A stretch of 64,000 nt of DNA, taken from the NCBI GenBank assembly GCA_023898465.1, contig CP060223.1, positions 896,001-960,000 on the forward strand. The letters run 5' to 3'. How positions within the stretch are numbered: position 1 is the first letter of the stretch; the number at the start of each line of letters is the position of its first letter. This document shows, piece after piece, positions 1 through 64,000 of this stretch. A program made the translations under genes and the position numbers. The DNA is from Candidatus Nomurabacteria bacterium. Its GTDB lineage: Bacteria; Patescibacteriota; Patescibacteriia; HK-STAS-PATE-3. Under the pieces are notes generated by a model that ran no database searches, was not told where the DNA came from, and saw only the letters and a list, made by a program, of their open reading frames with translations.

Positions 1-399
1 CCTCCTCGCTTCATTAATGCCGCGTTGATACCGGCGACTGCTTCAATCGAGGGAGCAAAAACCGTGTGATGTACACGGCGCACCTTACCGCCGTGCGAGT
101 AAATACACGACAACTCTGTGGCGCAAATAAAGTGTACTTCCTCATCGCTCTTTTCGGTGAAGCGCGCATCTTTGACTCGATACTCTGGCTTCAAACGGTA
201 GAGACCATCCAGGCTGGGTTCTAGCTTCTCTTGTAACTCTGGAAACCACTTGGGATGCGTAAAATCGCCGGTCGCCATTAAATGCAAACCTTTAATGCGT
301 GCCCATAAATCGATATTCTCTAAAGTAAGCTGAGGGGAACAAGCTCGAGCGTATTTGGAATGAATATGGAGGTCAGCAATGATTTGCATACTTGGGTAT
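1..399 (-). CDS. PHP-domain protein, EndoQ-like (N-terminal part; gene continues past the window start)
   Basis: Reverse-strand translation from the ATG at 399 gives MQIIADLHIHSKYARACSP...GLHLMATGDFTHPKWF...KVRRVHHTVFAPSIE. This has PHP metal-binding motifs (DLHIHS, RVHH) and resembles the endonuclease Q N-terminus. The ORF has no stop inside the window, so it is absent from the ORF track. Confidence 0.55.
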
Positions 400-466
400 G
401 GTAGCGCATACCAAGGCGTCTGGAAAGAAAACAGCGCACTCATGGAAAAGTACGCTGTAGAACAAG

Positions 467-796
467 CTAGTGAATGTCATCAACCAGACTCCAAGGACTC
501 GCTCGATCAAGGCAAGTCTGTGGCGCGCCACCAACATTCCTTATGCGAATCCAGACCATTCGCTGCCACAGTCCCTTGGCACCAGTCCGCTGACTGCGCT
601 TTCGACGAACAGCCACACAGGCATCTCCATCTTCCAGCACTATGAGTATATGGTCATCGTCTGGAGTTGCCTCCTGGCCGGCTCGTAAAATCTGATAGGA
701 GACCTTGCCTTGCAGCACACCGATGCAGCCCTCTGACACCAGGATTCGTGAGTCATCCGGGACAAGCACCACTTTCGTTACATCCCCTTTACTCAT
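467..796 (-). CDS. hypothetical protein (109 aa) with an SEGCIGV segment weakly reminiscent of the L,D-transpeptidase SxGC[IV]R motif
   Basis: ORF 467..856. The start was chosen at internal MSKGDV (ATG at 796) just downstream of the cofD-like stop. I recognised no clear family. Confidence 0.35.
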   Translation of the reverse strand: MSKGDVTKVVLVPDDSRILVSEGCIGVLQGKVSYQILRAGQEATPDDDHILIVLEDGDACVAVRRKRSQRTGAKGLWQRMVWIRIRNVGGAPQTCLDRASPWSLVDDIH

Positions 797-858
797 GCTC
801 CCACCTCTAAAGTAAGAGAGAGCAGCGTACCCTCGAAAGAATACGCTGCCTATCAATG

Positions 859-1869
859 TCAGGCGTCAACAGCTGCCTCGATAGCAGCCAACAAACGACC
901 TGAACTGTGAGTGAGCAAATGCGTCCACTTGGCAAAGTTGCCAGCTCGATCGCCATTCCCTGAGAACTGCGAAGGAACCAAGTCAAGCTCCACGAAGCGA
1001 ACTTGCGGGAAATGCTGACGGGCACCGTTGAAGATCACTGGCCGAGAGCCGAGTGCTCCATAGTGCTGCAACACTTCCTCGGGAATAGAACCCGAATTGA
1101 CAATGACCACATCCGGCTCGCGTCCGCAATACGGATGAAGCTGTCGAACGTGCTGCTCCGCATCCCAGTCATCGGTCAATCCCGGCTGTGTCATCAAGTT
1201 AATGACCTGAATCACTTGCGCTTGTGAAGCATGAAATGCTTCGCGCATCCCAGCTGGCAGCAAGGCGCTCACCAAACCGGTATGAAATGATCCAGGGGCA
1301 ATAATGATGACATCAGCTTGTCGAATCGCTTCCAGACTACCAGAGTAGGCCGGCGCATCAACAGACAAGCTCATCTGCTTGATTGGAATGCGAGGATCAC
1401 GCTTGATGATCTCCCACTCTCCAGTCACGATGCTTCCGTCCTCCAGGCTTGCCCGGATGTGCACATTCGATTCGGTCGCAGGCAACACCTGACCCTGACA
1501 ACCCAGATCAACCCTGAAGATGTCAAAGGCTCGGGCGATCCCGTGCTGATTAGTGAGTCGTGCCAAACGTGTGTTGGCTGGCGATGTGCCATCAGAATTG
1601 CGCGTTGCGAGACGATCTCGCTCAGCACTCTCTGGAGCCAAGGCCAACAAACACTGCTTCCCGTCACCTACCTGTGGGATATGGAACTCAGTACGAAGCA
1701 CTCCACTATGCCCACCATTGTCAGTGACTGATACGATGCCAATGAGGCCCTCCAGCTGCTTTCCGCCGCTGGCGAGCGCTCTCAAGATGTTCGCCTGTCC
1801 GGTTCCTGCACCGATGCAGACGACGCGCTTGCCGCTCAAGGCGGAAACTTGCTGAATCATGAACCTCAC
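859..1869 (-). CDS. YvcK/CofD-like (UPF0052) gluconeogenesis-factor family protein
   Basis: 336 aa. N-terminal Rossmann-like VVCIGAGTGQANILRAL, then IVSVTDNGGHSG and LPAGMREA, typical of the YvcK/CofD family. Confidence 0.75.
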   Translation of the reverse strand: MRFMIQQVSALSGKRVVCIGAGTGQANILRALASGGKQLEGLIGIVSVTDNGGHSGVLRTEFHIPQVGDGKQCLLALAPESAERDRLATRNSDGTSPANTRLARLTNQHGIARAFDIFRVDLGCQGQVLPATESNVHIRASLEDGSIVTGEWEIIKRDPRIPIKQMSLSVDAPAYSGSLEAIRQADVIIIAPGSFHTGLVSALLPAGMREAFHASQAQVIQVINLMTQPGLTDDWDAEQHVRQLHPYCGREPDVVIVNSGSIPEEVLQHYGALGSRPVIFNGARQHFPQVRFVELDLVPSQFSGNGDRAGNFAKWTHLLTHSSGRLLAAIEAAVDA

Positions 1870-1948
1870 TCCTTCTTGGTGATCTCGTCCCTAAAAAGAA
1901 CATCTGCACTGTACCAATGGTCACAGTCCAGATGACTGCTTACGGATG

Positions 1949-2692
1949 CTACTGCAATGTTTTCCATAATGCAGAAAAGATATTCTGCTGAGTTGAAGTA
2001 ATGGCCTGATCTTCAATAATTATCCCGCGTGGCTCTTTATTCTCCCCCACGGTAATCATGGCAATCTTTGCACCATAGAGTATGGTATAGGTTGGCGCTC
2101 CTTCCTCTTTGCGTAACCAACGACGCTGATCAAGTCCGTGCAGCTCGCCACCTTCACCAATAGCAATGACCTTCACTCGAATACCAGCGGCGATACGCTG
2201 TTTGGTAAAATCAGGCCATGCTCGGTGAAGATAAGGACGGATGGTGGAAGAGGAATACACCGCGTACTCTTTCACATCCTGCTGAGCAACCACAGCAATA
2301 AGATCTTCGAGCACCGTTTTCACCCCTCGATAAGCTTCATAGTAGCGAACTACCGGCTTCTCATCACCCCGAGCATACATTGAACGCAGCTCCGGCAACG
2401 CTTCAGCTAGTTCTTCACTTGTGGTAATGAGCGACTGACGTTGTTCAGCGAGCACTTTTTCTAATACTATCGGATCCTCGCAGACAAAATGCTTATGCTG
2501 ATCCTGATGGAAGTAGCTCACCACACCCAACTGAAGCAAGCCCTTCAGGATGTCATAGGTTGTACCACGATTAATTTTTGCGTCAAGAGCAATCTTTCGG
2601 ACAGGTGCTGGCCCTGACTTCAATAAGGCAAGGTAGATGGCAATTTCCTTTTCATCCAGGCCGATTTTTTCTAATAATGTTCCGATTTGCAT
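1949..2692 (-). CDS. TrmB-family transcriptional regulator (sugar-responsive HTH)
   Basis: Start chosen at MQIGTLLEKIGLDEKEIAIYLALLKSGPAPVRKIA. This is a TrmB-type winged helix. The C-terminal domain resembles the TrmB sugar-binding region. It is divergent from pfk. Confidence 0.7.
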   Translation of the reverse strand: MQIGTLLEKIGLDEKEIAIYLALLKSGPAPVRKIALDAKINRGTTYDILKGLLQLGVVSYFHQDQHKHFVCEDPIVLEKVLAEQRQSLITTSEELAEALPELRSMYARGDEKPVVRYYEAYRGVKTVLEDLIAVVAQQDVKEYAVYSSSTIRPYLHRAWPDFTKQRIAAGIRVKVIAIGEGGELHGLDQRRWLRKEEGAPTYTILYGAKIAMITVGENKEPRGIIIEDQAITSTQQNIFSALWKTLQ

Positions 2693-2891
2693 AATACAGA
2701 GATTGATTGAGTAGCGGGGACATTGTGGCTGAATCAATATATTTGTCAAGCAAAAAAATACTGACAAGTGTTTTGCTAAATATTTAGCCCTGTTTTTCAA
2801 TATTATCCTGTGTTTCTTTTGTCAATTTTTTGCCAACAGCTACTTTATTACGATTGACGACCAGGATAAATTGCGCGATACTTCGCATATT

Positions 2892-4052
2892 ATGACGCAT
2901 AAAAAAACAATTCTCGTTCTTACTGGTGGAGGCATTACTCCAGCCCTCAACGCCACCTTGTACGGAGTTATCACTAGTGCCCAAAAAAGTGGGCATACTA
3001 TACTCGGAGGTATCTCAGGATGGAAATCTGTGCTTCAAGGTGGAAAACACATTGATCTCAGCACAGTAGACGTATCATCAATCCAAAAAATCGGTGGTAC
3101 TATTCTACGCTCAAGTCGCACAAATCTTTTTGCTATTGAGAATGGTGTTGCGCAAGTGAAGCAAACGATTGCCAACAATAACATTGATGTCATCATTGCG
3201 ATCGGTGGAGATGATACGCTTGGCGCCTGCGAACGTTTAGTGCGCGAGCATAATATTCAAGCTATCGGCATCCCAAAAACAATTGATAACGATCTCTACG
3301 GCACTTATTGGTCGCCGGGTTATCCTAGCGCCGCTTCGCATGTTGCCCATATTGCTGAACACATTCGCCGTGACGCTGCCTATGCGCTTCGTCGTGCCTT
3401 TGTTATCGAAACCTATGGCATGAAATCCGGCTGGCTCACTGCCGCGGCTGGACTAGGAAAGGCTGATGTAATTCTTACACCTGAAAGGGAAGTTAACACT
3501 GAGCATGTGTTAAATACTATTTACGAGCGCTACGAAGCAAACGGTAGCTACGCCGTAATCGCGGTTGCTGAAAACACCCAATTCTCTGACTCAGTGGAAG
3601 GCGAGGAATATGATGCGGCTGACACCTTTGGACATAAACGACAAAACCATATTTCTATTGCGCTGCGCCGTATTATTAAGAAGCAGCTTAACATCGACTC
3701 TCGCGTCATTATGCCAGGCAACATCGTACAGTCTGGTGAACCTACTCCGATTGATGGAGAAACTGCTACCGCACTTGGACGACAGGCGATCGCTATGATT
3801 GAAAATGAAGACTACGGGCATATCCCGAGCATTGAAGTTGATCAGAAAAACCTTGCGGTCACCATTGGGAAACGACCACTTTCCGAAGTAGTCAGTCATG
3901 AGGGCCCGAGAAAAATAGACGATGAAATGTTTGACTTTGCAAACTATCAAGTGAAGCCTGCCTTCCTCGAATACCTTAAGCCAATGCAAATTCATCCTCA
4001 TACACCAGAGGAATACATTGCCTTGCAAGAAAAGATTCGGGCGATTGAATAA
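2892..4052 (+). CDS. pfk: 6-phosphofructokinase (ATP- or PPi-dependent)
   Basis: KKTILVLTGGGITPALNA, GGDDTLG and PKTIDNDL motifs of the PFK family. The start was chosen at MTHKK. Confidence 0.85.
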   Translation: MTHKKTILVLTGGGITPALNATLYGVITSAQKSGHTILGGISGWKSVLQGGKHIDLSTVDVSSIQKIGGTILRSSRTNLFAIENGVAQVKQTIANNNIDVIIAIGGDDTLGACERLVREHNIQAIGIPKTIDNDLYGTYWSPGYPSAASHVAHIAEHIRRDAAYALRRAFVIETYGMKSGWLTAAAGLGKADVILTPEREVNTEHVLNTIYERYEANGSYAVIAVAENTQFSDSVEGEEYDAADTFGHKRQNHISIALRRIIKKQLNIDSRVIMPGNIVQSGEPTPIDGETATALGRQAIAMIENEDYGHIPSIEVDQKNLAVTIGKRPLSEVVSHEGPRKIDDEMFDFANYQVKPAFLEYLKPMQIHPHTPEEYIALQEKIRAIE

Positions 4053-4083
4053 AAAAACGGTGGCCAGAGAGTTCTGACCACCG
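4051..4083 (-). terminator. rho-independent terminator serving the minus-strand PfkB kinase; lies between convergent genes
   Basis: Hairpin cggtggccagagagttctgaccaccg, preceded on the plus strand by aaaaaaa (a T-run on the minus strand). Confidence 0.55.
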
Positions 4084-4100
4084 GTGAAGGTGCGAATTGA

Positions 4101-5090
4101 CTAGGCAACGGTTTCCCGCTGCGCAAGGAACTGCGTGATTTCGTCACGCGAAGGGACCGAGGATCCCCCGAGACGACTGATCGTAATAGCTGCTCCAGCC
4201 GCGGCCCAACGCAGGGCTTCTGACTTGGACTTGCCATCGAGCAGTGCCCCGATGTAACAGGACAGGAAGGTGTCACCGGCGCCGGTCAAATCCTTGATCG
4301 GCGTATCAGCAAACACTTCGCCGTTGATGCTCTGTTCTCCACCGTTGTACAGAGTGGCACCTTTGGGGCCTCGAGTAACCAAGACCTCCATATGCCGGCC
4401 CTGCCCAATGGCTTGGAGCTCGCTCACCGTACTGAAGCCGAAGCCTCGGAGCAAATGCGCTTCTTCTTCCTCGTTCACGGCCAAGAGGTCGGTGCAAGAG
4501 AGAAGCTGACGCAGGGCTGTGTGGCGACGACGTTCTTCGAGCTCATTACTGAGCTCATACACCAGACTGATCCCGGGATTCAGAATGTTCATCGACGGAG
4601 CAGCTTGACGACCACCCGCTTCAAACATCGCCAGCACCAGAGGCGCATCTGCGATCTGGACACCCGTACCCACAGTCATGTGAGGACGAACTTGATCCAC
4701 CTGTCGGCGAATCAACTCCGCACCACGCTCCATCGCGTCCGGAAGATAGTTGCCCTTTCCAGCGATGATGCGTTGTGCACCGTCCTTGGCTGAGAGACTG
4801 ACCGTGATGTTCGTCCTTTCCCGCAAAGGGAGAGGAAAAGCATCCAACTCCAGCCTACGCAGCTCGGCTTCGAGGTAGCCGGCGTAGCGATCATCACCGA
4901 CCGTACACAGCAGCTTGACCAACTGCCCGCTACGAAGCAGTGCGCGCGCGACGTTGAACGAAGAACCTGCTGCAATCAAGTCAAAGTCACTTGCTGCAAC
5001 CTGTTGCTTCACCACGTCGCTTGTCCCATCAAAACCAGAGACCGCCATTTCCATGTTGGCACTAAAGCCAACCAAAACAGTTCGAGACAT
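4101..5090 (-). CDS. PfkB/ribokinase-family carbohydrate kinase
   Basis: C-terminal DLTGAGDTF anion-hole motif. There is a GGGGGA SD before the ATG at 5090. Local GC (about 58%) is clearly higher than in the neighbouring genes. Confidence 0.8.
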   Translation of the reverse strand: MSRTVLVGFSANMEMAVSGFDGTSDVVKQQVAASDFDLIAAGSSFNVARALLRSGQLVKLLCTVGDDRYAGYLEAELRRLELDAFPLPLRERTNITVSLSAKDGAQRIIAGKGNYLPDAMERGAELIRRQVDQVRPHMTVGTGVQIADAPLVLAMFEAGGRQAAPSMNILNPGISLVYELSNELEERRRHTALRQLLSCTDLLAVNEEEEAHLLRGFGFSTVSELQAIGQGRHMEVLVTRGPKGATLYNGGEQSINGEVFADTPIKDLTGAGDTFLSCYIGALLDGKSKSEALRWAAAGAAITISRLGGSSVPSRDEITQFLAQRETVA

Positions 5091-5219
5091 GCTGTTCCCC
5101 CAGCGTTTCGTAAGCGCTCCCTGTGCTCCCGTGAACACGTTGTAAAGATCATTCAGCGTATGAGCTGATCAGGCATCGCTCGCCTTAACCTGTTGCGATG
5201 ACTGATGACTCAGTCTGAA

Positions 5220-6095
5220 TTACTTTTTCACTGGCCACTCTTTTAGGGCTTGCTCGTACACCTCTGGGGTTCCAATATCGAACCACTGTCCTTCAAATAA
5301 ATATCCGACGAGTTTCTTTTCCTTGGCGAGCTGCGGAAACACGTCCGCCTCTAGCATACTTGACCCGCTGGCCGGTACATAGTCAAGCACTTTTGGCTGC
5401 ATGACTGACACACCGGTAAAAATGAGGTGTGACAAGCGACTTGATCGTTCTGGCTTCTGCAGGAATTCGACAATCTTGCTTCCGTGCATCTTTACCACAC
5501 CATACTCTGATGGCTGACTCACGCTAGTAATTGCCAATGTGGCTAATGCCTTACTCTCCAGGTGGTAATCAACAAACTCGTTAAAGTCGACATCAATGAG
5601 CACGTCACCATAGAGCATAAGGAAGGGACTATCTTTCAGAAGGTGTGCGGCTGCACGCAATGGTGTCGCAGTACCCTCGGACTTACCTTCTTCCACATAC
5701 TGAATGGAAACGCCAAAGCCAGATCCGTCACCAAAATGTTCTTTGATGCGTTCGCCTAAGTGTCCAATGTAAATGATCAGGTTGCGGATGCCACTATCAC
5801 GCAGCGACGTCACGGTGTGTTCCAAGATCGGCTTGCCATGCACTGGAATCATCGCCTTTGGCATCTCATACGTGAATGGACGCATATTCACGCCTCGTCC
5901 ACCAGCCAAGATCAATGCCTTCTGAATACGTGAGCCGAGGACCTTGCCCAGGTGATATTCAATCGCATGGGAACGGTTTCGGATACGCGCACCATCAATG
6001 GTGGCATCGAGCTTATCGAGAATGTCTTGTTTTAAGGTGATAGTGAGGCGTTGTCGTTCCATAAGACTGGGCTTCCGCCTTTCATATACCATCAT
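5220..6095 (-). CDS. sugar-1-phosphate nucleotidyltransferase with an N-terminal ribbon-helix-helix (CopG-like) domain
   Basis: N-terminus MERQRLTITLKQDILDKLDATIDGARIRNRSHAIEYHL is a classic RHH. It is followed by ALILAGGRGVNMRPFT...PKAMIPV...LMLYGDVLID, an NTP_transferase fold. The true start may be at MERQ (6062). Confidence 0.7.
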   Translation of the reverse strand: MMVYERRKPSLMERQRLTITLKQDILDKLDATIDGARIRNRSHAIEYHLGKVLGSRIQKALILAGGRGVNMRPFTYEMPKAMIPVHGKPILEHTVTSLRDSGIRNLIIYIGHLGERIKEHFGDGSGFGVSIQYVEEGKSEGTATPLRAAAHLLKDSPFLMLYGDVLIDVDFNEFVDYHLESKALATLAITSVSQPSEYGVVKMHGSKIVEFLQKPERSSRLSHLIFTGVSVMQPKVLDYVPASGSSMLEADVFPQLAKEKKLVGYLFEGQWFDIGTPEVYEQALKEWPVKK

Positions 6096-6151
6096 ACTCT
6101 AGTGGTATTTGAAAGAAATGTCAATAATATAGGGACTAAATTATGCTAATA

Positions 6152-6910
6152 TTAGCCTTTTTTCTCTTTTTTCTGAGCAAAAAATACTAGCCTTTCTAGA
6201 TCTTCTGGGGTGTTATACCCCATAGCTGATAAGGCGTCTTGTGTTTTGAGGACTTTATAAGGCAACTTATCTTCTGCAGCTATTTTCAGCACATCAGGCA
6301 GGAAATACTCTCCATTTGGATGTTTCGGGATTCGAGCTAACGCGTTCCACACCCATGGGGCATTCATTAAGTAGAGCGCGGGATTCACTTCCCGTATTCG
6401 GAGCTGGGCTGGGCTACACTCATGCGCCTCTCGTATCTCAAGAACACGATTCCGCTTATCTCGAATGATGCGGCCGAATGACTTACACCCTTCATATATT
6501 CCTCGATAGCTTGGCACTTCAACTGTCATCATGGTAAGCACTTCGCCATGATTACGATGAAAGCGAATAAGCTGTTTCAAAGTATTTGCCTGAATAAAAG
6601 GATGATCGCCGTACAAGGGAAGAATATGTTTTGCCTTGGCAGCAGTTTTTTGAGCTGCGCGTACTGCGTATCCCGTGCCCTTGGCTGAAGCGGTAATAAT
6701 CTTTGCCCGCTTGCTAAATTTTTCTTGATATATTTTTTTTGTATCAGGACGGACGACAAGTATAGGCGTAAGAATATCTGACCCGAGCTTATCCAGAGTA
6801 TCTAAAATCCGCTCAAGGGTTGTTTTCCCATTAATCTCATAGAGAGGTTTCAAAGATTTTGTCCCCATTCGCCTATTGCGTCCGGCAGCCAGAACTACGG
6901 GTTGGATCAT
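6152..6910 (-). CDS. GlmU N-terminal-like nucleotidyltransferase (UDP-GlcNAc pyrophosphorylase domain only)
   Basis: MIQPVVLAAGRNRRMGTKSLKPL...LPLYGDHPFI...EVNPALYLM...NGEYFLPDV matches the GlmU uridylyltransferase domain. No LbH acetyltransferase domain is present. Confidence 0.65.
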   Translation of the reverse strand: MIQPVVLAAGRNRRMGTKSLKPLYEINGKTTLERILDTLDKLGSDILTPILVVRPDTKKIYQEKFSKRAKIITASAKGTGYAVRAAQKTAAKAKHILPLYGDHPFIQANTLKQLIRFHRNHGEVLTMMTVEVPSYRGIYEGCKSFGRIIRDKRNRVLEIREAHECSPAQLRIREVNPALYLMNAPWVWNALARIPKHPNGEYFLPDVLKIAAEDKLPYKVLKTQDALSAMGYNTPEDLERLVFFAQKKEKKG

Positions 6911-6996
6911 AAAAAACCGCTAAGCGAAGTTAAGGGAAAACCTGATAAGGTGTACACATATGCTACTGAAAAATACCCTCTCTGGCAAGGCTAGTT

Positions 6997-8157
6997 TTAC
7001 CCAGCCCACTGCCAGTGGGTAAAAGCAAATGTGGTCAGCCCACCGAAGAAAAGCAGAAGAAATAAAAGTAGTGAGCGGATCCAAGCGCTCTGAATCTTCA
7101 ACGCAGCGAAGTAAGCAAGGGGGAATGCTAGCAGGATGTATCGAGTGAATGAATAAAGATGTCCTCCAAGCATTGGTAAGAGCACAACAAAAAAACTATA
7201 AAGTGTAAGTGCAAAGGGTATGCGCTTTTCTCTCAACCCCCACAGGGCAAAAAGAAGTGTAGGTATACTCAGGAGAGTAGCGATAAGCAATTCTCCGCGG
7301 CCGAAAATATCTGCTTGGGTAATGAGTGCATATGCACTTCTCAGCATGCTAGTAATCGGATCGCTTAGTCGATGTCCCCACCACCCCTGACTATGAAGAA
7401 AAGCAAATCCATCACCGCTCACTATATAGTAAAACAGAATTAATAAAGTGCTAGCGATAAAAACACTAGCAATCCAAAGCACATCGCCTAAAGTGATTCG
7501 TCTGCGCTTCACCCACGCTACAATTTCAATAATACAAAGAGTGGCAACTAAGCCTACCCCTACCGGCCGAGCAAAAAGCGCGAGCACAGCAAAAAAAATA
7601 GCTAGCCATCGGTGATGACGCAAGTGAGCAAGGAGGGCGGCGGCGGATACGCAAAAGAAGAGCGACTCGGTGTACCAAGCTGAATAGAAAAAAGCAGCTG
7701 GAAAAAAACTAATCAGTACAAGTGCAAATAGCGCATCTCTTTTTTGTAAGAAGTTACGGGCAATCAAATAACTCAATACTCCTCCAATGAAAAATGAGAG
7801 GTAGGAGACGAGTAAGCCGGCCACCCAAACATTTTGCCATGCATTTCCTATTACGCGAGATAAGACAGGATAGAGGGGAAAGAAGGCTGTCCGATAAAGC
7901 GCATCGCTCTGATACCCACGCACTGCAACATCATAGAGATGATAGCTATCCCATCGAATAAAACTGCTCCACACCTGGCTCTGTGAAAACGCGTCCGGGT
8001 GCGGTTTCACCGATTGCTCAGTATTCACTTGCAAACCAAGCCATGCAACACCAAAGAAAAAAACCCGCGATAAAAAAAGAACCAGCAAAACTATGCCGAT
8101 CTCTCTCTGAAAAAGAAAATGTGTACTTGGGGCTATAGCCCTCGGAGCAATTGCCAC
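6997..8157 (-). CDS. polytopic GT-C membrane glycosyltransferase (PIG-V/GT76-like mannosyltransferase family)
   Basis: 386 aa with about 10 TM helices. The first loop reads FIRWDSYHLYDVAVRGY (an RWD motif as in PIG-V-like mannosyltransferases). Confidence 0.45.
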   Translation of the reverse strand: MAIAPRAIAPSTHFLFQREIGIVLLVLFLSRVFFFGVAWLGLQVNTEQSVKPHPDAFSQSQVWSSFIRWDSYHLYDVAVRGYQSDALYRTAFFPLYPVLSRVIGNAWQNVWVAGLLVSYLSFFIGGVLSYLIARNFLQKRDALFALVLISFFPAAFFYSAWYTESLFFCVSAAALLAHLRHHRWLAIFFAVLALFARPVGVGLVATLCIIEIVAWVKRRRITLGDVLWIASVFIASTLLILFYYIVSGDGFAFLHSQGWWGHRLSDPITSMLRSAYALITQADIFGRGELLIATLLSIPTLLFALWGLREKRIPFALTLYSFFVVLLPMLGGHLYSFTRYILLAFPLAYFAALKIQSAWIRSLLLFLLLFFGGLTTFAFTHWQWAG

Positions 8158-8639
8158 AAAAACAATCCAATCATGGCCACACCAACGGCAAACTTAATAA
8201 TCATGCCGCCCATGTAGCCGATAATAATGTAATGCTTCGTTTCCACGGCAAAGACTCGATCACGACCAACTACCAACTGACTAACCACTGCTCCAAAAAA
8301 AGGCCCAACTACAAAAGCAAAAAGTAAACCAAAGAAGGAACCAATTATTCCTCCAATAACCGCGCCCAAAACGCCCCACAAACTTGCGCGAAATTGTTTA
8401 CCGCCCCAAAGGTAGGCTACGAAGTCTAGCAGCACTACTACTAATCCTAGTACGGAAATAATAAGCAGGAAGGACGGAGTAACTAGTGAAAAGTCTGTAG
8501 CGATCCCATACAATAAAATACCAAACCAAATAAGTGGAATGCTCGGCACTATAGGGAAAGCGATACCAACGAAACCAACGAGTACGATAATGAAGCAGAG
8601 TGTCAGAATGATGAGATGTCCAGCCCCCGTGCTAAACAT
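8133..8639 (-). CDS. DUF456-family small membrane protein
   Basis: Start chosen at MFSTGAGHLIILTL, adjacent to the rnc stop. Four TM helices and a FPIVPSIPLIW segment typical of DUF456. Confidence 0.5.
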   Translation of the reverse strand: MFSTGAGHLIILTLCFIIVLVGFVGIAFPIVPSIPLIWFGILLYGIATDFSLVTPSFLLIISVLGLVVVLLDFVAYLWGGKQFRASLWGVLGAVIGGIIGSFFGLLFAFVVGPFFGAVVSQLVVGRDRVFAVETKHYIIIGYMGGMIIKFAVGVAMIGLFLWQLLRGL

Positions 8640-8640
8640 A

Positions 8641-9330
8641 TTACCATCCCCGGGCGAGTATCCCGGCCTCCGCTGCGCTGACCTGCGCCTCTTGTTTAGA
8701 TGCACCCTCGCCGGTAGCCACCTCTTCATCACCAAAGTAGACTGCTACGCGGAAGTGTTTATTGTGATCTGGACCCCACTCCTCAAGTACTTTGTAGGCA
8801 GGGGTAACGCCTAGCTTTTCCTGACTCGCTTCTTGCAAACGACTCTTTGGGTCGAGATAAAGTTTGTGCTCGATAATGTAGGGGAGTTTAGGAAGCACGG
8901 TTCGCCCAATAAAATCCTTTGCTACTTCAAAACCCTGGTCGAGATAAATTGCTCCGACAATTGCTTCAAAGGCATTTGCTAAAATTGAATGACGTGCTTT
9001 GGCATTTGCGTCTTTTGCTTCACCCCGGCTTAAGAAGATAAACTGATGCACTTCTAATTCTTCCGCGATACTGCCCAGACTTTTTGCGTTCACAAGAGCC
9101 GCTCGCCAGTTTGTCAGATCTCCTTCTGGATTTTCATATTTAGTATAGAGATGTTCAGTGACAGCTAATTCCAAAACAGCGTCGCCGAGAAACTCCAGAC
9201 GTTCGTTATGACCTAAGCGAAAACTAGGGTGTTCGTTCACATATGAACGATGCACTAGTGCTTGATGAAGGTATTCAGTTTTAGTGAAGTGAACGCCGAG
9301 ACGTTCTTCGAGTGCGGTGAATTCAGACAT
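8641..9330 (-). CDS. rnc: ribonuclease III
   Basis: ERLEFLGDAVLELAVTEHLY catalytic signature plus a C-terminal dsRBD. Confidence 0.9.
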   Translation of the reverse strand: MSEFTALEERLGVHFTKTEYLHQALVHRSYVNEHPSFRLGHNERLEFLGDAVLELAVTEHLYTKYENPEGDLTNWRAALVNAKSLGSIAEELEVHQFIFLSRGEAKDANAKARHSILANAFEAIVGAIYLDQGFEVAKDFIGRTVLPKLPYIIEHKLYLDPKSRLQEASQEKLGVTPAYKVLEEWGPDHNKHFRVAVYFGDEEVATGEGASKQEAQVSAAEAGILARGW

Positions 9331-9392
9331 ATGATGAGAGCAACTCGCTTCTCATGGCGACATCGCACCACGACAAGCCAATCGCAAATTAA

Positions 9393-9860
9393 TTATGAAC
9401 TTGCTTGAGGAGGAGTTTCTGTTTTTGTGCTCGGGGCGGTTTCTTGTACATCCATATCTTTAAAGATCGCTCCAAGCACCCCGTTTACGAAGCGGCCAGA
9501 TGATTCTCCACCAAAGCTCTTGGCTAATTCAATTGCTTCATTAATCGCCACCTTTGGAGGAATGTCAGGAGCAAACTTCAGCTCATAGATGCCAATGCGA
9601 AGAATGTTGCGATCAACAATAGTGATTTGATCGAGCGGCCACTCAGGTGCATATTTCACGATCAAGGCATCAATATCTTTTTGATTCTTCTCAATGCCAT
9701 GCACGATGCTGCGTGAAAAATCAGCGTCGCTAAAGTCAGGAGCAAACTCCTTCAGATTCGTTTCGACCATCTCAGAGAGTTCCGTGTTTGATTTGCCGGT
9801 AAAATCCCACTCGTAGAGTGTTTGCATTGCAATCGTTCTGGCAAGGTGGCGATTCGACAT
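9393..9860 (-). CDS. nusB: transcription antitermination factor NusB
   Basis: [17 protein letters not shown] and overall NusB fold motifs. Confidence 0.85.
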
Positions 9861-9900
9861 AGTGGGAAATCAGTGAAACCTTGAGATGGACAAATGAACT

Positions 9901-10140
9901 TTATTCTTTACTTGCTTCGGCCGGCTCTTGTTTCTGTCGCTTTTTCGCTCGCTTATCGAGCTTTGTTTCCATCTTGAGCACGTCCCGACCGCGGTAATAT
10001 CCGCAATTCGTACAGGCCCGATGGGGCATAATAGCCGACTGACAGCGCGGGCAGGTCGTTAATGACCGACCCTGCAGCGCAAAGTGTGACGCGCGGCGCA
10101 AGCGTGACCCCTTTGATCTTCGTTGTGCGGGAAGTCCCAT
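9901..10140 (-). CDS. rpmF: 50S ribosomal protein L32
   Basis: RRSKGSRLRRASHF...CPRC...PHRACTNCGYYRGRDV zinc-ribbon L32 signature. Confidence 0.85.
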   Translation of the reverse strand: MGLPAQRRSKGSRLRRASHFALQGRSLTTCPRCQSAIMPHRACTNCGYYRGRDVLKMETKLDKRAKKRQKQEPAEASKE

Positions 10141-10225
10141 ATCCGTTTCAGATAACAGTAAAACAGTTGCACGATACCAAAAGAAGCCGGAATAAGCAAG
10201 CGCGGCTTAGAAAGGAAATAGTAGA

Positions 10226-12700
10226 CTAGACAAAGGCTACTGTAGCGACCTTATCTCCGCCGTCGGCTAATCGCATAATACGGACACCCTGCGTGTCACG
10301 ACCTAAGACCGATACTGACTTCAAAGGTAGGCGAATAACCTGACCTTTTTGAGACATACAGATGAGGTCGTTTTGCTCTAGTTTCGCATTTACGATAAAG
10401 GCTGACACGATTTGACCGGTCTTTGGGGTGATCTTGGCAGTACGAATGCCGCTACCGCCGCGACCCTGCACCTTGTAATTCCCTAGCTGGGTGCGTTTGC
10501 CATAACCGTTATCCATGACCACTAAGACCTGCTCATTACTCGACGCCTTGCCATCGTGAATGACATCCATGCCAGCTACTTCATCACCTGACTTCAATCG
10601 CATACCGCGAACACCAGCGGCAGTGCGTCCCATTGGCCGAACTCCAGCTTCTTTGAAGCGAATCGCCTGGCCCTTCGCCGTCACGATAAGAATATCATCA
10701 CTACCGGTTGAAGGTTTGGTCCATTGCAAGCGATCGTCATCTTTCACCGTGATGGCAATTAAACCGGATCGACGTACTTTCAGGAATTGCTCAATCGCCA
10801 CTTTCTTAATCAGGCCCTTCTTAGTAACCATGATAAGGTATTTGCAACCTTCGAAATTCGGCGTTGCCAGCACATCAGAAATTCGCTCTTCGCCACGCAG
10901 CTGCAGGAAGTTTACAATCGCCTGGCCCTTGGCAGTACGAGAGGCAACCGGGATATCATAGGCCTTTAATTGGAAAACGCGACCAGTCGTAGTGAAGAAG
11001 AGAATGTCGGCATGCGTCATGGTAGAGAAGAATTCCTGCACCAGGTCTTCTTCTTTGGTGGTTAATCCAATCACGCCTTTGCCGCCGCGGCTCTGTGTCT
11101 TGAAGGTGTCAGGAGCAAGTCGCTTAATATAACCATCGCGCGTCATCATCACAATGGTCGCTTCGTTCGGGATGAGATCCTCTTGACTGAAGCTACCAAC
11201 AGCCTGCGGCACAATTTGTGTGCGTCGCTCGTCGCCAAACTTTTCTCGCAGGGCAAGTAATTCATCCTTAATAATGCCAAGCATTTTCTGCTTTGATTTC
11301 AGGATAGATTCAAACTCTTTAATAAGCTTCTGCTTTTCCTTATACTCGTCTTCAATCTTTTGTCGCTCCAGGTTGGCTAACTGCTGCAACTTCATTTCCA
11401 AAATTGCGACAGCTTGAATTTCTGTCAGCTTGAATTTCTTAATTAAATTAATCTTCGCCTCATCCTTATCTTTTGATTTCTTGATCGTCGCAATAACTGG
11501 ATCAAGTTTGGCGAGAGCGATGCGTAAACCTTCTAAAATGTGAGCGCGCTTCTTTGCCACATCGAGATCAAATGCAGTACGACGTCGCACAACTTCCTGA
11601 CGATGCTTCAGATACTCTTCCAGGATCATCTTTAAGGTCAGCACGCGTGGCTGAATACCATCGACCAAAGCAAGCATATTGAAGTGGAAGGAGCTCTGCA
11701 GGCCGCTAAGCTGGAAAAGGCGATTCAACACCTTCTTTGGATACGCGTCGCGCTTCAACTCAATCACAACGCGAATGCCATCCTTATCTGACTCATCACG
11801 CAAATCGCGAATACCCTCAATACGCTTGTTTGTAACTAACTCGGCAATATCTTTGAGAAGTTGCGCTTTGTTCAGCTGATAAGGAAGCTCAGTCACAATG
11901 ATCTTAAACTGACCGCCATTATCTTCTACAATCTCCGTCTTGGCGCGCACCACAATCGAACCTTTACCTGTAGCGTAGGCTTGCTTCAGCGATTCAATGT
12001 CATACAGGATACCGCCGGTTGGGAAGTCAGGGCCTTTCACAAATTCCATGAGGTCTTCGATCGTGGCGTCTGGATTGGCAATCAGGTGAATAACCGCATC
12101 GATCAATTCGGTCAAATTATGCGGGGGCACGCTGGTTGCCATACCCACCGCAATTCCAACTGCACCATTTAAAAGCAAGTTAGGCAGTTTTGCTGGGAGC
12201 ACCCTTGGCTCTTGCTGTGATCCATCGTAGTTTGGCAGGAAATCAACCGTCTTCTTTTCAATGTCCAGCATCATTTCTTCAGCAATGCGGTCGAGCTTGG
12301 CCTCGGTATAACGCATAGCAGCCGGAGCATCACCATCAACAGATCCAAAGTTACCTTGGCCATCGACCAAGGTATATCGCATAGAGAAATCCTGAGCCAA
12401 GCGTACCATTGCTTCATATACTGGCGCATCACCATGCGGGTGATATTTACCAAGCACCTCACCAACCACCGTAGCTGATTTGCGATACTTCGCCCCAGGG
12501 CGCAAGCCAATATCCCACATAGCGTAGAGAATACGGCGGTGCACTGGCTTCATGCCATCACGTACATCAGGCAAGGCACGCGAAACAATAACCGACATAG
12601 CATAGTCGAGGTAGGAGGTTTCCATTTCCTCGACAATTGGTCGCGGTTGAATTGATCCGATAGAAAAGGTTGGAGTAATTTTTTGCTTCTTGCTTGCCAT
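10226..12700 (-). CDS. gyrA: DNA gyrase subunit A
   Basis: [29 protein letters not shown] (active-site Tyr region) and C-terminal beta-pinwheel repeats. Confidence 0.95.
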
Positions 12701-12702
12701 AC

Positions 12703-13107
12703 TTATTCAGGAAGGGTACGGAAACTGCCGGAGTCTTGAGCATCACTCGGGAATACCCGCTGCTCTAAATCTTGCAGCTCTTCATCACTTAAATTTGCAT
12801 TATTCGTATTAGCCGCTTGTGAGTTTGTGCCAAAGACGCGACTTACTTCGGACTTAATCCGATCATAGAGAGATTCATCACCGCCGCCGGTTCGACTTAA
12901 GTTCAATCCAATCAAAGCGACCCAGAGTACGGCGATAACGAGCGTGGCACCTGCTACAGAGACCCAAAGCTTTTTACTTGCATTCACTGTTGGAGCACTA
13001 GCCTGTAATGGCGCCTTTACTTCTGCTACTGAGCTAGGTGAGGTCTTCGCCTTGCTTGTTCGGGCACTTACTCGCTTACGGGTTGGAACAGTGCGTCGCG
13101 TTGGCAT
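12703..13107 (-). CDS. hypothetical single-pass membrane protein
   Basis: Basic N-terminus, one TM helix ([17 protein letters not shown]) and an acidic C-terminus. Co-oriented and abutting gyrA. Confidence 0.45.
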
Positions 13108-13733
13108 TATGATTGCACGATTACGACGCGAGTAGCATCTTGAGGAAGTTCCTTTGGCGTGATTTTCAATTTATCTACCTTCTCCGCATCTTGCGCACCG
13201 TATTCTTTCAAGAATGCATCAACCGGGTCCAGCTTCATTTTCACGCCTGGGGTTTTATACATCATTGGAATAATGATGCGTGGCTCGATTTCGCTGACCA
13301 AAGCGCTTGCCTTCTTTGCATCCAAGACATCATTTCCACCAACCGGCAAACAGAGGATGTCGACACCCTCTAAACGGTCAAGTTGATTTTCAGTCAAAAC
13401 TGTTGAGAGATCACCGAGGTGAGCAATAGTTAACCCCTCTGCCTCAATAACATAAAGCGTGGTGCGTCGTTTCTTGTCACCGTTGTGTTGCACGCCATGG
13501 CCCCACACAAAAACATTCTTCACCTCGTACTCACCTGGACCAGTAATGCGGAAAGGATCGCCACCGCCAGCAGTAATATTCCCGTGCTCTGGTCGATCGC
13601 TCGTAGCTAATACTAAATCCGATGCAAAGCGGGGCGGTTTCAAACCGACCGAGGCATCATAGGGATCAATTAATATGCTCAGATCGCGGAGCACCAAGCG
13701 GAAGCAGGCGAGACCGTGCCAATAAATATGCAT
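13107..13733 (-). CDS. MBL-fold metallo-hydrolase
   Basis: MHIYWHGLACFRL and DVLCLPVGGN fit a metallo-beta-lactamase superfamily small hydrolase. The HxHxDH region is degenerate. Confidence 0.65.
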   Translation of the reverse strand: MHIYWHGLACFRLVLRDLSILIDPYDASVGLKPPRFASDLVLATSDRPEHGNITAGGGDPFRITGPGEYEVKNVFVWGHGVQHNGDKKRRTTLYVIEAEGLTIAHLGDLSTVLTENQLDRLEGVDILCLPVGGNDVLDAKKASALVSEIEPRIIIPMMYKTPGVKMKLDPVDAFLKEYGAQDAEKVDKLKITPKELPQDATRVVIVQS

Positions 13734-13811
13734 AGCAAAAGTTTCAGCTGAAAGACAAAATTACCCTACCACATTTAGTGCTAAAGGTAAAGCAATACTT
13801 TGCCTAAAAAT

Positions 13812-14591
13812 TTAGTCGATCGGCAAGTCTGGTAAGGACTCCTCATCCCCTGAGGAGACCGGACTTACCAAGCTATCCCGGTGTAAGGGATCTGGAGCAT
13901 CTTCCTCACCATCTTCAGGGTCCGTACTTGGCGCCTCGGTAGTACCTAGTCTCCCTGAGTCACCGAAATGCATGCGAGTATCTTGCTGAGGTACTGAGGG
14001 GGCGACGGTTTTTGGGGTCTCAGTTTTTGATGTGTCTTTATCAAAATCAACCAATATCTTGCGACGGCCAAGCATAGCCTCCTCTCGCTTCTCATCAAGC
14101 TGATCAAGAGTACTTTTGCCAATTTTTTCATCAATGCGTTGGGTTGGGCCGAGATTATTTTTCACACGGGTAATATATTTTTTCCGACGTGCCAGTCGAT
14201 CTAGCCACGACTCTTCAGCCTTCTTTTCAGTCGGAGCTGTAGTAGAGCTAGCTTTTTCAATAAAAGCCTTTGGATATTCTCGAGCAGCCGAAGCGCTTAA
14301 TCGCAGACTTTGGCCGGTTTTGTCTAATTTTAGCGTACGTCGAGGGCCAAAAGTTTGCTTCAGTGCTTTTACAAATTTTTCCCCTCGTTCAGCACTTATG
14401 GCGCCTTTACCACTGGCAACCGCCCGAAGTATTGCTCTAGGTCGGGCAATACCCTGCTTACGCAAAGCACTCTCCAACTCTGGATGCTGGAGGGCTTTTT
14501 GCAGGGTTTCCTTTGGTAAGCGTCCGCCACCTTGGCTCAATATCGAGCGTCCAAGGGCTTTTTGCAGATCTGCTCCTTGTATTTTTGCCAT
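13812..14591 (-). CDS. hypothetical hydrophilic protein
   Basis: 259 aa, no TM helices, low complexity. No family recognised. Confidence 0.4.
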   Translation of the reverse strand: MAKIQGADLQKALGRSILSQGGGRLPKETLQKALQHPELESALRKQGIARPRAILRAVASGKGAISAERGEKFVKALKQTFGPRRTLKLDKTGQSLRLSASAAREYPKAFIEKASSTTAPTEKKAEESWLDRLARRKKYITRVKNNLGPTQRIDEKIGKSTLDQLDEKREEAMLGRRKILVDFDKDTSKTETPKTVAPSVPQQDTRMHFGDSGRLGTTEAPSTDPEDGEEDAPDPLHRDSLVSPVSSGDEESLPDLPID

Positions 14592-14668
14592 ATTTTTTAC
14601 CTACAATTACTATTATACACTTTTTTAATGTTTTTGTCAATATATATCCCTTTTTATACCTTTGAGAC

Positions 14669-14697
14669 TTGCCAAAACAGAGGAGTCAGCGTACAAT
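14669..14697 (+). promoter_or_regulatory. sigma70-type promoter TTGCCA-17-TACAAT upstream of rpsA, followed by a leader of about 100 nt
   Basis: ttgcca (14669-14674), a 17-nt spacer, then tacaat (14692-14697). Confidence 0.45.
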
Positions 14698-14802
14698 TGC
14701 GGGCACTGCCGAATTACTCTCCCCCGGTTTCGTAGAGGGCTACGATACGGCAGCCGGGACTTTCCGCCCTAGGCGTAAGGTTAAACAATATATGTAGTAA
14801 AG

Positions 14803-16035
14803 ATGAACACGGTTACCAAATCTCCCGTGGATCTTCAATCGTCAGCAATGGCAAAATTGCTAGCTGAAGAAGACCAACAACCTCGATTACCAAAGGTTGG
14901 TGATTTAGTTGAAGGGAAAGTATTAAGCGTTTCCAAGAGCGAAGTACACTTGGATATTGATGGCATTACCACGGGCGTTGTCCGAGGTCGCGAATTATTC
15001 GACGAATCAGGTGATTCAGCGGATTTGAAAATTAGCGATCTTGCCCAAGCTACTATTCTCGAGCTTGAAAATGAAAACGGTGAAATGGAATTATCCTTCC
15101 GACACGCCGGACACCAAAAAGCCTGGAATGAATTAGAGGATCTCCAATCAAATGCGAAACCAATTGACGTACCAATCATTGAAGCCAATCGTGGTGGACT
15201 CATGGTCCGCGTCGGTCGCGTAGAAGGATTCTTGCCTGTCTCTCAACTTACTACCGAGCACTATCCTCGCGTAGAAGGTGGCGACAAAAATAAGATTCTT
15301 GAAAAACTACAAAGCTATGTCGGTAGCAGCTTCAAGGTAAAAGTAATTGACGTTGATGAAACTGACAGCAAGCTGATTGTTTCAGAAAAAGCAGCTTGGG
15401 AAGAGCAACATCAAGAAAAGCTTTCTCAGTACGAAGTTGGTCAAAGCGTCAAAGGTAAAGTTACCGGCGTAGTTGACTTCGGTGCTTTTGTAGAATTTGA
15501 TTCTGGGCTCGAGGGTCTAGTCCACATTTCTGAAATGGCATGGCAGCGAGTTGACGACCCACACGACCTCGTCAAGGTTGGCGATGAAATTGAAGTGAAG
15601 ATTATCGGCATTGAGGGAAATAAAATTTCTCTCTCCATGAAGCAACTCACTGAAGATCCTTGGATGCAGGCGGTTGAGAAATATAAGGTTGGCGATGTCG
15701 TGAAAGGAAAAGTAACAAAGCTCAATCCATTTGGCGCCTTTGTAGAACTGGATGAAGAGATTCATGGCTTAGCCCACATCTCTGAACTCTCTGAGAAAAA
15801 TATCAGCCATCCGGGTGAAGTGTTGAAAGTTGACGAAAGCTACGACTTCAAAATTCTCTCCATCGAACCAAAGAGTCACCGCCTCGGTCTCTCCATTAAG
15901 GCTATTAATCAGCCGGATGAGCCAGCAGCAGAAGAGACAAAAGATGAAGAGGAAAAGAGCGTACCAAGTGACGAAAGCTCAGAAGAAAATACAGAGGAAG
16001 AAGTAGATAACGATTCATCAAAGGAACAATCCTAA
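14803..16035 (+). CDS. rpsA: 30S ribosomal protein S1
   Basis: Four S1 repeats (GDLVEGKV, GQSVKGKV, GDVVKGKV) and an acidic C-terminal tail. Confidence 0.9.
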   Translation: MNTVTKSPVDLQSSAMAKLLAEEDQQPRLPKVGDLVEGKVLSVSKSEVHLDIDGITTGVVRGRELFDESGDSADLKISDLAQATILELENENGEMELSFRHAGHQKAWNELEDLQSNAKPIDVPIIEANRGGLMVRVGRVEGFLPVSQLTTEHYPRVEGGDKNKILEKLQSYVGSSFKVKVIDVDETDSKLIVSEKAAWEEQHQEKLSQYEVGQSVKGKVTGVVDFGAFVEFDSGLEGLVHISEMAWQRVDDPHDLVKVGDEIEVKIIGIEGNKISLSMKQLTEDPWMQAVEKYKVGDVVKGKVTKLNPFGAFVELDEEIHGLAHISELSEKNISHPGEVLKVDESYDFKILSIEPKSHRLGLSIKAINQPDEPAAEETKDEEEKSVPSDESSEENTEEEVDNDSSKEQS

Positions 16036-16039
16036 GCCT

Positions 16040-17908
16040 ATGCGTTCACTCTTCAAAAACTTCATCATCTTCGCGTTTATTTTCCTGGTTATTGCCGGGG
16101 TATTAAGCGTACTTAATAGTCCTCTTGGCTCTAGTCAAGAAGTGCCACTCAGTGATGCGCTGGCAAAAGTAAAAGCAGGTGAAGTAAAGGAAGTGGTGGT
16201 TGATGGAGCAAAACTGTCTCTGACACTGCAGGACGATCAGACCATTACCACGAAGAAAGAGGAAAGTGAATCATTCACCGAGCTCGCCCAGAACTATGGC
16301 ATCACCACTGAGCAATTAGATGCAGTGAAACTCAGCGTGAAGGTTGATTCAACTTCCGTTTGGCTCACCCCACTTCTCACTTTCCTGGTTCCATTCCTAC
16401 TCATTGGTGGATTCATTTGGTTCACCTTCCGACAAGTGCAAGGACAAAATAGTCGAGCGCTTTCTTTCGGACGGAGCAACCCTCGCCAGCAAGAACCACA
16501 AAAGCAAAGAAAGCGTGTGCTATTCAAGGACGTGGCTGGTGCCCAAGAATCCAAAGAAGAACTGAAAGAGGTGGTTGAATTCCTTAAGAGTCCGAAGAAG
16601 TTCCTGAGCCTAGGCGCGCGCATACCGCGTGGCGTCCTCCTCGTTGGCTCACCAGGAACAGGTAAGACACTACTCGCTAAAGCTATTGCTGGCGAGGCAG
16701 ACGTACCCTTCTTCAACATCTCTGGATCGGAATTCGTTGAAATGTTTGTTGGTGTGGGAGCTTCTCGCGTACGTGATCTTTTCCGCCGAGCGAAGAAAAG
16801 CGCTCCTTGCATTATCTTCATTGATGAAATTGACGCAGTCGGACGCCAACGCGGTGCCGGCATTGGCGGCAGCCATGATGAGCGTGAACAGACCCTGAAC
16901 CAAATCCTGGTGGAGATGGACGGCTTTGACACTGACACAAACGTGATTGTTATTGCCGCAACCAACCGACCTGACATTCTCGATCCAGCCTTGCTGCGCC
17001 CTGGTCGTTTTGACCGACGTGTTGTCATTGACCTGCCGGATCTGAACGATCGTGAGGCTATCTTAAAGGTACACGCGGATAAAAAGCCATTAGCTCCATC
17101 AGTAAACCTTCGCACCGTTGCTGAGCGCACCCCTGGTTTCTCTGGTGCTGATCTCGCAAACCTGTTGAATGAAGCGGCTATCCTGGCTGCGCGCGCCAAT
17201 CGCAAAAGCGTAGAAATGGATGACTGTCTGCAGGCAATCGAAAAAGTTATCCTGGGACCCGAGCGACGAAGCCGTGTTATCTCAGACAAGGAAAAGAAGA
17301 TTACCGCCTATCACGAAGGCGGACACGCTTTAGTCGGTCACGTGCTTCCAAATGTAGACCCAGTGCGCAAAATCTCAATCATTTCCCGAGGCATGGCTGG
17401 AGGCTACACATTAAAACTACCTTCTGAAGATAAACATTATCGCAGCAAGTCGGAATTCCTCGACGAGCTAGCTATGATGCTCGGTGGCTGGACAGCAGAA
17501 CGACTGATCTTCCATGACATTACGACCGGCGCTTCTAATGACTTAAAGGAAGCGACCGCCCTAGCTCGTCGGATTGTGACGCAATACGGTATGAGTGACG
17601 CATTAGGACCACGCACCTTTGGTCAAAAAGAAGAAATGGTCTTCTTGGGCCGTGAAATCCACGAACGTCGTGATTACTCAGAAAAAATTGCCCAGCAAAT
17701 CGACGAGGAAGTAAGCACAATCATCAAAGACGCGCAGCATCGAGCTGAAAAGATTCTCAATGAGCAGCGCGATATGCTCGAAAACATTGCTGCGTATCTC
17801 ATCGCTCACGAGACTATTGAACAAGAAGAGTTTGAAAAGCTCGTTGGCGCAAAAGAAGCAGCTACCCCAACTGAACACAAGACTGCTGAAGAAACAGTAC
17901 AGACATAG
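16040..17908 (+). CDS. ftsH: ATP-dependent zinc metalloprotease FtsH
   Basis: N-terminal TM helices, Walker [17 protein letters not shown], and the zinc motif HEGGHA. Confidence 0.95.
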
Positions 17909-17929
17909 TTGCGACGCTTGGGGTAAAAG

Positions 17930-17938
17930 TGGTATACT
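17930..17938 (+). promoter_or_regulatory. extended -10 element TGGTATACT
   Basis: The same 9-mer recurs upstream of the pilin-like gene at 36308. It lies 24 nt before the ATG at 17962. Confidence 0.35.
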
Positions 17939-17961
17939 CTCGATAGGGGAAAACAGAATTC

Positions 17962-18888
17962 ATGCATTTCTATCGAGATATTCTCAAGCGCGCCTGGCAA
18001 GTAACCTACCGAAATCCATTCTTATGGTTCTTCGGGGTTTTTGCCGCACTCGCGGGTAACGGAGAGCAATACGACAGCTTCTTTGACAACGTGAGCTTTG
18101 TAGGAAACCTGCAGTTCAACATGGATCAACTGCGCGAAGCTCACATGGATGGTAAGCTAAATGAATTCTGGTCCAACTTTACCGTTTCCTTCGGTGATAA
18201 TGTTGGCTCCATGCTTCTACTGCTTTTTGTAGCTCTGGTGATCCTCTTCCTTTTCTTCTGGCTCGTCACTATTAGCCAGGCTGCGCTTATTCGCAGTGCC
18301 CAAAACTCATCTGAGAATAAACCGATTGCCTTTCTCGATATTTTTGGAGCTGCTATTCACCGATTCTGGCCACTCTTCCGCCTCAACCTCATTGTCGTAC
18401 TCTTTATCTACGGTCCGCTTGTGCTGCTTGGCTTACCAGCCCTGATTATTTATCTTGATTCTGGTAGCTTAGTTTGGTCAGTGGGACTTAGCCTGCTTGC
18501 CTTCCTTTTCCTTATTCCGATCGGCATCGTCCTCGCCTTCTTAACTAAGTTTGCCAGCGCCTACATAGTGCTTGAAGGACAATCCGCCCTCCAGGGTATT
18601 CGAAGTGCTCTTCAGCTCTTCCGAAAGAACTGGTTAGTGGCTGTTGAAACTGGTCTCCTCCTCCTCATCATCAACTTCATCTACGCTTTTGTTGCGGTGA
18701 GCATTATGACTATGCTGGGCTTCCCTCTCACCCAGGCTGGCGTGGTTGCCTTCACCGTAGTAATGATAATTCTGGGCTCAATCTACGCGGTATTCCGTTA
18801 TACGACCTGGACTATGCTTTGGCGAGAACTAGTGAATGACAAAGGCACTGCTAAGCTTGTTCGCCTCTTTCAAAACAAGGAACAATAA
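17962..18888 (+). CDS. hypothetical polytopic membrane protein
   Basis: 308 aa with about 6 TM helices. No family recognised. Confidence 0.5.
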   Translation: MHFYRDILKRAWQVTYRNPFLWFFGVFAALAGNGEQYDSFFDNVSFVGNLQFNMDQLREAHMDGKLNEFWSNFTVSFGDNVGSMLLLLFVALVILFLFFWLVTISQAALIRSAQNSSENKPIAFLDIFGAAIHRFWPLFRLNLIVVLFIYGPLVLLGLPALIIYLDSGSLVWSVGLSLLAFLFLIPIGIVLAFLTKFASAYIVLEGQSALQGIRSALQLFRKNWLVAVETGLLLLIINFIYAFVAVSIMTMLGFPLTQAGVVAFTVVMIILGSIYAVFRYTTWTMLWRELVNDKGTAKLVRLFQNKEQ

Positions 18889-18913
18889 GAAGGACTACGG
18901 AGCATACAGGCAC

Positions 18914-18936
18914 AACGGGCTTCTTGCCCGTTTTTT
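18914..18936 (+). terminator. rho-independent terminator
   Basis: aacgggcttcttgcccgtt followed by a T-run. Confidence 0.6.
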
Positions 18937-18940
18937 AGAC

Positions 18941-18969
18941 TTGGCGAAAGAGGTATTGCCTGCTAGAAT
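18941..18969 (+). promoter_or_regulatory. promoter TTGGCG-17-TAGAAT for tRNA-Ile(UAU)
   Basis: Hexamers with exact 17-nt spacing. The tRNA 5' end lies about 24 nt downstream. Confidence 0.4.
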
Positions 18970-18992
18970 CGAAACCGCTTTACTACATACAT

Positions 18993-19068
18993 GCGCGCCT
19001 AGCTCAATGGTTAGAGCAGTCGGCTTATATCCGACCGGTTCCAGGTTCGAGCCCTGGGGCGCGCACCA
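18993..19068 (+). tRNA. tRNA-Ile with a UAU anticodon, CCA encoded
   Basis: Manual cloverleaf. Acceptor gcgcgcc/ggcgcgc, D stem gctc/gagc, anticodon stem gtcgg/ccgac, loop cttatat (anticodon tat), T arm ccagg-ttcgagc-cctgg. Confidence 0.8.
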
Positions 19069-19117
19069 GGCTTAAAATGAAAACGACCGTAGCGAATTGC
19101 TGCGGCCGTCTTAGTGT

Positions 19118-19531
19118 TCATTCCTCCTGCCTTGGTGGAGCAACGGGCTCATCTTCAAGGAAACGAGCTTCCGGAAAAGCCACCTCCAGGACACCTAAGA
19201 GATCCTTTGTAGACTGTCCTCTCTTAGGTCCAACATAGAACGCCTGCTCGGCAGTTTCACCATCAGACTCCACCCTCACTACCAAGCGAGGTTGAGTGCC
19301 CTTATGCACGCGCACACCAGCTGGATCCGACCCATTTACCCGATGTAAACCTCCCTCCCGACGTACAGCGAGATCAAGTCGACCAAGTTGAACACGAAAG
19401 TCATGGGCTTTCCTGCGGAGCTCCGGATGCGTACAAGTAGACGTAAGCGGCGCTTCATTTGGCCTGGGTAGATGCCCAAAGTCCACGTGCATGCTTCCTC
19501 TTCTACTTCCCATGGAATACCTCCATAACAA
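19118..19531 (-). CDS. hypothetical protein, GC-rich, with possible distant Hsp20-like C-terminal motif (GVLEVAFPEA)
   Basis: 137-aa ORF at about 60% GC, sitting between two tRNA genes. The family assignment is weak. Confidence 0.3.
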   Translation of the reverse strand: MLWRYSMGSRRGSMHVDFGHLPRPNEAPLTSTCTHPELRRKAHDFRVQLGRLDLAVRREGGLHRVNGSDPAGVRVHKGTQPRLVVRVESDGETAEQAFYVGPKRGQSTKDLLGVLEVAFPEARFLEDEPVAPPRQEE

Positions 19532-19593
19532 AAACTCAAAGAGCCGCCCTCAAAGTACCCTAGGAACATGTCATCGTCAAATGTGGCGTCCGC

Positions 19594-19622
19594 TTGACCA
19601 GAAGCCCTGTTCTCGCTACACT
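19594..19622 (+). promoter_or_regulatory. promoter TTGACC-17-TACACT for tRNA-Val(GAC)
   Basis: Exact 17-nt spacing. The tRNA starts 15 nt downstream. Confidence 0.4.
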
Positions 19623-19636
19623 CTACGGCGTTATAT

Positions 19637-19713
19637 GGGCGGTTAGCTCAGTTGGTTAGAGCGCTACCTCGACACGGTAGAGGTCAGAGGTTCGACTCCT
19701 CTACCGCCCACCA
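19637..19713 (+). tRNA. tRNA-Val(GAC)
   Basis: Acceptor gggcggt/accgccc, anticodon stem ctacc/ggtag, loop tcgacac, CCA encoded. Confidence 0.9.
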
Positions 19714-19734
19714 CCATTAATGAGACCTGTCAGT

Positions 19735-20478
19735 CTACATAAAAGTAAACTGGCGGCCTTTTGCTTTTTTCACTAAGCGCAATACCTCATCCATGTCATC
19801 AGTGATGGTATATAACTGTGCGTCTTTTTTGCTAATTGCACCATCTTGCAACATTCGCTTGCGAATAAATGCATCAAGATCACACCAATACTCGCACCCA
19901 AAAAGAATGAGTGGGCGTTTATCAATCTTCCCATTCTGAATAAGAGTAGCAATGGTAAAAAACTCATCGAGTGTTCCAAAACCTCCTGGAAAAAATACAT
20001 AGGCGCGCGATGAGGTAGACATCATAGTCTTACGCGAGAAGAAATAGTAAAACCCAATGCCCCGCTGCACCCACTTATTCATGCGTTGCTCGTACGGTAA
20101 TTGAATGTTAAGACCAATCGATTCAGCCTTTACCTCGACAGCGCCCCGATTTGCAGCCTCCATAATACCTGGCCCGCCGCCGGTCACAATAGTATACCCA
20201 GCCTTACCTAACTTCTTAGCAAGCAAGCGTGCCTGCTTATATTCTTTTTCATTTTCTCCAGTTCGAGCTGAGCCAAAAATAGTCACGGGATGCTTCAACT
20301 CCGAGATAAATTCAAAGCCATCAATAAACTCGGACAGAATGCGAAAAATCCGCCAAGAAATATTATTTTTAAAATCAAAAGGTTGCACATGTCGCTCTGG
20401 CTTCGCCTTTGGACTGAGCTGGGAGGGATGAGTAATGTGCTCCTCTACTGTATTCATGTCTGTTTTTTTGCTTGGCAT
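19735..20478 (-). CDS. LOG-family (TIGR00730) cytokinin riboside 5'-monophosphate phosphoribohydrolase-like protein
   Basis: TIFGSARTGE, VTGGGPGIMEAANRGA and FFPGGFGTLDEFF motifs. Confidence 0.8.
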   Translation of the reverse strand: MPSKKTDMNTVEEHITHPSQLSPKAKPERHVQPFDFKNNISWRIFRILSEFIDGFEFISELKHPVTIFGSARTGENEKEYKQARLLAKKLGKAGYTIVTGGGPGIMEAANRGAVEVKAESIGLNIQLPYEQRMNKWVQRGIGFYYFFSRKTMMSTSSRAYVFFPGGFGTLDEFFTIATLIQNGKIDKRPLILFGCEYWCDLDAFIRKRMLQDGAISKKDAQLYTITDDMDEVLRLVKKAKGRQFTFM

Positions 20479-20585
20479 GGGTACTCAATGAAAAGATAAA
20501 CTCCTTACAGCATAGCAGAGCCTGGCCTGAGCGTCACTGCCATAAGCATTGCTGTCTCGACGCTCATTTGCTAGGCTATAGCTAT

Positions 20586-21137
20586 ATGGCACCAATCGAA
20601 TCAACCCAAGCAAAACTAGGCAGCGAATTACCCGATTTCAATCTCATCGGTACAGGCGGAGGTATGAATGCGCCTCGTGATTTCGCAGATTATAAAGTGT
20701 TGGTGGTTGCCTTTATTTGTAATCACTGTCCATACGCCAAGGCAGCTATTCCGCGCCTTATTAAGCTGCAAGAGGAATATCTAGAGAAGAGCGTCATGTT
20801 TGTCGGTATCAATGCCAATGATCCAAAGGAATACCCTGAGGATGACATGGAACACATGACAAAGTACGCCCAAGAATGGGGCATGAACTTCCCTTACCTG
20901 GTAGACGATACCCAGGAAGTTGCCAAGGCTTTTGGCGCGGTTTGCACTCCGGATATCTTCGTCTATGACCGTGACCGTAAGCTTGCCTACCATGGACGAA
21001 TTGATGATAACTGGCAGGATGAGGAACAGGTAAGCACCTATGATCTCAAGGAAGCGTTGGAAGCACTGATTATTGGTGCGGATGTGAATCCAGAACAGCA
21101 TCCATCCATGGGCTGCTCGATTAAGTGGAAGCAGTAG
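20586..21137 (+). CDS. thioredoxin-fold thiol-disulfide oxidoreductase / peroxiredoxin-like protein
   Basis: CNHC (CxxC) motif within VVAFICNHCPYAKAAIP. Start chosen at MAPIES. Confidence 0.65.
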   Translation: MAPIESTQAKLGSELPDFNLIGTGGGMNAPRDFADYKVLVVAFICNHCPYAKAAIPRLIKLQEEYLEKSVMFVGINANDPKEYPEDDMEHMTKYAQEWGMNFPYLVDDTQEVAKAFGAVCTPDIFVYDRDRKLAYHGRIDDNWQDEEQVSTYDLKEALEALIIGADVNPEQHPSMGCSIKWKQ

Positions 21138-21217
21138 ATAGGATTTCGCTAAGCTTACCAAGATAGTAAAGATGCAATCGAATATGAGTTTATTCGATAT
21201 TTTGGAATTGGCATTCG

Positions 21218-21226
21218 TGCTACAAT
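21218..21226 (+). promoter_or_regulatory. extended -10 TGCTACAAT placed 9 nt before the ATG (leaderless-type)
   Basis: tgctacaat, then agtgtggct, then the ATG at 21236. Confidence 0.4.
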
Positions 21227-21235
21227 AGTGTGGCT

Positions 21236-22714
21236 ATGACGCATTCAGTACTTAGCTCTCGACTTACTCAAGTTCCCATTCTTCCAGCACTTCGAAACCT
21301 GCAGAAGGCCTATGCATCTGCCGAGGTATATGTTGTTGGTGGAGCAATACGCGATGCCCTACTCAAACGAAAGGGTGGAGATATTGACTATCTTATTCGA
21401 AATGTTTCTTATGCAAATCTCGCGCGCCATTTGCAAAAGAGTGGCAGCGCTCAACTTGTTGGCAAACATTTTGGTGTTATCAAATATTCTCCACGTGGAA
21501 CAAAAGAGATATACGATATTGCCCTGCCTCGCTTAGAGCACTCTTTGCACATGAGTGGGGCCTATCATGACTTTGCGGTGCAGTCAGATCCTAAACTCCC
21601 AGTTGCTGAGGATCTCAAGCGACGCGACTTCACTATTAACGCCATGGCCTGGAATATTCATAGCGGCGAATTTGTAGATCCAAGCAATGGTCTGGCTGAC
21701 CTCGTCGCAAAAAAAATCCGGACTGTAGGTAACCCGAAGCAACGCTTCCAAGAAGACTACACTCGTCTACTTCGCGCTCTACGTTTTGCAGTTGAGCTAG
21801 ATTTTCAAATTGAGGATTCTAGCTGGCGCATTTTGAAACAACTGATTGGTAACCTTAGTAACCGCGTACTCCCACGTGAAGCAATTGCGGCTGAGCTAGT
21901 AAAAATGTTTGCTCGAGCGCCCCTGGCTACGGTTGACGCACTAGAAAATTCGGGTGCGCTACGCGTGCTCATGCCTGAAGCGCATGAAATGAAACGAGTT
22001 GTCCAGCCCGTGCTTCATCATCGCGAAGGATCAGTCTGGCAGCATGCCCACCTCAGCTTAGAAGCGTACACACACCCTGAATTCCGTCGGCGTTTCCCTA
22101 AATTCAAACCTGATGCTGAGCTCTACTTCGCAACCTGGATGCACGACATTGCCAAATCCGTCACTATGAAGCATGTCGGTTCGCACAGCACAAAGCCGCA
22201 CTACAAAAATCATGCTTCTGTAGGCGCGCATATGGCCGTCCGTATTGCTGAACGATTAAAGCTATCTTCAGCCGGTGGTCAAATTCTTCCACGCCGACTC
22301 GATTGGCTGTTGAGAAACCACCTTGTCCGCCTCAAAGTACATGAGCTAGATTTAGATGAAGTAGAACATCTTTTTTGCAACCCCAATCTACCAGGCGAAA
22401 AATTACTCGCTTTAAATTTTGCAGATGCCTGGGCATCAATTCCAGAAGAGGGCGGGCATGACCTCCGTGACCTTGATGCACTAATGAAAAAAATTGCTCT
22501 AGTAAAAAAACGTGGATTCAAAAAAGGTAAGCCGTATCACCTACTAAGCGGAAAAGACGTCATGAAAGGCATGCAAGTTTCTGCTGGACCTCAGGTCGGT
22601 AGTTTCCTCAGCCTGGTTCGCTATCAGCAACTAGAGGGCAAGTTGCTAAGTAAAGCGGCCGCGCTAAAATATCTTGCGCAATATTACCAATCAAAGCTAA
22701 AGAAATCCTCATGA
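21236..22714 (+). CDS. CCA-adding tRNA nucleotidyltransferase / poly(A) polymerase family protein with an HD domain
   Basis: VVGGAIRDALLKRKGGDIDYLI (pol-beta NT motif), RRDFTINAMA and a C-terminal HD region. Confidence 0.8.
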   Translation: MTHSVLSSRLTQVPILPALRNLQKAYASAEVYVVGGAIRDALLKRKGGDIDYLIRNVSYANLARHLQKSGSAQLVGKHFGVIKYSPRGTKEIYDIALPRLEHSLHMSGAYHDFAVQSDPKLPVAEDLKRRDFTINAMAWNIHSGEFVDPSNGLADLVAKKIRTVGNPKQRFQEDYTRLLRALRFAVELDFQIEDSSWRILKQLIGNLSNRVLPREAIAAELVKMFARAPLATVDALENSGALRVLMPEAHEMKRVVQPVLHHREGSVWQHAHLSLEAYTHPEFRRRFPKFKPDAELYFATWMHDIAKSVTMKHVGSHSTKPHYKNHASVGAHMAVRIAERLKLSSAGGQILPRRLDWLLRNHLVRLKVHELDLDEVEHLFCNPNLPGEKLLALNFADAWASIPEEGGHDLRDLDALMKKIALVKKRGFKKGKPYHLLSGKDVMKGMQVSAGPQVGSFLSLVRYQQLEGKLLSKAAALKYLAQYYQSKLKKSS

Positions 22715-23649
22715 ACATTGCCGCTATAGAAAAAGATATCGAAGTAGACGCCGCACATGACGGGGCGCGTTTAGATCGCTTCCTGGTTGATCATATTGAG
22801 GGCATTTCACGCGCTGAGCTGCAACGTTGGATTAAGCAAGGTGAGGTTCGAGTGAATGGGAAAAATGCTATTCCTCATCAAGCGCTGAAAGTTTGCGATC
22901 GCATTCACATCGAGCACCAAGCATCCGAACAACACACGCCGGATGCTCTAGCTGCTATTCAAGTGCTAGCCGAAGAAAAAGATTTCCTCATCATCTCAAA
23001 ACCTTCTGGCGTCCTCATGCACGCCACACCAAATTCGCACGAACAAACTTTAGCTGACTGGCTACTCGCGCACTACCCCGAGTTGCATGGTGTCGGCGAA
23101 GATCCTACACGACCTGGCATTGTGCATCGCCTTGATCGTGACGTATCCGGCCTCCTGCTCGTTGCCCGCACTCCAGACGCATTCATCTATTATAAAAATC
23201 TTTTTCAGGAACGGGCAATGGAAAAAGTATATATTGCCTTAGCTCACGGGAGCGTTGAAGAAGATGGAATGATTGAACTGCCCATCTCCCGTTCTCAATC
23301 AAACCGCCGGAGGATGGCAGCCCGAGCTGATGGTATAGGACGTCCGGCAATTACCGCCTATCATATTTTGAAGCGCTATCCTCATCTGACCTTACTTGAG
23401 GTGAAGCCAAAGACTGGACGCATGCATCAAATCCGCGTCCATCTCAATGCCATTGGCCACCCGATTGTGGGCGACCGTCTCTATGTAAAAAAGGCCAGCA
23501 AGGCCACCCAACTGCGACGACCCTTCCTCCATGCCCATAAACTAGCCTTTGTCGACCAAGAGGGCAAAGAAAGGGCCTATACTCTAGCAATACCCCAGGA
23601 ATTACAGGAGTATCTGGATACGCTTGACGAGAAACACGAAAATAGCTAG
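22711..23649 (+). CDS. RluA-family 23S rRNA pseudouridine synthase (RluD-like, with S4 domain)
   Basis: [20 protein letters not shown] catalytic Asp motif and an N-terminal S4-like region. Confidence 0.85.
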
Positions 23650-23689
23650 ACTGAGGGCCGATTTACATTTTCATTACTTTAGAAAAAAC

Positions 23690-24025
23690 ATGTCAGAAAC
23701 ACTAGCTCCGCTGCATGACAGCCTTCCTGAAGTGAAGTCAGGTCAGCAGGTCCGAGTCCATCAAAAAATCAGCGAGGGGGACAAGGAACGCAATCAGGTT
23801 TTTGAAGGCGTTGTCTTAAAGCGCAGTGGCGGCAAAGGCCCATCAGCCAGTATTACTGTTCGCAAAATTGGTGCTGGTGGCATTGGTGTAGAACGCATCT
23901 TCCCTCTTCATTCACCTGTCATCACCAAGGTTGAAGTAGTGGGTGAAGCAAAGACACGACGAGCAAATCTCAGCTATCTCCGTAAGCCTCGCGCCAAGCA
24001 GCTGAAGATGAAGTCAGTCAAATAA
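23690..24025 (+). CDS. rplS: 50S ribosomal protein L19
   Basis: [28 protein letters not shown]...[19 protein letters not shown] is the L19 signature. Start chosen at MSETLAP. Confidence 0.9.
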
Positions 24026-24029
24026 GTTC

Positions 24030-24046
24030 CTGCGCGGGTGGCGGAA
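24030..24046 (+). repeat. 17-nt copy of the tRNA-Leu(GAG) 5' end (ctgcgcgggtggcggaa), followed by two perfect 8-bp hairpins
   Basis: Identical to 24378-24394. Downstream are cccgaacc-acgcag-ggttcggg and cctgcacc-tcacaa-ggtgcagg. Confidence 0.6.
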
Positions 24047-24122
24047 CCCCGAACCACGCAGGGTTCGGGAGTCCTGCACCTCACAAGGTGCAGGGTGGGA
24101 GTAAACATTATGTACTCTTACT

Positions 24123-24371
24123 ATGTCATTCGTTTATATCCTGCTACTTAATAATCAAGAGCTCTACGTCGGATTTACTGCCGACCTTAATCGACGACTT
24201 GAAGAGCATCAACTAGGTAGGAGTGGTTACACAAGTAAGTACCTACCAGTAAAACTACTTTTTTATGAAGCCTTTACCAGCGAAGTGGATGCGCGGCGAA
24301 GAGAGAAATATTTAAAAACGAGTAAAGGTAAATCAACGATACGGATGATGCTCCGTACTACACTGCAGTAA
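24123..24371 (+). CDS. GIY-YIG nuclease family protein (YhbQ/UPF0213-like, 82 aa)
   Basis: VYILLLNNQELYVGFTADLNRRLEEHQLG matches GIY-YIG motifs. Confidence 0.8.
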   Translation: MSFVYILLLNNQELYVGFTADLNRRLEEHQLGRSGYTSKYLPVKLLFYEAFTSEVDARRREKYLKTSKGKSTIRMMLRTTLQ

Positions 24372-24378
24372 TATATCT

Positions 24379-24464
24379 GCGCGGGTGGCGGAATGGTATA
24401 CGCGCTAGCTTGAGGTGCTAGTGGCCGCAAGGCCTTGGAGGTTCAAGTCCTCTCCCGCGCACCA
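24379..24464 (+). tRNA. tRNA-Leu(GAG), type II with a long variable arm
   Basis: Acceptor gcgcggg/cccgcgc, anticodon stem ctagc/gctag, loop ttgaggt, variable arm tggccgcaaggcct, CCA encoded. Confidence 0.9.
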
Positions 24465-24575
24465 CGTGAAGCGTGGTGCTAAATAGCTGAGCAAAATTAG
24501 ACATACCACCGTAGCAAAAGCTGCGTTGCTTTTAAATTGGATAGACTCTTCACTGCTTAAACTCAAATGGTCTTC

Positions 24576-24797
24576 TCAGATGAGTATTAGCAAAACACAC
24601 ACAAGAATTTGCCCTAGGAGAAGTCCTGCACCAACCTGACGACGACCATCAATAATCCGTGCAAATCCAAGTGCAAAGAAAACTATAAAACCGCCTGATA
24701 CAAAAACTAAACTAGCAGGCGCTTGCATGAGCGCTATGTTCCATGCAAAAAACTGATAGAGAAAACTGAGAACGCAAAAAATTATTACTTTTTTCAT
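24576..24797 (-). CDS. hypothetical small membrane protein (73 aa)
   Basis: Two predicted TM helices. Located between tRNA genes. Confidence 0.35.
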   Translation of the reverse strand: MKKVIIFCVLSFLYQFFAWNIALMQAPASLVFVSGGFIVFFALGFARIIDGRRQVGAGLLLGQILVCVLLILI

Positions 24798-24923
24798 AAA
24801 AGGAAATGGACATCGTATTTGTATATATTTAATCGCACGCCTAGCTCTTTTGTTTCATGAAAGCTCGCTGTATTAATTCCAAAATCATGCTACTATGCTA
24901 GCAAGTAATTTTACTCTACCTCT

Positions 24924-25163
24924 ATGAAAAAAATTCTCGCTACCTTTTCATTCATACTTTTAGCCAGTCCATCCATTGCCTCAGCCCACACTGGCGTAGA
25001 ACACACAGGGACTTTTTGGCATATTTTTCTCCACCTGCTTAGCGAACCAGATCACATCTTCATAATAGGATCTATCGTTATCCTGGGTTATGGCGTACTG
25101 CTTCATACGAAACCACAGAGGAGTTTATCTCGTGTTCCACGTGGAAGCATTGCTAAGTATTGA
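24924..25163 (+). CDS. hypothetical small secreted/membrane protein (79 aa)
   Basis: Signal-peptide-like N-terminus MKKILATFSFILLASPSIASA, then a TM helix. Confidence 0.35.
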   Translation: MKKILATFSFILLASPSIASAHTGVEHTGTFWHIFLHLLSEPDHIFIIGSIVILGYGVLLHTKPQRSLSRVPRGSIAKY

Positions 25164-25188
25164 CTTCCCTAGGCTAATCGCGTAATAA
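25160..25188 (+). promoter_or_regulatory. promoter TTGACT-17-TAATAA for tRNA-Val(UAC)
   Basis: Exact 17-nt spacing. The tRNA starts 16 nt downstream. Confidence 0.4.
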
Positions 25189-25203
25189 TCAGGCCTGTCC
25201 CAT

Positions 25204-25280
25204 GGGCGGTTAGCTCAGTTGGTTAGAGCGCCTCGTTTACACCGAGGAGGTCGGGGGTTCGACTCCCTCACCGCCCACCA
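25204..25280 (+). tRNA. tRNA-Val(UAC)
   Basis: Acceptor gggcggt/accgccc, anticodon stem cctcg/cgagg, loop tttacac, CCA encoded. Confidence 0.9.
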
Positions 25281-25355
25281 CACTTAGCGTGGCCGACCAT
25301 ACAAACCATGGCTAGTAATTGAGGACGCGCTCTATAGATGTAAGTAGTGACTTTT

Positions 25356-25364
25356 TGCTATACT
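25356..25364 (+). promoter_or_regulatory. extended -10 TGCTATACT upstream of ugd
   Basis: The same 9-mer as on the minus strand at 44049-44057. Confidence 0.35.
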
Positions 25365-25395
25365 CATCAGGTACTAACTCCTAACTTTTTATTTC

Positions 25396-26682
25396 ATGAA
25401 AATATCTGTAATTGGCGCCACCGGCTACGTCGGTCTCGTCTCAGCAACCTGCCTTGCCGAAATTGGCCATACGGTAACTTGTTTTGGTAGAAACGCAGAA
25501 GCGATAAATAAATTACAGCGTGGCAATATTCCTATTTATGAACCCGGCTTGAACGAACTAGTCAAAAAGAATATAAAGGCAAAGCGTCTTCGCTTCACCA
25601 CGAATTTTGATCTAGCAGTAAAAGAAAGTCTCGCAATCTTTATTGCCGTAGGAACACCTCCGCTACCAAACGGTAAAGCAGACCTACGCGCCGTATTTGA
25701 AGTTGCACAACGTATCGGGCAAAGCATGACCGACTATAAGGTTATTGTTGATAAAAGCACTGTGCCAGTTGGAACGGGCCAAGAGGTGAAGCACATTATT
25801 GCAAAGGAATACTCAGGAAGATTTGATGTTGCTTCATGTCCAGAATTTTTGCGCGAGGGTTCAGCTATTGAAGACTTCATGCATCCAGATCGAGTGGTTA
25901 TTGGTACTGATTCTGAAAAAGCAAAAAGGGTTATGCTTGATATTTTCAAACCCCAGAAGACTACTAAGCTCACTACAAATATTGAAAGTGCCGAACTTAT
26001 TAAGTATGCTTCCAATGCTTTCTTGGCCACCAAAATTTCATTTATCAATGAGATATCCAACCTTTGCGATTTAGTCCGGGCTGATGTTGAGGAAGTCGCT
26101 CGAGGTATGGGCCTAGATAAGCGTATTGGACAAAGTTTCTTAAAGGCTGGAGTGGGATACGGCGGCAGCTGTTTCCCTAAGGATGTGAGTGCCTTAAAAG
26201 AACTTGCGGGATCTAGTGGCTATGACTTTCAGTTACTTAAGGCTGTCATTGAGGTAAACAATACACAACGATCAGTCGTCATTGCAAAAGCAAAACAACT
26301 ACTTGGTTCCTTGCGGAACAAACACATCGGCGTACTTGGACTGGCTTTTAAGCAAAATACTGATGATGTACGGGAGTCTGCTGCCATAGACATTATTAAA
26401 CTGCTGCAAAAGGCTGGTGCAAAAATTACTGCTTTTGACCCAGTGGCTACAGAAAAAGCAAAAAGTAAGCTTACTCGCGTAAAGTATGCCAAGTCAGCCA
26501 AGGAAGCATGTAAGCAGACTGATCTCCTTGTCATTGTGACTGAGTGGCCTGAATTCGCTCAGCTTGATTGGAAAAAAATCCGTCCAACTATGAGACAAGC
26601 AAAAATTGTTGATGGACGTAACCTGCTTGATCCAATAAAGATGCGAGAGTTGGGGTATCAATATCTCAGCGTAGGTCGATAG
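25396..26682 (+). CDS. ugd: UDP-glucose 6-dehydrogenase (nucleotide-sugar dehydrogenase family)
   Basis: MKISVIGATGYVGLVSATCLA (NAD-binding site) and GGSCFPKD catalytic Cys motif. Confidence 0.85.
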   Translation: MKISVIGATGYVGLVSATCLAEIGHTVTCFGRNAEAINKLQRGNIPIYEPGLNELVKKNIKAKRLRFTTNFDLAVKESLAIFIAVGTPPLPNGKADLRAVFEVAQRIGQSMTDYKVIVDKSTVPVGTGQEVKHIIAKEYSGRFDVASCPEFLREGSAIEDFMHPDRVVIGTDSEKAKRVMLDIFKPQKTTKLTTNIESAELIKYASNAFLATKISFINEISNLCDLVRADVEEVARGMGLDKRIGQSFLKAGVGYGGSCFPKDVSALKELAGSSGYDFQLLKAVIEVNNTQRSVVIAKAKQLLGSLRNKHIGVLGLAFKQNTDDVRESAAIDIIKLLQKAGAKITAFDPVATEKAKSKLTRVKYAKSAKEACKQTDLLVIVTEWPEFAQLDWKKIRPTMRQAKIVDGRNLLDPIKMRELGYQYLSVGR

Positions 26683-26744
26683 TAAAAACCCTGCCACTTC
26701 ACTCAAAGAGATAAAGAGACAGGGTTTCAACAGATCACAACTGC

Positions 26745-26960
26745 CTACGCAGTTGATTTGTCGTCGGCGACTTCGTCGCCACTGCTCACGATCTTAGGCT
26801 CATCCATCTTCTGCACCAGCTTTGGCCTGGGCTTTGGCACATACGCCGGAAACTCCCTCTTGCCACGACGATTGGCTATCAGCATAGCGCCGAGCACAAT
26901 CGCTCCTGCCCCCAGGATCGCCAAGAAGAAAAGTACCGGGTTCTGAAGTAGAGACGACAT
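26745..26960 (-). CDS. hypothetical small membrane protein (71 aa)
   Basis: Strong SD (gaggtgaggagg) upstream of the ATG at 26960. One TM helix. Confidence 0.5.
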   Translation of the reverse strand: MSSLLQNPVLFFLAILGAGAIVLGAMLIANRRGKREFPAYVPKPRPKLVQKMDEPKIVSSGDEVADDKSTA

Positions 26961-27073
26961 GATTCCTCCTCACCTCGATTGTTAACCCCCGCATTTACTC
27001 TAGCCTAAAACGACTTTGCTCCTACGTCAAATACCCGCTGCCGACGGGCTATGAAAAATGCAGCAAAGCAATT

Positions 27074-27241
27074 TTAGCGTTTATCTTTTAAGCGCCCTCG
27101 TTTCTTCAACGCTTCACGGAGCACCCACTCGATTTGACCATTCAGGCTGCGCAATTCATCACTAGCCCACCTTTCGAGTGCCTCTAGGGTTGTGCTATCA
27201 ACACGGAGCAAAAATGGCTTTGTCCTCCTTTGTACCGCCAT
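27074..27241 (-). CDS. Arc/MetJ-type ribbon-helix-helix DNA-binding protein (55 aa; not in the ORF track)
   Basis: Reverse translation gives MAVQRRTKPFLLRVDSTTLEALERWASDELRSLNGQIEWVLREALKKRGRLKDKR, a canonical Arc-like RHH. The ATG lies 2 nt after the SPFH stop. Confidence 0.45.
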   Translation of the reverse strand: MAVQRRTKPFLLRVDSTTLEALERWASDELRSLNGQIEWVLREALKKRGRLKDKR

Positions 27242-27243
27242 GC

Positions 27244-28113
27244 TTATTGGTACAAGCTTCCGGTATTCACCACCGGTTGCGCATGACGATCACTGCAAAG
27301 CACAACCAAGAGATTGCTCACCATGGCAGCCTTTCGCTCCTCATCTAATTTTACAACGTCTTTTTTTGAAAGCTCTTCAAGCGCCATCTCTACCATGCCC
27401 ACCGCACCTTCAACTATTCTCGTTCGGGCGGCTACCACCGCACTTGCCTGCTGGCGCTGGAGCATTGCACTGGCAATCTCTGGTGCATAAGCTAAGTGAC
27501 TAATTCGCGCTTCAATAACCTCAACACCTGCTTTTGCCAAACGGTCCTGCACTTCAGCTTTTAGTTTTTCAGCTACGTCATTTGTGTTCCCACGCAATGA
27601 GACCACACCTTCTTGATGAGCGTCATAGGGATATGAGGTAGCCATGTTACGGAGAGCAGCTTCGCTCTGTACATGGACAAAATTTTCATAGTCATCAACA
27701 TTGAACATTGCCTCAGCAGTATCGACAACCTTCCAAACTATGACTGCAGCAATCTCGATGGGGTTACCATCAGAATCATTTACTTTTAACTTTCCGCTTT
27801 CAAAGTTTCGTATGCGAAGAGAAATTCTTCGTCGACTTGTAAAAGGATTCATCCAACGAAAGCCTGACTGTTTTTCTGAACCTATATACTTACCAAACAA
27901 CTGCGCAACTGCAGCCTCATTTGGATTTACAATAAAAAAACCACTTGTACAAAAAAGAACAGCTATCCCTAGGAGTATGGAAACAATTACTAGCCAGATG
28001 GTATTCGCAGTTGCGGCATAAATAAAACCAAACGCCGCCAGACACAAGAGCACAAATAAGGAAGGAGCAGCAACAAAGCCATTAGTCGAACGAACAGCTT
28101 TTTCTTTAATCAT
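27244..28113 (-). CDS. SPFH/Band-7 (stomatin/prohibitin-like) membrane protein
   Basis: N-terminal TM helices, then [21 protein letters not shown]... SPFH domain and a coiled-coil C-terminus. Confidence 0.85.
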
Positions 28114-28127
28114 AGTAAAAAGGTAAA

Positions 28128-28146
28128 TGATATCAAACTGATATCA
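28128..28146. promoter_or_regulatory. double palindromic operator-like site TGATATCA-aac-TGATATCA, 15-33 nt upstream of the SPFH start
   Basis: Two perfect self-complementary 8-mers. A minus-strand TTGACA -35-like hexamer sits at 28169-28174. Confidence 0.4.
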
Positions 28147-28213
28147 GTGAACCTCTTATCTGTACATTTGTCAAGTTAAAAAAAACTACTACGCAGATGT
28201 AGTATGTTTTCTC

Positions 28214-28247
28214 TGGTGGACCCTACCCCGCTGGGCGGGGTCAGCTC
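28214..28247 (-). repeat. degenerate tRNA-Ala 3'-half fragment (T-arm plus acceptor remnant)
   Basis: tggtggaccctacc is identical to the 3' end of tRNA-Ala at 28263 and 29946. It is followed by ccccgctgggcgggg, a T-arm-like hairpin. Confidence 0.5.
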
Positions 28248-28262
28248 TGTATGTTGAGATCT

Positions 28263-28338
28263 TGGTGGACCCTACCGGGCTCGAACCGGTCACCTCCGCG
28301 TTGCAAACGCGGCGCTCTACCAAATGAGCTAAGGGCCC
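28263..28338 (-). tRNA. tRNA-Ala(UGC)
   Basis: Reverse complement gggccct...tttgcaa...agggtcc-a-cca. The G3:U70 Ala identity pair is present. Confidence 0.9.
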
Positions 28339-28626
28339 TTAATTCAGACTATTCGAAACAGGTGAAAAAATATCCCGTAGAAGAGATGGAACAAATCCAG
28401 TCAGTGTAAGAAAAACAATGAAAATCATGAGGATACCGAGAAGCTTTAAAAAAATTCTCGTACCACCCTCGGTACCGAGATGCTGCTCAGCCCATTCGAT
28501 CCGACCAAACCAGTTCATGAAAAAATCAGTCTTGATCACAAGTAGCGCACCTATCAGTATAACGATTCCACCAATTAAATATCGCATAACTCTTCTCGTA
28601 TTATTAACGCCCCCCCCTAGCACCAT
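28339..28626 (-). CDS. hypothetical small membrane protein
   Basis: 95-aa ORF with 2 TM helices. The start is ambiguous (MVLGGG or MRYLIGG). Confidence 0.35.
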   Translation of the reverse strand: MVLGGGVNNTRRVMRYLIGGIVILIGALLVIKTDFFMNWFGRIEWAEQHLGTEGGTRIFLKLLGILMIFIVFLTLTGFVPSLLRDIFSPVSNSLN

Positions 28627-28730
28627 CGAGTACTTGAGCTTGAAAAGCTAAGTACGAGATGAAAAGCGGCACGTTTGCAAAGGGCGCAGTCCGGCTTGGC
28701 CGGGCAAAGCCTGGAGCAAACGATGACGTG

Positions 28731-28807
28731 TGGTGGGCGATCCAGGAATCGAACCTGGGACCTCGTCATTATCAGTGACGCGCTCTAACCAACTGAGCTA
28801 ATCGCCC
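28731..28807 (-). tRNA. tRNA-Ile(GAU)
   Basis: Reverse complement gggcgat...cgtca-ctgataa-tgacg...atcgccc-a-cca. Confidence 0.9.
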
Positions 28808-28813
28808 ATGTTT

Positions 28814-28827
28814 GTTCCCCGTGGAAC
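28814..28827. repeat. 14-nt near-palindrome GTTCCCCGTGGAAC, 7 nt upstream of the tRNA-Ile(GAU) 5' end
   Basis: One of three copies of GTTCCYCGWGGAAC in the window. Confidence 0.5.
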
Positions 28828-28854
28828 ATGATGTAAAACTACATAACAACGCGG

Positions 28855-28940
28855 TGGTGCCGCCGGTCGGACTTGAACCGACATGAGGTTACCCTCAAGG
28901 GATTTTAAGTCCCTCGTGTCTACCATTCCACCACGGCGGC
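28855..28940 (-). tRNA. tRNA-Leu(UAA), type II
   Basis: Reverse complement gccgccg...aggga-cttaaaa-tccct, a long variable arm, and gtcgg-ttcaagt-ccgac-cggcggc-a-cca. Confidence 0.85.
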
Positions 28941-29043
28941 AAGCATTCAAAGCGAATACATGCCATATTTCAACACAAGAATGTCATTCATGCAAGACCA
29001 GCAGGAACCACATGCTAACACGAGTATTTCGGAAAAACAAGAC

Positions 29044-29721
29044 TTACTCGGGTTTATTAAACTCAATCTGCGAAGTAGACTCTTTGCTTCTGCGACTTTT
29101 AATAAACTCCCAGAGGGCGGGCAATAATGAAATAGCAATGATAGCAACTACGACAAAACTAAAATTCTCCTGGATAAAAGGAAGCCTGCCAAAAAAATAT
29201 CCTCCGAACAAGAAAATGCTGACCCAGAGGAATGCTCCAAGCACATTATAAGTGAAAAAGTGACGATATCGCATTAAGCCAACACCTGCAACAAAGGGAG
29301 CTATGGTACGAACAATTGGAACAAATCTCGCAATGACAATTGTCTTTGCTCCATACCTTTCATAAAAACGATGGGTACGGTCAAGATGCTCCTTCCTTAG
29401 CCAACGAGAATTTCTCAACTCATATACTCTTCGACCAAGGTGCTTCCCTATCCAATAGTTTAATCCATCGCCTAACACAGCCGCAGTAAACAGCAAGGCA
29501 AAGAGAAGTATAATATTTAGTGACCCTGCATCAGACAGCGCTCCAGCGGCAAAAAGAAGCGAATCCCCTGGCAAGAAGGGCATAATCACAATGCCCGTCT
29601 CAAGGAAGACAATACCAAAAAGAAGCGCATAGACCCAGGTGCCGTATGTGCTTATAGCTATTCCAAGGCTTTCATCTAAGTGGAGAAAGTATTGAGAAAT
29701 AGTGTGTAATAGCTCGTTCAA
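29044..29721 (-). CDS. DedA-family membrane protein
   Basis: GIVFLETGIVIMPFLPGDSLLFAAGAL and ARFVPIVRT DedA motifs. Confidence 0.85.
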   Translation of the reverse strand: MNELLHTISQYFLHLDESLGIAISTYGTWVYALLFGIVFLETGIVIMPFLPGDSLLFAAGALSDAGSLNIILLFALLFTAAVLGDGLNYWIGKHLGRRVYELRNSRWLRKEHLDRTHRFYERYGAKTIVIARFVPIVRTIAPFVAGVGLMRYRHFFTYNVLGAFLWVSIFLFGGYFFGRLPFIQENFSFVVVAIIAISLLPALWEFIKSRRSKESTSQIEFNKPE

Positions 29722-29796
29722 CTTGAATTAGATAATTGTTTCAGTATTTAGTCAAAATGTTATTTTATTTTTTTTGGCTAACTTTAGTGAGGCGAT

Positions 29797-29810
29797 GTTC
29801 CTCGAGGAAC
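29797..29810. repeat. perfect 14-nt palindrome GTTCCTCGAGGAAC
   Basis: Lies 11 nt 3' of tRNA-Ala(CGC) and about 75 nt upstream of the DedA start. Confidence 0.5.
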
Positions 29811-29820
29811 TTTTTAATTG

Positions 29821-29895
29821 TGGTGGACCAGAGGGGAGTTGAACCCCTGACCCCTGCAATGCGAATGCAGTGCTCTACCACTGAGCTACTGGCCC
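29821..29895 (-). tRNA. tRNA-Ala(CGC)
   Basis: Reverse complement gggccag...ctgca-ttcgcat-tgcag...ctggtcc-a-cca with the G3:U70 pair. Confidence 0.85.
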
Positions 29896-29901
29896 TAGTG
29901 T

Positions 29902-29915
29902 GTTCCTCGTGGAAC
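29902..29915. repeat. 14-nt near-palindrome GTTCCTCGTGGAAC, 7 nt upstream of the tRNA-Ala(CGC) 5' end
   Basis: Same spacing to the tRNA 5' end as the copy at 28814. Confidence 0.5.
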
Positions 29916-29945
29916 AAACGGATGGGAGGCCTAAATTATCTAACG

Positions 29946-30021
29946 TGGTGGACCCTACCGGGCTCGAACCGGTCACCTCTTCCATGCCATGGAAGCGCTC
30001 TACCAAATGAGCTAAGGGCCC
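29946..30021 (-). tRNA. tRNA-Ala(GGC)
   Basis: Body is almost identical to tRNA-Ala(UGC), but the anticodon stem-loop is cttcc-atggcat-ggaag. G3:U70 present. Confidence 0.9.
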
Positions 30022-30073
30022 ATGTGAACTACGGATATTTTAAGCTTCTTTTCTCCGTACCTGCCTCAGCCTT

Positions 30074-30145
30074 TGCCCCCACCATGAATCGAACATGGAT
30101 CCAGGGCTTAGGAGTCCCTTGTTCTATCCTTTGAACTATGGGGGC
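30074..30145 (-). tRNA. tRNA-Arg(CCU); no encoded CCA
   Basis: Reverse complement gccccca...aggga-ctcctaa-gccct (A31:G39 mismatch)...ccatg-ttcgatt-catgg-tgggggc-a. The loop CUCCUAA matches the E. coli argW loop. Confidence 0.7.
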
Positions 30146-30379
30146 AGGGGCGGCGGCAGGCAATTTTCTTTTACCCGAGATTTTGTAACTTTTGTAAAAA
30201 GTTATTTTTTTGCTAGCCTTTGCAAAAAATAAGCGTCGTAGAATATTATGTTAAAAATGCATCTAAGTTACGAGCCATTATTACACCAAGTGGCCATTTT
30301 CGCAATGCCTAAAGAGCCAGATCGATTGACACAGTAGCATCAACAACTTATTGTTACCACGTTTACCACTCATATACAT

Positions 30380-30784
30380 ATGGCACTACTTAATAGAGAA
30401 GAAAAACAATCACAACACATCGATACCGTTATTGGCCGAAACGTTCAGGTTGAGGGCAATTTTAATGGTGAAGGCAATGTAACCGTAGAGGGTACGGTTT
30501 CAGGTACCTTAAAGACAGCTAAAGATCTCATCGTTGGATCAGCCGCAAAGATTAAAGCTGATGTTGAAGCTGAAAACATAAGCGTTGCGGGTGAAATTCA
30601 AGGAAACGTTATCGCACGCGGTAAACTTGAGCTAAGTTCAAGCGCAAAAATAATTGGCAATGTAAAAACCTCAACTTTGTCGGTAGAGTCAGGCGCAGTT
30701 TTGCACGGCAAATGCACTATGAACGAAACGAAAGACAAGCTTGCAACTGATGAAGCGATTGAAATGCCCGCTAAGCTAAAATAA
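30380..30784 (+). CDS. bactofilin (polymer-forming cytoskeletal protein)
   Basis: Repetitive beta-helical V/I-x-G/V-x-V-x-G pattern (VEGNFNGEGNVTVEGTVSGTL...). Confidence 0.75.
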   Translation: MALLNREEKQSQHIDTVIGRNVQVEGNFNGEGNVTVEGTVSGTLKTAKDLIVGSAAKIKADVEAENISVAGEIQGNVIARGKLELSSSAKIIGNVKTSTLSVESGAVLHGKCTMNETKDKLATDEAIEMPAKLK

Positions 30785-30796
30785 GCAGGGCATTGT

Positions 30797-31567
30797 ATGT
30801 ATTGTTACCTGTTTGACACCTTTCTCCGTGAAAGGCAGTACGAAAAAAGCGTACATCGCGTTGAAGCGCGAATCGCTGAGCTTGGCTTACAAGGAAAAAC
30901 TGAGCGGCTCAGCATTCTAAAAAACGCAGGTGAAATAGTTCGCGATGCAGTTAAAAAAGGTGTACAAACTTTTGTTATTGTTGGCGACGATAGCACGATT
31001 CAGAAAGTATTAACCTATGTAGCCGAAGAAAAGGTTACCTTGGGAATTATTCCTCTCGGTACAAAATTAGAAATAGCTGACATGCTTGGTATTCCGCACG
31101 GAGAGGCTGCTTGCGATACACTTTCGAAACGAGTTATTCAATCACTCGATCTCGGCCGAATAAACTCTCAATACTTTTTACGCTCACTCGATATTCAGAG
31201 CAATGCGGTGCAACTTGAAAGTGATCAAGGGTACACAATCTCTCTTCAAGACCCGGAAGCTAAAATTCAAATTGCTAACTTTCTTCCTATGCAAGATGAA
31301 AGGGGAAAAGCAGGCGACCCATCAGATGGAACGCTTGAGGCAATTGTTTCAGCCTCGCCGAAAAAAGGTTTCTTTACCTCGCTTCGTGGACAGTCTGATC
31401 ACCCTAGCATTTTCCCATTCCGCAAAGTAAAAGTGACGTGTCGCGATGCCAGCGTCCCTCTGGTAGTGGACGGGGAAGGGATAGTAAAAACTCCAGCCCA
31501 AATAGAAGTAGTACCACATTGTTTGCGGGTGATCGTCGGAAGAGCGCGGCATTTTGCTCAGGCATAA
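30797..31567 (+). CDS. diacylglycerol-kinase catalytic domain family lipid kinase (YegS-like), degenerate GGDG motif
   Basis: VQTFVIVGDDSTIQKV...LGIIPLGT matches DAGK_cat topology. Confidence 0.55.
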   Translation: MYCYLFDTFLRERQYEKSVHRVEARIAELGLQGKTERLSILKNAGEIVRDAVKKGVQTFVIVGDDSTIQKVLTYVAEEKVTLGIIPLGTKLEIADMLGIPHGEAACDTLSKRVIQSLDLGRINSQYFLRSLDIQSNAVQLESDQGYTISLQDPEAKIQIANFLPMQDERGKAGDPSDGTLEAIVSASPKKGFFTSLRGQSDHPSIFPFRKVKVTCRDASVPLVVDGEGIVKTPAQIEVVPHCLRVIVGRARHFAQA

Positions 31568-31638
31568 GCTCTAGGAAAAAAAACTTTCGCCTAGCCCGTG
31601 TGAACATGGCATTCACATTGTCTTTTCTTAAAATATCT

Positions 31639-31646
31639 TGTATAAT
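31639..31646 (+). promoter_or_regulatory. -10 element TGTATAAT placed 9 nt before the galU ATG
   Basis: ttgtataat, then attcgcgta, then the ATG at 31656. Confidence 0.35.
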
Positions 31647-31655
31647 ATTCGCGTA

Positions 31656-32537
31656 ATGAAAGCAAACGGAACAAAAAAACTTGTACGAAAAGCAGTGATT
31701 CTGGTGGCCGGGTATGGTACCCGATTTTTGCCTGCCACCAAAGCACAGCCAAAAGAAATGCTTCCAGTTATTGACACGCCAGCTGTTCAGCTAAGTGTTG
31801 AGGAAGCCATTAATGCCGGTATTGAAGATATTGTGCTCATTACGGGATCCAGCAAAAGAGCAATTGAGGATCACTTTGATGCAAATACTGACCTGGAAAA
31901 TCGATTACGCCAGCAAAAGAAACATGCGCAACTAGAGAGCATTACACGGATTCAACGTCTGGCAAATTTTATTTACGTTCGACAACCTCAGCCGCTCGGA
32001 AATGGTCATGCCACCTTAATGGCTGAAGCAGCGATTGGAAACGAACCTTTTGTTTTACTCTACCCGGATGACTTAATTGTTTCCAAAAAAAATTCTATCA
32101 AGGAAATGATTCAGGTCTACGAGGAATTTCAAGCGCCAGTTATGGGCCTCTTACACGTAGAGAAAAAAGATGTAACAAAGTACGGCATTGCCAAAGTCAA
32201 CCACATCCGTGAACATATCTACGAAGTCTCTCAGGTTATTGAGAAGCCAACTCTCGCACAAGCACCTTCTCAGCTCGCCTCATTAAAAGGCTTTGTTTTC
32301 CCTCCGATAATTTTTGAATACTTACGCAAAGTACGACGCGGCAAAGATGGAGAAATATGGCTGCCAGATGCCGTAGACCTTTATAACAAAAAACATGCCG
32401 TCTTTGGTTGTGAGCTTAATGGTGAAGTATTTGATCTTGGTTCTAAGCTAGGCTGGTTAAAAGCAAATGTTTCTTTTGCGCTTAAGCGACCAGAGCTGCG
32501 TAAAGAATTCCGCGCCTATCTCAAAAAATTAGTCTAA
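31656..32537 (+). CDS. galU: UTP--glucose-1-phosphate uridylyltransferase
   Basis: KAVILVAGYGTRFLPATKAQPKEMLPV and the overall GalU family. Start chosen at MKANGTKK. Confidence 0.85.
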   Translation: MKANGTKKLVRKAVILVAGYGTRFLPATKAQPKEMLPVIDTPAVQLSVEEAINAGIEDIVLITGSSKRAIEDHFDANTDLENRLRQQKKHAQLESITRIQRLANFIYVRQPQPLGNGHATLMAEAAIGNEPFVLLYPDDLIVSKKNSIKEMIQVYEEFQAPVMGLLHVEKKDVTKYGIAKVNHIREHIYEVSQVIEKPTLAQAPSQLASLKGFVFPPIIFEYLRKVRRGKDGEIWLPDAVDLYNKKHAVFGCELNGEVFDLGSKLGWLKANVSFALKRPELRKEFRAYLKKLV

Positions 32538-32545
32538 GGGGGAAC

Positions 32546-33937
32546 ATGCGACGTTACGTCATTCTCATAGGTATCGTACTCATACCGGTTCTGGCCGTAT
32601 TTATTATCGTGTCCGGGGTTATTAATAAACCACAGCCAAATGTACAGGACGTACCATTAACCTTTTGGACAGTACAAGATGACACAAGCGCCTTTACTGA
32701 CGTGATCGCAGCATATCAGCAAGCCCACCCCTACATTACCATCGAGGTCGTACAAAAGCGTGCTCAAGATTATGGTGAGGCACTTATTCAAGCATGGGCA
32801 CGTGGGGACGGGCCTGATATTTTTTCTCTCCCTAATGCAGAGGTTGGAGAATATGCTGACTTTATTGCCCCATTACCTGAGGCAACACAGGTCTATCAAT
32901 ATCAGAACAAACGCGTGCTTCTCAGTAGGCAGCTTGTGATTACACCGGTCACTTCAAGCTCTATCACCCCGGCCCGCCTCAGTAATGACTATGTAGATGT
33001 TATTGCCAGCGATGTTATCCGAGATGGACAAATATATGCACTCCCATTAAGCGTAGACACCTTAGCAGTCTACGTTAATCGCAACCTTCTAAACACTGCT
33101 AATATTGTTTCACCGGCAACAACCTGGCAAGAGCTTATTTCCCAAGTACCTGATCTCACTATTTTTGATGCGCAAAATAATATTATTCAATCTGGGATCG
33201 CACTTGGAACGGCTGAAAATGTTTCCTACTCAGCTGAAATACTCTCACTGCTCATGATGCAAAACGGTACACAAATGACTGACCCAACTGGAACACGTGT
33301 GCAATTTGATCAGGGAACAAAAGAATATAACGCGGGTGAACGAGCTGTTGATTTCTACACCGACTTCTCTGACGAAACAAAAGCAGTCTACAGCTGGTCA
33401 GGGGATAGCTCACACTCAATTGATAGTTTTATCGAAGGTAAGACTGCCTACTTAATTGGCACCTTAGCTGACCAGGCAACAATTCAGGAGCAAAACCCGG
33501 CACTCCGCTATGACATCGTGCCAATGTTCCACATCAATACCGATGGAACCGACACCAGCGGCAGCACGGGAACGCGTACAAAAATTAACTACGCAAAATA
33601 CTGGGTGCAGACAGTGGCAAAAAATTCCGCTCATAGCAATGAGGCTTGGAATTTTGTGCAATACATGAGTCAGTCAGGCGTCGTCGAGGCATATCTCAAC
33701 GCCAGCGGACGTATTTCTCCTCTCCGAAAAATATTAGCACAACAAGTGAATGTGCCGGCCTTACAAGTCTTTGCCAATCAAGCGCTCACTGCGCAAAATT
33801 GGTATCATGGAAACAGCTGGACACAAACTGAAGGCTATCTCAAGCAACTCATCACCGTTGTTGCTGAAAAAACAAAGTTGCCGTTGGAGGCTTTAAGCCA
33901 AGCTGCTAAACAAGTGCAGCTCACCTTTACTGAATAA
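32546..33937 (+). CDS. extracellular solute-binding protein (ABC-type sugar-binding family 1-like) with an N-terminal membrane anchor
   Basis: 463 aa. N-terminal TM helix and an SBP-like alpha/beta architecture. No permease or ATPase genes are adjacent. Confidence 0.55.
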   Translation: MRRYVILIGIVLIPVLAVFIIVSGVINKPQPNVQDVPLTFWTVQDDTSAFTDVIAAYQQAHPYITIEVVQKRAQDYGEALIQAWARGDGPDIFSLPNAEVGEYADFIAPLPEATQVYQYQNKRVLLSRQLVITPVTSSSITPARLSNDYVDVIASDVIRDGQIYALPLSVDTLAVYVNRNLLNTANIVSPATTWQELISQVPDLTIFDAQNNIIQSGIALGTAENVSYSAEILSLLMMQNGTQMTDPTGTRVQFDQGTKEYNAGERAVDFYTDFSDETKAVYSWSGDSSHSIDSFIEGKTAYLIGTLADQATIQEQNPALRYDIVPMFHINTDGTDTSGSTGTRTKINYAKYWVQTVAKNSAHSNEAWNFVQYMSQSGVVEAYLNASGRISPLRKILAQQVNVPALQVFANQALTAQNWYHGNSWTQTEGYLKQLITVVAEKTKLPLEALSQAAKQVQLTFTE

Positions 33938-33940
33938 CGC

Positions 33941-34924
33941 ATGTTACGTTTACCCTCAACTCGATTCTGGATCATCTCGGGTTTAAGCATGCTTATTGTA
34001 CTTGGCGCAGTAATACCTGCCCGAGCGGAGATCTTACCAAACTGCGAAAAAACACTTTACAAAGTTGAGCTCAATGGAGATCTCGATTGCCCAGATGGAA
34101 CAAACAATTGTATTGATCCAAATGATTACATACAAACTGTACACGGTGATATCGAACAGGTAATGGTCAACCGGAGCTGTGGTTTCAATGACTTCATTCA
34201 GCTCTTTGTGAATCTCGCAAACTGGGGCTTGGCTATTATGGGTGCCCTGGCTGTTTTCTTCTACATGTACGCGGGCTTCCAATTCTTAACTGCCGGCGGT
34301 CGGAGCGAGAATGTCGAGCAGGGTAAAAAAATTCTCTGGGGCACCACTATGGGAGTGATTATCATGCTGACTGCGTGGGCCGTTATTGGTTTCTATATTG
34401 TTGCTACAACTGGCAGTAACCAAGGCTTTGTTTTTCCTAATGATCCTAACTTCCTAGCCCCTTGGTTTGGTCAGACCGAAACTTGTCGACAGACCTATAT
34501 AAAAAATTACGACCAATCTCAGTGTGGACAAAACAATCTTCATATAAACTGTTCAGACCCGATTGATGGAAGCGATGGACCTGTTACTCGTTTGCAAAGC
34601 ATACTTACTCAGCGAGCTTGTAACCCTGGAGGAATAGACGGCTGTTTTGGTTCAAACACTGAAAGTGGGCTCCGACAATTCCAGAGAGTGAATTGGCGCA
34701 GTGGAATTATTGAAGACGGGGTAGTGAATGCCGATGATTGGAGCACCCTACTCAACACTTCTACTGCGTATGATTGTTCAGTCCCGCTAGGTTGCTGCAT
34801 CAATCCTGATGAACCGAGTCTTTGTTATGATCAAATTCCAGAGGCCTACTGTAACCAGAATGGTTGGACCTTCCTACCAGATAGCTGTGCGAGTTACGAC
34901 TTTGACTGTGAAGGACCAAGTTAA
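33941..34924 (+). CDS. long pilin-like paralog: Cys-rich N-terminal region + two-TM hairpin pilin-like core + PG_binding_1 domain + Cys-rich C-terminus
   Basis: The core FIQLFVNLANWGLAIMGALAVFFYMYAGFQFLTAGGRSENVEQGKKILWG...IMLTAWAVIGFYIV is paralogous to the ORFs downstream. Near the C-terminus, LQSILTQRACNPGGIDGCFGSNTESGLRQFQRVNW resembles a peptidoglycan-binding domain. Confidence 0.55.
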   Translation: MLRLPSTRFWIISGLSMLIVLGAVIPARAEILPNCEKTLYKVELNGDLDCPDGTNNCIDPNDYIQTVHGDIEQVMVNRSCGFNDFIQLFVNLANWGLAIMGALAVFFYMYAGFQFLTAGGRSENVEQGKKILWGTTMGVIIMLTAWAVIGFYIVATTGSNQGFVFPNDPNFLAPWFGQTETCRQTYIKNYDQSQCGQNNLHINCSDPIDGSDGPVTRLQSILTQRACNPGGIDGCFGSNTESGLRQFQRVNWRSGIIEDGVVNADDWSTLLNTSTAYDCSVPLGCCINPDEPSLCYDQIPEAYCNQNGWTFLPDSCASYDFDCEGPS

Positions 34925-34937
34925 TTTTCTATTGCAT

Positions 34938-35300
34938 ATGAATACACTACGAAAAAAACGCTTACCACTTATTCTCATGATCGCCGGACTCGTCCTCATG
35001 CCGCTGAGCGCCTTTGCGCAAAGCGGCTCGGCTGTAGCCATACCTAACCCGATTTCGTGTGGTAACTTAATTTGTCTCTTTGTAAACCTCATGCGCCTTA
35101 TTCTGGCCGGCTTAGGTGTCTTTGGCATGGTGATGTTTATTTGGGGAGGCTTTCTCATGCTTACTTCTGCGGGTAATGCTGATCGAATTCAAAAAGGAAA
35201 AGAAACCTTAGTGTGGTCAATTCTTGGTATTTTAGTAATTCTCGGCAGTTGGATACTCCTCAAATCAGTGATTGATGCAATTAACGGGGTTACTAACTAG
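34938..35300 (+). CDS. pilin-like two-TM hairpin protein (divergent paralog, 120 aa)
   Basis: Signal peptide ending AFAQS, then CGNLICLFVNLMRLILAGLGVFGMVMFIWGGFLMLTSAGNADRIQKGKETLVWSILGILVILGSWILL. Confidence 0.6.
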   Translation: MNTLRKKRLPLILMIAGLVLMPLSAFAQSGSAVAIPNPISCGNLICLFVNLMRLILAGLGVFGMVMFIWGGFLMLTSAGNADRIQKGKETLVWSILGILVILGSWILLKSVIDAINGVTN

Positions 35301-35385
35301 GTTTGACGAAGTAGGAAGAGAGAGGTACGCTATATTCGACATAAGGTGAAGGAACACTTCACAATTGAAAGGGGGTGAGAAACAC

Positions 35386-35751
35386 ATGAAACAACGTACA
35401 CGACTGCTCGGCACACTAGCAGCATTTGCTATACTAGCACTTCCGTTGCTTGTTTCCGCCCAATCTGCTTTCACCGTAGAAAACATCGGTGGATCAGTTG
35501 GTCTCGGTACTGCTGACCTCAAAGATACCGTCATCAACATCATTCAATGGGTGCTTGGTATCCTCGCACTCGTTGCTGTCGTTATGATCATCATTGGTGG
35601 TTTCCAGTGGATGACTGCTGGTGGAAACGACGAAAAGGTGGAAAAGGCCAAGAAGATTATCTCAGCCGCGGTAATTGGTCTTATTATCATCTTGTTGGCT
35701 TGGGCTATTGTCATCTTCGTCGCAAATACAACGGCGAATGTCACTACCTAA
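35386..35751 (+). CDS. pilin-like two-TM hairpin protein (VirB2/TrbC-like topology), paralog 1
   Basis: SD agggggtga 6 nt before the ATG. Sec signal peptide ...LLVSAQS/AF. TM1, K-rich loop TAGGNDEKVEKAKK, TM2, C-terminus ANTTANVTT. Confidence 0.7.
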   Translation: MKQRTRLLGTLAAFAILALPLLVSAQSAFTVENIGGSVGLGTADLKDTVINIIQWVLGILALVAVVMIIIGGFQWMTAGGNDEKVEKAKKIISAAVIGLIIILLAWAIVIFVANTTANVTT

Positions 35752-35776
35752 TCCAATCACGTATTTGGACTTTTAG

Positions 35777-35810
35777 AACATACCCAGCTCACTGCTGGGT
35801 ATGTTTTTAT
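35777..35810 (+). terminator. rho-independent terminator
   Basis: aacatacccagc-tcact-gctgggtatgtt followed by tttat. Confidence 0.65.
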
Positions 35811-35873
35811 TCAAAAAAGCCTTACTATGCTATAGTAGTATATATCTTTGAGAAGAAGAGGGGGTGAATATAC

Positions 35874-36230
35874 ATGAAGAAAGCTTTAATCGCAGTCGGT
35901 ACTTTGGCGCTCGTTGCTATGCCAATGCTTGCATCAGCCCAATCTGCTTTCACCGTTGAAAACGTTGGAGGATCCGTCGGTCTCGGTACCGCTGATTTGA
36001 AGGACACCGTCATCAACATCATTCAATGGGTGCTTGGTATTGTCGCCTTAATCGCTGTCGTTATGATCATCATTGGCGGTTTCCAGTGGATGACTGCTGG
36101 TGGAAACGACGAAAAGGTGGAAAAGGCCAAGAAGATTATATCTTCAGCCGTAGTCGGTTTGATTATTGTGTTACTCGCCTGGGCAATTGTTGTATTCGTT
36201 GCAAACACAACCTCAAACGTTACCGCCTAG
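35874..36230 (+). CDS. pilin-like two-TM hairpin protein, paralog 2
   Basis: SD agggggtga. 87-nt and 62-nt segments are nearly identical to paralogs 1 and 3. C-terminus ANTTSNVTA. Confidence 0.75.
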   Translation: MKKALIAVGTLALVAMPMLASAQSAFTVENVGGSVGLGTADLKDTVINIIQWVLGIVALIAVVMIIIGGFQWMTAGGNDEKVEKAKKIISSAVVGLIIVLLAWAIVVFVANTTSNVTA

Positions 36231-36249
36231 CGTACACTTCGCAAATTCT

Positions 36250-36287
36250 GCAAAAGCCCTACCTTATACGAGGGCTTTTGCTTTTTC
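36250..36287 (+). terminator. rho-independent terminator
   Basis: gcaaaagccct...agggcttttgc followed by tttttc. Confidence 0.65.
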
Positions 36288-36307
36288 TGCGCAACTTTTA
36301 TTTTTCA

Positions 36308-36316
36308 TGGTATACT
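36308..36316 (+). promoter_or_regulatory. extended -10 TGGTATACT upstream of paralog 3
   Basis: The same 9-mer as at 17930. Confidence 0.4.
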
Positions 36317-36356
36317 GAATGCATTACATCTTTAGGTAAAGGAGGTGAATGTCAGA

Positions 36357-36725
36357 ATGACCATAAAACGATTTCTTCCCTTAGCGCTACTCGGACTTAC
36401 CTTGGTATTACTGCCTTCTACTGTAGCAGCTCAATCAACCGCCTTTACGATCGAAAATATTGGTGGATCAATCGGTCTCGGTACCGCTGATTTGAAGGAC
36501 ACCGTCATCAACATCATTCAATGGGTGCTTGGTATCCTTTCATTAGTAGCCGTTGTTATGATTATTTTTGGTGGCTTTACCTGGATGACTGCCGGAGGTG
36601 CTGAAGATAAAGTTGATCAAGCCAAGCGTATTATCACCGCTGCAGTAATTGGTCTTATCATCATCTTGTTGGCTTGGGCTATTGTCATCTTCGTCGCAAA
36701 TACAACGGCGAACGTTACCACTTAG
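36357..36725 (+). CDS. pilin-like two-TM hairpin protein, paralog 3
   Basis: SD aaggaggtga. Start chosen at MTIKRF. C-terminus ANTTANVTT. Confidence 0.7.
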   Translation: MTIKRFLPLALLGLTLVLLPSTVAAQSTAFTIENIGGSIGLGTADLKDTVINIIQWVLGILSLVAVVMIIFGGFTWMTAGGAEDKVDQAKRIITAAVIGLIIILLAWAIVIFVANTTANVTT

Positions 36726-36747
36726 GCTACACTAGAATCAAAACACA

Positions 36748-36781
36748 GACCTCTCCATATTTGGGGAGGTTTTGTGCTTTT
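36748..36781 (+). terminator. rho-independent terminator
   Basis: cctctcc-atattt-ggggagg followed by ttttgtgctttt. Confidence 0.6.
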
Positions 36782-36809
36782 GGCTGACTCCGCTACACTA
36801 TGAACGCAT

Positions 36810-38816
36810 ATGTCTAAAATACCGGATAGAACACAGGCCTGGCTGCTAGGAATGATGATCTGTATGATTGTTATCTCTTTTGCAGGTCAATACGTAAAAT
36901 GGCAAAGTCTGGCCTATAACGGACTCGATTTGGGTATTTACACTCAAGTAGTATCAGAAACCAGCCAAGGGAATTTCTTTGGCTTCACCATTCACCCGCA
37001 CTCCTACTTGGGTGACCATGTTGAATTTTTACTATTACTCCTTGTGCCTCTTTTTTGGATTGTGGCTCATCCACTCTGGCTCTTGGCCGCACAAAGCCTT
37101 GTGTTGGCTTTAGGCGCTATCCCTATATTTCGCCTTGCACGCAAAAAACTAAATGGTAACTGGGCTCTAGGTTTAAGTGCAGCCTACCTTTTTTCGCCTT
37201 TCCTCTGGAATGCAAACATGTATGAATTTCACATGTTAGCTTTTGCAATTCCAATCTTACTTGCGGCACTACAAACCTACATCACTAAATCACTCAAGTG
37301 GCATTGGCTTTGGCTGGCTTTGGCCTTGCTCGTACGAGAAGATGTTGCCTTTGTAGTATTTGGCATTGGTATTGTGGCTGCAATTGAGCGGAGGAATTGG
37401 AAATGGTGGCTACCCACCTTTTTGGTTAGCGCTGCCTGGTTTGGATGTAGTATTTATCTCGCTGGATCCTTGGGCACTTTGGGTGAATATAAATTTCTCA
37501 AATACTATGGATGGCTCGGCCCCGATCTTGTTTCTATTATCGGAAACTTTTTTGGACATCCCTGGCTCGTACTCCAACGCGTGCTTCATCCGCAAGCGCT
37601 TGCTTTCTTGCTAGGCCTAGGACTCCCTTTTGCCTATTTGCCAATCTTCCGACTTCGTTGGCTTATCCCGATCTTACCTATCTACTTACAACTTTCTCTC
37701 TCAGGAGTTGCGCGAGAAATCTCACTAGAAATGCACTACGTGAGTTTGTTCTTACCATTTCTCTGGATTGGCTCTATTGAGGCAATACACAAACTTCGTA
37801 GTGAAATGGGAAAAACTCGACGAGGAAAATTTATCCAAGAATACGCCGGGGTTATTGTTAGCGTACTCGCTGTTGTGGCAATATATTGCTTCATCGTAAT
37901 CGGTCCGATTCGCGGCCTGGCACAAACCTGGTATCGACCAGATACGCAACGTGAACATGAACAGTTAGCCAGAGATGTGCTCAACATTGTACCCGATACC
38001 ACACCTCTCGCAACTGGATATCGCTTTATTTCATGGACAGCCACTCGACCCGTGTTGTACTCCTTGCACTATCTTTTTATTGGCCGGCAACAATATAGCG
38101 ATGAAAGTTTCCCACTTGACCCTAGCATCCAAACGCTGCTCATAGACCAAAGTGATTTTGTTACCTATCAATCAGTCTATCCGGAAGATAATACCGACTA
38201 CAAAGGTGGTGCCCAGCGCTTCCGCGATCTCATTGAAGAAAGAAAGCTTCAGCTCAATCTCATGGTTGACGATCTCTTGCTCTATACAAACACCCATACT
38301 ACATCCCAAAAAGAATTAGTGCGTATTGGAAATGAAGATCAACTAAGACAAAGCCTCTTTCAGACAAGCAACGGACTCATCTTGCACTCCTGGGAGAATA
38401 ATGAAGGAATCAACAAACTTCAAAGTGAATATGTGCATATTAACACGCACAACTACCTCACCCTCCCGCTCTCGTTTATCTGGTCTCAGCATGAAATAAC
38501 AACGCGTCATAATACCGTACTACTCACACTGACTCGGGGAGACGGCGCAGTGTATCAAAAAGAATATCCCATCGCCCCGCTCTGGCCGCAATCAGAGTGG
38601 CCATTAGATACTCCAATGATTACGCAACACCAATTTCTCATCCCGACCGACTTCGCCCAAAGTGATACCCAGATAGCAATGGATGTGATGTCGATTCGGG
38701 GTCGATTAAGTTTGGATACCCAACGCTCTATCGTGCCTCGCTACGATGAACACGACTCCTTGGGCCACCTTAATCTCGGAAATCTTATTCTACCGGACGC
38801 AAGCGATACAGAGTAA
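36810..38816 (+). CDS. large polytopic membrane protein (DUF2079-like, putative GT-C-type) with a C-terminal extracytoplasmic domain
   Basis: 668 aa. About 12 N-terminal TM helices, with FTIHPHSYLGDHVEF and LWLLAAQSLVLALGAIPIFRL motifs, then a 300-aa soluble C-terminal domain. Confidence 0.5.
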   Translation: MSKIPDRTQAWLLGMMICMIVISFAGQYVKWQSLAYNGLDLGIYTQVVSETSQGNFFGFTIHPHSYLGDHVEFLLLLLVPLFWIVAHPLWLLAAQSLVLALGAIPIFRLARKKLNGNWALGLSAAYLFSPFLWNANMYEFHMLAFAIPILLAALQTYITKSLKWHWLWLALALLVREDVAFVVFGIGIVAAIERRNWKWWLPTFLVSAAWFGCSIYLAGSLGTLGEYKFLKYYGWLGPDLVSIIGNFFGHPWLVLQRVLHPQALAFLLGLGLPFAYLPIFRLRWLIPILPIYLQLSLSGVAREISLEMHYVSLFLPFLWIGSIEAIHKLRSEMGKTRRGKFIQEYAGVIVSVLAVVAIYCFIVIGPIRGLAQTWYRPDTQREHEQLARDVLNIVPDTTPLATGYRFISWTATRPVLYSLHYLFIGRQQYSDESFPLDPSIQTLLIDQSDFVTYQSVYPEDNTDYKGGAQRFRDLIEERKLQLNLMVDDLLLYTNTHTTSQKELVRIGNEDQLRQSLFQTSNGLILHSWENNEGINKLQSEYVHINTHNYLTLPLSFIWSQHEITTRHNTVLLTLTRGDGAVYQKEYPIAPLWPQSEWPLDTPMITQHQFLIPTDFAQSDTQIAMDVMSIRGRLSLDTQRSIVPRYDEHDSLGHLNLGNLILPDASDTE

Positions 38817-40422
38817 GCTCGCCTGATTGGTATACTGTCTGAAGTGCAGAAATCGCGCTTGGATCAGCCACACTATTCCGCGTATCAAATTCACCCCATA
38901 GTAAATAATCCACACTCTGCTCTCGCAACCATCTTTCAAGGGCAGTATTTCCACTTTGGCGCGCTACAATAAAACCATCTGATTTGTCATTGTAATGCAA
39001 GGTTTCAATCGGGTGTCCAAATACCACTGCCCGACCCGCCCAAGCTGGTATATAGAGATTGCCAATTTTCCCAGCTGCAAAAACTGCACGAGTATCGGTG
39101 TGTGTTTTCATCCAGTCACTCATATCTTGATAAGATTGATCGACGTAGAGGTGGTATGGCGGCTGACGAAAAGTATCATTCGTCCAAAGATGTACATCCA
39201 TGCCCACTAAAGCAATCGGCGAAAGACTAAACACTACTACGGCCAGCATTGGAGTGGCTACATAGCGAGACCAGCTTACTAATGGAAATCGCTTGAATAC
39301 TATACGAAGACCAATAAAAGCAAATAAAGCTAGGGGGAGCATCCAACCTTCAGTTAGGCGGCGACTAAAACTAATCGGCAAAAAGAAAATACATGCTTGC
39401 CCAAACAACCACGCAAGCGGCATTGCGTAGGTGCTTCGATCACGACCTAGTTGAAACAAAGCAAGAAGGGCCAGCGGAATAAGAGCGCCATAGCTAATAA
39501 GTGTGGTAAAAAAGAATGGCATAGTATTCACATTCTGAGCCGCTCGGCTATTCGCAATTGGGTCAAAAAGTATTATCCCAACTTGGTAGAAAATCATTGG
39601 CAGCGCTAGTCCTCCTACAAGAAGCGCCCCCCACAAAGCCCGTGCCGTTTTATCCCGCTGCCATAAAAAAGTGAAGAGTATAAAAAGCACAAAAACCCCT
39701 ATCACTGTTGGTAAGTGAAAGGGGTGAAAGCTCATAAGTAAAAAAAGCGACAGGCCGCTTTGCAAAAAATACTGTATTTGCTTTTGCTGCACCCCGAGGT
39801 AATACCAATGAAAAATGAGAATAAGTAATGAGGTGGCTAAAATAAAATGCGGGCTCTGATACATCGTTAAAAATGTATACGCTTCACTTACCCAGAGATC
39901 CATCGGCCAAATCGCCCACTCAATAAATCCAAAAATGTATTTAATAAAAGGATATGCAATTGCTCCAAATCCTGCAGCAAAAAGAAAAAGCAAAATAGCA
40001 AATTTACGCTCACGCCATGCCGGAAGAAAATTGCGTAAGAAAATTTCGCTCGACCATAGGAGTAAGGGGATGAGGAGGATTCGGGCTAAATGAAAACTTA
40101 CTAATGCGGAAAGGTGCAGCCACTTTGCCATATATCCAACAACAATCCAGATTGGACTGAAAATAAAAGCGTCATGCGGCTCAGCAGTAAACAAATCCCT
40201 AAGCATCACCTGTCCCTGTTTTACCTGTTCTATGTAGGAAAAATAGACCGGCAAATCACCTGGAGCCAGTGTATGTCCTCCGGTAAAAATCATCCCATCT
40301 GCCTGCATCATCCACGCGTAGAGGTAAGGGAACGTTGTGAGAATAACTAAAGCGAGGGCTATCCACCAAAACCAACGACGTGGCATTTTTTCAGCATCTG
40401 GGTGAAGAGAAAAAAACTGCAT
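38785..40422 (-). CDS. polytopic GT-C-like membrane glycosyltransferase (last gene of a four-gene operon)
   Basis: 545 aa with more than 10 TM helices. Its ATG overlaps the stop of the upstream Dpm1-like gene (TAATG). Confidence 0.45.
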   Translation of the reverse strand: MQFFSLHPDAEKMPRRWFWWIALALVILTTFPYLYAWMMQADGMIFTGGHTLAPGDLPVYFSYIEQVKQGQVMLRDLFTAEPHDAFIFSPIWIVVGYMAKWLHLSALVSFHLARILLIPLLLWSSEIFLRNFLPAWRERKFAILLFLFAAGFGAIAYPFIKYIFGFIEWAIWPMDLWVSEAYTFLTMYQSPHFILATSLLILIFHWYYLGVQQKQIQYFLQSGLSLFLLMSFHPFHLPTVIGVFVLFILFTFLWQRDKTARALWGALLVGGLALPMIFYQVGIILFDPIANSRAAQNVNTMPFFFTTLISYGALIPLALLALFQLGRDRSTYAMPLAWLFGQACIFFLPISFSRRLTEGWMLPLALFAFIGLRIVFKRFPLVSWSRYVATPMLAVVVFSLSPIALVGMDVHLWTNDTFRQPPYHLYVDQSYQDMSDWMKTHTDTRAVFAAGKIGNLYIPAWAGRAVVFGHPIETLHYNDKSDGFIVARQSGNTALERWLREQSVDYLLWGEFDTRNSVADPSAISALQTVYQSGELTLYRLRPVE

Positions 40423-41120
40423 TACTTCTGAGAGCGAAACAATAATGCAAGAATCATTTGAGCGTATTCACGAGCAATCGTGAATGAAATTTTACTCTTG
40501 CCATATTGGCGATCCTGAAAAACATAGCCGATTTCTGTGGTCTGAAGTGGACGCGCTCGAACCAAAATCTCTACTAAAAGTTTATACCCGCGCGGACGTA
40601 AAGTATGTGCAATGCGTGTATACACATCTCGTCGTACGGCAAAATATCCGCTCATAGGATCACGCTCTCGAATACCGAGCATCACCTGAGCAATCCTAGT
40701 AGCAAACCAACTCATGGCTTGGCGTCGCAGAGGCCAACCTAACATACCGCCGCCACTAACAAAGCGTGAACCGATAGCCACGTCATTACCTAACTGCACC
40801 GCCCTAATCATCTGCGGAATAATTGCCGTATCATGCGAAAGATCGGCATCCATGCAAATAAAAATTTCTGATCTGGCCTCTTCCATACCAGCCATCAGTG
40901 CAGAAGCAAGGCCTAACTTACCTGTTCGCTCAATAACCCTGACTGGATAGTGAGCAGCCAGCGAACGAACAAGCTGAGCGGTCCCATCTGGCGAAGCATC
41001 GTCAACCACAATTATCTCGACAACCAGCTGCAAGCGGGCAATCTGTCGAAGGCACGCCTCAATGTTCTCCTTTTCATTATAGGTTGGCAGGATAATGCTA
41101 GCTTTTGGCAAGGCGCTCAT
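40422..41120 (-). CDS. polyprenol-phosphate mannose (or other sugar) synthase, GT2 (Dpm1/Ppm1-like)
   Basis: ASIILPTYNEKENIEACL...VVDDASPDGT...DADLSHD motifs of the GT2 dolichol-P-mannose synthase family. Confidence 0.85.
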   Translation of the reverse strand: MSALPKASIILPTYNEKENIEACLRQIARLQLVVEIIVVDDASPDGTAQLVRSLAAHYPVRVIERTGKLGLASALMAGMEEARSEIFICMDADLSHDTAIIPQMIRAVQLGNDVAIGSRFVSGGGMLGWPLRRQAMSWFATRIAQVMLGIRERDPMSGYFAVRRDVYTRIAHTLRPRGYKLLVEILVRARPLQTTEIGYVFQDRQYGKSKISFTIAREYAQMILALLFRSQK

Positions 41121-42406
41121 GAAGATACGGATTTGGACTGATCGCTCGACCCTGATGAAGTATAAGGCAGGGCTGCTAATAGGAAAACAAGCGCGAGGTA
41201 ACCCAGGTGTGTGTCATTAAAATACCGGGCAAAAAACCAAAAAACAAGCAGGGTAAATCCATAGTACCAGAAGATATTTTGCAGGGAAATGTCTAGTCGA
41301 CTCTTCCTCAATAAAAGGAGAAAACTCGGGATTCCAATGCAGAGAGAAAAAACCCAAAATGGGAAATGTCCGTAGGGATCAATAACATGAAAAGTTGCCA
41401 TCCACTGGGCAATACCTAAACCTGATGCTGGATAACTCAACTCAGCGCTGCCGTTTGCATACTTCCAAACGTCATCATAAAAAGCTCCTGGCGACCAGAG
41501 AAAGAAAAAACCCATAACCACAATAAGGAGAAGTAGCGAAGGAAATAATGGACGATATACTTGCCGCCAAGGACCTGGTTTCCGGCGCTGCCATACTGCT
41601 ACGAGGTAAAATGGCACAAAGAGCCAGGCGGACTGCTTCATCAGTAAAGCAAAAACCAGAGCAAATCCCGAGCTCGTGTATCTGCCTCGATAAAGCGCTA
41701 GGGCTGCGAGGAAGAGGAAAAGCAATACGGTGATGTCATTCAACCCAGCCACAATAAACTTCAACATAAATGGATTCAACGCAGTAAGGATAATTGCTAG
41801 ATCTCTCCAAGGAGCTTGCACGGTTTTTGCTAAGAGTAAGAGGAAGGCAATCCAAAAAAGTAAGTACAGCGCACGTACATCAAACCAACCAGTAAATCGC
41901 TCTAGGCTCCATTGCCACGGCGCCACGATAAGGAAAGAGCCTGGTAAATACACATAGTGCTCCCAGGCTGGATTGGGTCGCGTGCTATCAGAAAAACGAT
42001 CAGGGAACACACCAAAAGCTGTACCACGATAATCACTCGCATAAGGATTTTTACCCTGTAGGAGAAAATGACTCGCTTCCTCAGTCTGGATTGCACCATC
42101 GTGCACATATGCTTCTAGTGGACGATAAGGTCGTACCAGCATCTGCAAGGTACAGACGGTCACTAGGATGCCTATGCTTAAGATAAGGACGATCCTTGTT
42201 CGCATCTCATCTGCTGATGGGGCAAAGATAAGACTTAATCCATACGCAAACACCAGCAACAAAGGCAGGATGCCAAACCAGAAAAGTGGTGTGGGGGAAA
42301 AGAAATAACTAAAGGCCTGCTGACCTGAAAAAACCTCGGCCATCACATAAAGCACGAGGAGAAGAATGAGAACAAAAGTAAAACGTCGAATCGTGATTCC
42401 GTTCAT
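41117..42406 (-). CDS. polytopic membrane glycosyltransferase (DUF2029/GT87-like, polyprenol-P-sugar dependent)
   Basis: 429 aa with more than 10 TM helices. Contains the FLLQGKNPY motif. Overlaps its downstream neighbour by 4 nt. Confidence 0.45.
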   Translation of the reverse strand: MNGITIRRFTFVLILLLVLYVMAEVFSGQQAFSYFFSPTPLFWFGILPLLLVFAYGLSLIFAPSADEMRTRIVLILSIGILVTVCTLQMLVRPYRPLEAYVHDGAIQTEEASHFLLQGKNPYASDYRGTAFGVFPDRFSDSTRPNPAWEHYVYLPGSFLIVAPWQWSLERFTGWFDVRALYLLFWIAFLLLLAKTVQAPWRDLAIILTALNPFMLKFIVAGLNDITVLLFLFLAALALYRGRYTSSGFALVFALLMKQSAWLFVPFYLVAVWQRRKPGPWRQVYRPLFPSLLLLIVVMGFFFLWSPGAFYDDVWKYANGSAELSYPASGLGIAQWMATFHVIDPYGHFPFWVFSLCIGIPSFLLLLRKSRLDISLQNIFWYYGFTLLVFWFFARYFNDTHLGYLALVFLLAALPYTSSGSSDQSKSVSS

Positions 42407-44041
42407 TTACGGAGCAACTGCATAAATCTTAGCCTCCTTGTCTTCGTAGACCAGTGAGACCCCCTCTGTACCATCTACTAAACGATCCATAGCTACATGA
42501 TCTTTAGTAACAACTACGTACGATGCATGAAAAGTATCACGTAGAGTGGTACTCACCGTGCTCGGATCTGACTTCCCGGTGGTTAAATCAACCCAAGCCC
42601 AATAGCGATCTTCATCGTGGGCATACAAAAAGGTTGGATCTAAACCAGCAATATAGCGATGTGATGGATCATAGTAAAAAAGGAGTGGAAACTCATCCCA
42701 GTCACTATGTACGACAATCTCGTCTGATGGGGCATTTGCTTTTAACCAAGTGCCAACACCAGACAGGGTTGAGGCATCTTGCCCACCCGCTAGGTCGCGT
42801 CGCACATTTCGCAAGTCACGTACACCCACGCCAACCACTCCTATAACAACATAGGCGAGGATTATCACTGCGACCGTTTTTGAAAGGACGCTATGACGCC
42901 ACCCGGCCACAACATCTCGCAAAAGCGCTTTACCTGCCTTACCAGAGAGTGCGTCGCTGATGGAAAAAGCTCCAAACAACATACCAATCGGCACATAGTA
43001 TTCAACGTAGCGCTTGGACTTCAGGGTAAGCAGGAAAAAGAAAATGGTTAGCAAGAAGAGGGTCCAGGAGCGGACAGACTGCTTTCGTAATTGCAGAGCC
43101 ATACCGAATATCCCTAACACCACCACAATAGAAACAAAGATGGTGGTAGGAATAAGCTCACCGATGTGATACGGATACCACTCTCCGCCTACGCCAATGC
43201 TATGTTGCGCATTAATAATGCCAATCTTAAAAAGCTGGTATTCGTAAAATCGAATGTTGTGCGGGAAGCTAGGATTAAGCAATAGACCTGCCAGCATCCC
43301 ACCCCCAACCGCCAAACCTATGGTGATGTAAAGACGCCAAGAAGCTTCATGGTGTCGCCAACGATCATACTGCTCATGCAGACGAGTAAGGAGAGAACGA
43401 GAATCACTCTGATGGAGTATCCAATAACGGACTAAGCCCACCAGGCAAAACACCGCTGTACAAACAAGCAGCAGGGAAAATCCGCCGTATACCCAAACAA
43501 AAATCCATGAGTACACAAAAGCCCACTTTGCTCGGAAGTGAAACACCAACCATAAACCAGCCAAAAGAAGTGTCACTCCCAGAACAGGCGCTTTTGGTAA
43601 ACCCATCCGAAACATGAATGGATTCACAAACAAAAGCAACAAGGTAAATACAAATGCCCATCGCACTTGGAAGGAACGAAGGAGGCCATAGAACATGCCA
43701 GCCATCACTGCAGTGAGTAAAATAGTGGCGACTTTTATCCCGACCAGTGGATCAGCTATAGAAACAAACGGGATGAGAATAACGTGATAAAGAAAATGCT
43801 GATTAATGTAATTCTCACTCAGGGATGTAAAAGGCAGCCAGGGAAACTGCGTAAAAAAACCTTTGTCAGCTACCAGGGTTGCCATCCGAGCATGATAAAA
43901 AGAATCAGGATCAGCAAAAGCATCATGCAATTGCAAATACGATGCAATGACCAGGGCAATCATCATGATAAGCAGACCGGTCAGAAAGGGCGTCCGGCAA
44001 AAGATACGATAGATTTTATACCACCAAGCCTCCTTTTCCAT
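42407..44041 (-). CDS. GT-C membrane glycosyltransferase with an STT3/AglB-like first-loop motif DPDSFYHAR
   Basis: 544 aa. First external loop DAFADPDSFYHARMATLV resembles the STT3/AglB DxD loop (compare eukaryotic FDPWFNYR). The C-terminal soluble domain contains SDWDEF, a possible degenerate WWDYG. Confidence 0.4.
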   Translation of the reverse strand: MEKEAWWYKIYRIFCRTPFLTGLLIMMIALVIASYLQLHDAFADPDSFYHARMATLVADKGFFTQFPWLPFTSLSENYINQHFLYHVILIPFVSIADPLVGIKVATILLTAVMAGMFYGLLRSFQVRWAFVFTLLLLFVNPFMFRMGLPKAPVLGVTLLLAGLWLVFHFRAKWAFVYSWIFVWVYGGFSLLLVCTAVFCLVGLVRYWILHQSDSRSLLTRLHEQYDRWRHHEASWRLYITIGLAVGGGMLAGLLLNPSFPHNIRFYEYQLFKIGIINAQHSIGVGGEWYPYHIGELIPTTIFVSIVVVLGIFGMALQLRKQSVRSWTLFLLTIFFFLLTLKSKRYVEYYVPIGMLFGAFSISDALSGKAGKALLRDVVAGWRHSVLSKTVAVIILAYVVIGVVGVGVRDLRNVRRDLAGGQDASTLSGVGTWLKANAPSDEIVVHSDWDEFPLLFYYDPSHRYIAGLDPTFLYAHDEDRYWAWVDLTTGKSDPSTVSTTLRDTFHASYVVVTKDHVAMDRLVDGTEGVSLVYEDKEAKIYAVAP

Positions 44042-44048
44042 ACGCTAA

Positions 44049-44057
44049 AGTATAGCA
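44049..44057 (-). promoter_or_regulatory. extended -10 TGCTATACT placed 7 nt before the first ATG of the glycosylation operon (leaderless-type)
   Basis: Minus strand reads gaatgctatact, then ttagcgt, then the ATG at 44041. Confidence 0.4.
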
Positions 44058-44094
44058 TTCTCATGCCTACACGGCGAACTGCTGATTAGCGAAT

Positions 44095-45147
44095 TTACTT
44101 CAGCTGCGCTTTGAAATAATCCACCCAAGGAATCGGCGATGGATCTATGTCATGCTCCATAGCGAGCCAGAAGCTGAGATAGCCACTAAAGGTGAGGTGT
44201 AAAACTATCTCTTCTAAGCGCGACTGAGCAGAAACCTTCACATCATCAACGCTAAAGTGCTGTCGTTGAAAAACCTTTTTACTAATACCGTAACGTTTTT
44301 CATTTCGAGCATGTAAAAACTTTGAACGAAGCATGAGTACATGCAGGGCTACTTTAGGATGCGCTAAGCCCTCCATGAGGTGGTGATTTAATCCTGGGAT
44401 AGGGAAATGTAGCGCAAAATGCTTACTGTTTTCATGGAAGCGATTTCGATAGGCCAGGGCTACATTTTCTAAGTGCTCGCTCCCCACAATAAGCGGGATG
44501 CGAGTGCACAACTTCTTGGCTAACTGCAGAGTAGTATTTCGTTGTTGAGGCGCCTGCACTGACCATTGTTTACCAGCTCGTCGAGCCTTCTCTATTGCGC
44601 GATGTAATTCTGGAGTAGATACACGTAGCTGCCCAGCAGCCGCAAGTAGCCCCATAATACCAAAAAGCATGTATCCAGTACCCATGCGAGGTTGCTGGGA
44701 TGGATTATACCGTGCATCAAAAATATAGGCGGGAATTTTCCATTGCGTAGCCAACTTGGCCAATGTCCCACCCGAGGAAATAACCATGAGTTTGGCGCCA
44801 CGTTGTCGAGCCTGACGAAGCGCGCTCACACTTTCTTCCGTACCGCCTGAATAACTTGAGGCGATTACGAGAGTATCAGGACCAACATAGGCTGGAATAT
44901 CGTACTGCTCTATTACCTCAAAAGTCGCTTTTGATGAGGGACGCAAAAAATCCGCTGCGATCCGAGCTGGAAATGCAGAGCCACCCATACCAGCCACCAC
45001 AATTTTTTTCACTGCACGATAACTAGCAGGCACAGCTATGCGTGAGGATTCGTCCCAGGCTTGTGCAATCTGATCAGGAAAAGCATCGAGCGAACTTAAC
45101 ATTTGTTGCTTATCAAGTCTTTGGACTTTTTGTTGTAGTGTCATCAT
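44095..45147 (-). CDS. bifunctional phosphoglucose/phosphomannose isomerase (SIS domain, archaeal-type PGI/PMI)
   Basis: IVVAGMGGSAFPARIAADFL, VIASSYSGGTEES and the TIGR02128-like architecture. Confidence 0.7.
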   Translation of the reverse strand: MMTLQQKVQRLDKQQMLSSLDAFPDQIAQAWDESSRIAVPASYRAVKKIVVAGMGGSAFPARIAADFLRPSSKATFEVIEQYDIPAYVGPDTLVIASSYSGGTEESVSALRQARQRGAKLMVISSGGTLAKLATQWKIPAYIFDARYNPSQQPRMGTGYMLFGIMGLLAAAGQLRVSTPELHRAIEKARRAGKQWSVQAPQQRNTTLQLAKKLCTRIPLIVGSEHLENVALAYRNRFHENSKHFALHFPIPGLNHHLMEGLAHPKVALHVLMLRSKFLHARNEKRYGISKKVFQRQHFSVDDVKVSAQSRLEEIVLHLTFSGYLSFWLAMEHDIDPSPIPWVDYFKAQLK

Positions 45148-45192
45148 GCATTAAATAGTATCAGTCTTTATGGGCAAAGAAAAGGAAAGTAT

Positions 45193-45221
45193 ATTGACCG
45201 TTCGGCTTTTTTTTGGTATAG
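45193..45221 (+). promoter_or_regulatory. near-consensus sigma70 promoter TTGACC-17-TATAGT with extended TG, upstream of yebC
   Basis: ttgacc at 45193-45198; tggtatagt at 45213-45221. Confidence 0.5.
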
Positions 45222-45283
45222 TAATAGCAAGGAACTCACGGGGAGATGGCGCTTTTAGTGATGAAGTCTCCGCTCATCAAGCT

Positions 45284-46006
45284 ATGTCCGGACATTCCAA
45301 GTGGTCACAAATTAAACGACAAAAAGGTGCGGCGGATGTAAAACGCAGCAGTCTTTTTACTAAACTCGCTAATAATATTGCGGTAGCTGCCAGAGATGGA
45401 AAAGATCCTGACATGAATTTTCGTCTCCGTTTAGCTATAGATCGTGCTCGAGCCGCCAATATGCCCAATGACAATATTGACCGAGCAGTGAAACGGGGTG
45501 CTGGTGAACTTGAAGGACAGATTATTGAGGAGATCACCTACGAAGCCTATGGCCCGGGTGGCGCTGCACTCGTTATACGCGTGCTCAGTGATAATAAGAA
45601 TCGAAGCGCAAGCGAGGTACGGACGACGCTCAATAAATACAATGGCAATTTGGGAGCAGCAGGAAGTGTGGTATGGAACTTCACGCTCAAAGGCGTCATC
45701 CGCGTCGAACAAGAGCATGTGCAGGAAAAAGATATCGACACCTTAAGCCTAGAACTCGTTGATGCAGGAGCGGAGGATATAGCTCAATCTGAAGAGGGAC
45801 TAACAATCTTCACCGCCGTGTCAGGTCTGGCTGAAGTACAAAGTGCACTTCACAAACAAAATATCGCAATTGCCGAAGCTGGACTCGAATATGTGCCAAA
45901 CACTACTGTAGCGCTAGATGAAAAAGCTTCTGGACAAATGCACACCTTAATTGACGCTCTTGAAGAGCTTGATGACGTTGACGCCGTCTTCACCAATGCC
46001 CAATAA
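45284..46006 (+). CDS. yebC: YebC/PmpR-family transcriptional regulator
   Basis: MSGHSKWSQIKRQKGAADVKRSSLFTKL is the YebC signature. Followed by ruvC, the conserved gene order. Confidence 0.9.
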   Translation: MSGHSKWSQIKRQKGAADVKRSSLFTKLANNIAVAARDGKDPDMNFRLRLAIDRARAANMPNDNIDRAVKRGAGELEGQIIEEITYEAYGPGGAALVIRVLSDNKNRSASEVRTTLNKYNGNLGAAGSVVWNFTLKGVIRVEQEHVQEKDIDTLSLELVDAGAEDIAQSEEGLTIFTAVSGLAEVQSALHKQNIAIAEAGLEYVPNTTVALDEKASGQMHTLIDALEELDDVDAVFTNAQ

Positions 46007-46487
46007 GTCACGTCGCATTCTCGGAATTGACCCTGGCTATGGACGACTCGGTTACGGAGTGCTGGAGGAAAAAGATCGGACGCTCCACTGTGAAAGCTAC
46101 GGCTGCATCGAAACACCGGCGAAAGAAGAAGCACCAGTCCGGCTAGCTAAGATTGCCCAAGAGCTACGCAGCATTTTACAACGCTATCAACCTGACCTCA
46201 TCGCAGTAGAAAAACTTTTCTTTGCAAAAAACACCAAGACAGCCCTCGGGGTAAGTGAAGCACGGGGAGTAGTACTCCTGATTGCACAAGAATACGGTGC
46301 AGAAATACAAGAATTTACACCAGTAGAAGTAAAACTAGCCTTAACCGGCTACGGACAAGCAAATAAAGATCAAGTACAGCAGATGGTAGAACGCCTCCTC
46401 AAAGTAGAGGAAAAAATCGCCAGCGATGATGCGGCAGACGCACTGGCAATCGCCATCTGTGCCGCCCACACAAAAATACCTACATGA
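45996..46487 (+). CDS. ruvC: Holliday junction resolvase RuvC
   Basis: ILGIDPGYGRLGYGVL, IAVEKLFFAKN and DAADALAIAICAAH catalytic motifs. The start overlaps the yebC stop by 11 nt. Confidence 0.85.
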   Translation: MPNKSRRILGIDPGYGRLGYGVLEEKDRTLHCESYGCIETPAKEEAPVRLAKIAQELRSILQRYQPDLIAVEKLFFAKNTKTALGVSEARGVVLLIAQEYGAEIQEFTPVEVKLALTGYGQANKDQVQQMVERLLKVEEKIASDDAADALAIAICAAHTKIPT

Positions 46488-47539
46488 GTTCGATGAAACA
46501 ACAAAGTGAACAGCTCATTCATGCCACCGAGCGAATCTTTCGTGAATGTGTGCAGACAAATGGGGCTATCACTATCTCTCCTGATAGTAAACTGGTAATA
46601 CCTCATCACGCTGCTTTTGTTACTGTGGCAGCACCTTTTGTTGGTTTAGAGCTTGCTCCAGAATTTTTTGCTTGGGTTAAAAAAACTCTAGAGAATGAGG
46701 AGAATAACGGAGCCTTAAGTAATGCCTATGATTGGGAGGGAAAAGCAACCCATTCGCCAGCCCGATTTGCACCCGAACAAAACGGCGCCATGCTCTGGAG
46801 TATTGATGCCTATATTGAACGACATCCAGAGGAGCTGGCTCATATGAAGGAATTAGTAAGCCTGCTCGTGCAAGGAATTACTCAGCACTGGAAAAAAAAT
46901 GGATTTTCGCGTACTACTAATGAGGTATGGGGGGAACATCATCACATAGGAGCGCCTGAGATGAATCAGCGCTTTACATATGCCCTAGCCGCCTGTGCAC
47001 ATGGGCTTGAACGTGCGGCCGCTCGCTATAAGCAACGGCGATGGAAAGCTATTGCCGGGCAAATGCGTGAGCATATAAATAATGCCTGGGATGAAAACAA
47101 AAAGACTTTTCATCGCGCGCTTGGTAAACATAATGATACAAGCATTGATAGTCTAACTCTCGGACTTTGCTGGCCTTATCATATTTACGAGGCAAAAGAG
47201 AAACGCATGCAGGCAGCTGTCGAACGCATTGAAGAGGTGCTTATTGATGGTGGTGGAGTGCACCGCTTCCAATATGATTACCACGACAGCGAAGGGGATG
47301 CAGAAGATGGTGGTGGTATTTGGCCAGCTCTTAATTTTTGGATGAGCATCTATTTTGTTGAACAAGGCGATGAGGCAAAGGCGCGGGCTTACTTCCAATG
47401 GGTATTAGAACGCGTGCATGAAGAACTCCCAGAACAAATGTTTAAAGATTTTCGTATCGGCATTACTCCTTTTGCCTGGAGTCACGCACTCTTTCTCTTG
47501 GCTGCTCATAGTTTAAAACTTCTCCCAAATGAAGCGTAA
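46484..47539 (+). CDS. GH15-family glycoside hydrolase (glucoamylase/trehalase-like catalytic domain)
   Basis: (alpha/alpha)6-barrel-type motifs: WGEHHHIGAPEMNQ, IWPALNFWMSIY and FAWSHALFLLA. Confidence 0.6.
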   Translation: MSSMKQQSEQLIHATERIFRECVQTNGAITISPDSKLVIPHHAAFVTVAAPFVGLELAPEFFAWVKKTLENEENNGALSNAYDWEGKATHSPARFAPEQNGAMLWSIDAYIERHPEELAHMKELVSLLVQGITQHWKKNGFSRTTNEVWGEHHHIGAPEMNQRFTYALAACAHGLERAAARYKQRRWKAIAGQMREHINNAWDENKKTFHRALGKHNDTSIDSLTLGLCWPYHIYEAKEKRMQAAVERIEEVLIDGGGVHRFQYDYHDSEGDAEDGGGIWPALNFWMSIYFVEQGDEAKARAYFQWVLERVHEELPEQMFKDFRIGITPFAWSHALFLLAAHSLKLLPNEA

Positions 47540-49004
47540 ACTTCGCATCATGAACGTAGCTGCAGAAGTGGCTCCCTATGCCAAAACCGGGGGCCTGGCT
47601 GACGTAGTACATGCGCTACCAAAAGAATTAGTACACCAGGGCCATAGCGTCAGTATTATCATGCCCTGCTACGGCTTCATGAAAAAGCAAAATATTCCCA
47701 TGACTGAGGTGGATCGCTTCCGCATTAGTGTGGGGAGTAAAAACTTTGGAGCGACTATCTATCAAACTGAATTTTCACCAGGCTTAACAATCTACTTTGT
47801 TGCCAATCACGAACTCTTTGGTCGTTCGCGACTCTATGGCTACCCAAACGACAACACTCGCTTCATGTTCTTTTGTAAGGCCGTTGTACGCTTTATTAAA
47901 GAAATGAATAACCGGCCTCATGTCGTTCACTGCCATGATTGGCACACCGGGTTAATACCAAACTACCTCAAGCAAAAATTTAATCACGACCCATCTCTCC
48001 GCTCAATCGCAACACTCTACACGATTCACAACCTACCTTTCCAATTCGGATCAGACTGGTGGAAGGTGCCGCCAAAGCAGCAAGATGACGGACGCGGCGT
48101 ACCCCCTGAAACACCGACGAAGAAGTTGAATCGAGTAAACTTTGCCAAACGCGCCTTACTCAACGCCGACATCATCAACACGGTAAGTGAGCGCTATGCT
48201 GAAGAAATCCTCACCCCAGAATTTGGCCAAGACCTTGATGGAATACTCCGACGTCGAGAAGAAGATGTCTACGGCATTGTAAATGGCATTGACTACACCG
48301 TATATAATCCGGTGTATGATAAAAACATCCCGGTAAACTACGACTGGAACCAGCTCGATAAAAAACAGCTCAACAAAAACGCCTTGCAGCGTAAGGTTGG
48401 CCTAGAGCAAAAAGCTGATATCCCGCTCATCGGGGTAGTGAATCGCTTAAGTGAGCAAAAGGGATTTAACCTGCTACGTGAAATTGCCTACGTGCTCGTG
48501 AAGCTGCCTCTGCAGCTCGTTATTGTGGGAAGTGGACATCCGGATTATGTGCGCTTCTTTAAGCGCTTAGCAAAAAAATATCCTAAGCGGATTGGCTTTT
48601 ACTCTCCTTTTACCGAGGAGCTCGCTTCGCTTACCTATGCTGGCTCTGACATGTTCCTCATGCCCTCGCGCTATGAGCCATGTGGAATTTCCCAAATGAT
48701 CAGTTTACGATACGGCTCTATTCCGATTGTCCGAGAAACAGGCGGGCTCTCTGACACTATTACCAATTTCAATCCAAAGACGCAAAAAGGTATTGGCTTT
48801 GTATTTTCTGGATATACCAAGGAAGATTTTCTCATCGCTATTGTCCGAGCCCTCGAAACCTATCGCTATGCACAGGTCTGGGAACACCTCACCTGGCGAG
48901 CTATGAAAACGTCATACTCATGGGAGGTGCCAGCAAAAAAATATGCGCAGTTATATCGCTTAGCTTATCGACATAAACGGGCACGAAAGAAGGGGACAAC
49001 ATAA
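47529..49004 (+). CDS. glgA: glycogen/starch synthase (GT5)
   Basis: KLRIMNVAAEVAPYAKTGGLADVV aligns to the GlgA N-terminus. Also HCHDWHTGL and the C-terminal GT-B domain. Confidence 0.85.
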   Translation: MKRKLRIMNVAAEVAPYAKTGGLADVVHALPKELVHQGHSVSIIMPCYGFMKKQNIPMTEVDRFRISVGSKNFGATIYQTEFSPGLTIYFVANHELFGRSRLYGYPNDNTRFMFFCKAVVRFIKEMNNRPHVVHCHDWHTGLIPNYLKQKFNHDPSLRSIATLYTIHNLPFQFGSDWWKVPPKQQDDGRGVPPETPTKKLNRVNFAKRALLNADIINTVSERYAEEILTPEFGQDLDGILRRREEDVYGIVNGIDYTVYNPVYDKNIPVNYDWNQLDKKQLNKNALQRKVGLEQKADIPLIGVVNRLSEQKGFNLLREIAYVLVKLPLQLVIVGSGHPDYVRFFKRLAKKYPKRIGFYSPFTEELASLTYAGSDMFLMPSRYEPCGISQMISLRYGSIPIVRETGGLSDTITNFNPKTQKGIGFVFSGYTKEDFLIAIVRALETYRYAQVWEHLTWRAMKTSYSWEVPAKKYAQLYRLAYRHKRARKKGTT

Positions 49005-50248
49005 TGCGCTGGGCCGCCCTCCTACATATTTATCAACCTCCGCACTGGGATGCTCGCGTCATTGCTAAAGTAGTGAGTGAAAGCTATCGACCTTTAGTGG
49101 ATATTTTAACGCGAAATCCCAAGATTAAGATTACGCTAAACATCAACGCCTCGTTGACTGAGCAACTTGCTCGACATGGCTACCTCGATGTTATTGATGG
49201 ATTACGCAGCTTGGCTGAACGAGGACAAATTGAATTTACTGGCAGCGCAAAATACCACCCGATTTTACCCCTCCTGCCAGCTGATGAGGTACGTCGTCAA
49301 ATCCGCCTCAACACTGAAACAAACCGAGCTCTCTTTGGTGATATTTATCGCCCACGAGGATTTTTCCCGCCTGAGATGGCAGTCGATCTCGACCTCATCC
49401 GCATCTTAGTGGAAATGGGATTTGAATGGGTAGCAGTTGACGAATTAGCCGGTGAGAAAAAACTTGGCGATCTTCCTTTAAATAAAAAATATTTAGTTGA
49501 GCCTTTTGATATCTCTCTGGTTCTACGCAATCGTTTCATGAGCGACTATCTGGCCTTTGCGGCTCCAATTGATAAGCCAGGTGAATTTTTTGCTGAGGTA
49601 GAAAAAGAAAAACGCTCAAAGGAAATTCTCATCACTGCAATGGATGGAGAAAACCTTGGCCACCACCGTCCAGGCACTGAACGACTATGGGAGGAGTTAG
49701 TAACAAATCCTTCAGTCGAAATGGTCACCTTCACTGAAGCGCTGGAAGGTTTTAGCACGCAGGAAAAACTCATGGTGCAGGAAAGCAGTTGGTCGACTCG
49801 AGCAATTGATCGAGTCCGCAATGCACCTTATCCGCTTTGGCAGCATCCGGAAAATCAACTTCATCAACTACAGTGGTCGCTCACCACGCTCATCATCGAA
49901 GCGATTAACCAAGCAGAGAAGCGAAGTGACCACACCATTGAACAAGCTCGGATTGCTTTAGACGAGGCGCTGTCTTCTGATCAATACTGGTGGGCCTCAG
50001 CCACGCCCTGGTGGAGTGTGGAGATTATTAATGAAGGAGCCGAGCGACTTGGTAAAGTGTTAGAAGCGCTCAGTGAAGTGCCGCCCGCTACGCAGAAAGA
50101 AGCGCGACAGCTCATTCGCTCAATTCGAGAAACTTCACGTCGCTGGCAGGACAAAGGAGTTGCTTCTCAGCGTATGGCTGAATACAACAAAGAAACAAAG
50201 CAAGTACATTACATGGCTGGACAACGCATTGACGGTTCTGCCAAGTGA
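49004..50248 (+). CDS. GH57-family alpha-glucan enzyme (amylopullulanase/branching/4-alpha-glucanotransferase type)
   Basis: WAALLHIYQPP N-terminus, AMDGENLGHHRPG catalytic region, and SDQYWWASATPWW. Confidence 0.7.
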   Translation: MRWAALLHIYQPPHWDARVIAKVVSESYRPLVDILTRNPKIKITLNINASLTEQLARHGYLDVIDGLRSLAERGQIEFTGSAKYHPILPLLPADEVRRQIRLNTETNRALFGDIYRPRGFFPPEMAVDLDLIRILVEMGFEWVAVDELAGEKKLGDLPLNKKYLVEPFDISLVLRNRFMSDYLAFAAPIDKPGEFFAEVEKEKRSKEILITAMDGENLGHHRPGTERLWEELVTNPSVEMVTFTEALEGFSTQEKLMVQESSWSTRAIDRVRNAPYPLWQHPENQLHQLQWSLTTLIIEAINQAEKRSDHTIEQARIALDEALSSDQYWWASATPWWSVEIINEGAERLGKVLEALSEVPPATQKEARQLIRSIRETSRRWQDKGVASQRMAEYNKETKQVHYMAGQRIDGSAK

Positions 50249-50304
50249 TTGTACGGTAGGTGCGCATAGAACTTTCATTAGACAATTAATTCCTTAGAAA
50301 AAAC

Positions 50305-51675
50305 ATGTATTGGGCAAATTTCCTGCATATTTATCAACCACCAACCCAAAAACCATATTGGGTGAAGCGAGTCACTGAAGAGTCGTATCGAAAAATCGTT
50401 GCTGAATTAAAGCGCGCTCCGGGTGCTAAACTCACTCTGAACATTAGCGCGGTGCTTGTTGAATTGCTGGATAAGAATGGATGTGGAGATGTTATTGATG
50501 ACATTCGTCTCTTGCTCGAGCGTGGACAAATTGAATTAACCAGCTCAGCAAAGTTTCATCCATTACTACCAAAGATTCCCAAGGATGAAGTTATTCGACA
50601 AATCCAACTGAACGACGAAACGCATCGTAAATATTTTGGTGAACTCTACAAGCCGAAGGGATTTTTCCCACCTGAGATGGCCTTCTCTACCGATGTGGCA
50701 AAGATCGTAAAAGAGCTGGGCTATGAATGGATCATTGTTGATGAATTATCCTTCTCTCGCGAAATCGGCAATATTGATTACAGCAAGCGCTACACGGTTG
50801 AGGGTCTGGATGATTTTTCCATCTACTTCCGTGAACGGCGCATGAGCTACAAAATCCTTTCCGGACAATTAGGATCCGGCTCGCTTCTTATTCAGAGCCT
50901 GGGTGATCGATTAAAGAAAAATGAATACCTCCTAACTGCAATGGATGGAGAAACTTTCGGCCACCACCGTCCAGGTATGGAGCACCTCCTTTTTGAGATT
51001 TACGAATCAAAGGAACTCGAAACTATCCTTATCTCGGATATCCCAAAACACTTCCCAGAGTCCACGCCGATTGATCCTTTGCCATCCACTTGGGCGCTGA
51101 TGGAAAAAGACCTTGAAAAGAATGCGCCGTTTTCTCGCTGGCTTGATCCAGGTAACACAATTCATGAACGACAATGGGAATTAACCAACCTGGCGATTAA
51201 GGCGGTACATGCAAGCGATCAAAGCGATCCAAAATTTCCTGAGGTGCGGACAGCGCTTGATCGAGCAATTCACTCAGATCAATACTGGTGGGCCTCGGCA
51301 AAACCATGGTGGAGTATGGAAATGATTGAGGCAGGCGCTAAGGAGCTGTCTGATGTGGTATTAAACGCGCCAGGCTCAAGTGAAGAGGAGAAGGAACGAG
51401 CGAAACAGCTCTACCAAGAAATTATCTATACCGGCTTTGACTGGCAGCGATCTGGTTTAGTGGAAAAGCTTTCCCAGCAAGAGGATGAGGAAATACGACA
51501 GCGAACTGATGAAGCTATTCCTGAATTACCTGCTGAAGAAATTGATAAAATTATTGCGAACTTGCGCAAAGATATCGATGATGTGGTGAAGCGAGAAGAA
51601 TACGAGCGAGCAGCTCAATTGCGCAATCGCATTAAAGAACTCGAGCAATATCGAGACAAAAAAAGTAAAGAATAA
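50305..51675 (+). CDS. GH57-family alpha-glucan enzyme with a C-terminal UVR domain
   Basis: Paralog of the gene upstream (WANFLHIYQPP, AMDGETFGHHRPG, SDQYWWASAKPWW). It also has EEIDKIIANLRKDIDDVVKREEYERAAQLRNRIKELEQ, a UvrB/UvrC-type UVR motif. Confidence 0.7.
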   Translation: MYWANFLHIYQPPTQKPYWVKRVTEESYRKIVAELKRAPGAKLTLNISAVLVELLDKNGCGDVIDDIRLLLERGQIELTSSAKFHPLLPKIPKDEVIRQIQLNDETHRKYFGELYKPKGFFPPEMAFSTDVAKIVKELGYEWIIVDELSFSREIGNIDYSKRYTVEGLDDFSIYFRERRMSYKILSGQLGSGSLLIQSLGDRLKKNEYLLTAMDGETFGHHRPGMEHLLFEIYESKELETILISDIPKHFPESTPIDPLPSTWALMEKDLEKNAPFSRWLDPGNTIHERQWELTNLAIKAVHASDQSDPKFPEVRTALDRAIHSDQYWWASAKPWWSMEMIEAGAKELSDVVLNAPGSSEEEKERAKQLYQEIIYTGFDWQRSGLVEKLSQQEDEEIRQRTDEAIPELPAEEIDKIIANLRKDIDDVVKREEYERAAQLRNRIKELEQYRDKKSKE

Positions 51676-51735
51676 GCAGGTTCTTATATAGAATACGTGC
51701 AGCGCGTCCAAATGGGCGCGCTGTTTGTAAAAAAA

Positions 51736-51744
51736 TGCTACAAT
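51736..51744 (+). promoter_or_regulatory. extended -10 TGCTACAAT placed 9 nt before the ATG (leaderless-type), same geometry as at 21218
   Basis: tgctacaat, then aagtgaagc, then the ATG at 51754. Confidence 0.4.
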
Positions 51745-51753
51745 AAGTGAAGC

Positions 51754-52677
51754 ATGTCACGACTTTCCGCTGAAAAAGTACACTCACTACTCAAACAAAA
51801 AGCTGTTTTTAAGGCTGAGATTACCCATGTGGTACTTGAGAAACACAAAGCCTTTTCTCATTCCAGTCGACTTGCTCGCTATATCGTGTCTCTGGCAAAT
51901 GGGCAAACAAAATATATCCGAGCAAATGTTTGGCCAATCTCAGCTTTTCGTATTGCAGAAGCGCTCAGCGCACAGCAAAGCTTAAAAGCGCCTCAACCGA
52001 TATACTACGACAAGAGTAGTCACACTATTCTTTACGAGGAACTAAATGGTGACACCCTGCGCAGCGTGCCGCTCACCGCAAAAGCATGGAAGCCCATTAT
52101 TCCTAAGGTTGCTCAACTCCTAGCCGCTTTTCATCAAACGCCACTACCTAAGGGCTTAGCACCTGAGACGCAAAGCGCCGCAAAGAAGCGAAGAAAAAAC
52201 CTTGTCCAAGGAATACAAAAGGCTGATAAGGGATATGGCGCACTAGCGAAAGTTGCGTGTAGCCAGCTCGAGTCACAGATTGCTCGCCAGGCCGGAAAAG
52301 TAAAGGCACTCACCCATGGCGATTTCCAGGCAAGTAATATACTCATCGCAAAAAAGAATCTCTCGCTTATTGACTTCACGCTGAGTCGACCAAATCATCC
52401 AGCCAGCGACCTTGGTCTCTGGTTAGTACATTGGCAGGCTATGACGCGCGATCACCTTAGTCACACACAAAGGGAAGAGTTGGGCTATCTCTTTTTACAG
52501 TACTACTTCTCAGCCGTGCCAAAGGCCTGGCACGCACCTATCCGAGCAATGCTTCCAGTCTATGTGAGCGAGGCCACGCTCGAGGTCGCCGCTACCACCT
52601 TGCTTATGTACGGCGCCCACGATACCAATGTTCGCGCATTACTTGATGAATTATTTTCTAGTTTGCACTATGTCTGA
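51754..52677 (+). CDS. APH-like phosphotransferase (aminoglycoside-kinase fold; maltokinase-like candidate)
   Basis: LTHGDFQASNILI catalytic loop and IDFTLS. Embedded in the alpha-glucan cluster. Confidence 0.6.
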   Translation: MSRLSAEKVHSLLKQKAVFKAEITHVVLEKHKAFSHSSRLARYIVSLANGQTKYIRANVWPISAFRIAEALSAQQSLKAPQPIYYDKSSHTILYEELNGDTLRSVPLTAKAWKPIIPKVAQLLAAFHQTPLPKGLAPETQSAAKKRRKNLVQGIQKADKGYGALAKVACSQLESQIARQAGKVKALTHGDFQASNILIAKKNLSLIDFTLSRPNHPASDLGLWLVHWQAMTRDHLSHTQREELGYLFLQYYFSAVPKAWHAPIRAMLPVYVSEATLEVAATTLLMYGAHDTNVRALLDELFSSLHYV

Positions 52678-54130
52678 ACGCATCCTCTTTATCTCAGCCG
52701 AAGTAACACCGCTCGCAAAAGTCGGGGGACTGGCCGATGTGGTTGGCGCCCTACCTCCAGCTCTACGAAAACTGGGAGCTGACGCTCGTATCCTCATGCC
52801 AAAGTATGGCGTGATTGATGAAGAAAAATATCCCATGGAAATACGTGGGCAAGGCATCCCAGTCCAGATTGGACAAGGTACGGTGTATGTCGATCTATGG
52901 GAAACAAAATTACCTAATACTGACACTCCGGTCTATCTCATTGGTAATGACAAATTTTTCGGAGGAAGCCGTATCTATTTTGATGCTTCAGCTTTTGCCA
53001 GCCAGTTTGTGGAATTCGAGCGATTCCTTTTCTTTGCCATGTCGAGCGTGGCCGTGCTTGATGCACTCGAATGGAAGCCTACGATTATTCACTGCCATGA
53101 TTGGCACACCGGATTAATTCCCGCTTTACTCAAGCAGGAGAAGCCTCGCATCGCGACAGTCTTCACCATTCATAACCTAGGCAACCAAGGTAAATGGAAC
53201 ACGCCAGATATTTTCCGCTTCCTAGGTTTGCAAGCGCAGGATCGCGCATCATTTAGCCTGACCGACTCCCAGGGTAATTTTAATTGTTTGCTCCAAGGTG
53301 TAGTGAATGCAGATGCGGTAAATACGGTTAGTCCGAGCTATGCCAAAGAGATTCTCACTGCCGAGTATGGAGAGGGTCTCGAAAAAACACTTCAGCAACA
53401 AGGTGACCGCCTAATGGGAATACTGAATGGGATTGATGTTGAACGCTTTGACCCGAGTCGTAATCCTGACCTACCTGAACATTTCAGTGCGGAGAAGCTT
53501 GAGGGAAAAATACGAGCTAAGGAAGCGCTTCAAAAAGAATGCAATCTCGAAGTAAATAAAGAGGTCCCTCTTTTCAGCTTCATCGGTCGACTCACTGATC
53601 AAAAAGGTATGGACCTGATCGGACAATCAGTTGAACATATTTTGAAGCTTGGTGGTCAGCTGGTTCTACTCGGCAGTGGAATGGATGAATTTGAAAAAAT
53701 TGCCCAGGAAGCGGCGGCAAAATATCCCGGGAAGGTGTACACAAAAATTGGCTTTGACGCAGCACTGGCCCAACGGATATACGCCGGAAGTGACTTTTTC
53801 CTCATGCCCTCAAAATATGAGCCATGCGGACTGGGGCAAATAATTGCCATGCGCTATGGCACTATCCCAGTAGTCCGAGCAACTGGAGGCTTGAAAGATA
53901 CCGTGCCAGACTATACCATGAATAGTGCAGAGGGTAGGGGGTTTGCTTTTACGCCATATGCGGCCAGCGATCTCCAAGATGCTATTACCCGAGCGCATCA
54001 GCTTTATCAAAACCAAACCGAGTTTATTCAACTGCAAAAACGCATCATGGGTATTGACCTCTCCTGGAAGCAATCAGCTCGCCAATACCTTGATCTCTAT
54101 ACCCGCGCCCGACAAGAACAACGACCATGA
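52670..54130 (+). CDS. second glycogen synthase-like GT5 enzyme
   Basis: RILFISAEVTPLAKVGGLADVV, HCHDWHTGL. Paralogous to glgA at 47529 but divergent. Confidence 0.8.
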   Translation: MSERILFISAEVTPLAKVGGLADVVGALPPALRKLGADARILMPKYGVIDEEKYPMEIRGQGIPVQIGQGTVYVDLWETKLPNTDTPVYLIGNDKFFGGSRIYFDASAFASQFVEFERFLFFAMSSVAVLDALEWKPTIIHCHDWHTGLIPALLKQEKPRIATVFTIHNLGNQGKWNTPDIFRFLGLQAQDRASFSLTDSQGNFNCLLQGVVNADAVNTVSPSYAKEILTAEYGEGLEKTLQQQGDRLMGILNGIDVERFDPSRNPDLPEHFSAEKLEGKIRAKEALQKECNLEVNKEVPLFSFIGRLTDQKGMDLIGQSVEHILKLGGQLVLLGSGMDEFEKIAQEAAAKYPGKVYTKIGFDAALAQRIYAGSDFFLMPSKYEPCGLGQIIAMRYGTIPVVRATGGLKDTVPDYTMNSAEGRGFAFTPYAASDLQDAITRAHQLYQNQTEFIQLQKRIMGIDLSWKQSARQYLDLYTRARQEQRP

Positions 54131-55128
54131 AACAAAGTGAAATCCGCCAAGATTACGTTCATAACCGAGTAGTCATTATCTCGCCAGGTCGCTCAAAGCG
54201 CCCGCATGATTTTCATCCTACTGGCACGCCGCACCAGGTTCATCGAGCTGAGTGTCCGTTTTGTCCTGAGCAAGTAGATAAGGTGAAGGCGGTAGCGAGC
54301 TACAAAGGTCAAAAGCCTTGGAGTATTAAGGTTATCAAAAACATCTTCCCGGCGGTTCGGAAAGATAATCCTAAGGCCTACGGTGATCAAGAGGTTGTTA
54401 TTGAAACGCCTGAACATGATTTAGAGCTATCAGAACTTTCTGTCGAGCATATTGAGCAACTTTTGAAAGTATATGCTGACCGTACTTGGGCGCAATCAAA
54501 AGACAAGAAGATTCAATACATCATGATCTTCAAAAACAACGGGGGTCGAGCTGGCGCTTCTATTGACCATGCTCACTCTCAAGTGTTTGCCACAAACTTC
54601 CTCCCACCGCACATTGTCGATAAGCTTCGCCGCGCTGAGGAATATCTTATCCGCTATGGAACTTGTTACTACTGTGACTTGATTGCGAAAGAGGGTAAGG
54701 GACCGCGCATGATCGAGAATAATGAATTTGTTTTTGTGGAAGCTCCCTATGCTTCATCGTATAATTACGAAGCTTGGATCTTGCCAAAGCGCCACCTCGA
54801 TAATATTACGAATCTCAATAAGGCGGAACGTCTGGCTTTTGCAAGGGCGCTAAAAAATATACTTGGCAAGTTAAATAGCATTGGCCTCCCATATAATTAC
54901 TACCTGCACCAGGTGGTTCGCTATGGAAATGAACACCTTTACTTCCGTGTAGCACCGCGTCGTGATGTATGGGCAGGAGTGGAATTAGGATCGCGACTTA
55001 TTGTGAATACCGTACCACCGGAAGACGCCGCCGCCTTTTACCGCGGTGACGATGAGAAAAAGAAAGGTAAGAAAAAGTCCGCAACGAAAAAGCTTTCTAA
55101 TAAACGAAAGTCCGCCAAGCGCAAATAG
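54127..55128 (+). CDS. galactose-1-phosphate uridylyltransferase-like (HIT superfamily; possibly NDP-glucose phosphorylase) with a Lys-rich C-terminal tail
   Basis: CPFCPE zinc motif, SIDHAHSQVFA (HxHxQ), and a C-terminal KKKGKKKSATKKLSNKRKSAKRK. Confidence 0.7.
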   Translation: MKQSEIRQDYVHNRVVIISPGRSKRPHDFHPTGTPHQVHRAECPFCPEQVDKVKAVASYKGQKPWSIKVIKNIFPAVRKDNPKAYGDQEVVIETPEHDLELSELSVEHIEQLLKVYADRTWAQSKDKKIQYIMIFKNNGGRAGASIDHAHSQVFATNFLPPHIVDKLRRAEEYLIRYGTCYYCDLIAKEGKGPRMIENNEFVFVEAPYASSYNYEAWILPKRHLDNITNLNKAERLAFARALKNILGKLNSIGLPYNYYLHQVVRYGNEHLYFRVAPRRDVWAGVELGSRLIVNTVPPEDAAAFYRGDDEKKKGKKKSATKKLSNKRKSAKRK

Positions 55129-55264
55129 CTCGTACTTGCCAAATCCCATGTCGTAGCCGAAGCATTGAGCTTCGGCGGCTTCAATTGATAAAAGAAAACC
55201 CCGACCACAGCGCTAGTCCTCGTGCATAGACACGTGGATAGATGTGATCGGGGAAAGTACGGAG

Positions 55265-55843
55265 CTACTGGTAGATTGACTTCACCTGACCCCAACTCCT
55301 GCTGAGGGTTGGCACCGGCCCGATTGTACCATAGGTCCGGAAGAGCCAATCATACGGCTTTTCTTCGCCTGCACTGTAGGCGGTGCCGCCAGGGTATTCG
55401 CATCCACCTTCTACCCGTCGTTCGGTGGCCCAACCGTTGTTTGAATGCGAAACAGGATGAAGGTAGTAGGTGGCGCCAGGCTGAATGGTCACACCACCGA
55501 AGTCGAAACTGATCCAGTTGTCCCCGCCCGACTCAACGTCTTGCGTCGCAACAGCCAGAACACTCTCGCCAGGCACCACTGAGTTCTGGAGAAAGAGCGT
55601 CACCGTACCCGCGGCTGGGTAAAAGAACAGCTCAACACCGCACAAGTAGTCCATCGTCGGCGTGAAAGACTGCAACAAACAACTTGAAAGTTCTTCCTCT
55701 GGAGTGCAGTACATACTGTGTCCAAAAGTCGGACCGATGATTGGTTCACAGCTCTGGTCGAGGTCACCGCAGGGTGCTTGCGCATTCGCGCTGCTTGCAC
55801 ACAGCACCACCAAAGCAAAAACGAGGCCACTGAAACGCGACAT
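55265..55843 (-). CDS. hypothetical secreted Cys-rich protein (GC-rich gene)
   Basis: Signal peptide MSRFSGLVFALVVLCASSANAQA. 8 Cys. About 57% GC. Confidence 0.45.
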   Translation of the reverse strand: MSRFSGLVFALVVLCASSANAQAPCGDLDQSCEPIIGPTFGHSMYCTPEEELSSCLLQSFTPTMDYLCGVELFFYPAAGTVTLFLQNSVVPGESVLAVATQDVESGGDNWISFDFGGVTIQPGATYYLHPVSHSNNGWATERRVEGGCEYPGGTAYSAGEEKPYDWLFRTYGTIGPVPTLSRSWGQVKSIYQ

Positions 55844-55951
55844 GAGACACCTCCCACTTTGTTTGTAAGGAGCCTTGATTAGCTTTACTGCTTCAATAAT
55901 AAACCCCGACCACAGCGCTGCGCAAGCACAGCCGTGGCCGGGGAAGTACTG

Positions 55952-56470
55952 TCACCAGCCATCCATAGTGGTTGACTGGTAATGGAAGTTGCGCTCCTCG
56001 ATCATGCCGGGATCAACGAGACGATCTCCATAGTAACGCCAGTAGTAAGCCCAGCGTCTCATATCGTCGAAGCTCAGACGCCTCCCAGTACAAGAGAGAC
56101 ATAGGTCACCGGCCTCCAAGGTGCGGCAACGCAAATCCCAGTAGAGAGAACCCTCCGTATCGAGTGGGTATTGACGCCACTGACCCCTGCACCAAGCAAG
56201 AGCGTCGCGCAGATCACGGTCATTGCGCTGATGCCACTCCTGCACCAACTCAGCTTGGAACTCGGGCTCGAGGGTCACTCCCTGGGAAAGAGTGATGAGA
56301 AGATTCTGGGCGCTCCGATCTCCGCCGGCCTGACCCTGAATCGTTCTCCAGGGCTTGGCCTTCATAAACGCGAGGTCCCAGACCTTCTCTCGGTCGCTCC
56401 GAGCATCAGCCTGAGCTAATGTGGCGAAACCGAACAGCATCAACACTAGGACGGTAACCCGAATACGCAT
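55952..56470 (-). CDS. hypothetical secreted protein (GC-rich gene)
   Basis: Signal peptide MRIRVTVLVLMLFGFATLAQADA. Trp/Arg-rich. About 58% GC. Confidence 0.45.
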   Translation of the reverse strand: MRIRVTVLVLMLFGFATLAQADARSDREKVWDLAFMKAKPWRTIQGQAGGDRSAQNLLITLSQGVTLEPEFQAELVQEWHQRNDRDLRDALAWCRGQWRQYPLDTEGSLYWDLRCRTLEAGDLCLSCTGRRLSFDDMRRWAYYWRYYGDRLVDPGMIEERNFHYQSTTMDGW

Positions 56471-56586
56471 GCATCTCCTCCTTGTTTCATGTGCGGTTGT
56501 CGATGTACAGCTGCGTACCGTATACTACGGGTAAGCAACCTTGTCAATCCTTATCCTTCGGAATTCAAGTTTATAACATTAGCATT

Positions 56587-56961
56587 ATGGGTAGTTTCAT
56601 CGAAATCAACGACACGCTCCAACTTACTACTGAGCAAGGCTTTCCCTCGGAGCTTACTTTAGAGAAACACTTGAAAAAGGCGTTCACTGTTGAGGATTTT
56701 AAAGACCAAGTCTTTGAATTTCACCACAAGCCGGACCTGCGGATCTACCACCTTAAACCTACTCGAGTATTTCTCGTTCATAACATTGATGGTAAGTGGT
56801 TGTATTGGGGCCACGCCATGATACTTGAAGAAACGCTCCACGCAGAAACGAAAACAACTTCCGGGAAATTTATCATCACAAAAATTTATTCACCCGAGCA
56901 CCAAAGAACAATGAGCACTATCGAAGTAAGCGAAGGCAAGGAGTATCCTTTTGATGAGTAA
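56587..56961 (+). CDS. hypothetical protein
   Basis: Start chosen at MGSFIEIND. No family recognised. Overlaps the xth start. Confidence 0.35.
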   Translation: MGSFIEINDTLQLTTEQGFPSELTLEKHLKKAFTVEDFKDQVFEFHHKPDLRIYHLKPTRVFLVHNIDGKWLYWGHAMILEETLHAETKTTSGKFIITKIYSPEHQRTMSTIEVSEGKEYPFDE

Positions 56962-57724
56962 ATCTCTAGTGCTGCAATCGTGGAACATTAACGGTATTCG
57001 GGCTGCAGTGCGTAAGGGCTTTACCGATTATCTCAAAAAAGAAAAACCTGATGTAATTGGTCTGCAGGAAATAAAAATAAGCGAAGAAGCGCGCTTGGCT
57101 ACTGAGTTTGATTTTGGAGGATATGTGGAGCATTGGCACTCAGCAAAAAAACCTGGATATTCCGGCACTGCGGTGTTGGTAAAAAACGGTATCGCACATA
57201 CAGCTCTGCCGAAACTAGCCTGGGACGACGAAGGACGAATTCAAGCCATCGATATGGGGAAGTATATTTTCCTTAATATCTACTTTCCTAATGCCAGTAA
57301 TGACGGCTTGAAGCGCCTAGCCTTTAAGATGCAGTGGAATGAAAAGCTGCTTAACTACCTCAAGCAACTTGAAAAGAAAAAACCACTTGTCATCACGGGT
57401 GACTATAATGTGGCACATGAAGAAATTGACCTAGCTCGACCGAAAGAAAATACCCAGAGCCCGGGCTTCACTCCTGAGGAGCGTACCTGGATGACGAAGT
57501 TTCTCAAAACAGGTTACGTTGATACTTGGCGTGAAGCCAATCCGAAGAAAGTACAATACACCTGGTGGAGTCAGCGCGGTGGCGCTCGCAGCCGAAATGT
57601 AGGCTGGAGGATTGACTACTTTTGTGTGAGTCAAAAATTCCTCAAACAAACAACTAAACCGGCTATCCTCGACCAAGTGATGGGCTCAGATCACTGTCCG
57701 GTTAGTTTAATAGTATCCTCATAG
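56951..57724 (+). CDS. xth: exodeoxyribonuclease III (AP endonuclease)
   Basis: LQSWNINGIRA, GLQEIK, and C-terminal SDHCPV motifs. Confidence 0.9.
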   Translation: MMSKSLVLQSWNINGIRAAVRKGFTDYLKKEKPDVIGLQEIKISEEARLATEFDFGGYVEHWHSAKKPGYSGTAVLVKNGIAHTALPKLAWDDEGRIQAIDMGKYIFLNIYFPNASNDGLKRLAFKMQWNEKLLNYLKQLEKKKPLVITGDYNVAHEEIDLARPKENTQSPGFTPEERTWMTKFLKTGYVDTWREANPKKVQYTWWSQRGGARSRNVGWRIDYFCVSQKFLKQTTKPAILDQVMGSDHCPVSLIVSS

Positions 57725-57937
57725 CCGCTGCCTCCGGGCTTTGGCGATGATGAAGTAACGTTTATTCATCTCATATTCCATTGACATCTGCTTTGACTCA
57801 AGGTAATTCAGCTAACCATAGAAATACTGTGGTTAGCTCCTTGAAACAAGTCGAATTTGGAGTACTGCAACGCCTGCAGACAGCCAAAATCGACGCTTCC
57901 ATTAGCGTGACACTGAGCACGTTAAGTGGAGGTTATC

Positions 57938-58894
57938 ATGTCACGGCAAGAAACCTGTCCTCGATGTGTAAAGAAAAACGTTTACGGCGCTCCTCGCCTG
58001 AGAATCACCACTGGAATCACTTGGCTTTGTTACATTGCCTTGTTTACGGCGCTCCTCTGTCTCGCCATTTTCCTGGGAGAGCCAAGCTCTTTCAAGAAGA
58101 GCATTGTGCTCATGTTCATCATCGTTAACGCGGCAACTCTGCTAGGCGCCGCTCACGACCTCCTGATACCCAAGCGGGTTTGGATATGGCGCGATAGAGG
58201 AGACAGTGTACATATTCACAAGGAAGCTCCAACGCTTCCCGACTTCGACTTCTGTGGATTCAAACATCCACTCGTTATGGCCTGGATCAACCGGCCGTGG
58301 CGTCGAGCTGACCTAAGTTGGGGTGCTGACACCTCGGGCATGTGTCTTCCTGAAGTCACTATGTCTTGGACACGCAAACGTCCATACTTCATCGTCACCT
58401 ACCACCAGCTTGGGACGATAACGCAGACTATCCGGATTCGGATAACTGAACCATCCACCATGCTCGACACCCTGAACTGGATTCGCTTCGCACCCAACCC
58501 TTTCAACTTTCAGGCGCACCTCGAGTCGCTAGATAATGAGAGGAGAGTCTCCCATACACTACACGAGCAAACAGAGTGGCTTACCTGGCTCAATGAACTC
58601 GTGTGCGCGCTGTACGTGGCTACCGAGCGACGGCGTACCTCGCTTGGCCAATCTCCTCATGGTCAGTTTGTTCACGCTTATCTCGGCCACCTGCTTGGCT
58701 TCATGCGAGTCCACAACATAACAGGAAGGGAAAGCCCAAACCATGCGGTCCGGGTAGAGGATGAGGCAACACAGATCGCCGACACCATCGCGTCAGCTAA
58801 GCAGGAGGGGGGTAAACACTGGGCAGAACGAGCTGCGGACAAGGTTTGGGAAAACCGAAATCGAGCAGCGCTTGAACCCGTCACTGAGTCGTGA
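57938..58894 (+). CDS. hypothetical membrane protein
   Basis: SD ggagg 7 nt before the ATG. CPRC pair near the N-terminus and 2 TM helices. No family recognised. Confidence 0.4.
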   Translation: MSRQETCPRCVKKNVYGAPRLRITTGITWLCYIALFTALLCLAIFLGEPSSFKKSIVLMFIIVNAATLLGAAHDLLIPKRVWIWRDRGDSVHIHKEAPTLPDFDFCGFKHPLVMAWINRPWRRADLSWGADTSGMCLPEVTMSWTRKRPYFIVTYHQLGTITQTIRIRITEPSTMLDTLNWIRFAPNPFNFQAHLESLDNERRVSHTLHEQTEWLTWLNELVCALYVATERRRTSLGQSPHGQFVHAYLGHLLGFMRVHNITGRESPNHAVRVEDEATQIADTIASAKQEGGKHWAERAADKVWENRNRAALEPVTES

Positions 58895-58903
58895 CAATTC
58901 TAC

Positions 58904-58937
58904 GCGCCCTGATCTCTAGGAGATTGGGGCGCTTTTT
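58904..58937 (+). terminator. rho-independent terminator (copy 1 of a duplicated 43-nt module)
   Basis: gcgccc-tg-atctc-tag-gagat-tg-gggcgc followed by ttttt. Confidence 0.65.
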
Positions 58938-59100
58938 ACATTGACGAAATTTTCTGCGCTTGCTAGCGTGAGTCCGCATGAGGAAATGCCTCACGTAAGC
59001 TCTTTACAATAGAGCAATCCTGTAACAAGCCGACGCAAGTAAGGCAATTTGCATCCGCTTGTTTCCCGCCTTGAAAAATCAGGGCCGGTAAGGAGTAAAA

Positions 59101-59931
59101 ATGACCTGCGCGAAAGAATCTACCAAAGAGTTGGATCTCACCAACTACCTACCTCTTCCCAGGGGCGGCTTGCGATGGACGGTCTCCACGCTATGCTTTT
59201 CCCTTGCTGCTTTTCTGGGACTCTTCTTGCTCTTCAAAATGGCCGTCAATAGTGAGGGGCTATGGTGGTCACGCCTGTTCTACGGCTGCCTGATTATCGC
59301 CATCTTAGTCTCACTACTTGGATTTTTTGGCTTGAAGCTACTCCGATTCAACTATGCGTATTGGAGAAGAAATGTGAGGGGTTACTACATCTCCTATCCG
59401 CAAATGGATCGAGTGTACTATCGTGGCGAGCGGGCCAAGGAAAGCTTGGCACTCGTAGAGATGCACCTAGCTCTGGGCGGTTGGCGCCATCAACTTGGGA
59501 GCTTTCATCGAGGCTTTGTGGTTACCTCGCGAGACACTTCCGCGGACTCCATCTTTTGGTATGGAGTAAAAATCGTTCAACAATCACCACAACCTTCAGG
59601 GCTTCGCGTGATCGTCTACAGTCACCGGAAAAAGGAACAAACACCACCAATGAGCCTACGGCATGCCAGCGTGCTTATCGGTAAGTTATGCCGCAACCAG
59701 AGCTCCTTGGAACTTGAGTTTGCAACCTTTCTCACCAGTGAAGATGGGCTCGTTAACGCCTGTATTCGCTTGCTTGAACGGATAAAGACAACCTCGCGCT
59801 TATCCTCTACACAAGAAGGTAGGGCCTTTGCTCGAGATCTTGCAACTGCGGCACTCAGTCACTCCATTCGTGGAACTCGGGAACACCGAGAACTTGTGGA
59901 TCTGCAAGAATACTGGGGTCGAACCAGGTAG
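59101..59931 (+). CDS. hypothetical membrane protein
   Basis: SD aaggag before the ATG. 2-3 TM helices. No family recognised. Confidence 0.4.
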   Translation: MTCAKESTKELDLTNYLPLPRGGLRWTVSTLCFSLAAFLGLFLLFKMAVNSEGLWWSRLFYGCLIIAILVSLLGFFGLKLLRFNYAYWRRNVRGYYISYPQMDRVYYRGERAKESLALVEMHLALGGWRHQLGSFHRGFVVTSRDTSADSIFWYGVKIVQQSPQPSGLRVIVYSHRKKEQTPPMSLRHASVLIGKLCRNQSSLELEFATFLTSEDGLVNACIRLLERIKTTSRLSSTQEGRAFARDLATAALSHSIRGTREHRELVDLQEYWGRTR

Positions 59932-59956
59932 ACTCACTTCTCAGTGACAATCCTAC

Positions 59957-59993
59957 GCGCCCTGATCTCTAGGAGATTGGGGCGCTTTACTTT
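59957..59993 (+). terminator. rho-independent terminator (copy 2 of the module; overlaps the tyrS 3' end)
   Basis: The same hairpin as at 58904, followed by tttacttt. Confidence 0.6.
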
Positions 59994-61180
59994 ATCTGCA
60001 CAAACCGTCGCTTCCCAACCTGAAGCAAGGGTGCCTTTTTTGCATCCAATTCCTTTGCGCCATCTTTCTCTACCTTGCCATCAATACGGACCGCTCCTTG
60101 CTCAAGCATGCGACGTCCTTCTGACTTTGATGGCACCAACTTTGCGCTGACTAAAATTTCTAACAGCGTGCTTTTTTGCTTCAGGCTGAACTCTGGCACC
60201 TCGTCTGGAGTGGCACCTTTTTGAAATACATTTTGAAATTCAGTTGCCGCCTTATCCGCATCGTTTAAGGAATGATATTGTGCAACCAGAGTATGGGCCA
60301 GCTTTGCTTTGACGTCGCGGGGATTATGGCCTGACTTCAAGCCTTGCGCCATTTCCTCGATCTCGGATAATGGTAAACGACTTAGTAAGGTAAAAAACGT
60401 AACAATCTGCTCGTCAGGAATACGCATGAGCTTGCCATACATATCTTTAGGCGTGTCAGAGAGCAATATTGCGTTGCCATAACTCTGACTCATCTTGCGC
60501 TTCCCGTCAGTACCGACGAGCAAGGGCATAATTACTAAATCTTGCGGAGACTGTTTTGCAGCCTCTTGAAGTGGGCGCGCCTGCAGCTCGTTAAATGTTT
60601 GATCACGACCAATCACTGTCACGTCAGCTTTCAACATTACCGAATCATAACCCTGCAAAAGGGGGTAGGTAATTTCGTGCAATCCAATCTCTTTGCCCTC
60701 TTTCATGCGTTGCTGAAACATGTCCCGCTCAAGCATGCGCTGGACGCTCACCTGAGAGAGTAAGTGAAGAAAATCCTCGGCTGACATTTTATCGTACCAC
60801 TCAGCATTTGAACGTACTTCAACCTTCTTAATATCAAGTATTTTACCTAACTGTGTAACATATTTCTTGGCCAGGCGATGTACTTCTGCGGCCGAACGAA
60901 GCGCTCGACGCTCAGCTCGATCAGTTGGATCACCGAAACGGGCCGTAAAACCACCGATTAGGAACTGGATAGTGTGACCTGCTTCTTGAAATTGGCGCAA
61001 CTTTTCATAAATAACTGCGTGACCCAAATGGAGGTCGGCAGTGGTCGGATCAACTCCGTGCTTAATCTTTAGCTTCTTGCCTGAGGCTAGCTTCTTCTCT
61101 AAGGATGCTCGAACTACGACCTCCGCAACGCCTCGGTCAAGTAAATCGCTTCTCATTGATTGGGCCTGTTTTTTCGCCAT
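59987..61180 (-). CDS. tyrS: tyrosine--tRNA ligase
   Basis: GVDPTTADLHLGHAVIYEKLRQFQEAGH (HIGH region), KMSQSYGN (KMSKS), and a C-terminal S4-like domain. Confidence 0.9.
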   Translation of the reverse strand: MAKKQAQSMRSDLLDRGVAEVVVRASLEKKLASGKKLKIKHGVDPTTADLHLGHAVIYEKLRQFQEAGHTIQFLIGGFTARFGDPTDRAERRALRSAAEVHRLAKKYVTQLGKILDIKKVEVRSNAEWYDKMSAEDFLHLLSQVSVQRMLERDMFQQRMKEGKEIGLHEITYPLLQGYDSVMLKADVTVIGRDQTFNELQARPLQEAAKQSPQDLVIMPLLVGTDGKRKMSQSYGNAILLSDTPKDMYGKLMRIPDEQIVTFFTLLSRLPLSEIEEMAQGLKSGHNPRDVKAKLAHTLVAQYHSLNDADKAATEFQNVFQKGATPDEVPEFSLKQKSTLLEILVSAKLVPSKSEGRRMLEQGAVRIDGKVEKDGAKELDAKKAPLLQVGKRRFVQIK

Positions 61181-61329
61181 AAGAACAGTTGAAAGTATAG
61201 CAAAAAAATGCTAAGATAAGAACTGCTTCGGGGCGCATACTCGGCCCCGCTTCTCTACAACGAATGCCTATCCCTACTCTCACCCCACGCTCTCGTAATA
61301 GTGCGGCTACCTGGCGCAGTGCTAAAAAT

Positions 61330-64000
61330 ATGCCGGGATCTGAGCGACCTCGCAAATCTCGCCCCATATGGAAACGGCGGGAATTTTGGGTGCGTCGCGC
61401 GCTTCCTGTTGCTGCCGGACTTTTTCTGATTGGCGTGCTAGGAGTGGTGGGATTATTTGCCTGGTACTCACGCGACCTGCCTGACCCAAACGGTATAGTC
61501 GATCGTTCAGTTGCGCAAAGCACTAAAATATATGCTCGCGACGGGGAAACTCTACTCTACGAGGTGCACGGCGAAGAACGTCGCACTGTTGTTGAGTTAG
61601 AAAAAATTCCATTTAACTTACAAAAAGCCACCATTGCCATTGAGGATAAAGATTTTTACAAGCACGGCGGCATTGATTTTCGTGGACTCTTCCGGGCTGT
61701 CTTTACAAACATTATTAATCTCGACGTAACGGGTCAGGGCGGTTCAACTATCACCCAGCAGTTTGTAAAAAACGCCATCCTTACTACTGAGAAGAGCTAC
61801 GTTCGAAAAATTAAAGAGGCGGTGCTGGCCTATCAAATTGAGAAACGCTTTACAAAAGATCAGATATTAAAGCTGTACTTCAATGAAATTCCCTATGGTC
61901 GTAATGCTTATGGCGCCGAAGCTGCCGCGCAGGTATATTTTGGCAAATCAGTCAGCGAGGTGAGTCTAGATGAAGCAGCGCTCTTAGCCGCCCTCCCTCA
62001 GGCTCCGTCCTACTACTCGCCTGATGGTAATCATGTTGATCTACTTGAAGGTCGGCAAGGTCGCGTCCTGCAAAACATGGCTGACCAGGGCTACATTACT
62101 CAAGAAGAAGCTGACGCAGCAAAAGAAGAGGACACGGTGGCGAAAATAATTCCACGCCGAGAAGTGATTAAAGCGCCGCACTTTGTTATCTATGTAAAAG
62201 AGCTACTCACTGAAAAATACGGCGAGAAGCAGATAGAGCAAGGGGGATTGCGAGTCATCACCACACTCGAGCCAAATCTGCAGCAAATGGCTGAGGATGC
62301 GGTGAGTAATGGTATGGCAAAAGTGGAGCGCTACGGTGGATCAAATGCGGCCCTGGTATCCCTAAACCCACAAACCGGCCAAATACTCGCTATGGTTGGC
62401 TCGCGCGACTACTTTGATGCCGAACATGATGGGAACGTAAACGTGGCCCTTAGACCACGTCAGCCTGGTTCCTCTTTTAAACCCATAGTCTATGCTCAGG
62501 CTTTTCGGGAGGGCTACACTCCGGAAACTATTTTATTTGACCTGATTACTAACTTTGGTGGCACACCAAACTATATTCCACAAAACTACAACGGCCGAGA
62601 AAATGGTCCAGTCACTATGCGTAAGGCTTTAGCTGGTTCTCTTAATGTCCCAGCAGTAAAAACACTTTATTTGGTTGGCGTAAATGATGCAGTGAATTTA
62701 GCAAAGAGCCTCGGCTACACCACACTGAATGATCCTGACCGCTATGGACTCTCGCTCACCTTAGGGGGCGGAGAAGTGAAGCTCTTAGAGCACACGGCTG
62801 CCTTTGGTGTTTTTGCAAATGAGGGCGTACGACAATCTACTGTTGCCATACTCCGAGTCGAAGATCGAAATGGAAAGATCTTAGAAGAAACAAACGAGGG
62901 TGAAGGAGAGCGCGTCTTGGATCAAAATGTTGCTCGCGAAATTTCCAGCGTACTCTCTGATAATGGAGCCCGGGCATATATTTTTGGCACGCAAAACTCC
63001 CTTATTCTGTCTGGTCGACCAGTTGCCGCAAAAACTGGTACTACAAATGATTTCCGAGATGCCTGGACCATGGGCTACACTCCTAACCTGGTTACCGGGG
63101 TATGGACAGGGAACAATGATAACTCTGAAATGAGCACCGGCGCTGATGGGTCAGTTATTGCGGCTCCGATTTGGAAAAGCTTTATGCAAGCAGCCACGGC
63201 CGGCGCTCCAGTGGTAAATTTCACCGCACCAAAGCCCAATGATGCAGAAAAACCAATACTCCAAGGTCGTTTAAGCTCTGGGGAAACCTTAACAGTAGAT
63301 ACGATCACTGGTAAGGAAATCCCAAGTGAGTGTGTAGATGAATGGCCCGAGGAGTTTAAGAAGCAGAAAGAATTAGAGCAGGTGCACACTATCCTTTATT
63401 TTGTGAATAAAGATAATCCCCGTGGACCAGTTCCTGATAACCCAGCCAGCGACCCTCAATTCACTCGTTGGGAAGAACCGGTCCGACGCTGGGCCGAAGA
63501 AAACGACAAGTTGGTCGATCGTCCAGCCAAGGAGGATTGTGATCTTCGAACAATAGCAAACACTCCAAAGGTAACAATTACTTCACCTGCGTCTGGAAGT
63601 ACTATTACGGGGAACAGTGTCTCGGTAAGCGCTACGGTGGACGCGACGCGCGCTATTACACTTACAAAATTCGTTATTGACGGGGTGGAAATAACCGAAG
63701 ACACAACCGCGCCTTTCCAAGCCTCGCTCGATGTGAGTGATCTTGAAAATGGTTATCATAAGTTAAAGGTTATTGCCTACGATACTGTTGAACAAGCAGG
63801 GTCTCAAACAATTGACGTAATTATTCAACACGAAAGCTCTGGCACAAGCATTTACTTCACTGCCCCAGTACCCGGCAGTCGTCATGCAATAAGCGATGGG
63901 GCGATATCAATTAGCGTTGTAGCCCAAAGCGCGATTGGTATTGATTCAGTAAAAGTAAATATCACCGACGCGAATGGTGTAGTCACAAAACTTTCCACTT
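61330..64000 (+). CDS. class A penicillin-binding protein (PBP1A-type, GT51 transglycosylase + transpeptidase + C-terminal Ig-like repeats); 3' end truncated by the window edge
   Basis: EDKDFYKHGGID, GGSTITQQ, RKIKE (GT51); SSFKP, SLN, KTGTT (transpeptidase). Runs to the window end without a stop, so it is not in the ORF track. Confidence 0.85.
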   Translation, partial: MPGSERPRKSRPIWKRREFWVRRALPVAAGLFLIGVLGVVGLFAWYSRDLPDPNGIVDRSVAQSTKIYARDGETLLYEVHGEERRTVVELEKIPFNLQKATIAIEDKDFYKHGGIDFRGLFRAVFTNIINLDVTGQGGSTITQQFVKNAILTTEKSYVRKIKEAVLAYQIEKRFTKDQILKLYFNEIPYGRNAYGAEAAAQVYFGKSVSEVSLDEAALLAALPQAPSYYSPDGNHVDLLEGRQGRVLQNMADQGYITQEEADAAKEEDTVAKIIPRREVIKAPHFVIYVKELLTEKYGEKQIEQGGLRVITTLEPNLQQMAEDAVSNGMAKVERYGGSNAALVSLNPQTGQILAMVGSRDYFDAEHDGNVNVALRPRQPGSSFKPIVYAQAFREGYTPETILFDLITNFGGTPNYIPQNYNGRENGPVTMRKALAGSLNVPAVKTLYLVGVNDAVNLAKSLGYTTLNDPDRYGLSLTLGGGEVKLLEHTAAFGVFANEGVRQSTVAILRVEDRNGKILEETNEGEGERVLDQNVAREISSVLSDNGARAYIFGTQNSLILSGRPVAAKTGTTNDFRDAWTMGYTPNLVTGVWTGNNDNSEMSTGADGSVIAAPIWKSFMQAATAGAPVVNFTAPKPNDAEKPILQGRLSSGETLTVDTITGKEIPSECVDEWPEEFKKQKELEQVHTILYFVNKDNPRGPVPDNPASDPQFTRWEEPVRRWAEENDKLVDRPAKEDCDLRTIANTPKVTITSPASGSTITGNSVSVSATVDATRAITLTKFVIDGVEITEDTTAPFQASLDVSDLENGYHKLKVIAYDTVEQAGSQTIDVIIQHESSGTSIYFTAPVPGSRHAISDGAISISVVAQSAIGIDSVKVNITDANGVVTKLST

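What the first reader, a model, noticed from the sequence alone, without database searches (positions are those of the whole stretch)
28200..30145. Minus-strand tRNA cluster with three tRNA-Ala isoacceptors (UGC, GGC, CGC), a pseudo-tRNA fragment, and a 14-nt palindrome GTTCCYCGWGGAAC placed 7 nt upstream of two tRNAs
Six tRNAs sit on the minus strand: Arg-CCU, Ala-GGC, Ala-CGC, Leu-UAA, Ile-GAU and Ala-UGC. They are interleaved with a DedA gene and a small membrane ORF. Ala-UGC and Ala-GGC are near-identical outside the anticodon arm, indicating duplication followed by an anticodon switch. A 34-nt degenerate T-arm/acceptor fragment of tRNA-Ala lies 36 nt 3' of Ala-UGC. The palindrome GTTCCYCGWGGAAC occurs three times, at 28814, 29797 and 29902. 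Two copies are exactly 7 nt upstream of a mature tRNA 5' end (Ile-GAU and Ala-CGC). The third is about 75 nt upstream of the DedA start. This spacing suggests a dimeric protein binding site or a processing or transcription signal, not a chance repeat.
Basis: seen in the sequence. Interest (0 to 1): 0.5.

Follow-up and report, generated by a model that had tools for sequence, protein, structure and literature searches.

The report
parS centromere sites in tRNA cluster
The 14-nt palindrome next to the tRNAs is the core of the well-known bacterial centromere site parS, which the chromosome-partition protein ParB binds; here it forms a five-site cluster in a Candidate Phyla Radiation (CPR) genome, so it is an ordinary element in a little-studied group, not a tRNA signal.

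Summary
Six minus-strand tRNAs, the three palindromes and the tRNA-Ala 3' fragment are all present; the spacer to the two tRNA 5' ends is 6 nt, not 7.

With one base added on each side, the palindromes read TGTTCCCCGTGGAACA, TGTTCCTCGTGGAACA and TGTTCCTCGAGGAACT. These are 1, 1 and 3 mismatches from TGTTCCACGTGGAACA, the published parS centromere of Pseudomonas. Two more sites lie at 21487 and 25133 (2 mismatches each). That makes five sites in 8.4 kb, against 0.21 expected.

The source is a Ca. Nomurabacteria (CPR) MAG. Five other CPR genomes (Doudnabacteria and others) carry 2-7 canonical parS sites, including perfect TGTTTCACGTGAAACA. They sit in the same gene block: tRNA Arg-CCU/Ala-GGC/Ala-CGC, bactofilin, DAGK-like kinase.

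The fixed distance to tRNAs is not conserved: about 130 nt and 12 nt in two relatives. The hairpins are weak, and symmetric positions do not covary.

Best explanation: these are ParB-binding parS sites that sit in tRNA spacers because those are the available non-coding DNA.

Caveats: no ParB gene or replication origin could be reached, and every window site is imperfect.

The pseudo-tRNA fragment is probably an insertion scar. The shared Ala-UGC/Ala-GGC body is ancient, not a recent duplication.

The parts
21487..21502 (.). parS-like site TTCTCCACGTGGAACA. It has 2 mismatches to TGTTCCACGTGGAACA and a perfect right arm and core. It lies inside the CCA-adding enzyme / PolyA_pol gene (21230-22714).
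   Evidence: site; gene
25133..25148 (.). parS-like site TGTTCCACGTGGAAGC. It has 2 mismatches, a perfect left arm and a CACGTG core. It lies 12 nt upstream of the -35 of a sigma-70-like promoter (TTGACT-17-TAATAA) read by eye before tRNA-Val-UAC, and it overlaps the 3' end of the 79-aa ORF 24924-25163.
28813..28828 (.). parS-like site TGTTCCCCGTGGAACA (1 mismatch). It lies in the 47-nt spacer between tRNA-Leu-UAA and tRNA-Ile-GAU; the 14-mer core ends 6 nt before the Ile-GAU 5' end.
29796..29811 (.). parS-like site TGTTCCTCGAGGAACT (3 mismatches). It lies 10 nt after the tRNA-Ala-CGC 3' end and 75 nt before the DedA start. L003 has a site at the same 75-nt distance.
29901..29916 (.). parS-like site TGTTCCTCGTGGAACA, which reads TGTTCCACGAGGAACA on the minus strand (1 mismatch). 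It has the same CACGAG core as P. aeruginosa parS7-9. It lies in the 50-nt spacer between Ala-GGC and Ala-CGC, 6 nt before the Ala-CGC 5' end.
   Evidence: PMC4368675 Table 1
30073..30146 (-). tRNA-Arg-CCU, the first gene of the cluster. In CPR relatives the Arg-CCU/Ala-GGC pair marks the parS neighbourhood.
29946..30021 (-). tRNA-Ala-GGC. Its body is identical to Ala-UGC outside the anticodon arm.
29821..29895 (-). tRNA-Ala-CGC
29044..29721 (-). DedA/VTT-domain membrane protein. After one 70% relative, its best homologues (about 60% identity) include several named Chloroflexota, so it was probably acquired horizontally and inserted into the tRNA cluster.
28855..28940 (-). tRNA-Leu-UAA
28731..28807 (-). 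tRNA-Ile-GAU
28339..28626 (-). Small membrane protein conserved in CPR (NCBI tag H6760_04595, called there as 82 aa). In relatives it is always followed directly by tRNA-Ala-UGC.
28263..28338 (-). tRNA-Ala-UGC, the last gene of the cluster.
28214..28248 (-). Degenerate copy of the tRNA-Ala 3' part (variable loop, T-arm, acceptor 3' strand, CCA). It is probably a scar of an insertion or recombination at the tRNA 3' end. L003 carries it almost unchanged.
   Evidence: analogous cases
28178..28204 (-). Terminator-like hairpin (TACTAC-ATCTGC-GTAGTA) followed by T8, read by eye. It has too few G-C pairs for the scan's rule. It is the likely end of the tRNA transcription unit.
   Evidence: read from the sequence; not called
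30380..31567 (+). Bactofilin (30380-30784) and DAGK_cat/YegS-like kinase (30797-31567). This pair is the synteny anchor that ties the locus to the parS-bearing block of other CPR genomes.

Best explanation
The palindromes are parS sites, the centromere-like DNA sequences to which a dimer of the chromosome-partition protein ParB binds. Five imperfect sites (21487, 25133, 28813, 29796, 29901) form one 8.4-kb cluster.

Inferred mechanism, from the established ParABS model rather than from anything shown here: ParB dimers load at these sites, close into CTP-dependent clamps and slide onto neighbouring DNA. The resulting complex is moved by ParA and helps load SMC, so that sister chromosomes separate.

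The cluster belongs to a gene block that is conserved across CPR bacteria: tRNA Arg-CCU/Ala-GGC/Ala-CGC, bactofilin and a DAGK-like kinase. In other CPR lineages the sites lie inside a Wzy_C-type membrane-protein gene. That gene is absent from this locus, and three of the five sites occupy short tRNA spacers. The 6-nt distance to two tRNA 5' ends is therefore incidental.
For: 1. Sequence. With flanking bases the sites are 1, 1, 2, 2 and 3 mismatches from TGTTCCACGTGGAACA. That is 5 matches against 0.21 expected, and no shuffle reached 5.
2. Published parS. The 16-mer is the parS of P. aeruginosa and P. putida; M. xanthus uses TGTTCCACGTGGAACG. The general consensus is TGTTNCACGTGAAACA and the ParB half-site is GTTCCAC (PMC7022226).
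3. Binding precedent. The window site TGTTCCACGAGGAACA is closer to the perfect palindrome than P. aeruginosa parS7 (TGTTCCACGAGGAACG), which ParB binds in vitro (PMC4368675).
4. Independence from genes. Sites occur in spacers, near promoters and inside a coding gene.
5. Close relatives. L003 has TGTTCCACGCGGAACT and TGTTCCACATGGAACC. L018 has a perfect TGTTCCACGTGGAACA 12 nt before Arg-CCU of the same tRNA trio.
6. Other CPR genomes. Each of five 20-kb loci carries 2-7 parS sites, with about 0.07 expected per locus. These include perfect TGTTTCACGTGAAACA and TGTTCCACGTGAAACA. In every locus the sites sit between tRNA Arg-CCU/Ala-GGC/Pro-CGG and Mur ligase, tRNA Ala-CGC, DUF4446, bactofilin and DAGK. 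The window has the same tRNAs next to bactofilin and DAGK.
7. Metagenome contigs. Among 73 contigs anchored on the tRNA-Ala 3' end, parS-like sites occur in 6 of 15 Ala-GGC loci and 0 of 58 Ala-UGC-only loci (Fisher p = 3e-5).
Against: - The Pfam gene lists of L086-L090 also show none. The rest of the 1.08-Mb genome could not be read.
- There is no dnaA gene, DnaA-box cluster or GC-skew switch in the window, so origin proximity is unknown.
- None of the five window sites is a perfect palindrome. Three deviate in the CACGTG core, which matters for affinity in P. aeruginosa, so they may be low-affinity sites.
- No paper in the searchable library describes parS or ParB in CPR bacteria.
Confidence: 0.8

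Rival explanations
1. Relic or secondary parS. The sites descend from the ancestral CPR centromere but are now degenerate, low-affinity copies. The working centromere, with perfect sites, lies elsewhere in the genome.
For: All five sites carry 1-3 mismatches, three of them in the core. Relatives have perfect sites. In P. aeruginosa only the highest-affinity sites support segregation. The Wzy_C gene that hosts the sites in relatives has no homologue in the window.
Against: Five sites are kept within 8.4 kb. The GTTCC/GGAAC arms are intact in the three cluster sites and in both L003 sites. The DedA-proximal site sits at the same 75-nt position in L003. No better site exists in the 64 kb available.
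Confidence: 0.1
2. Operator of another dimeric transcription factor that regulates the tRNA/DedA transcription units and only resembles parS.
For: The central bases vary and differ from CACGTG. Sites lie near promoter-like sequences before Val-UAC and DedA. No ParB gene was seen.
Against: The match extends to the outer T and A of the 16-mer. One site lies inside a coding gene. Canonical parS arrays occupy the syntenic position in five other CPR genomes. No regulator gene adjoins the cluster.
Confidence: 0.05
3. RNA-level element: a 5-bp hairpin in the pre-tRNA transcript that serves as a processing, stability or termination signal placed at a fixed distance from tRNA 5' ends.
For: Two copies lie exactly 6 nt before mature 5' ends, and all three cluster copies lie in regions likely to be transcribed. 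The plus-strand reading of 29797 fits a terminator-like pattern.
Against: The hairpins give only -4.2 to -4.7 kcal/mol, and the spacers are no more stable than shuffles (z -0.6 to -0.9). The arms are invariant rather than covarying, and symmetric positions 5/12 are non-complementary in 7 of 17 sites. The distance to tRNAs is not conserved in L003 or L018. Eight of the ten tRNAs in the window lack the motif. No Rfam family other than tRNA matches.
Confidence: 0.05

Closest known systems
Chromosomal parS of the TGTTCCACGTGGAACA type (Pseudomonas aeruginosa and P. putida; Myxococcus xanthus uses TGTTCCACGTGGAACG)
   Same: The 16-bp palindrome has the same GTTCCAC half-site. There are several copies clustered within a few kb. 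There is a hierarchy of imperfect sites with one intact arm; for example, P. aeruginosa parS7-9 carry the same CACGAG core as the window site at 29901.
   Different: No perfect copy occurs in the window. Cognate ParB and origin proximity are not shown. Three sites lie in inter-tRNA spacers of a roughly 1-Mb CPR genome.
General bacterial parS consensus TGTTNCACGTGAAACA (B. subtilis, C. glutamicum, Caulobacter and others)
   Same: CPR relatives (L078, L087, L088, L089) carry perfect TGTTTCACGTGAAACA or TGTTCCACGTGAAACA sites in arrays of 4-7 at the syntenic position.
   Different: In those relatives the arrays lie inside a Wzy_C-type membrane-protein gene rather than near parAB. No parAB lies within 10 kb.
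tRNA 3'-end duplications made by elements that integrate at tRNA genes (att-site scars)
   Same: The fragment at 28214-28248 repeats the T-arm, acceptor strand and CCA of the adjacent tRNA-Ala. L046 has an exact 40-nt duplicate 13 nt after its tRNA-Ala. L044 has a GIY-YIG ORF between the tRNA and a 59-nt 3' fragment.
   Different: Only 14 nt separate the fragment from the tRNA, and no element remains between them. The fragment is diverged, with compensatory T-stem changes, yet it is nearly identical in L003. It may therefore be old and maintained.

Membership tests
parS (ParB-binding centromere site) | 16-bp inverted repeat matching TGTTNCACGTGAAACA or TGTTCCACGTGGAACA | tested here: met
   Five sites with 1-3 mismatches against 0.21 expected. 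The consensus comes from PMC7022226 and PMC4368675. No perfect copy occurs in the window.
parS (ParB-binding centromere site) | Several copies clustered in one chromosomal zone, independent of gene strand or coding status | tested here: met
   All five sites lie within 21487-29916. None lies in the other 55 kb, apart from a weak match at 33106.
parS (ParB-binding centromere site) | Conservation of sites at the syntenic position in related genomes | tested here: met
   Sites in L003, L018, L036, L042, L048, L078, L084 and L086-L090. The shared block is tRNA Arg-CCU/Ala-GGC/Ala-CGC, bactofilin and DAGK.
parS (ParB-binding centromere site) | A cognate ParB (HTH plus CTPase fold) encoded in the same genome | not testable with these tools
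   None found in the 64-kb window or in 534 kb of related loci. The remaining roughly 1 Mb of the source contig could not be fetched.
parS (ParB-binding centromere site) | Location in the origin-proximal domain | tested here: inconclusive
   No dnaA gene, DnaA-box cluster or GC-skew switch in the window. gyrA lies 17 kb away. The origin position is unknown.
parS (ParB-binding centromere site) | Specific ParB binding and spreading (EMSA, ChIP-seq) | not testable with these tools
   This needs an experiment.
tRNA leader, processing or promoter signal at a fixed distance from tRNA 5' ends | Same element at the same distance before many tRNAs, conserved in relatives | tested here: not met
   Present before 2 of 10 tRNAs in the window. 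The distance is about 130 nt in L003 and 12 nt in L018. It is absent before Ile-GAU in L003.
Structured RNA hairpin | Stability above background and compensatory base changes in the stem | tested here: not met
   Spacer z-scores are -0.6 to -0.9. The arms are invariant. Positions 5/12 are non-complementary in 7 of 17 sites. There is no Rfam hit.
Pseudo-tRNA / tRNA gene fragment | Partial tRNA sequence that no tRNA finder calls as a gene | tested here: met
   35 nt, 74-77% identical to the tRNA-Ala 3' part. Not called by ARAGORN or Rfam.

The most novel reading that the evidence does not exclude
CPR bacteria keep their centromere in one conserved chromosomal block, a parS array flanked by the Arg-CCU/Ala-GGC/Ala-CGC tRNAs and followed by DUF4446, bactofilin and a DAGK-like kinase. 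Two further possibilities are not excluded. First, the adjacent bactofilin (with DUF4446) could be the scaffold that positions the ParB-parS complex, as BacNOP/PadC do in Myxococcus. Second, in this Nomurabacteria lineage the sites moved into pre-tRNA leaders, so ParB loading and tRNA transcription or 5' maturation could influence each other.
Probability: 0.12. Interest if true: 0.6.

Novelty: new member of a known kind. Interest (0 to 1): 0.3.

Why it matters
The finding turns a puzzling tRNA-associated palindrome into a standard element, the chromosomal centromere.

It also gives what appears to be an undescribed, positionally conserved parS locus for CPR/Patescibacteria; no paper in the searchable library links parS or ParB to this group. 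These are ultra-small, mostly uncultured bacteria whose cell cycle is almost unstudied.

A conserved parS block offers three practical things:
- a landmark for orienting CPR genome assemblies;
- a handle for testing whether these organisms use ParABS;
- a hint, from the conserved neighbouring bactofilin gene, about how the complex might be anchored.

For the finding as first stated, the result is deflationary: there is no new tRNA signal.

Tried and rejected
- Fetching the source genome. Exact-protein look-ups found only short Logan contigs or nothing. The one genome-contig scan, anchored on tRNA-Leu-UAA, returned three distant CPR genomes without parS. No genome-wide motif map or ParB search was therefore possible.
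- ParB, ParA and DnaA.
- Relatives found through the small membrane ORF (Kerfeldbacteria and others). The ORF-Ala-UGC adjacency is conserved, but there are no parS sites. This later made sense, because parS goes with the Ala-GGC/Arg-CCU block and not with Ala-UGC.
- Ideas considered and dropped: a sigma-54 or other promoter element positioned for leaderless tRNA transcription, a DnaA box, a LexA/Cheo box, a LacI-type operator, a REP/MITE repeat and an intrinsic terminator. Each had a poor sequence match, no extended repeat flanks or no U-tract on the transcribed strand.
- Half-site enrichment. GTTCCAC occurs 8 times against 5.8 expected, which is not significant.
- Literature searches for parS or ParB in Patescibacteria, CPR or Saccharibacteria, and for DUF4446, found nothing relevant.
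Full report
**1. Observation**

ARAGORN and Rfam agree on six minus-strand tRNAs between 28263 and 30146: Ala-UGC, Ile-GAU, Leu-UAA, Ala-CGC, Ala-GGC and Arg-CCU. A DedA/VTT-domain gene (29044-29721) and a small membrane ORF (28339-28626) lie among them.

Both coding genes are real.
- The DedA protein is on record as a Ca. Nomurabacteria MAG protein on a 1,082,586-bp contig.
- The small ORF has 23 CPR homologues.

The 14-mer GTTCCYCGWGGAAC occurs at 28814, 29797 and 29902 and nowhere else; no shuffle produced a match. The third copy lies 10 nt after Ala-CGC and 75 nt before the DedA start.

Ala-UGC and Ala-GGC are identical outside the whole 17-nt anticodon arm.

A 35-nt degenerate copy of the tRNA-Ala 3' part lies at 28214-28248.

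**2. What the palindrome is**

Read with one more base on each side, the copies are:
- TGTTCCCCGTGGAACA (28813)
- TGTTCCTCGTGGAACA (29901; TGTTCCACGAGGAACA on the minus strand)
- TGTTCCTCGAGGAACT (29796)

These are 1, 1 and 3 mismatches from TGTTCCACGTGGAACA. A search with that 16-mer finds two more sites:
- TGTTCCACGTGGAAGC at 25133, 12 nt upstream of the -35 of a promoter-like sequence before tRNA-Val-UAC
- TTCTCCACGTGGAACA at 21487, inside the CCA-adding-enzyme gene

That is five matches at up to 3 mismatches against 0.21 expected, and no shuffle reached five (genes).

TGTTCCACGTGGAACA is the published parS centromere of P. aeruginosa and P. putida. M. xanthus uses TGTTCCACGTGGAACG. The general bacterial consensus is TGTTNCACGTGAAACA, and GTTCCAC is the known ParB half-site (PMC7022226).

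P. aeruginosa parS7-9 carry the same CACGAG core as the 29901 site, and ParB binds them in vitro with intermediate affinity (PMC4368675).

**3. Related sequences**

L003 is a Logan contig from a relative whose DedA is 70% identical. It has the same gene order and two sites:
- TGTTCCACGCGGAACT, about 130 nt before Ala-CGC
- TGTTCCACATGGAACC, exactly 75 nt before the DedA start, as in the window

The arms are conserved and the centre is not. No site precedes Ile-GAU in L003.

A metagenome scan anchored on the 30-nt 3' end of tRNA-Ala returned 73 contigs, 383 kb in all. They hold 10 parS-like sites at up to 2 mismatches to TGTTNCACGTGNAACA, against 1.2 expected. All 10 lie in loci that carry Ala-GGC, usually with Arg-CCU: 6 of 15 such loci against 0 of 58 Ala-UGC-only loci, Fisher p = 3e-5.

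L018 has a perfect TGTTCCACGTGGAACA 12 nt before Arg-CCU, followed by Ala-CGC and Ala-GGC. This is the window's tRNA trio.

The sites in L036 lie inside a Wzy_C-type gene. That protein is on record from Ca. Doudnabacteria. Five 20-kb loci were fetched through its homologues: L086-L088 (Doudnabacteria), L089 (labelled Saccharibacteria) and L090 (Patescibacteria group).
- They carry 5, 4, 5, 7 and 2 parS sites within about 1 kb, including perfect TGTTTCACGTGAAACA and TGTTCCACGTGAAACA. About 0.07 sites are expected per locus.
- In all five the array sits in the same block: RNase HII, tRNA Arg-CCU/Ala-GGC, tRNA Pro-CGG, the parS array in Wzy_C, Mur ligase, tRNA Ala-CGC, DUF4446, bactofilin and a DAGK/YegS-like kinase.

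The window has Arg-CCU/Ala-GGC/Ala-CGC directly next to bactofilin (30380-30784) and the DAGK-like gene (30797-31567). It has no Wzy_C homologue. The window palindromes are therefore the local version of a positionally conserved CPR parS cluster.

**4. Mechanism**

Shown: the sequence match, the clustering, the independence from gene context and the syntenic conservation.

Inferred from the established ParABS model: ParB dimers load at these sites, form CTP-dependent sliding clamps and build the partition complex that ParA moves and that recruits SMC.

The placement in tRNA spacers is best explained by opportunity. These are among the few non-coding stretches at this locus in a compact genome. 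Two 16-bp sites sharing an offset within 47-50-nt spacers is not improbable, and the offset is not conserved in L003 or L018.

**5. Rivals**

*RNA hairpin.* This fits poorly.
- The stems give only -4.2 to -4.7 kcal/mol.
- The spacers are no more stable than shuffles (z -0.6 to -0.9).
- The arms are invariant rather than covarying.
- Symmetric positions 5/12 are non-complementary in 7 of 17 sites, which matches the known N position of parS.

*A different transcription factor.* This is unlikely given canonical parS at the syntenic place in other CPR genomes.

*Relic or secondary sites.* This is the most serious caveat. None of the five window sites is perfect, three deviate in the CACGTG core that matters for affinity in P. 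aeruginosa, and the primary site could lie elsewhere.

**6. What could not be shown**

- No ParB, ParA or DnaA was found in the window or in 534 kb of related loci.
- There is no DnaA-box cluster and no GC-skew switch.
- The rest of the source contig could not be fetched.
- No paper in the searchable library treats parS or ParB in CPR.

**7. The other claims**

*Ala-UGC/Ala-GGC resemblance.* It is not a recent duplication with an anticodon switch. The same 5' 26 nt and 3' 33 nt occur in 15 Ala-GGC and 41 Ala-UGC genes on diverse CPR contigs. Ala-GGC almost always carries the arm CTTCCATGGCATGGAAG. The contigs were selected by the 3' 30-mer, so only the 5' part is an independent observation.

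*Pseudo-tRNA fragment.*
- It recurs almost unchanged after a tRNA-Ala in L003, which also holds other tRNA fragments.
- L046 has an exact 40-nt 3' duplicate 13 nt after its tRNA-Ala.
- L044 has a GIY-YIG ORF between its tRNA-Ala and a 59-nt 3' fragment.
- In the window, the GIY-YIG ORF at 24123-24371 is flanked by a perfect 17-bp direct repeat of the tRNA-Leu-GAG 5' end (family D9).

The fragment is best read as a scar of insertion or recombination at a tRNA gene. Its compensatory T-stem changes and its conservation in L003 remain unexplained.

**8. Verdict**

The palindrome is a known kind of element, parS, seen in a group where it appears not to have been described. The tRNA-specific interpretation is not supported. 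Confidence in the parS reading is 0.8. Novelty: new member of a known kind. Interest: 0.3.

Noticed in passing
window 24030-24393: The 82-aa GIY-YIG ORF (24123-24371) is flanked by a perfect 17-bp direct repeat, CTGCGCGGGTGGCGGAA, at 24030-24046 and 24377-24393. The second copy is the 5' end of tRNA-Leu-GAG. This looks like a small mobile GIY-YIG cassette inserted at a tRNA gene. GIY-YIG ORFs also sit next to tRNAs in L044, L086 and L087.
   Followed up: partly
L086 10356-10972; L087 10053-10822; L088 9705-10861; L089 8302-9444; L090 10293-10663: In Doudnabacteria and other CPR genomes, 2-7 canonical parS sites are packed into about 1 kb, at the 5' end of and inside a Wzy_C (O-antigen-ligase-like) membrane-protein gene. 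No parAB lies within 10 kb.
   Followed up: yes
window 30380-31567; L086 13127-14865; L087 14937-16728; L088 12878-14603; L089 12118-13846; L090 13235-14855: A bactofilin gene followed by a DAGK/YegS-like gene lies next to the parS/tRNA block in every genome examined. In the five relatives' loci L086-L090 a DUF4446 gene precedes the bactofilin; the window has no DUF4446 here. In Myxococcus, bactofilins scaffold the ParB-parS complex (PMC5703909), so the adjacency may be functional.
   Followed up: partly
window 18993-19068: tRNA-Ile with anticodon UAU, which to my knowledge is uncommon in bacteria; most decode AUA with a lysidine-modified CAU tRNA. Whether tilS is absent from this genome was not checked.
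   Followed up: no
window 29044-29721: After one 70% relative, the best DedA homologues are only about 60% identical, and several of the named ones are Chloroflexota (Anaerolineales, Caldilineaceae, Ardenticatenaceae). This suggests horizontal acquisition and insertion into the tRNA cluster. A conserved TTGACT-17-TCTAAT promoter-like sequence precedes it in both the window and L003.
   Followed up: partly
window 28263-28626; L007, L009, L011, L012: The small membrane ORF is followed directly by tRNA-Ala-UGC in every relative examined; in most (L007, L009-L012) it is also preceded by tRNA-Val-UAC. In the window, Val-UAC (25204, plus strand) is separated from it and on the opposite strand, which implies a local rearrangement.
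   Followed up: partly
L003 1440-1740: The relative's spacer between Leu-UAA and Ile-GAU holds two broken 5' fragments of tRNA-Ile-like genes before the intact gene. Decay or duplication of tRNA genes is therefore frequent in this lineage.
   Followed up: no
window 28214-28248: The pseudo-tRNA fragment keeps a 5-bp T-stem through two compensatory pair changes and a 7-nt loop, and it is 33/34 identical in L003 although the neighbouring DedA protein is only 70% identical. The scar explanation does not account for this conservation.
   Followed up: partly

What the first reader, a model, noticed from the sequence alone, without database searches (positions are those of the whole stretch)
33941..36790. 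Tandem array of five paralogous secreted two-TM hairpin 'pilin-like' genes showing concerted evolution
Five co-oriented genes encode proteins with a Sec signal peptide (cleavage after ASA/AQS), a hydrophilic N-terminus, TM1, a short K-rich cytoplasmic loop (TAGGNDEKVEKAKK), TM2 and a short extracytoplasmic C-terminus. This is the topology of VirB2/TrbC/TraA conjugative-type pilins. The three short copies have the strongest SD sites in the window (AGGGGGTGA / AAGGAGGTGA). Each has its own intrinsic terminator, and paralog 3 also has an extended -10 (TGGTATACT) between the paralog-2 terminator and its ATG. The three copies share long mosaic blocks of near-identical DNA: 62 nt identical between copies 2 and 3; about 87 nt between copies 1 and 2; about 78 nt between copies 1 and 3. 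This points to ongoing gene conversion or recombination among copies. I found no T4SS ATPase or VirB6 in the window, so this may be a different filament or envelope system, or the partner genes lie elsewhere.
Basis: partly seen in the sequence, partly recalled or inferred. Interest (0 to 1): 0.85.

Follow-up and report, generated by a model that had tools for sequence, protein, structure and literature searches.

The report
VirB2-like pilin gene array, Patescibacteria

Summary
Five co-oriented genes (33941-36725) each encode a signal peptide followed by a two-helix membrane hairpin. All five score above Pfam's curated threshold for PF18895 (T4SS_pilin). The last three (P3, P4, P5) have the three strongest Shine-Dalgarno sites in the window and their own terminators. 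Their DNA is a statistically significant mosaic (exact shared runs of 62, 64 and 53 nt; permutation p<1e-5).

The VirB2/TrbC-like reading is supported, but it is not new. The window is a closed Patescibacteria MAG chromosome. VirB2-like pilin arrays of 2-11 genes are published for 383 Patescibacteria assemblies, and one such array is essential in Ca. Southlakia.

Four things differ here:
- P3-P5 are 70-80% identical, against a published within-array maximum of 54%.
- Segmental gene conversion recurs in every relative examined.
- P3-type pilins are better conserved between genomes than the flanking housekeeping genes.
- The array lies in a conserved GalU / solute-binding protein / pilins / DUF2079 / GT-C glycosyltransferase locus. 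No VirB4, VirB6 or VirD4 was recognised in the window or in 25 related loci.

Best reading: one multi-copy major subunit plus two minor subunits of a T4SS-type filament, with the machinery encoded elsewhere. I could not check the rest of the genome.

The parts
32546..33937 (+). Membrane-anchored extracellular solute-binding protein (SBP_bac_1). Its stop codon lies 4 nt before the P1 start. It is the most conserved neighbour of the array.
   Evidence: Pfam PF01547, E 1.6e-17. One N-terminal TM segment. An SBP gene lies immediately upstream of the pilin genes in L001-L008, L011, L016, L017, L019, L020, L022 and L025.
33941..34924 (+). P1, a long pilin-domain protein. It has a signal peptide, a 55-aa Cys-rich ectodomain, a T4SS_pilin hairpin (residues 91-151), and a 170-aa Cys-rich C-terminal ectodomain with PG_binding_1 (214-265). 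Proposed minor or anchoring subunit.
   Evidence: PF18895 29.7 bits (gathering threshold 26.6) and PF01471 27.1 bits (threshold 23). 16 Cys and the topology. Positional orthologues of 387-518 aa in relatives. GenBank USN53415.1 'peptidoglycan-binding protein'.
34938..35300 (+). P2, a short divergent pilin, 27% identical to P4. It starts 13 nt after P1 and has no terminator of its own. Proposed minor subunit.
   Evidence: PF18895 32.1 bits; PF04956 TrbC E 0.0042. 27% identity. Positional orthologues at 35-58% identity in relatives. No hairpin after it.
35371..35378 (+). Shine-Dalgarno site GGGGGTGA of P3.
   Evidence: Duplex energy -12.0 kcal/mol, third strongest in the window.
35386..35751 (+). 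P3, a P3-type (major) pilin, copy 1. Mosaic composition a1-b1-c1.
   Evidence: PF18895 55.8 bits. Mosaic.
35775..35815 (+). Intrinsic terminator after P3: a 14-bp stem followed by UUUUUAUU.
   Evidence: Fold energy -26.7 kcal/mol, z = -6.8.
35828..35836 (+). Extended -10 element TGCTATAGT, 38 nt before the P4 ATG.
   Evidence: This is a sequence pattern only.
35874..36230 (+). P4, a P3-type pilin, copy 2. Mosaic composition a2-b1-c2. SD GGGGGTGA at 35860.
   Evidence: PF18895 58.1 bits. NCBIfam NF045849 41.5 bits against a cut-off of 40. SD duplex -12.4 kcal/mol.
36250..36288 (+). Intrinsic terminator after P4: an 11-bp stem followed by a U-run.
   Evidence: Fold energy -22.0 kcal/mol, z = -5.0.
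36308..36316 (+). Extended -10 element TGGTATACT, 41 nt before the P5 ATG.
36357..36725 (+). P5, a P3-type pilin, copy 3. Mosaic composition a2-b2-c1. SD GGAGGTGA at 36341. The alternative GTG start at 36345 lies inside the SD site.
   Evidence: PF18895 47.6 bits. SD duplex -12.9 kcal/mol, strongest in the window.
36747..36782 (+). Intrinsic terminator after P5.
   Evidence: Terminator scan. Fold energy -24.1 kcal/mol, z = -4.1.
36810..38816 (+). DUF2079 polytopic membrane protein. It is the syntenic downstream neighbour and the first gene of a putative envelope-glycosylation cluster that runs to 44041.
   Evidence: PF09852, E 1.3e-58. Syntenic in L001-L008, L011, L015 and L032. The following genes are 8-10-TM proteins; their orthologues hit MptA_B/GT87/PMT_2. 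A GT2 gene is also present.

Best explanation
The five genes encode VirB2-like pilins of Pfam family PF18895 in a Patescibacteria chromosome.

**Shown.** Each product has a Sec-type signal peptide and a two-helix hairpin with a short charged loop. P3, P4 and P5 are separate high-expression units, each with its own -10 element, very strong SD site and terminator. They encode nearly the same mature protein (77-91% identical). Repeated segmental gene conversion keeps them alike. P1 and P2 are old, divergent, positionally conserved paralogues that sit directly behind a solute-binding-protein gene.

**Inferred.**
1. After signal-peptidase cleavage, the hairpins sit in the membrane with both ends outside and the loop in the cytoplasm.
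2. P3-type protein is the major subunit. Its three gene copies serve dosage.
3. P2 and P1 are minor or anchoring subunits. P1 carries a peptidoglycan-binding ectodomain.
4. A monoderm-type T4SS (VirB4 and partners), encoded elsewhere on the 1.08-Mb chromosome, extracts and polymerises the subunits into a surface filament or conduit. In cultivated Patescibacteria this apparatus is needed for growth on a host bacterium.
For: **Family membership.**
- PF18895 is above threshold for all five proteins and for 42 of 42 relatives.
- Sub-threshold TrbC/VirB2 hits: P3 at E 4.5e-5, and 14 of 42 relatives with a best E of 9e-7.
- hhalign against real VirB2/TrbC gives 66% probability and E 5.5e-5, in register.
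- P4 passes NCBIfam NF045849, 'pilin-like conjugal transfer protein'.
- Several sources already name close homologues 'pilin' or 'VirB2 component'.

**Organism.** Patescibacteria MAG, single contig of 1,082,586 bp.

**Literature.**
- VirB4 is present in 2,417 of 3,035 Patescibacteria assemblies. VirB2-like pilins occur in 1,948 of them, but near virB4 in only 1,135. There are 441 arrays of 2-11 pilin genes (PMC12102498).
- The pilin series and the T4SS are essential in Ca. Southlakia (PMC10633639; PMC12857230).

**Expression signals.**

**Major/minor model.**
- P3-type proteins are 66-72% identical between genomes whose GalU, SBP and PGI are only 43%, 41% and 32% identical.
- Conversion tracts include synonymous sites.
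- P1 and P2 are positional orthologues in at least 12 genomes.
Against: - No VirB4, VirB6, VirD4 or other recognisable T4SS gene was found in the 64-kb window.
- None was found within 10 kb of the array or of singleton P3-type genes in 25 related loci. Gene tables were available for L001, L002 and L032, Pfam scans were run on selected large ORFs of L012 and L018, and a Walker-A screen of ORFs of at least 400 aa was applied to all 25.
- The constant neighbours are instead an orphan solute-binding protein and envelope glycosyltransferases.
- PF04956 itself is below threshold for the window proteins.
- Fold searches cannot tell this alpha-hairpin from thousands of others. They did not put VirB2 or TraA structures on top.
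- No solved structure matches by sequence.
- I could not check whether this genome has VirB4.
Confidence: 0.6

Rival explanations
1. The P3-type subfamily does not depend on a T4SS. The hairpins would be an abundant envelope or membrane module that oligomerises on its own or anchors ectodomains. They would work with the adjacent solute-binding protein and the GT-C/GT2 glycosylation genes, for example as a glycosylated surface layer or an uptake structure.
For: - The GalU-SBP-pilins-DUF2079-GT-C synteny is conserved, and no T4SS gene was recognised near the array in any locus examined.
- Sequence conservation is unusually high for a surface pilin.
- The C-terminal N-V-T motif just outside TM2 is nearly invariant.
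- The same domain forms the N-terminus of 1.8-3.1-kaa Ig/lectin-domain proteins. It also occurs as 2-16 covalently linked hairpins in one polypeptide.
Against: - The family is homologous to TrbC/VirB2.
- In Patescibacteria at large, pilin genes lie near virB4 in 1,135 of 1,948 assemblies. The pilin array inside the Southlakia T4SS cluster is essential.
- Small streamlined genomes keep gene order for reasons unrelated to function.
- Unlinked pilin genes are common (813 of 1,948 assemblies, by subtraction from the figures).
Confidence: 0.25
2. The array is a variation system. Gene conversion among copies would create new surface variants for host range or for evasion, as proposed for virB2 paralogue arrays in Anaplasma and Bartonella.
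For: - The mosaic P3=a1b1c1, P4=a2b1c2, P5=a2b2c1 shows that segments are shuffled.
- The literature proposes host-adaptation roles for Patescibacteria arrays and antigenic variation for Anaplasma.
Against: - The mature proteins differ little (9, 13 and 22 of 96 residues), and many tract differences are synonymous.
- All copies carry full expression signals. There are no silent cassettes.
- Between-genome conservation is higher than for housekeeping genes. That indicates purifying selection, not diversifying selection.
- The most variable part is the cleaved signal peptide.
Confidence: 0.1
3. The genes encode small two-TM lysis, toxin or immunity proteins (holin, bacteriocin immunity), or the array is an assembly artefact of a collapsed or expanded repeat.
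For: The proteins are small two-TM proteins in tandem, and only this genome has three P3-type copies.
Against: - No holin or lysis family matches the hairpin in PHROGs. Only P1's PG-binding part resembles the endolysin cell-wall-binding region.
- A cleavable signal peptide with both termini outside is not holin-like.
- There is no phage or bacteriocin context.
- The three copies are distinct, with fully diverged flanks and signal peptides.
- Independent assemblies show the same architecture.
- An ENA contig independently encodes a close variant of P3, in the same 90%-identity cluster.
Confidence: 0.03

Closest known systems
VirB2-like pilin arrays of Patescibacteria (Quinonero-Coronel et al. 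2025, PMC12102498; essential pilin series in the Ca. Southlakia epibionticum T4SS cluster, Wang et al. 2023, PMC10633639)
   Same: - Same phylum and same Pfam family (PF18895).
- Tandem array of 2-11 genes, chromosomal, with no relaxase context.
- P1 and P2 are about 25-30% identical to the other copies, like the published average of 25%.
   Different: - P3-P5 are 70-80% identical, against a published within-array maximum of 54%, and show mosaic conversion tracts. The passages retrieved from that paper do not mention this.
- The array is not in or near a T4SS cluster. It lies in a conserved SBP / DUF2079 / GT-C locus.
- One member is fused to a PG-binding ectodomain.
Agrobacterium VirB2 / RP4 TrbC T-pilins (Pfam PF04956, MPF_T conjugative pili)
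   Same: - Signal peptide, then two hydrophobic helices with a short charged loop.
- The profile-profile alignment is in register.
- Small size, about 95 aa when mature.
   Different: - The window proteins fall below the PF04956 threshold.
- The signal peptide is a short canonical Sec type (22-29 aa), not a long leader.
- There is no adjacent virB1/virB3/virB4 operon, unlike the plasmid genes.
- The host is monoderm.
- Cyclisation is unknown.
virB2 paralogue arrays of Anaplasma phagocytophilum (8-15 copies; PMC3556328)
   Same: Multiple tandem virB2 paralogues with a signal peptide and two helices, split away from other vir loci.
   Different: - In Anaplasma the array lies next to virB4-2, and diversity sits in two hypervariable regions thought to give antigenic variation.
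- Here the copies are homogenised and no virB4 is adjacent.
Concerted evolution of duplicated highly expressed genes (e.g. tufA/tufB); recalled from general knowledge, not tested here
   Same: Non-reciprocal exchange keeps the coding regions of duplicated, highly expressed genes alike while their flanks diverge.
   Different: - A different protein family.
- Here one internal segment (the end of TM1 plus the loop) keeps two ancient types across genomes.

Membership tests
Pfam PF18895 T4SS_pilin | Score at or above the curated gathering threshold (26.6 bits) | tested here: met
   P1 29.7, P2 32.1, P3 55.8, P4 58.1 and P5 47.6 bits. 42 of 42 relatives also match.
Pfam PF04956 TrbC/VirB2 pilin | Score at or above the gathering threshold (27.9 bits) | tested here: not met
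   P3 24.0 bits (E 4.5e-5) and P2 17.7 bits; the others gave no hit. 14 of 42 relatives hit at E<=0.01, best 9e-7. hhalign against 6 genuine VirB2/TrbC proteins gives 66% probability, E 5.5e-5. This is remote homology, not membership.
VirB2/TrbC-type conjugative pilins (functional class) | Cleavable signal peptide followed by two hydrophobic helices joined by a short charged loop | tested here: met
   Hydropathy and AxA sites. AlphaFold2 helices 42-74 and 79-117, pLDDT 82-94 over the hairpin. Cleavage itself is inferred.
VirB2/TrbC-type conjugative pilins (functional class) | Encoded with, or at least in the same genome as, VirB4 and the channel subunits that assemble it | tested here: inconclusive
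   Absent from the 64-kb window and from 25 related loci. The rest of the genome could not be read. As a prior, VirB4 occurs in 80% of Patescibacteria assemblies.
VirB2/TrbC-type conjugative pilins (functional class) | Polymerises into an extracellular filament with bound phospholipid | not testable with these tools
   No multimer modelling or experiment was available. Monomer fold searches do not discriminate.
Patescibacteria VirB2-like pilin arrays (PMC12102498) | At least two PF18895/PF04956 genes in tandem, or separated by one gene, in a Patescibacteria genome | tested here: met
   Five consecutive genes. Organism.
Patescibacteria VirB2-like pilin arrays (PMC12102498) | Members of an array are sequence-divergent (average 25%, maximum 54% identity) | tested here: not met
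   P3-P4 80.5%, P3-P5 74.8%, P4-P5 69.5%. Relatives reach 91.6%. P2 against P4 is 27%. This is a reported property, not a definition.
NCBIfam NF045849 Mbov_0395 pilin-like conjugal transfer protein | Score at or above the cut-off of 40 bits | tested here: inconclusive
   P4 41.5 bits (passes). P3 39.5, P2 32.2, P5 30.2 and P1 14.8 bits (fail).
Holins / phage lysis proteins | Match to a holin family; no cleavable signal peptide; lysis-cassette context | tested here: not met
   No PHROGs lysis hit on any hairpin. A signal peptide is present. The context is housekeeping.

The most novel reading that the evidence does not exclude
The P3-type hairpin may not be merely a T4SS pilus subunit. It could be a general, self-associating envelope module of Patescibacteria used independently of VirB4.
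- It is encoded in a fixed cassette with an orphan solute-binding protein and a polyprenol-dependent GT-C glycosylation cluster.
- Its invariant C-terminal N-V-T might be a glycosylation site.
- It has been re-used as the N-terminal anchor or polymerisation handle of giant Ig/lectin adhesins and as covalent poly-hairpin proteins.

If so, this would be a host-contact or nutrient-capture surface structure of a new kind.
Probability: 0.12. Interest if true: 0.7.

Novelty: new member of a known kind. Interest (0 to 1): 0.32.

Why it matters
Patescibacteria make up a large share of uncultivated bacteria and live attached to other microbes. Their T4SS and its pilin arrays are among the few systems shown to be essential for that lifestyle.

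This locus adds a well-defined sub-type: one highly conserved, multi-copy, strongly expressed 'major' pilin kept uniform by gene conversion, plus two conserved minor paralogues, one of which binds peptidoglycan. It lies away from any recognisable T4SS gene and next to envelope-glycosylation genes.

That gives concrete candidates for the structural subunit, and for its anchor, to look for in cryo-ET and proteomics. It also offers a clean test of whether these pilins really depend on VirB4. As a discovery of kind it is not new.

Tried and rejected
2. **Sequence profile of the family against all PDB chains.** Nothing below E 0.47.
3. **tblastn of P4 against 72,556 plasmids.** No match. RP4 and R388 records were not in the collection. 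Genuine VirB2/TrbC sequences were obtained instead by probing with a recalled Agrobacterium VirB2 sequence and taking the annotated plasmid genes.
4. **Looking for T4SS genes.**
   - Pfam scans of all window ORFs of at least 150 aa and the open frame at the window end, which is PBP1A.
   - Large ORFs next to singleton pilins in L012 and L018: P-type ATPase, tRNA synthetases, DnaB, NusA, H+-PPase.
   - A Walker-A screen of all ORFs of at least 400 aa in 25 loci: a helicase-like protein (probably RecG, not confirmed by a family search), an unassigned P-loop (AAA-like) protein and a GTPase only.
   - The 934-aa ORF in L017 is PBP1A.
5. **Finding this genome in the supplement of PMC12102498,** to read off its VirB4 status. 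Not found; the stored file is truncated.
6. **Genome contigs.** The window genome is not in that collection.
7. **Rfam.** Only tRNAs in the window.
8. **Holin or immunity reading.** Rejected.
9. **Oligosaccharyltransferase signature.** The WWD motif is absent from the neighbouring membrane proteins.


Full report
**What is there.**

The region 33941-36725 holds five co-oriented ORFs:

| Gene | Coordinates | Length |
|---|---|---|
| P1 | 33941-34924 | 327 aa |
| P2 | 34938-35300 | 120 aa |
| P3 | 35386-35751 | 121 aa |
| P4 | 35874-36230 | 118 aa |
| P5 | 36357-36725 | 122 aa |

These are exactly the GenBank gene calls USN53415.1-USN53419.1. GenBank labels P1 'peptidoglycan-binding protein' and the rest 'hypothetical protein'. 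The source is a MAG labelled Candidatus Nomurabacteria bacterium, a single contig of 1,082,586 bp.

Each protein starts with a hydrophobic signal-like helix ending in an A-x-A-type site. Two long hydrophobic helices follow, joined by a short charged loop. An AlphaFold2 model of P4, built on 42 sequences, has mean pLDDT 78, with 82-94 over the hairpin. It shows helices 2-21, 42-74 and 79-117.

P1 is not a short pilin. It has a 55-aa Cys-rich N-terminal ectodomain and the hairpin. A 170-aa Cys-rich C-terminal ectodomain follows, containing a PG_binding_1 domain.

**Expression signals.**

- P5, P4 and P3 have the three strongest predicted SD:anti-SD duplexes among all ORF starts of at least 80 aa in the window: -12.9, -12.4 and -12.0 kcal/mol. 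The next is -11.5.
- Strong hairpins followed by U-runs come after P3, P4 and P5, with z-scores of -6.8, -5.0 and -4.1 against shuffles. None follows P1 or P2.
- Extended -10 motifs lie 38 nt before the P4 ATG and 41 nt before the P5 ATG.
- P1 starts 4 nt after the stop of the upstream solute-binding-protein gene. P2 starts 13 nt after P1.

The layout is therefore one probable operon (SBP-P1-P2, perhaps starting at GalU) followed by three monocistronic high-expression units.

**The mosaic is real.**

The longest exact shared DNA runs are 62 nt for P3-P4, 64 nt for P4-P5 and 53 nt for P3-P5. With 1-3 mismatches allowed they extend to 86-91, 64-76 and 68-74 nt.

In the three-way alignment, the 83 informative sites fall into three blocks:

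1. P4=P5 in the N-terminal mature part.
2. P3=P4 in the end of TM1 plus the loop.
3. P3=P5 in TM2 and the C-terminus.

The sites show only 22 changes of type. None of 100,000 permutations reached so few.

Signal-peptide codons and the flanks are essentially unrelated between copies (41-59% DNA identity), while the tracts are 100% identical including synonymous positions. This is the signature of gene conversion between old paralogues. It is neither recent duplication nor protein-level selection. P1 and P2 take no part in it.

**What it is.**

- All five proteins exceed Pfam's curated threshold for PF18895, 'Type IV secretion system pilin'. So do 42 of 42 close relatives.
- The classical TrbC/VirB2 family PF04956 is hit below threshold: P3 at E 4.5e-5, and 14 of 42 relatives at E<=0.01.
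- I built an alignment of six genuine, annotated VirB2/TrbC genes that sit between virB1 and virB3 on MPF_T conjugative plasmids. hhalign aligns the family to it in register over TM1-loop-TM2, with 66% probability and E 5.5e-5.
- P4 also just passes NCBIfam NF045849, a pilin-like conjugal-transfer protein of mycoplasma ICEs.
- No holin family matches.
- Fold searches were uninformative, because an alpha-hairpin matches thousands of structures.

**It is already known as a kind.**

The 532 homologues found are Patescibacteria proteins. Some sources already name them 'pilin' or 'type IV secretory pathway VirB2 component'. The family has 48,914 clusters at 50% identity at E<=1e-3.

Quinonero-Coronel et al. 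2025 (PMC12102498) searched 3,035 Patescibacteria genomes with PF18895 and PF04956. They report:

- VirB4 in 2,417 assemblies.
- VirB2-like pilins in 1,948 of those, near virB4 in 1,135.
- 441 arrays of 2-11 pilin genes in 383 assemblies.

Wang et al. 2023 (PMC10633639) showed that a series of pilin genes inside the T4SS cluster of Ca. Southlakia epibionticum is essential for epibiotic growth. A 2025 review calls these the only monoderm T4SSs with potential conjugative pili (PMC12857230).

**What is different here.**

1. *Identity.* P3-P5 are 69.5-80.5% identical over the full length. Their mature parts differ at 9 to 22 of 96 residues. The published arrays average 25% identity with a maximum of 54%.

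2. *Conversion recurs in relatives.* I fetched 25 related loci.
   - Six related genomes have two P3-type copies and the window has three.
   - Within-genome copies share near-identical signal peptides and TM2 regions. In L004 the signal peptide shows 0 differences in 66 nt and there is a 104-nt exact run. In L007 there is a 90-nt exact run.
   - The segment covering the end of TM1 and the loop keeps two ancient types (IGGFQWMTA... versus xGGFTW-like) that are recognisable across genomes.
   - Mean within-genome DNA identity exceeds between-genome identity in every segment.

3. *Conservation.* Between the window and L001, P3-type proteins are 66-72% identical. GalU, SBP, DUF2079 and PGI are 43%, 41%, 32% and 32% identical. 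This argues for strong purifying selection and a dosage role. It argues against antigenic or host-range diversification.

4. *Context.* The order GalU - SBP_bac_1 - P1-type - P2-type - P3-type(s) - DUF2079 - GT-C-like membrane proteins (MptA_B/GT87/PMT_2 hits) with GT2 - PGI - YebC - RuvC is conserved. The link between SBP and the pilins persists in the most distant loci (L016-L025).

5. *No T4SS genes nearby.* None was recognised in the 64-kb window, around the arrays, or around singleton P3-type genes in other genomes.

**How it most likely works.**

Shown: family membership, topology, expression signals, conversion, and the conserved trio of paralogue types.

Inferred: the proteins are exported by Sec, cleaved after the A-x-A site, and inserted with both ends outside. 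P3-type is the abundant major subunit, encoded three times for dosage and kept uniform by conversion. P2 and P1 are minor subunits, with P1 tying the structure to peptidoglycan, either its own or the host's. A VirB4-type machine encoded elsewhere assembles them into the pilus or conduit that Patescibacteria need for life on a host.

I give this 0.6. Family membership is near certain. Dependence on a T4SS is the weak step, because I could not read the rest of the genome.

**Rivals.**

- *T4SS-independent envelope module tied to the SBP and glycosylation genes (0.25).* This fits the synteny, the conservation, and the nearly invariant C-terminal N-V-T motif. It also fits two unexpected architectures found with the exhaustive search. 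First, 1.8-3.1-kaa proteins with a single N-terminal P3-type domain (50-64% identical to P4) followed by Ig-like and lectin domains. Second, single polypeptides of 2-16 hairpins without internal signal peptides. Both architectures are also compatible with a pilus, since both termini of VirB2-type pilins face outward (established knowledge of F- and T-pilus structures, not tested here).
- *Variation system (0.1).* Disfavoured by the near-identity of the mature proteins and the absence of silent cassettes.
- *Holin or immunity protein, or assembly artefact (0.03).* Rejected for practical purposes.

**Verdict.**

The kind of system is already described and annotated.

The locus is a new member with some unreported traits: homogenised multi-copy major pilin, a PG-binding pilin fusion, and a fixed SBP/GT-C neighbourhood with no T4SS gene within about 30 kb on either side. 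Interest is moderate to low (0.32).

The decisive missing piece is trivial with the full genome: whether a VirB4/VirB6 locus exists, and whether it has its own pilins.

Noticed in passing
L013:3768-9971; proteins P0151, P0234 and about 40 others: Giant proteins (1.8-3.1 kaa) start with a single P3-type pilin domain, 50-64% identical to P4. Ig-like (Big_5, TIG, Big_7) and Laminin_G_3 lectin domains follow. These look like adhesins that use the pilin hairpin as an anchor or polymerisation handle.
   Followed up: partly
proteins P0125 (820 aa), P0132 (311 aa), P0150 (239 aa), P0139 (1775 aa): Some single polypeptides consist of 2-16 tandem pilin hairpins joined by roughly 30-aa linkers, without internal signal peptides. 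P0125 has 8 PF18895 domains. This is the protein-level counterpart of the gene arrays.
   Followed up: partly
window 36810-44041: The cluster just downstream of the array holds DUF2079, three 8-10-TM proteins with C-terminal soluble domains (orthologues hit MptA_B/GT87/PMT_2/ALG3) and a Dpm1-like GT2. It is syntenic with the array in relatives. It suggests polyprenol-phosphate-sugar-dependent glycosylation outside the membrane.
   Followed up: partly
window 35737-35748, 36216-36227, 36711-36722 (C-termini of P3-P5): P3-type pilins end in TTxNVT. N, V and T are invariant or nearly so across 42 homologues. This is an N-x-T sequon directly outside TM2, next to glycosyltransferase genes. No WWD-type oligosaccharyltransferase motif was found in the neighbours.
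   Followed up: partly
L009, L010, L012 (each about 10001-10360): Singleton P3-type pilin genes occur at a second conserved locus (DnaB / SPFH - pilin - P-type cation ATPase - Asp/Asn/Lys-type class II tRNA synthetases) in Kerfeldbacteria-like genomes. No T4SS gene is nearby there either.
   Followed up: yes
L018:9872-13015: A seven-gene tandem pilin array in another Patescibacteria MAG, followed by NusA and an H+-pyrophosphatase.
   Followed up: partly
window 18993-19068: A tRNA-Ile gene with anticodon TAT. Most bacteria decode AUA with a lysidine-modified CAU tRNA (general knowledge), so a UAU anticodon is unusual.
   Followed up: no
window 55265-55843 (-) and 55952-56470 (-): Two small proteins with signal peptides, no Pfam family, and the next-strongest SD sites after the pilins (-11.5 and -11.4 kcal/mol). 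They are probably abundant secreted proteins of unknown role.
   Followed up: no
window 47529-54130: Duplicated glycogen-type genes: two Glyco_transf_5 starch/glycogen synthases (47529-49004, 52628-54130) and two GH57 proteins (49004-50248, 50305-51675) in one cluster.
   Followed up: no
window 28263-30146 (-): A cluster of six tRNA genes on the minus strand (Ala-TGC, Ile-GAT, Leu-TAA, Ala-CGC, Ala-GGC, Arg-CCT), interrupted by a VTT-domain membrane protein gene.
   Followed up: no

What the first reader, a model, noticed from the sequence alone, without database searches (positions are those of the whole stretch)
33941..34924. Pilin-like hairpin core embedded in a 327-aa protein with a peptidoglycan-binding domain and Cys-rich flanks
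The first gene of the array contains the same two-TM hairpin core (FIQLFVNLANWGLAIMGALAVFFYMYAGFQFLTAGGRSENVEQGKKILWG...) found in the short paralogs. Here it is preceded by a signal/anchor and a Cys-containing region. It is followed by about 170 aa that include a PG_binding_1-like segment (LQSILTQRACNPGGIDGCFGSNTESGLRQFQRVNW) and at least 10 Cys in the extracytoplasmic C-terminal region. This could be a cell-wall-anchored base, tip or adaptor subunit for a filament built from the short subunits. I do not know of this architecture from VirB2-type pilins.
Basis: partly seen in the sequence, partly recalled or inferred. Interest (0 to 1): 0.6.

Follow-up and report, generated by a model that had tools for sequence, protein, structure and literature searches.

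The report
Wall-binding pilin heading a pilin array
In an ultrasmall Patescibacteria (Candidatus Nomurabacteria) genome, the first gene of a tandem array of conjugation-type (VirB2-like) pilin genes encodes a real, conserved hybrid: a pilin membrane hairpin fused to a disulfide-rich peptidoglycan-binding domain, probably the piece that ties the pilin assembly to the cell wall.

The parts
33941..34924 (+). Long pilin/PG-binding gene (327 aa; USN53415.1).
   Evidence: ORF. Pfam T4SS_pilin + PG_binding_1, both above the curated cut-offs. 39-member family. AlphaFold pLDDT 86.6.
33941..34027 (+). Signal peptide, aa 1-29 (..VIPARA|EILPNCE).
   Evidence: Hydrophobic segment aa 6-33 with an AXA site read directly from the sequence. 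Helix 6-23 in the model. No signal-peptide predictor was run.
34028..34192 (+). N-terminal extracytoplasmic module, aa 30-84. It has 4 Cys; C35 is nearly invariant and C80 invariant.
   Evidence: Beta strands 38-42 and 71-76, pLDDT 78-93. Conservation. Charge and Cys counts.
34193..34411 (+). VirB2-like two-helix hairpin, aa 85-157. The loop is GGRSENVEQGKK.
   Evidence: PF18895 match. Helices 82-117 and 122-157. hhalign 99.8% to the short pilins. G112, G120, K129, G138 and L143 are conserved in both the long and the short families.
34412..34480 (+). Conserved short linker, aa 158-180.
   Evidence: pLDDT about 70. F165 is nearly invariant.
34481..34774 (+). Disulfide-stapled PG_binding_1 domain, aa 181-278. 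The Pfam match is aa 214-265 (34580..34735). It contains the motif D233-G-C-F-G-S-N-T240.
34775..34921 (+). Cys-rich C-terminal mini-domain, aa 279-327 (7 Cys). Across the family this tail is variable: 1-4 copies, replaced by a beta domain, or absent.
   Evidence: pLDDT about 90, strands 283-287, 295-300 and 310-312. Variability.
34950..35300 (+). 2-Cys short pilin (..PNPISCGNLIC.. before helix 1). One per locus, always directly after the long gene.
   Evidence: PF18895. Order in about 20 loci.
35386..35751 (+). Cys-free short pilin 1, C-terminus ANTTANVTT.
   Evidence: PF18895, 55.6 bits. Alignment A4.
35874..36230 (+). Cys-free short pilin 2, C-terminus ANTTSNVTA (USN53418.1).
   Evidence: PF18895, 58.1 bits..
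36345..36725 (+). Cys-free short pilin 3, C-terminus ANTTANVTT.
   Evidence: PF18895, 47.5 bits..
36747..36772 (+). Terminator-like hairpin (11 pairs plus a T-rich tail) just after the last pilin gene.
   Evidence: Consensus scan only.
32546..33937 (+). Membrane-anchored sugar-type solute-binding protein. Its stop is 3 nt before the long gene's ATG. There is no ABC permease or ATPase next to it.
   Evidence: PF01547. Distant PDB sugar SBPs. Conserved immediately upstream in all fetched loci that reach the upstream gene, often overlapping by 4 nt.
31638..32537 (+). GalU-like sugar-1-phosphate nucleotidyltransferase, the conserved first gene of the cluster.
   Evidence: PF00483. Synteny.
36810..38816 (+). 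DUF2079 multi-pass membrane protein, conserved directly downstream of the array.
   Evidence: PF09852, E 1e-58. Synteny.
38785..45147 (-). Conserved convergent block: 545-aa membrane protein, GT2 glycosyltransferase, 429-aa and 544-aa membrane proteins, and phosphoglucose isomerase.
   Evidence: Pfam. Orthologues in L004, L010, L012, L018 and L020, some annotated GT87 or MptA_B-like.

Best explanation
The gene encodes a Sec-exported member of the VirB2-like T4SS_pilin family.

Topology and domains. After signal-peptide cleavage it sits in the cytoplasmic membrane as a two-helix hairpin with both ends outside. This topology is inferred from the sequence and from the known topology of VirB2-type pilins. 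The outside ends carry a small Cys-stapled N-terminal module and a 170-aa disulfide-rich C-terminal exodomain. The conserved core of that exodomain is a PG_binding_1 three-helix bundle.

Proposed role. It is the single-copy first member of a fixed-order array: long PG-binder, then one 2-Cys pilin, then 1-3 highly conserved pilins with an NVT tail. Its hairpin keeps the residues that are conserved in the short pilins. I infer that it packs with them through the same helix-helix interface while its exodomain binds the producer's own peptidoglycan non-covalently. On this reading it tethers, and perhaps nucleates or terminates, the pilin assembly at the cell wall of a monoderm cell that has no outer-membrane core complex to hold a pilus.

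Shown: the architecture, its conservation, gene order, fold and homology of the hairpin.
Inferred: the topology, disulfides, PG binding, co-assembly and the anchor role.
For: - Both domains are above Pfam's curated cut-offs. 39/39 and 35/39 family members carry them.
- Model pLDDT is 86.6, with hairpin helices 82-117 and 122-157 and PG_binding_1 helices.
- All 16 Cys lie outside the hairpin. 33/39 homologues have an even Cys count, Cys make up 4.6% of residues, and there is 1 Cys in the hairpin columns of all members together.
- The hairpin is homologous to the adjacent short pilins (99.8%, E 6e-29). G112, G120, K129, G138 and L143 are conserved in both families, which is more constraint than a plain membrane anchor needs.
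- The minimal family members end right after the PG-binding domain, so this domain and not the tail is the conserved function.
- The short, conserved 23-aa linker keeps the domain close to the membrane.
- The gene is single-copy and first in about 20 loci, versus 1-3 copies of the conserved short pilin.
- Related Paceibacteria encode peptidoglycan synthesis genes (supplement of PMC10936435).
Against: - There is no direct evidence that any of these proteins polymerise.
- No VirB4, VirD4 or VirB6 gene lies in the 64-kb window or within 10 kb in any fetched locus.
- The variable distal tail (Cys-rich repeats or a beta domain) is what one expects of a surface-exposed, partner-recognising part. That fits an adhesin at least as well as an internal anchor.
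- No multimer prediction could be run.
Confidence: 0.45

Rival explanations
1. Tip or decorating adhesin. The long subunit is incorporated into an extracellular VirB2-type filament. In known conjugative pili both termini face outward. Its PG-binding domain and variable Cys-rich tail would then bind the cell wall of the host or prey bacterium during epibiotic attachment.
For: - It is the first gene of the array and single-copy.
- The exodomains and above all the tail evolve fastest and change type between lineages, as in host-recognition modules.
- T4SS and pilin arrays are essential for epibiotic growth in Saccharibacteria (PMC10633639; PMC12857230).
- Established knowledge: pili of this family grow from the base, so the first-incorporated subunits end up at the tip.
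Against: - A 25-kDa disulfide-rich load would have to pass the producer's own wall.
- The linker to the membrane hairpin is short and conserved.
- The PG-binding core is conserved while only the tail varies.
- Hosts of these lineages are unknown, and some Paceibacteria parasitise archaea (PMC10936435).
Confidence: 0.2
2. Not a filament part at all. The array encodes small envelope membrane (glyco)proteins that work with the conserved SBP/DUF2079/glycosyltransferase neighbourhood. The long member is simply a membrane-to-wall tether or wall-organising protein that uses a pilin-derived hairpin as its anchor.
For: - The cluster is unlinked from any T4SS gene in all flanks examined.
- It is invariably embedded in NTP_transferase - SBP - ... 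- DUF2079 - GT2/GT87-like genes, even though the GalU-like gene is only about 44% identical between loci.
- The short pilins carry a conserved C-terminal N-V-T sequon.
Against: - The family is by profile the same as the pilins found next to virB4 in 1,135 Patescibacteria assemblies and essential in Southlakia (PMC12102498).
- The ordered minor/major-like composition resembles pilus operons.
- A plain anchor would not need the pilin-specific conserved residues.
Confidence: 0.2
3. Pro-pilin. The C-terminal exodomain is cleaved off after export, as C-terminal peptides are removed from RP4 TrbC. This would give an ordinary short pilin plus a free wall-binding protein.
For: C-terminal processing of VirB2-family pilins is established for TrbC and T-pilin (general knowledge). 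The linker aa 158-180 has the lowest confidence of the mature part.
Against: No protease gene lies in the conserved cluster. The linker is conserved in length and partly in sequence rather than disordered. No cleavage motif was identified.
Confidence: 0.05
4. Assembly or annotation artefact: two genes (a short pilin and a PG-binding protein) joined by a frameshift or sequencing error.
For: None found.
Against: The same continuous ORF occurs in at least 39 clusters at 50% identity from independent assemblies (JGI, ENA, Logan, NCBI), with the junction region conserved.
Confidence: 0.01

Closest known systems
VirB2-like pilin arrays of Patescibacteria (Pfam T4SS_pilin PF18895; Wang et al. 2023, PMC10633639; Quinonero-Coronel et al. 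2025, PMC12102498)
   Same: - The same Pfam family and the same phylum.
- Tandem arrays of 2-11 signal-peptide-bearing two-helix pilin genes.
- The host cell is a monoderm.
   Different: - Published arrays are described as short, divergent pilins (mean 25% identity), often beside virB4.
- Here the leading member carries a PG_binding_1 exodomain.
- The array has a fixed three-type order.
- The multi-copy members are strongly conserved (66-75% between loci).
- The locus is unlinked from virB4 and linked to an SBP and glycosylation-type genes.
GspA/ExeA (EpsAB) of type II secretion
   Different: ExeA has one TM helix and a cytoplasmic ATPase domain, works in diderms on the secretin, and has no pilin-like hairpin.
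Basal (wall-anchoring) minor pilins of sortase-assembled Gram-positive pili, e.g. SpaB (analogy from general knowledge)
   Same: A single minor subunit in a pilin gene cluster that links a pilus to peptidoglycan in a monoderm and terminates assembly.
   Different: They attach covalently through LPXTG and sortase, have Ig-like folds and a different assembly pathway. None of these features is present here.
PG-binding extensions on other machines: T6SS TagL/TssL, MotB (OmpA-like); PilQ-associated LysM proteins (general knowledge)
   Same: An accessory wall-binding module is fused to, or associated with, a core membrane component to fix the machine in the wall.
   Different: They use different PG-binding folds (OmpA-like, LysM) and different core partners, and they are diderm systems.
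Mbov_0395/MMCAP2_0565 pilin-like conjugal transfer proteins of mycoplasma ICEs (NCBIfam NF045849)
   Same: Short pilin-like hairpins of monoderm (MPF_FATA-type) systems. The short paralogues reach 41.5-41.8 bits against a cut-off of 40.
   Different: The long protein scores only 14.8 bits. Those proteins have no PG-binding domain, and mycoplasmas lack peptidoglycan.

Membership tests
T4SS_pilin / VirB2-like pilins (PF18895, PF04956) | Profile match above the curated threshold. | tested here: met
   PF18895 scores 29.7 bits against a cut-off of 26.6, aa 91-151. 39/39 homologues match. hhalign to the adjacent short pilins gives 99.8%.
T4SS_pilin / VirB2-like pilins (PF18895, PF04956) | Signal peptide followed by two hydrophobic helices joined by a short polar loop. 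| tested here: met
   Hydropathy and the AXA site. Helices 82-117 and 122-157.
T4SS_pilin / VirB2-like pilins (PF18895, PF04956) | Small mature size (about 70-120 aa) with no further domains. | tested here: not met
   The precursor is 327 aa. There is a 55-aa N-terminal exodomain and a 170-aa C-terminal exodomain.
T4SS_pilin / VirB2-like pilins (PF18895, PF04956) | Encoded with T4SS genes (VirB4, VirB6, VirB3/PrgI, ...). | tested here: not met
   No such gene lies in the 64-kb window. There is no large Walker-A ORF in the flanks of 21 related loci. The rest of the 1.08-Mb genome could not be read.
T4SS_pilin / VirB2-like pilins (PF18895, PF04956) | Fold similar to solved conjugative pilins. 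| tested here: inconclusive
T4SS_pilin / VirB2-like pilins (PF18895, PF04956) | Polymerises with phospholipid into a pilus. | not testable with these tools
   No multimer prediction was available and there are no experimental data.
PG_binding_1 (PF01471) | Profile match above the curated threshold. | tested here: met
   27.1 bits against a cut-off of 23, aa 214-265. 35/39 homologues match, best E 2.9e-18. PDB profile hits have E from 1e-8 to 1e-5.
PG_binding_1 (PF01471) | Three-helix-bundle fold. | tested here: met
PG_binding_1 (PF01471) | D-G-(hydrophobic)2-G-x-x-T signature (motif recalled from the phiKZ endolysin literature). | tested here: met
   D233-G-C-F-G-S-N-T240 is read directly from the sequence. 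G234 and C235 are invariant, D233 is conserved, and T240 is nearly invariant.
PG_binding_1 (PF01471) | Extracytoplasmic location. | tested here: met
   Inferred from signal peptide plus two TM helices (C-terminus out), and from the 12 Cys of the exodomain. This is a prediction only.
PG_binding_1 (PF01471) | Binds peptidoglycan. | not testable with these tools
   Needs a sacculus pull-down.
Patescibacterial VirB2 arrays (PMC12102498) | At least 2 pilin genes in tandem, or separated by one gene. | tested here: met
   Five consecutive T4SS_pilin genes, 33941..36725.

The most novel reading that the evidence does not exclude
This is the defining subunit of a so far undescribed, widely conserved surface-organelle locus of Patescibacteria. 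The locus would comprise an SBP, a wall-binding pilin, a 2-Cys pilin, conserved C-terminally glycosylated major pilins, and dedicated polyprenol-dependent glycosyltransferases. It would build and wall-anchor a VirB2-type filament independently of a co-located, and perhaps of any, type IV secretion ATPase. That would be a monoderm-specific way to anchor such a pilus, and it may mediate host attachment or nutrient capture.
Probability: 0.2. Interest if true: 0.75.

Novelty: new variant of a known kind. Interest (0 to 1): 0.55.

Why it matters
VirB2-type pilins are not known from T4SSs of other Gram-positive (monoderm) bacteria. Patescibacteria are the reported exception, and their pilin arrays are essential for epibiotic life (PMC10633639, PMC12857230). 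How a monoderm without an outer-membrane core complex holds, nucleates or positions such pilins is unknown.

A conserved pilin-family protein with a built-in peptidoglycan-binding domain, always leading the array, is a concrete candidate for that role. It also gives a handle for experiments: exodomain binding assays, localisation and multimer modelling.

The tight link to an orphan SBP and to extracytoplasmic glycosylation genes, and the absence of nearby T4SS genes, suggest that some 'T4SS pilin' arrays in Patescibacteria belong to a distinct envelope module. This matters for how such genes are annotated and interpreted in thousands of metagenome-assembled genomes.

Tried and rejected
- **Frameshift or fusion artefact:** rejected.
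- **Link to the PGBD proteins of Kuroda et al. 2024:** I asked whether the highly expressed 'peptidoglycan-binding domain' proteins of Paceibacteria in that paper are this family. The only one of the three found in the held supplement, PMX_810_sub_00350, is a 2079-nt gene with no Pfam hit, so no link was established. The other two IDs were not found.
- **First structure prediction:** with 5 sequences it was poor (pLDDT 53) and was replaced by the 39-sequence run.
- **AlphaFold database fold library:** not available.
- **Fold search for the hairpin:** not discriminating.
- **Word-index homologue search with the 39-sequence profile:** it added almost nothing.
- **Metagenome scan with A2:** It was repeated with A1.
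- **Looking up USN53415, H6760 and MFA5070293 in the supplement of Quinonero-Coronel 2025:** no occurrence in the text held. I therefore could not learn whether this genome has a VirB4.
- **DUF2079 against PDB sequences:** no hit.
- **Unannotated large ORFs of the window as VirB4, VirD4 or VirB6:** the three large ones flanking the array (38785..40422, 41117..42406, 42407..44041, all on the minus strand) have no Pfam hit and are membrane proteins conserved in the glycosylation block; 46484..47539 (+) also has no Pfam hit and stays unassigned.
- **Literature searches for a pilin plus PG_binding fusion:** nothing found.
- **Prophage or lysis-cassette reading:** considered and dropped, because the context is chromosomal housekeeping and envelope genes.

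Full report
**1. The observation**

The region 33941..34924 on the + strand is one open reading frame of 327 codons starting with ATG.

- Pfam gives two matches above the curated gathering scores: T4SS_pilin (PF18895, 29.7 bits against 26.6, aa 91-151) and PG_binding_1 (PF01471, 27.1 bits against 23, aa 214-265).
- Hydropathy shows three hydrophobic segments: aa 6-33, with a signal-peptidase-type ARA|E site read from the sequence, then about 88-116 and about 131-158.
- The protein has 16 Cys. Four are between the signal peptide and helix 1, twelve are after helix 2, and none is in the hairpin or its loop.
- Four short T4SS_pilin genes follow, at 34950..35300, 35365/35386..35751, 35874..36230 and 36345..36725.

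**2. It is a real gene**

- The identical protein is in NCBI as USN53415.1, 'MAG: peptidoglycan-binding protein [Candidatus Nomurabacteria bacterium]', on a 1,082,586-bp contig.
- A profile of the first five homologues was searched against 1.84 billion cluster representatives. Among the best 150 it returned about 35 proteins of 276-497 aa that match in one stretch from the N-terminus through the PG-binding domain. The other hits are unrelated proteins with PG_binding_1 repeats.
- In a 39-sequence alignment, 28-55% identical to the window protein, C80, F85, G120, G138, C182, C195, C204, Q219, G234, C235 and C279 are invariant. P33, C35, L88, N91, G96, G111, G112, K129, L143, C227, T240 and F247 are nearly so.
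- Scanned one by one, 39/39 members hit T4SS_pilin and 35/39 hit PG_binding_1.
- These sequences come from independent JGI, ENA, Logan and NCBI assemblies, so a frameshift or assembly fusion is excluded.

**3. Structure**

With the 39-sequence alignment AlphaFold2 gives mean pLDDT 86.6 and pTM 0.64. The 5-sequence run was poor. The model contains:

- a signal helix (6-23);
- a small beta module (strands 38-42 and 71-76);
- a long helical hairpin (82-117 and 122-157, loop GGRS);
- a less confident linker (158-180);
- a helix at 182-189 followed by the three helices of PG_binding_1 (214-224, 238-250, 264-271);
- a compact Cys-rich tail (strands 283-287, 295-300 and 310-312; helix 301-306).

**4. 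Disulfides and topology (inferred)**

A cleaved signal peptide followed by two membrane helices puts both the N-terminal module and the C-terminal 170 aa outside the cytoplasm. This is the established topology of VirB2-type pilins.

- Across the family 4.6% of residues are Cys.
- 33 of 39 members have an even Cys count. One of the six odd ones is visibly truncated at the N-terminus.
- Only one Cys occurs in the hairpin columns of all members together.

This fits oxidised, disulfide-stapled exodomains.

**5. Surroundings**

The window is ordinary chromosome. It carries gyrA, ftsH, S1, CCA-adding enzyme, tRNA genes, glycolysis and glycogen genes.

- Upstream of the long gene lie a bactofilin, a DAGK-like kinase, a GalU-like NTP_transferase and a membrane-anchored sugar-type solute-binding protein. 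The SBP's stop codon is 3 nt before the long gene's ATG.
- Downstream of the array lie a terminator-like hairpin (36747..36772, consensus scan only) and a DUF2079 membrane protein.
- Convergently there follow a 545-aa membrane protein, a GT2 glycosyltransferase, two more membrane proteins and phosphoglucose isomerase.
- No VirB4, VirD4 or VirB6 candidate exists in the 64 kb. Every ORF of 490 aa or more is accounted for.

**6. Related loci**

I fetched 21 loci through exact-protein look-ups, the genome collection and the metagenome collection. They include a 1.03-Mb Patescibacteria contig and two Kerfeldbacteria MAGs.

Wherever the contig reaches far enough, the order is the same:

1. NTP_transferase.
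2. SBP, whose stop abuts or overlaps the next start by 4 nt.
3. The long pilin/PG-binder.
4. One short pilin with two Cys just before helix 1 (PN-PIxC...C).
5. One to three Cys-free pilins (ENIGGSxGLGTADLK...) whose C-terminus is ..T(T)xNVTx in 16 of 17 aligned cases.
6. DUF2079.
7. The convergent block of membrane proteins, GT2 or GT87/MptA_B-like proteins, and PGI.

No flank contains a large Walker-A ORF. The lineages are deeply diverged. Against the window, the GalU-like protein is 43-46% identical, the SBP 41-56%, DUF2079 32-48% and the long protein 32-51%. The Cys-free pilins are 66-75% identical.

Within the long protein the hairpin is best conserved (48-75% in four of five comparisons). 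The exodomains are about 26-47% identical. The tail is not alignable. Across the family the tail is a Cys-rich 'GCC' module in one to four copies, an about 90-aa beta domain, or absent.

One related locus is an exception. L022 has NTP_transferase and SBP followed by nine T4SS_pilin genes, none with PG_binding_1 and three with long N-terminal extensions.

**7. What is known**

- VirB2-like pilin arrays of 2-11 genes are described in 383 Patescibacteria assemblies. The authors searched with the same Pfam model used here. The pilin gene lay near virB4 in 1,135 of 1,948 assemblies (PMC12102498 / 10.1101/2025.01.22.634366).
- In Southlakia epibionticum the array is essential (PMC10633639).
- A 2025 review calls these the only Gram-positive-type T4SSs with VirB2-like subunits (PMC12857230).
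- None of these texts, nor three full-text searches, mentions a pilin fused to a peptidoglycan-binding domain.
- NCBI's pipeline names the protein only after its PG-binding domain.

The array as such is therefore known. The wall-binding leading member, the fixed three-type order, the strong conservation of the multi-copy pilin, and the SBP/glycosylation neighbourhood without T4SS genes appear undescribed.

**8. Mechanism**

Shown: a pilin-family hairpin under pilin-like constraint, covalently joined to a PG_binding_1 fold on the extracytoplasmic side. It is single-copy and always first. The PG-binding domain, not the tail, is the conserved extra.

Inferred: it packs with the short pilins through the hairpin and binds peptidoglycan.

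- I rank highest (0.45) a wall tether or adaptor for the producer's own wall. The reasons are the short conserved linker to the membrane, the conserved PG core, and the lack of an outer-membrane complex in monoderms. It would work like PG-binding accessories of other machines (ExeA/GspA, TagL, MotB), or like the basal pilin of sortase pili, without being a member of those families.
- A tip or decorating adhesin for host peptidoglycan (0.2) is favoured by the fast-evolving, modular tail and by the first position in the array.
- A stand-alone membrane-wall tether in a non-filament envelope module (0.2) is favoured by the missing T4SS linkage and the glycosylation context.
- Cleavage into a pilin plus a free wall-binder (0.05) has no support.

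The tools could not separate these. No multimer prediction was possible and the rest of the genome could not be read.

**9. Verdict**

It is a new variant of a known kind (patescibacterial VirB2-like pilins), not a new category. Interest is moderate (0.55). It offers a concrete, testable candidate for how a monoderm fixes VirB2-type pilins in its wall. It also shows that part of the 'T4SS pilin' arrays belong to a conserved SBP/glycosylation envelope locus. No function is demonstrated.

Noticed in passing
window 35386..36725; L001, L002, L004, L005, L009, L010, L012, L016-L020: The Cys-free short pilins almost always end in ..T(T)xNVTx, an N-x-T sequon on the predicted outside face (16 of 17 in alignment A4). 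They are far more conserved (66-75%) than any neighbouring gene. This points to a modified, possibly glycosylated, C-terminal tail.
   Followed up: partly
window 31638..33937 and 36810..45147; L004, L010, L012, L018, L020: About 14 kb are syntenic across deeply diverged Patescibacteria. The order is: GalU-like NTP_transferase, orphan membrane-anchored sugar-type SBP, pilin array, DUF2079, then convergent 540-aa membrane proteins, GT2 or GT87/MptA_B-like proteins, (PAP2) and PGI. It looks like a polyprenol-phosphate-sugar-dependent extracytoplasmic glycosylation system coupled to the pilins. No function was tested, and DUF2079 has no relative in the PDB by sequence.
   Followed up: partly
window 34950..35300 and its orthologues: A distinct single-copy '2-Cys' short pilin (PN-PIxCxxxxC immediately before helix 1) always sits between the long member and the conserved pilins. 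The array therefore has three fixed subunit types in a fixed order.
   Followed up: partly
L022 2199..7008 (Ga0265297_10004846): A variant locus: the same NTP_transferase and SBP are followed by nine T4SS_pilin genes. None has a PG-binding domain and three have N-terminal extensions of 130-160 aa. rpoB lies downstream.
   Followed up: partly
protein P0154 (820 aa): A single predicted polypeptide with eight tandem T4SS_pilin domains (PF18895, 223 bits, 8 stretches). It is either a real poly-pilin or read-through gene calling. Its context was not examined.
   Followed up: no
proteins P0158 (248 aa) and P0007 (235 aa): Other T4SS_pilin proteins have 130-165 aa N-terminal extensions and no recognised domain. 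Extra domains on this pilin family are thus not limited to the PG-binding type.
   Followed up: no
window 36747..36772 (+): An 11-bp-stem terminator-like hairpin with a T-rich tail lies right after the last pilin gene and before DUF2079. A 10/12 promoter-like site lies at 31618..31646, in front of the NTP_transferase gene. Together they suggest one transcription unit, NTP_transferase - SBP - five pilin genes. These are consensus matches only.
   Followed up: no
window 28263..30146 (-) and 18993..25280 (+): There are ten tRNA genes. A cluster of six on the minus strand (Ala-TGC, Ile-GAT, Leu-TAA, Ala-CGC, Ala-GGC, Arg-CCT) lies just upstream of the bactofilin gene.
   Followed up: no
window 47529..54130: Two paralogous glycogen/starch synthases (GT5) and two GH57 enzymes lie in a row. 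One GH57 carries a UVR motif and a weak polysaccharide-deacetylase match. This is a glycogen-type storage locus next to the envelope cluster.
   Followed up: no
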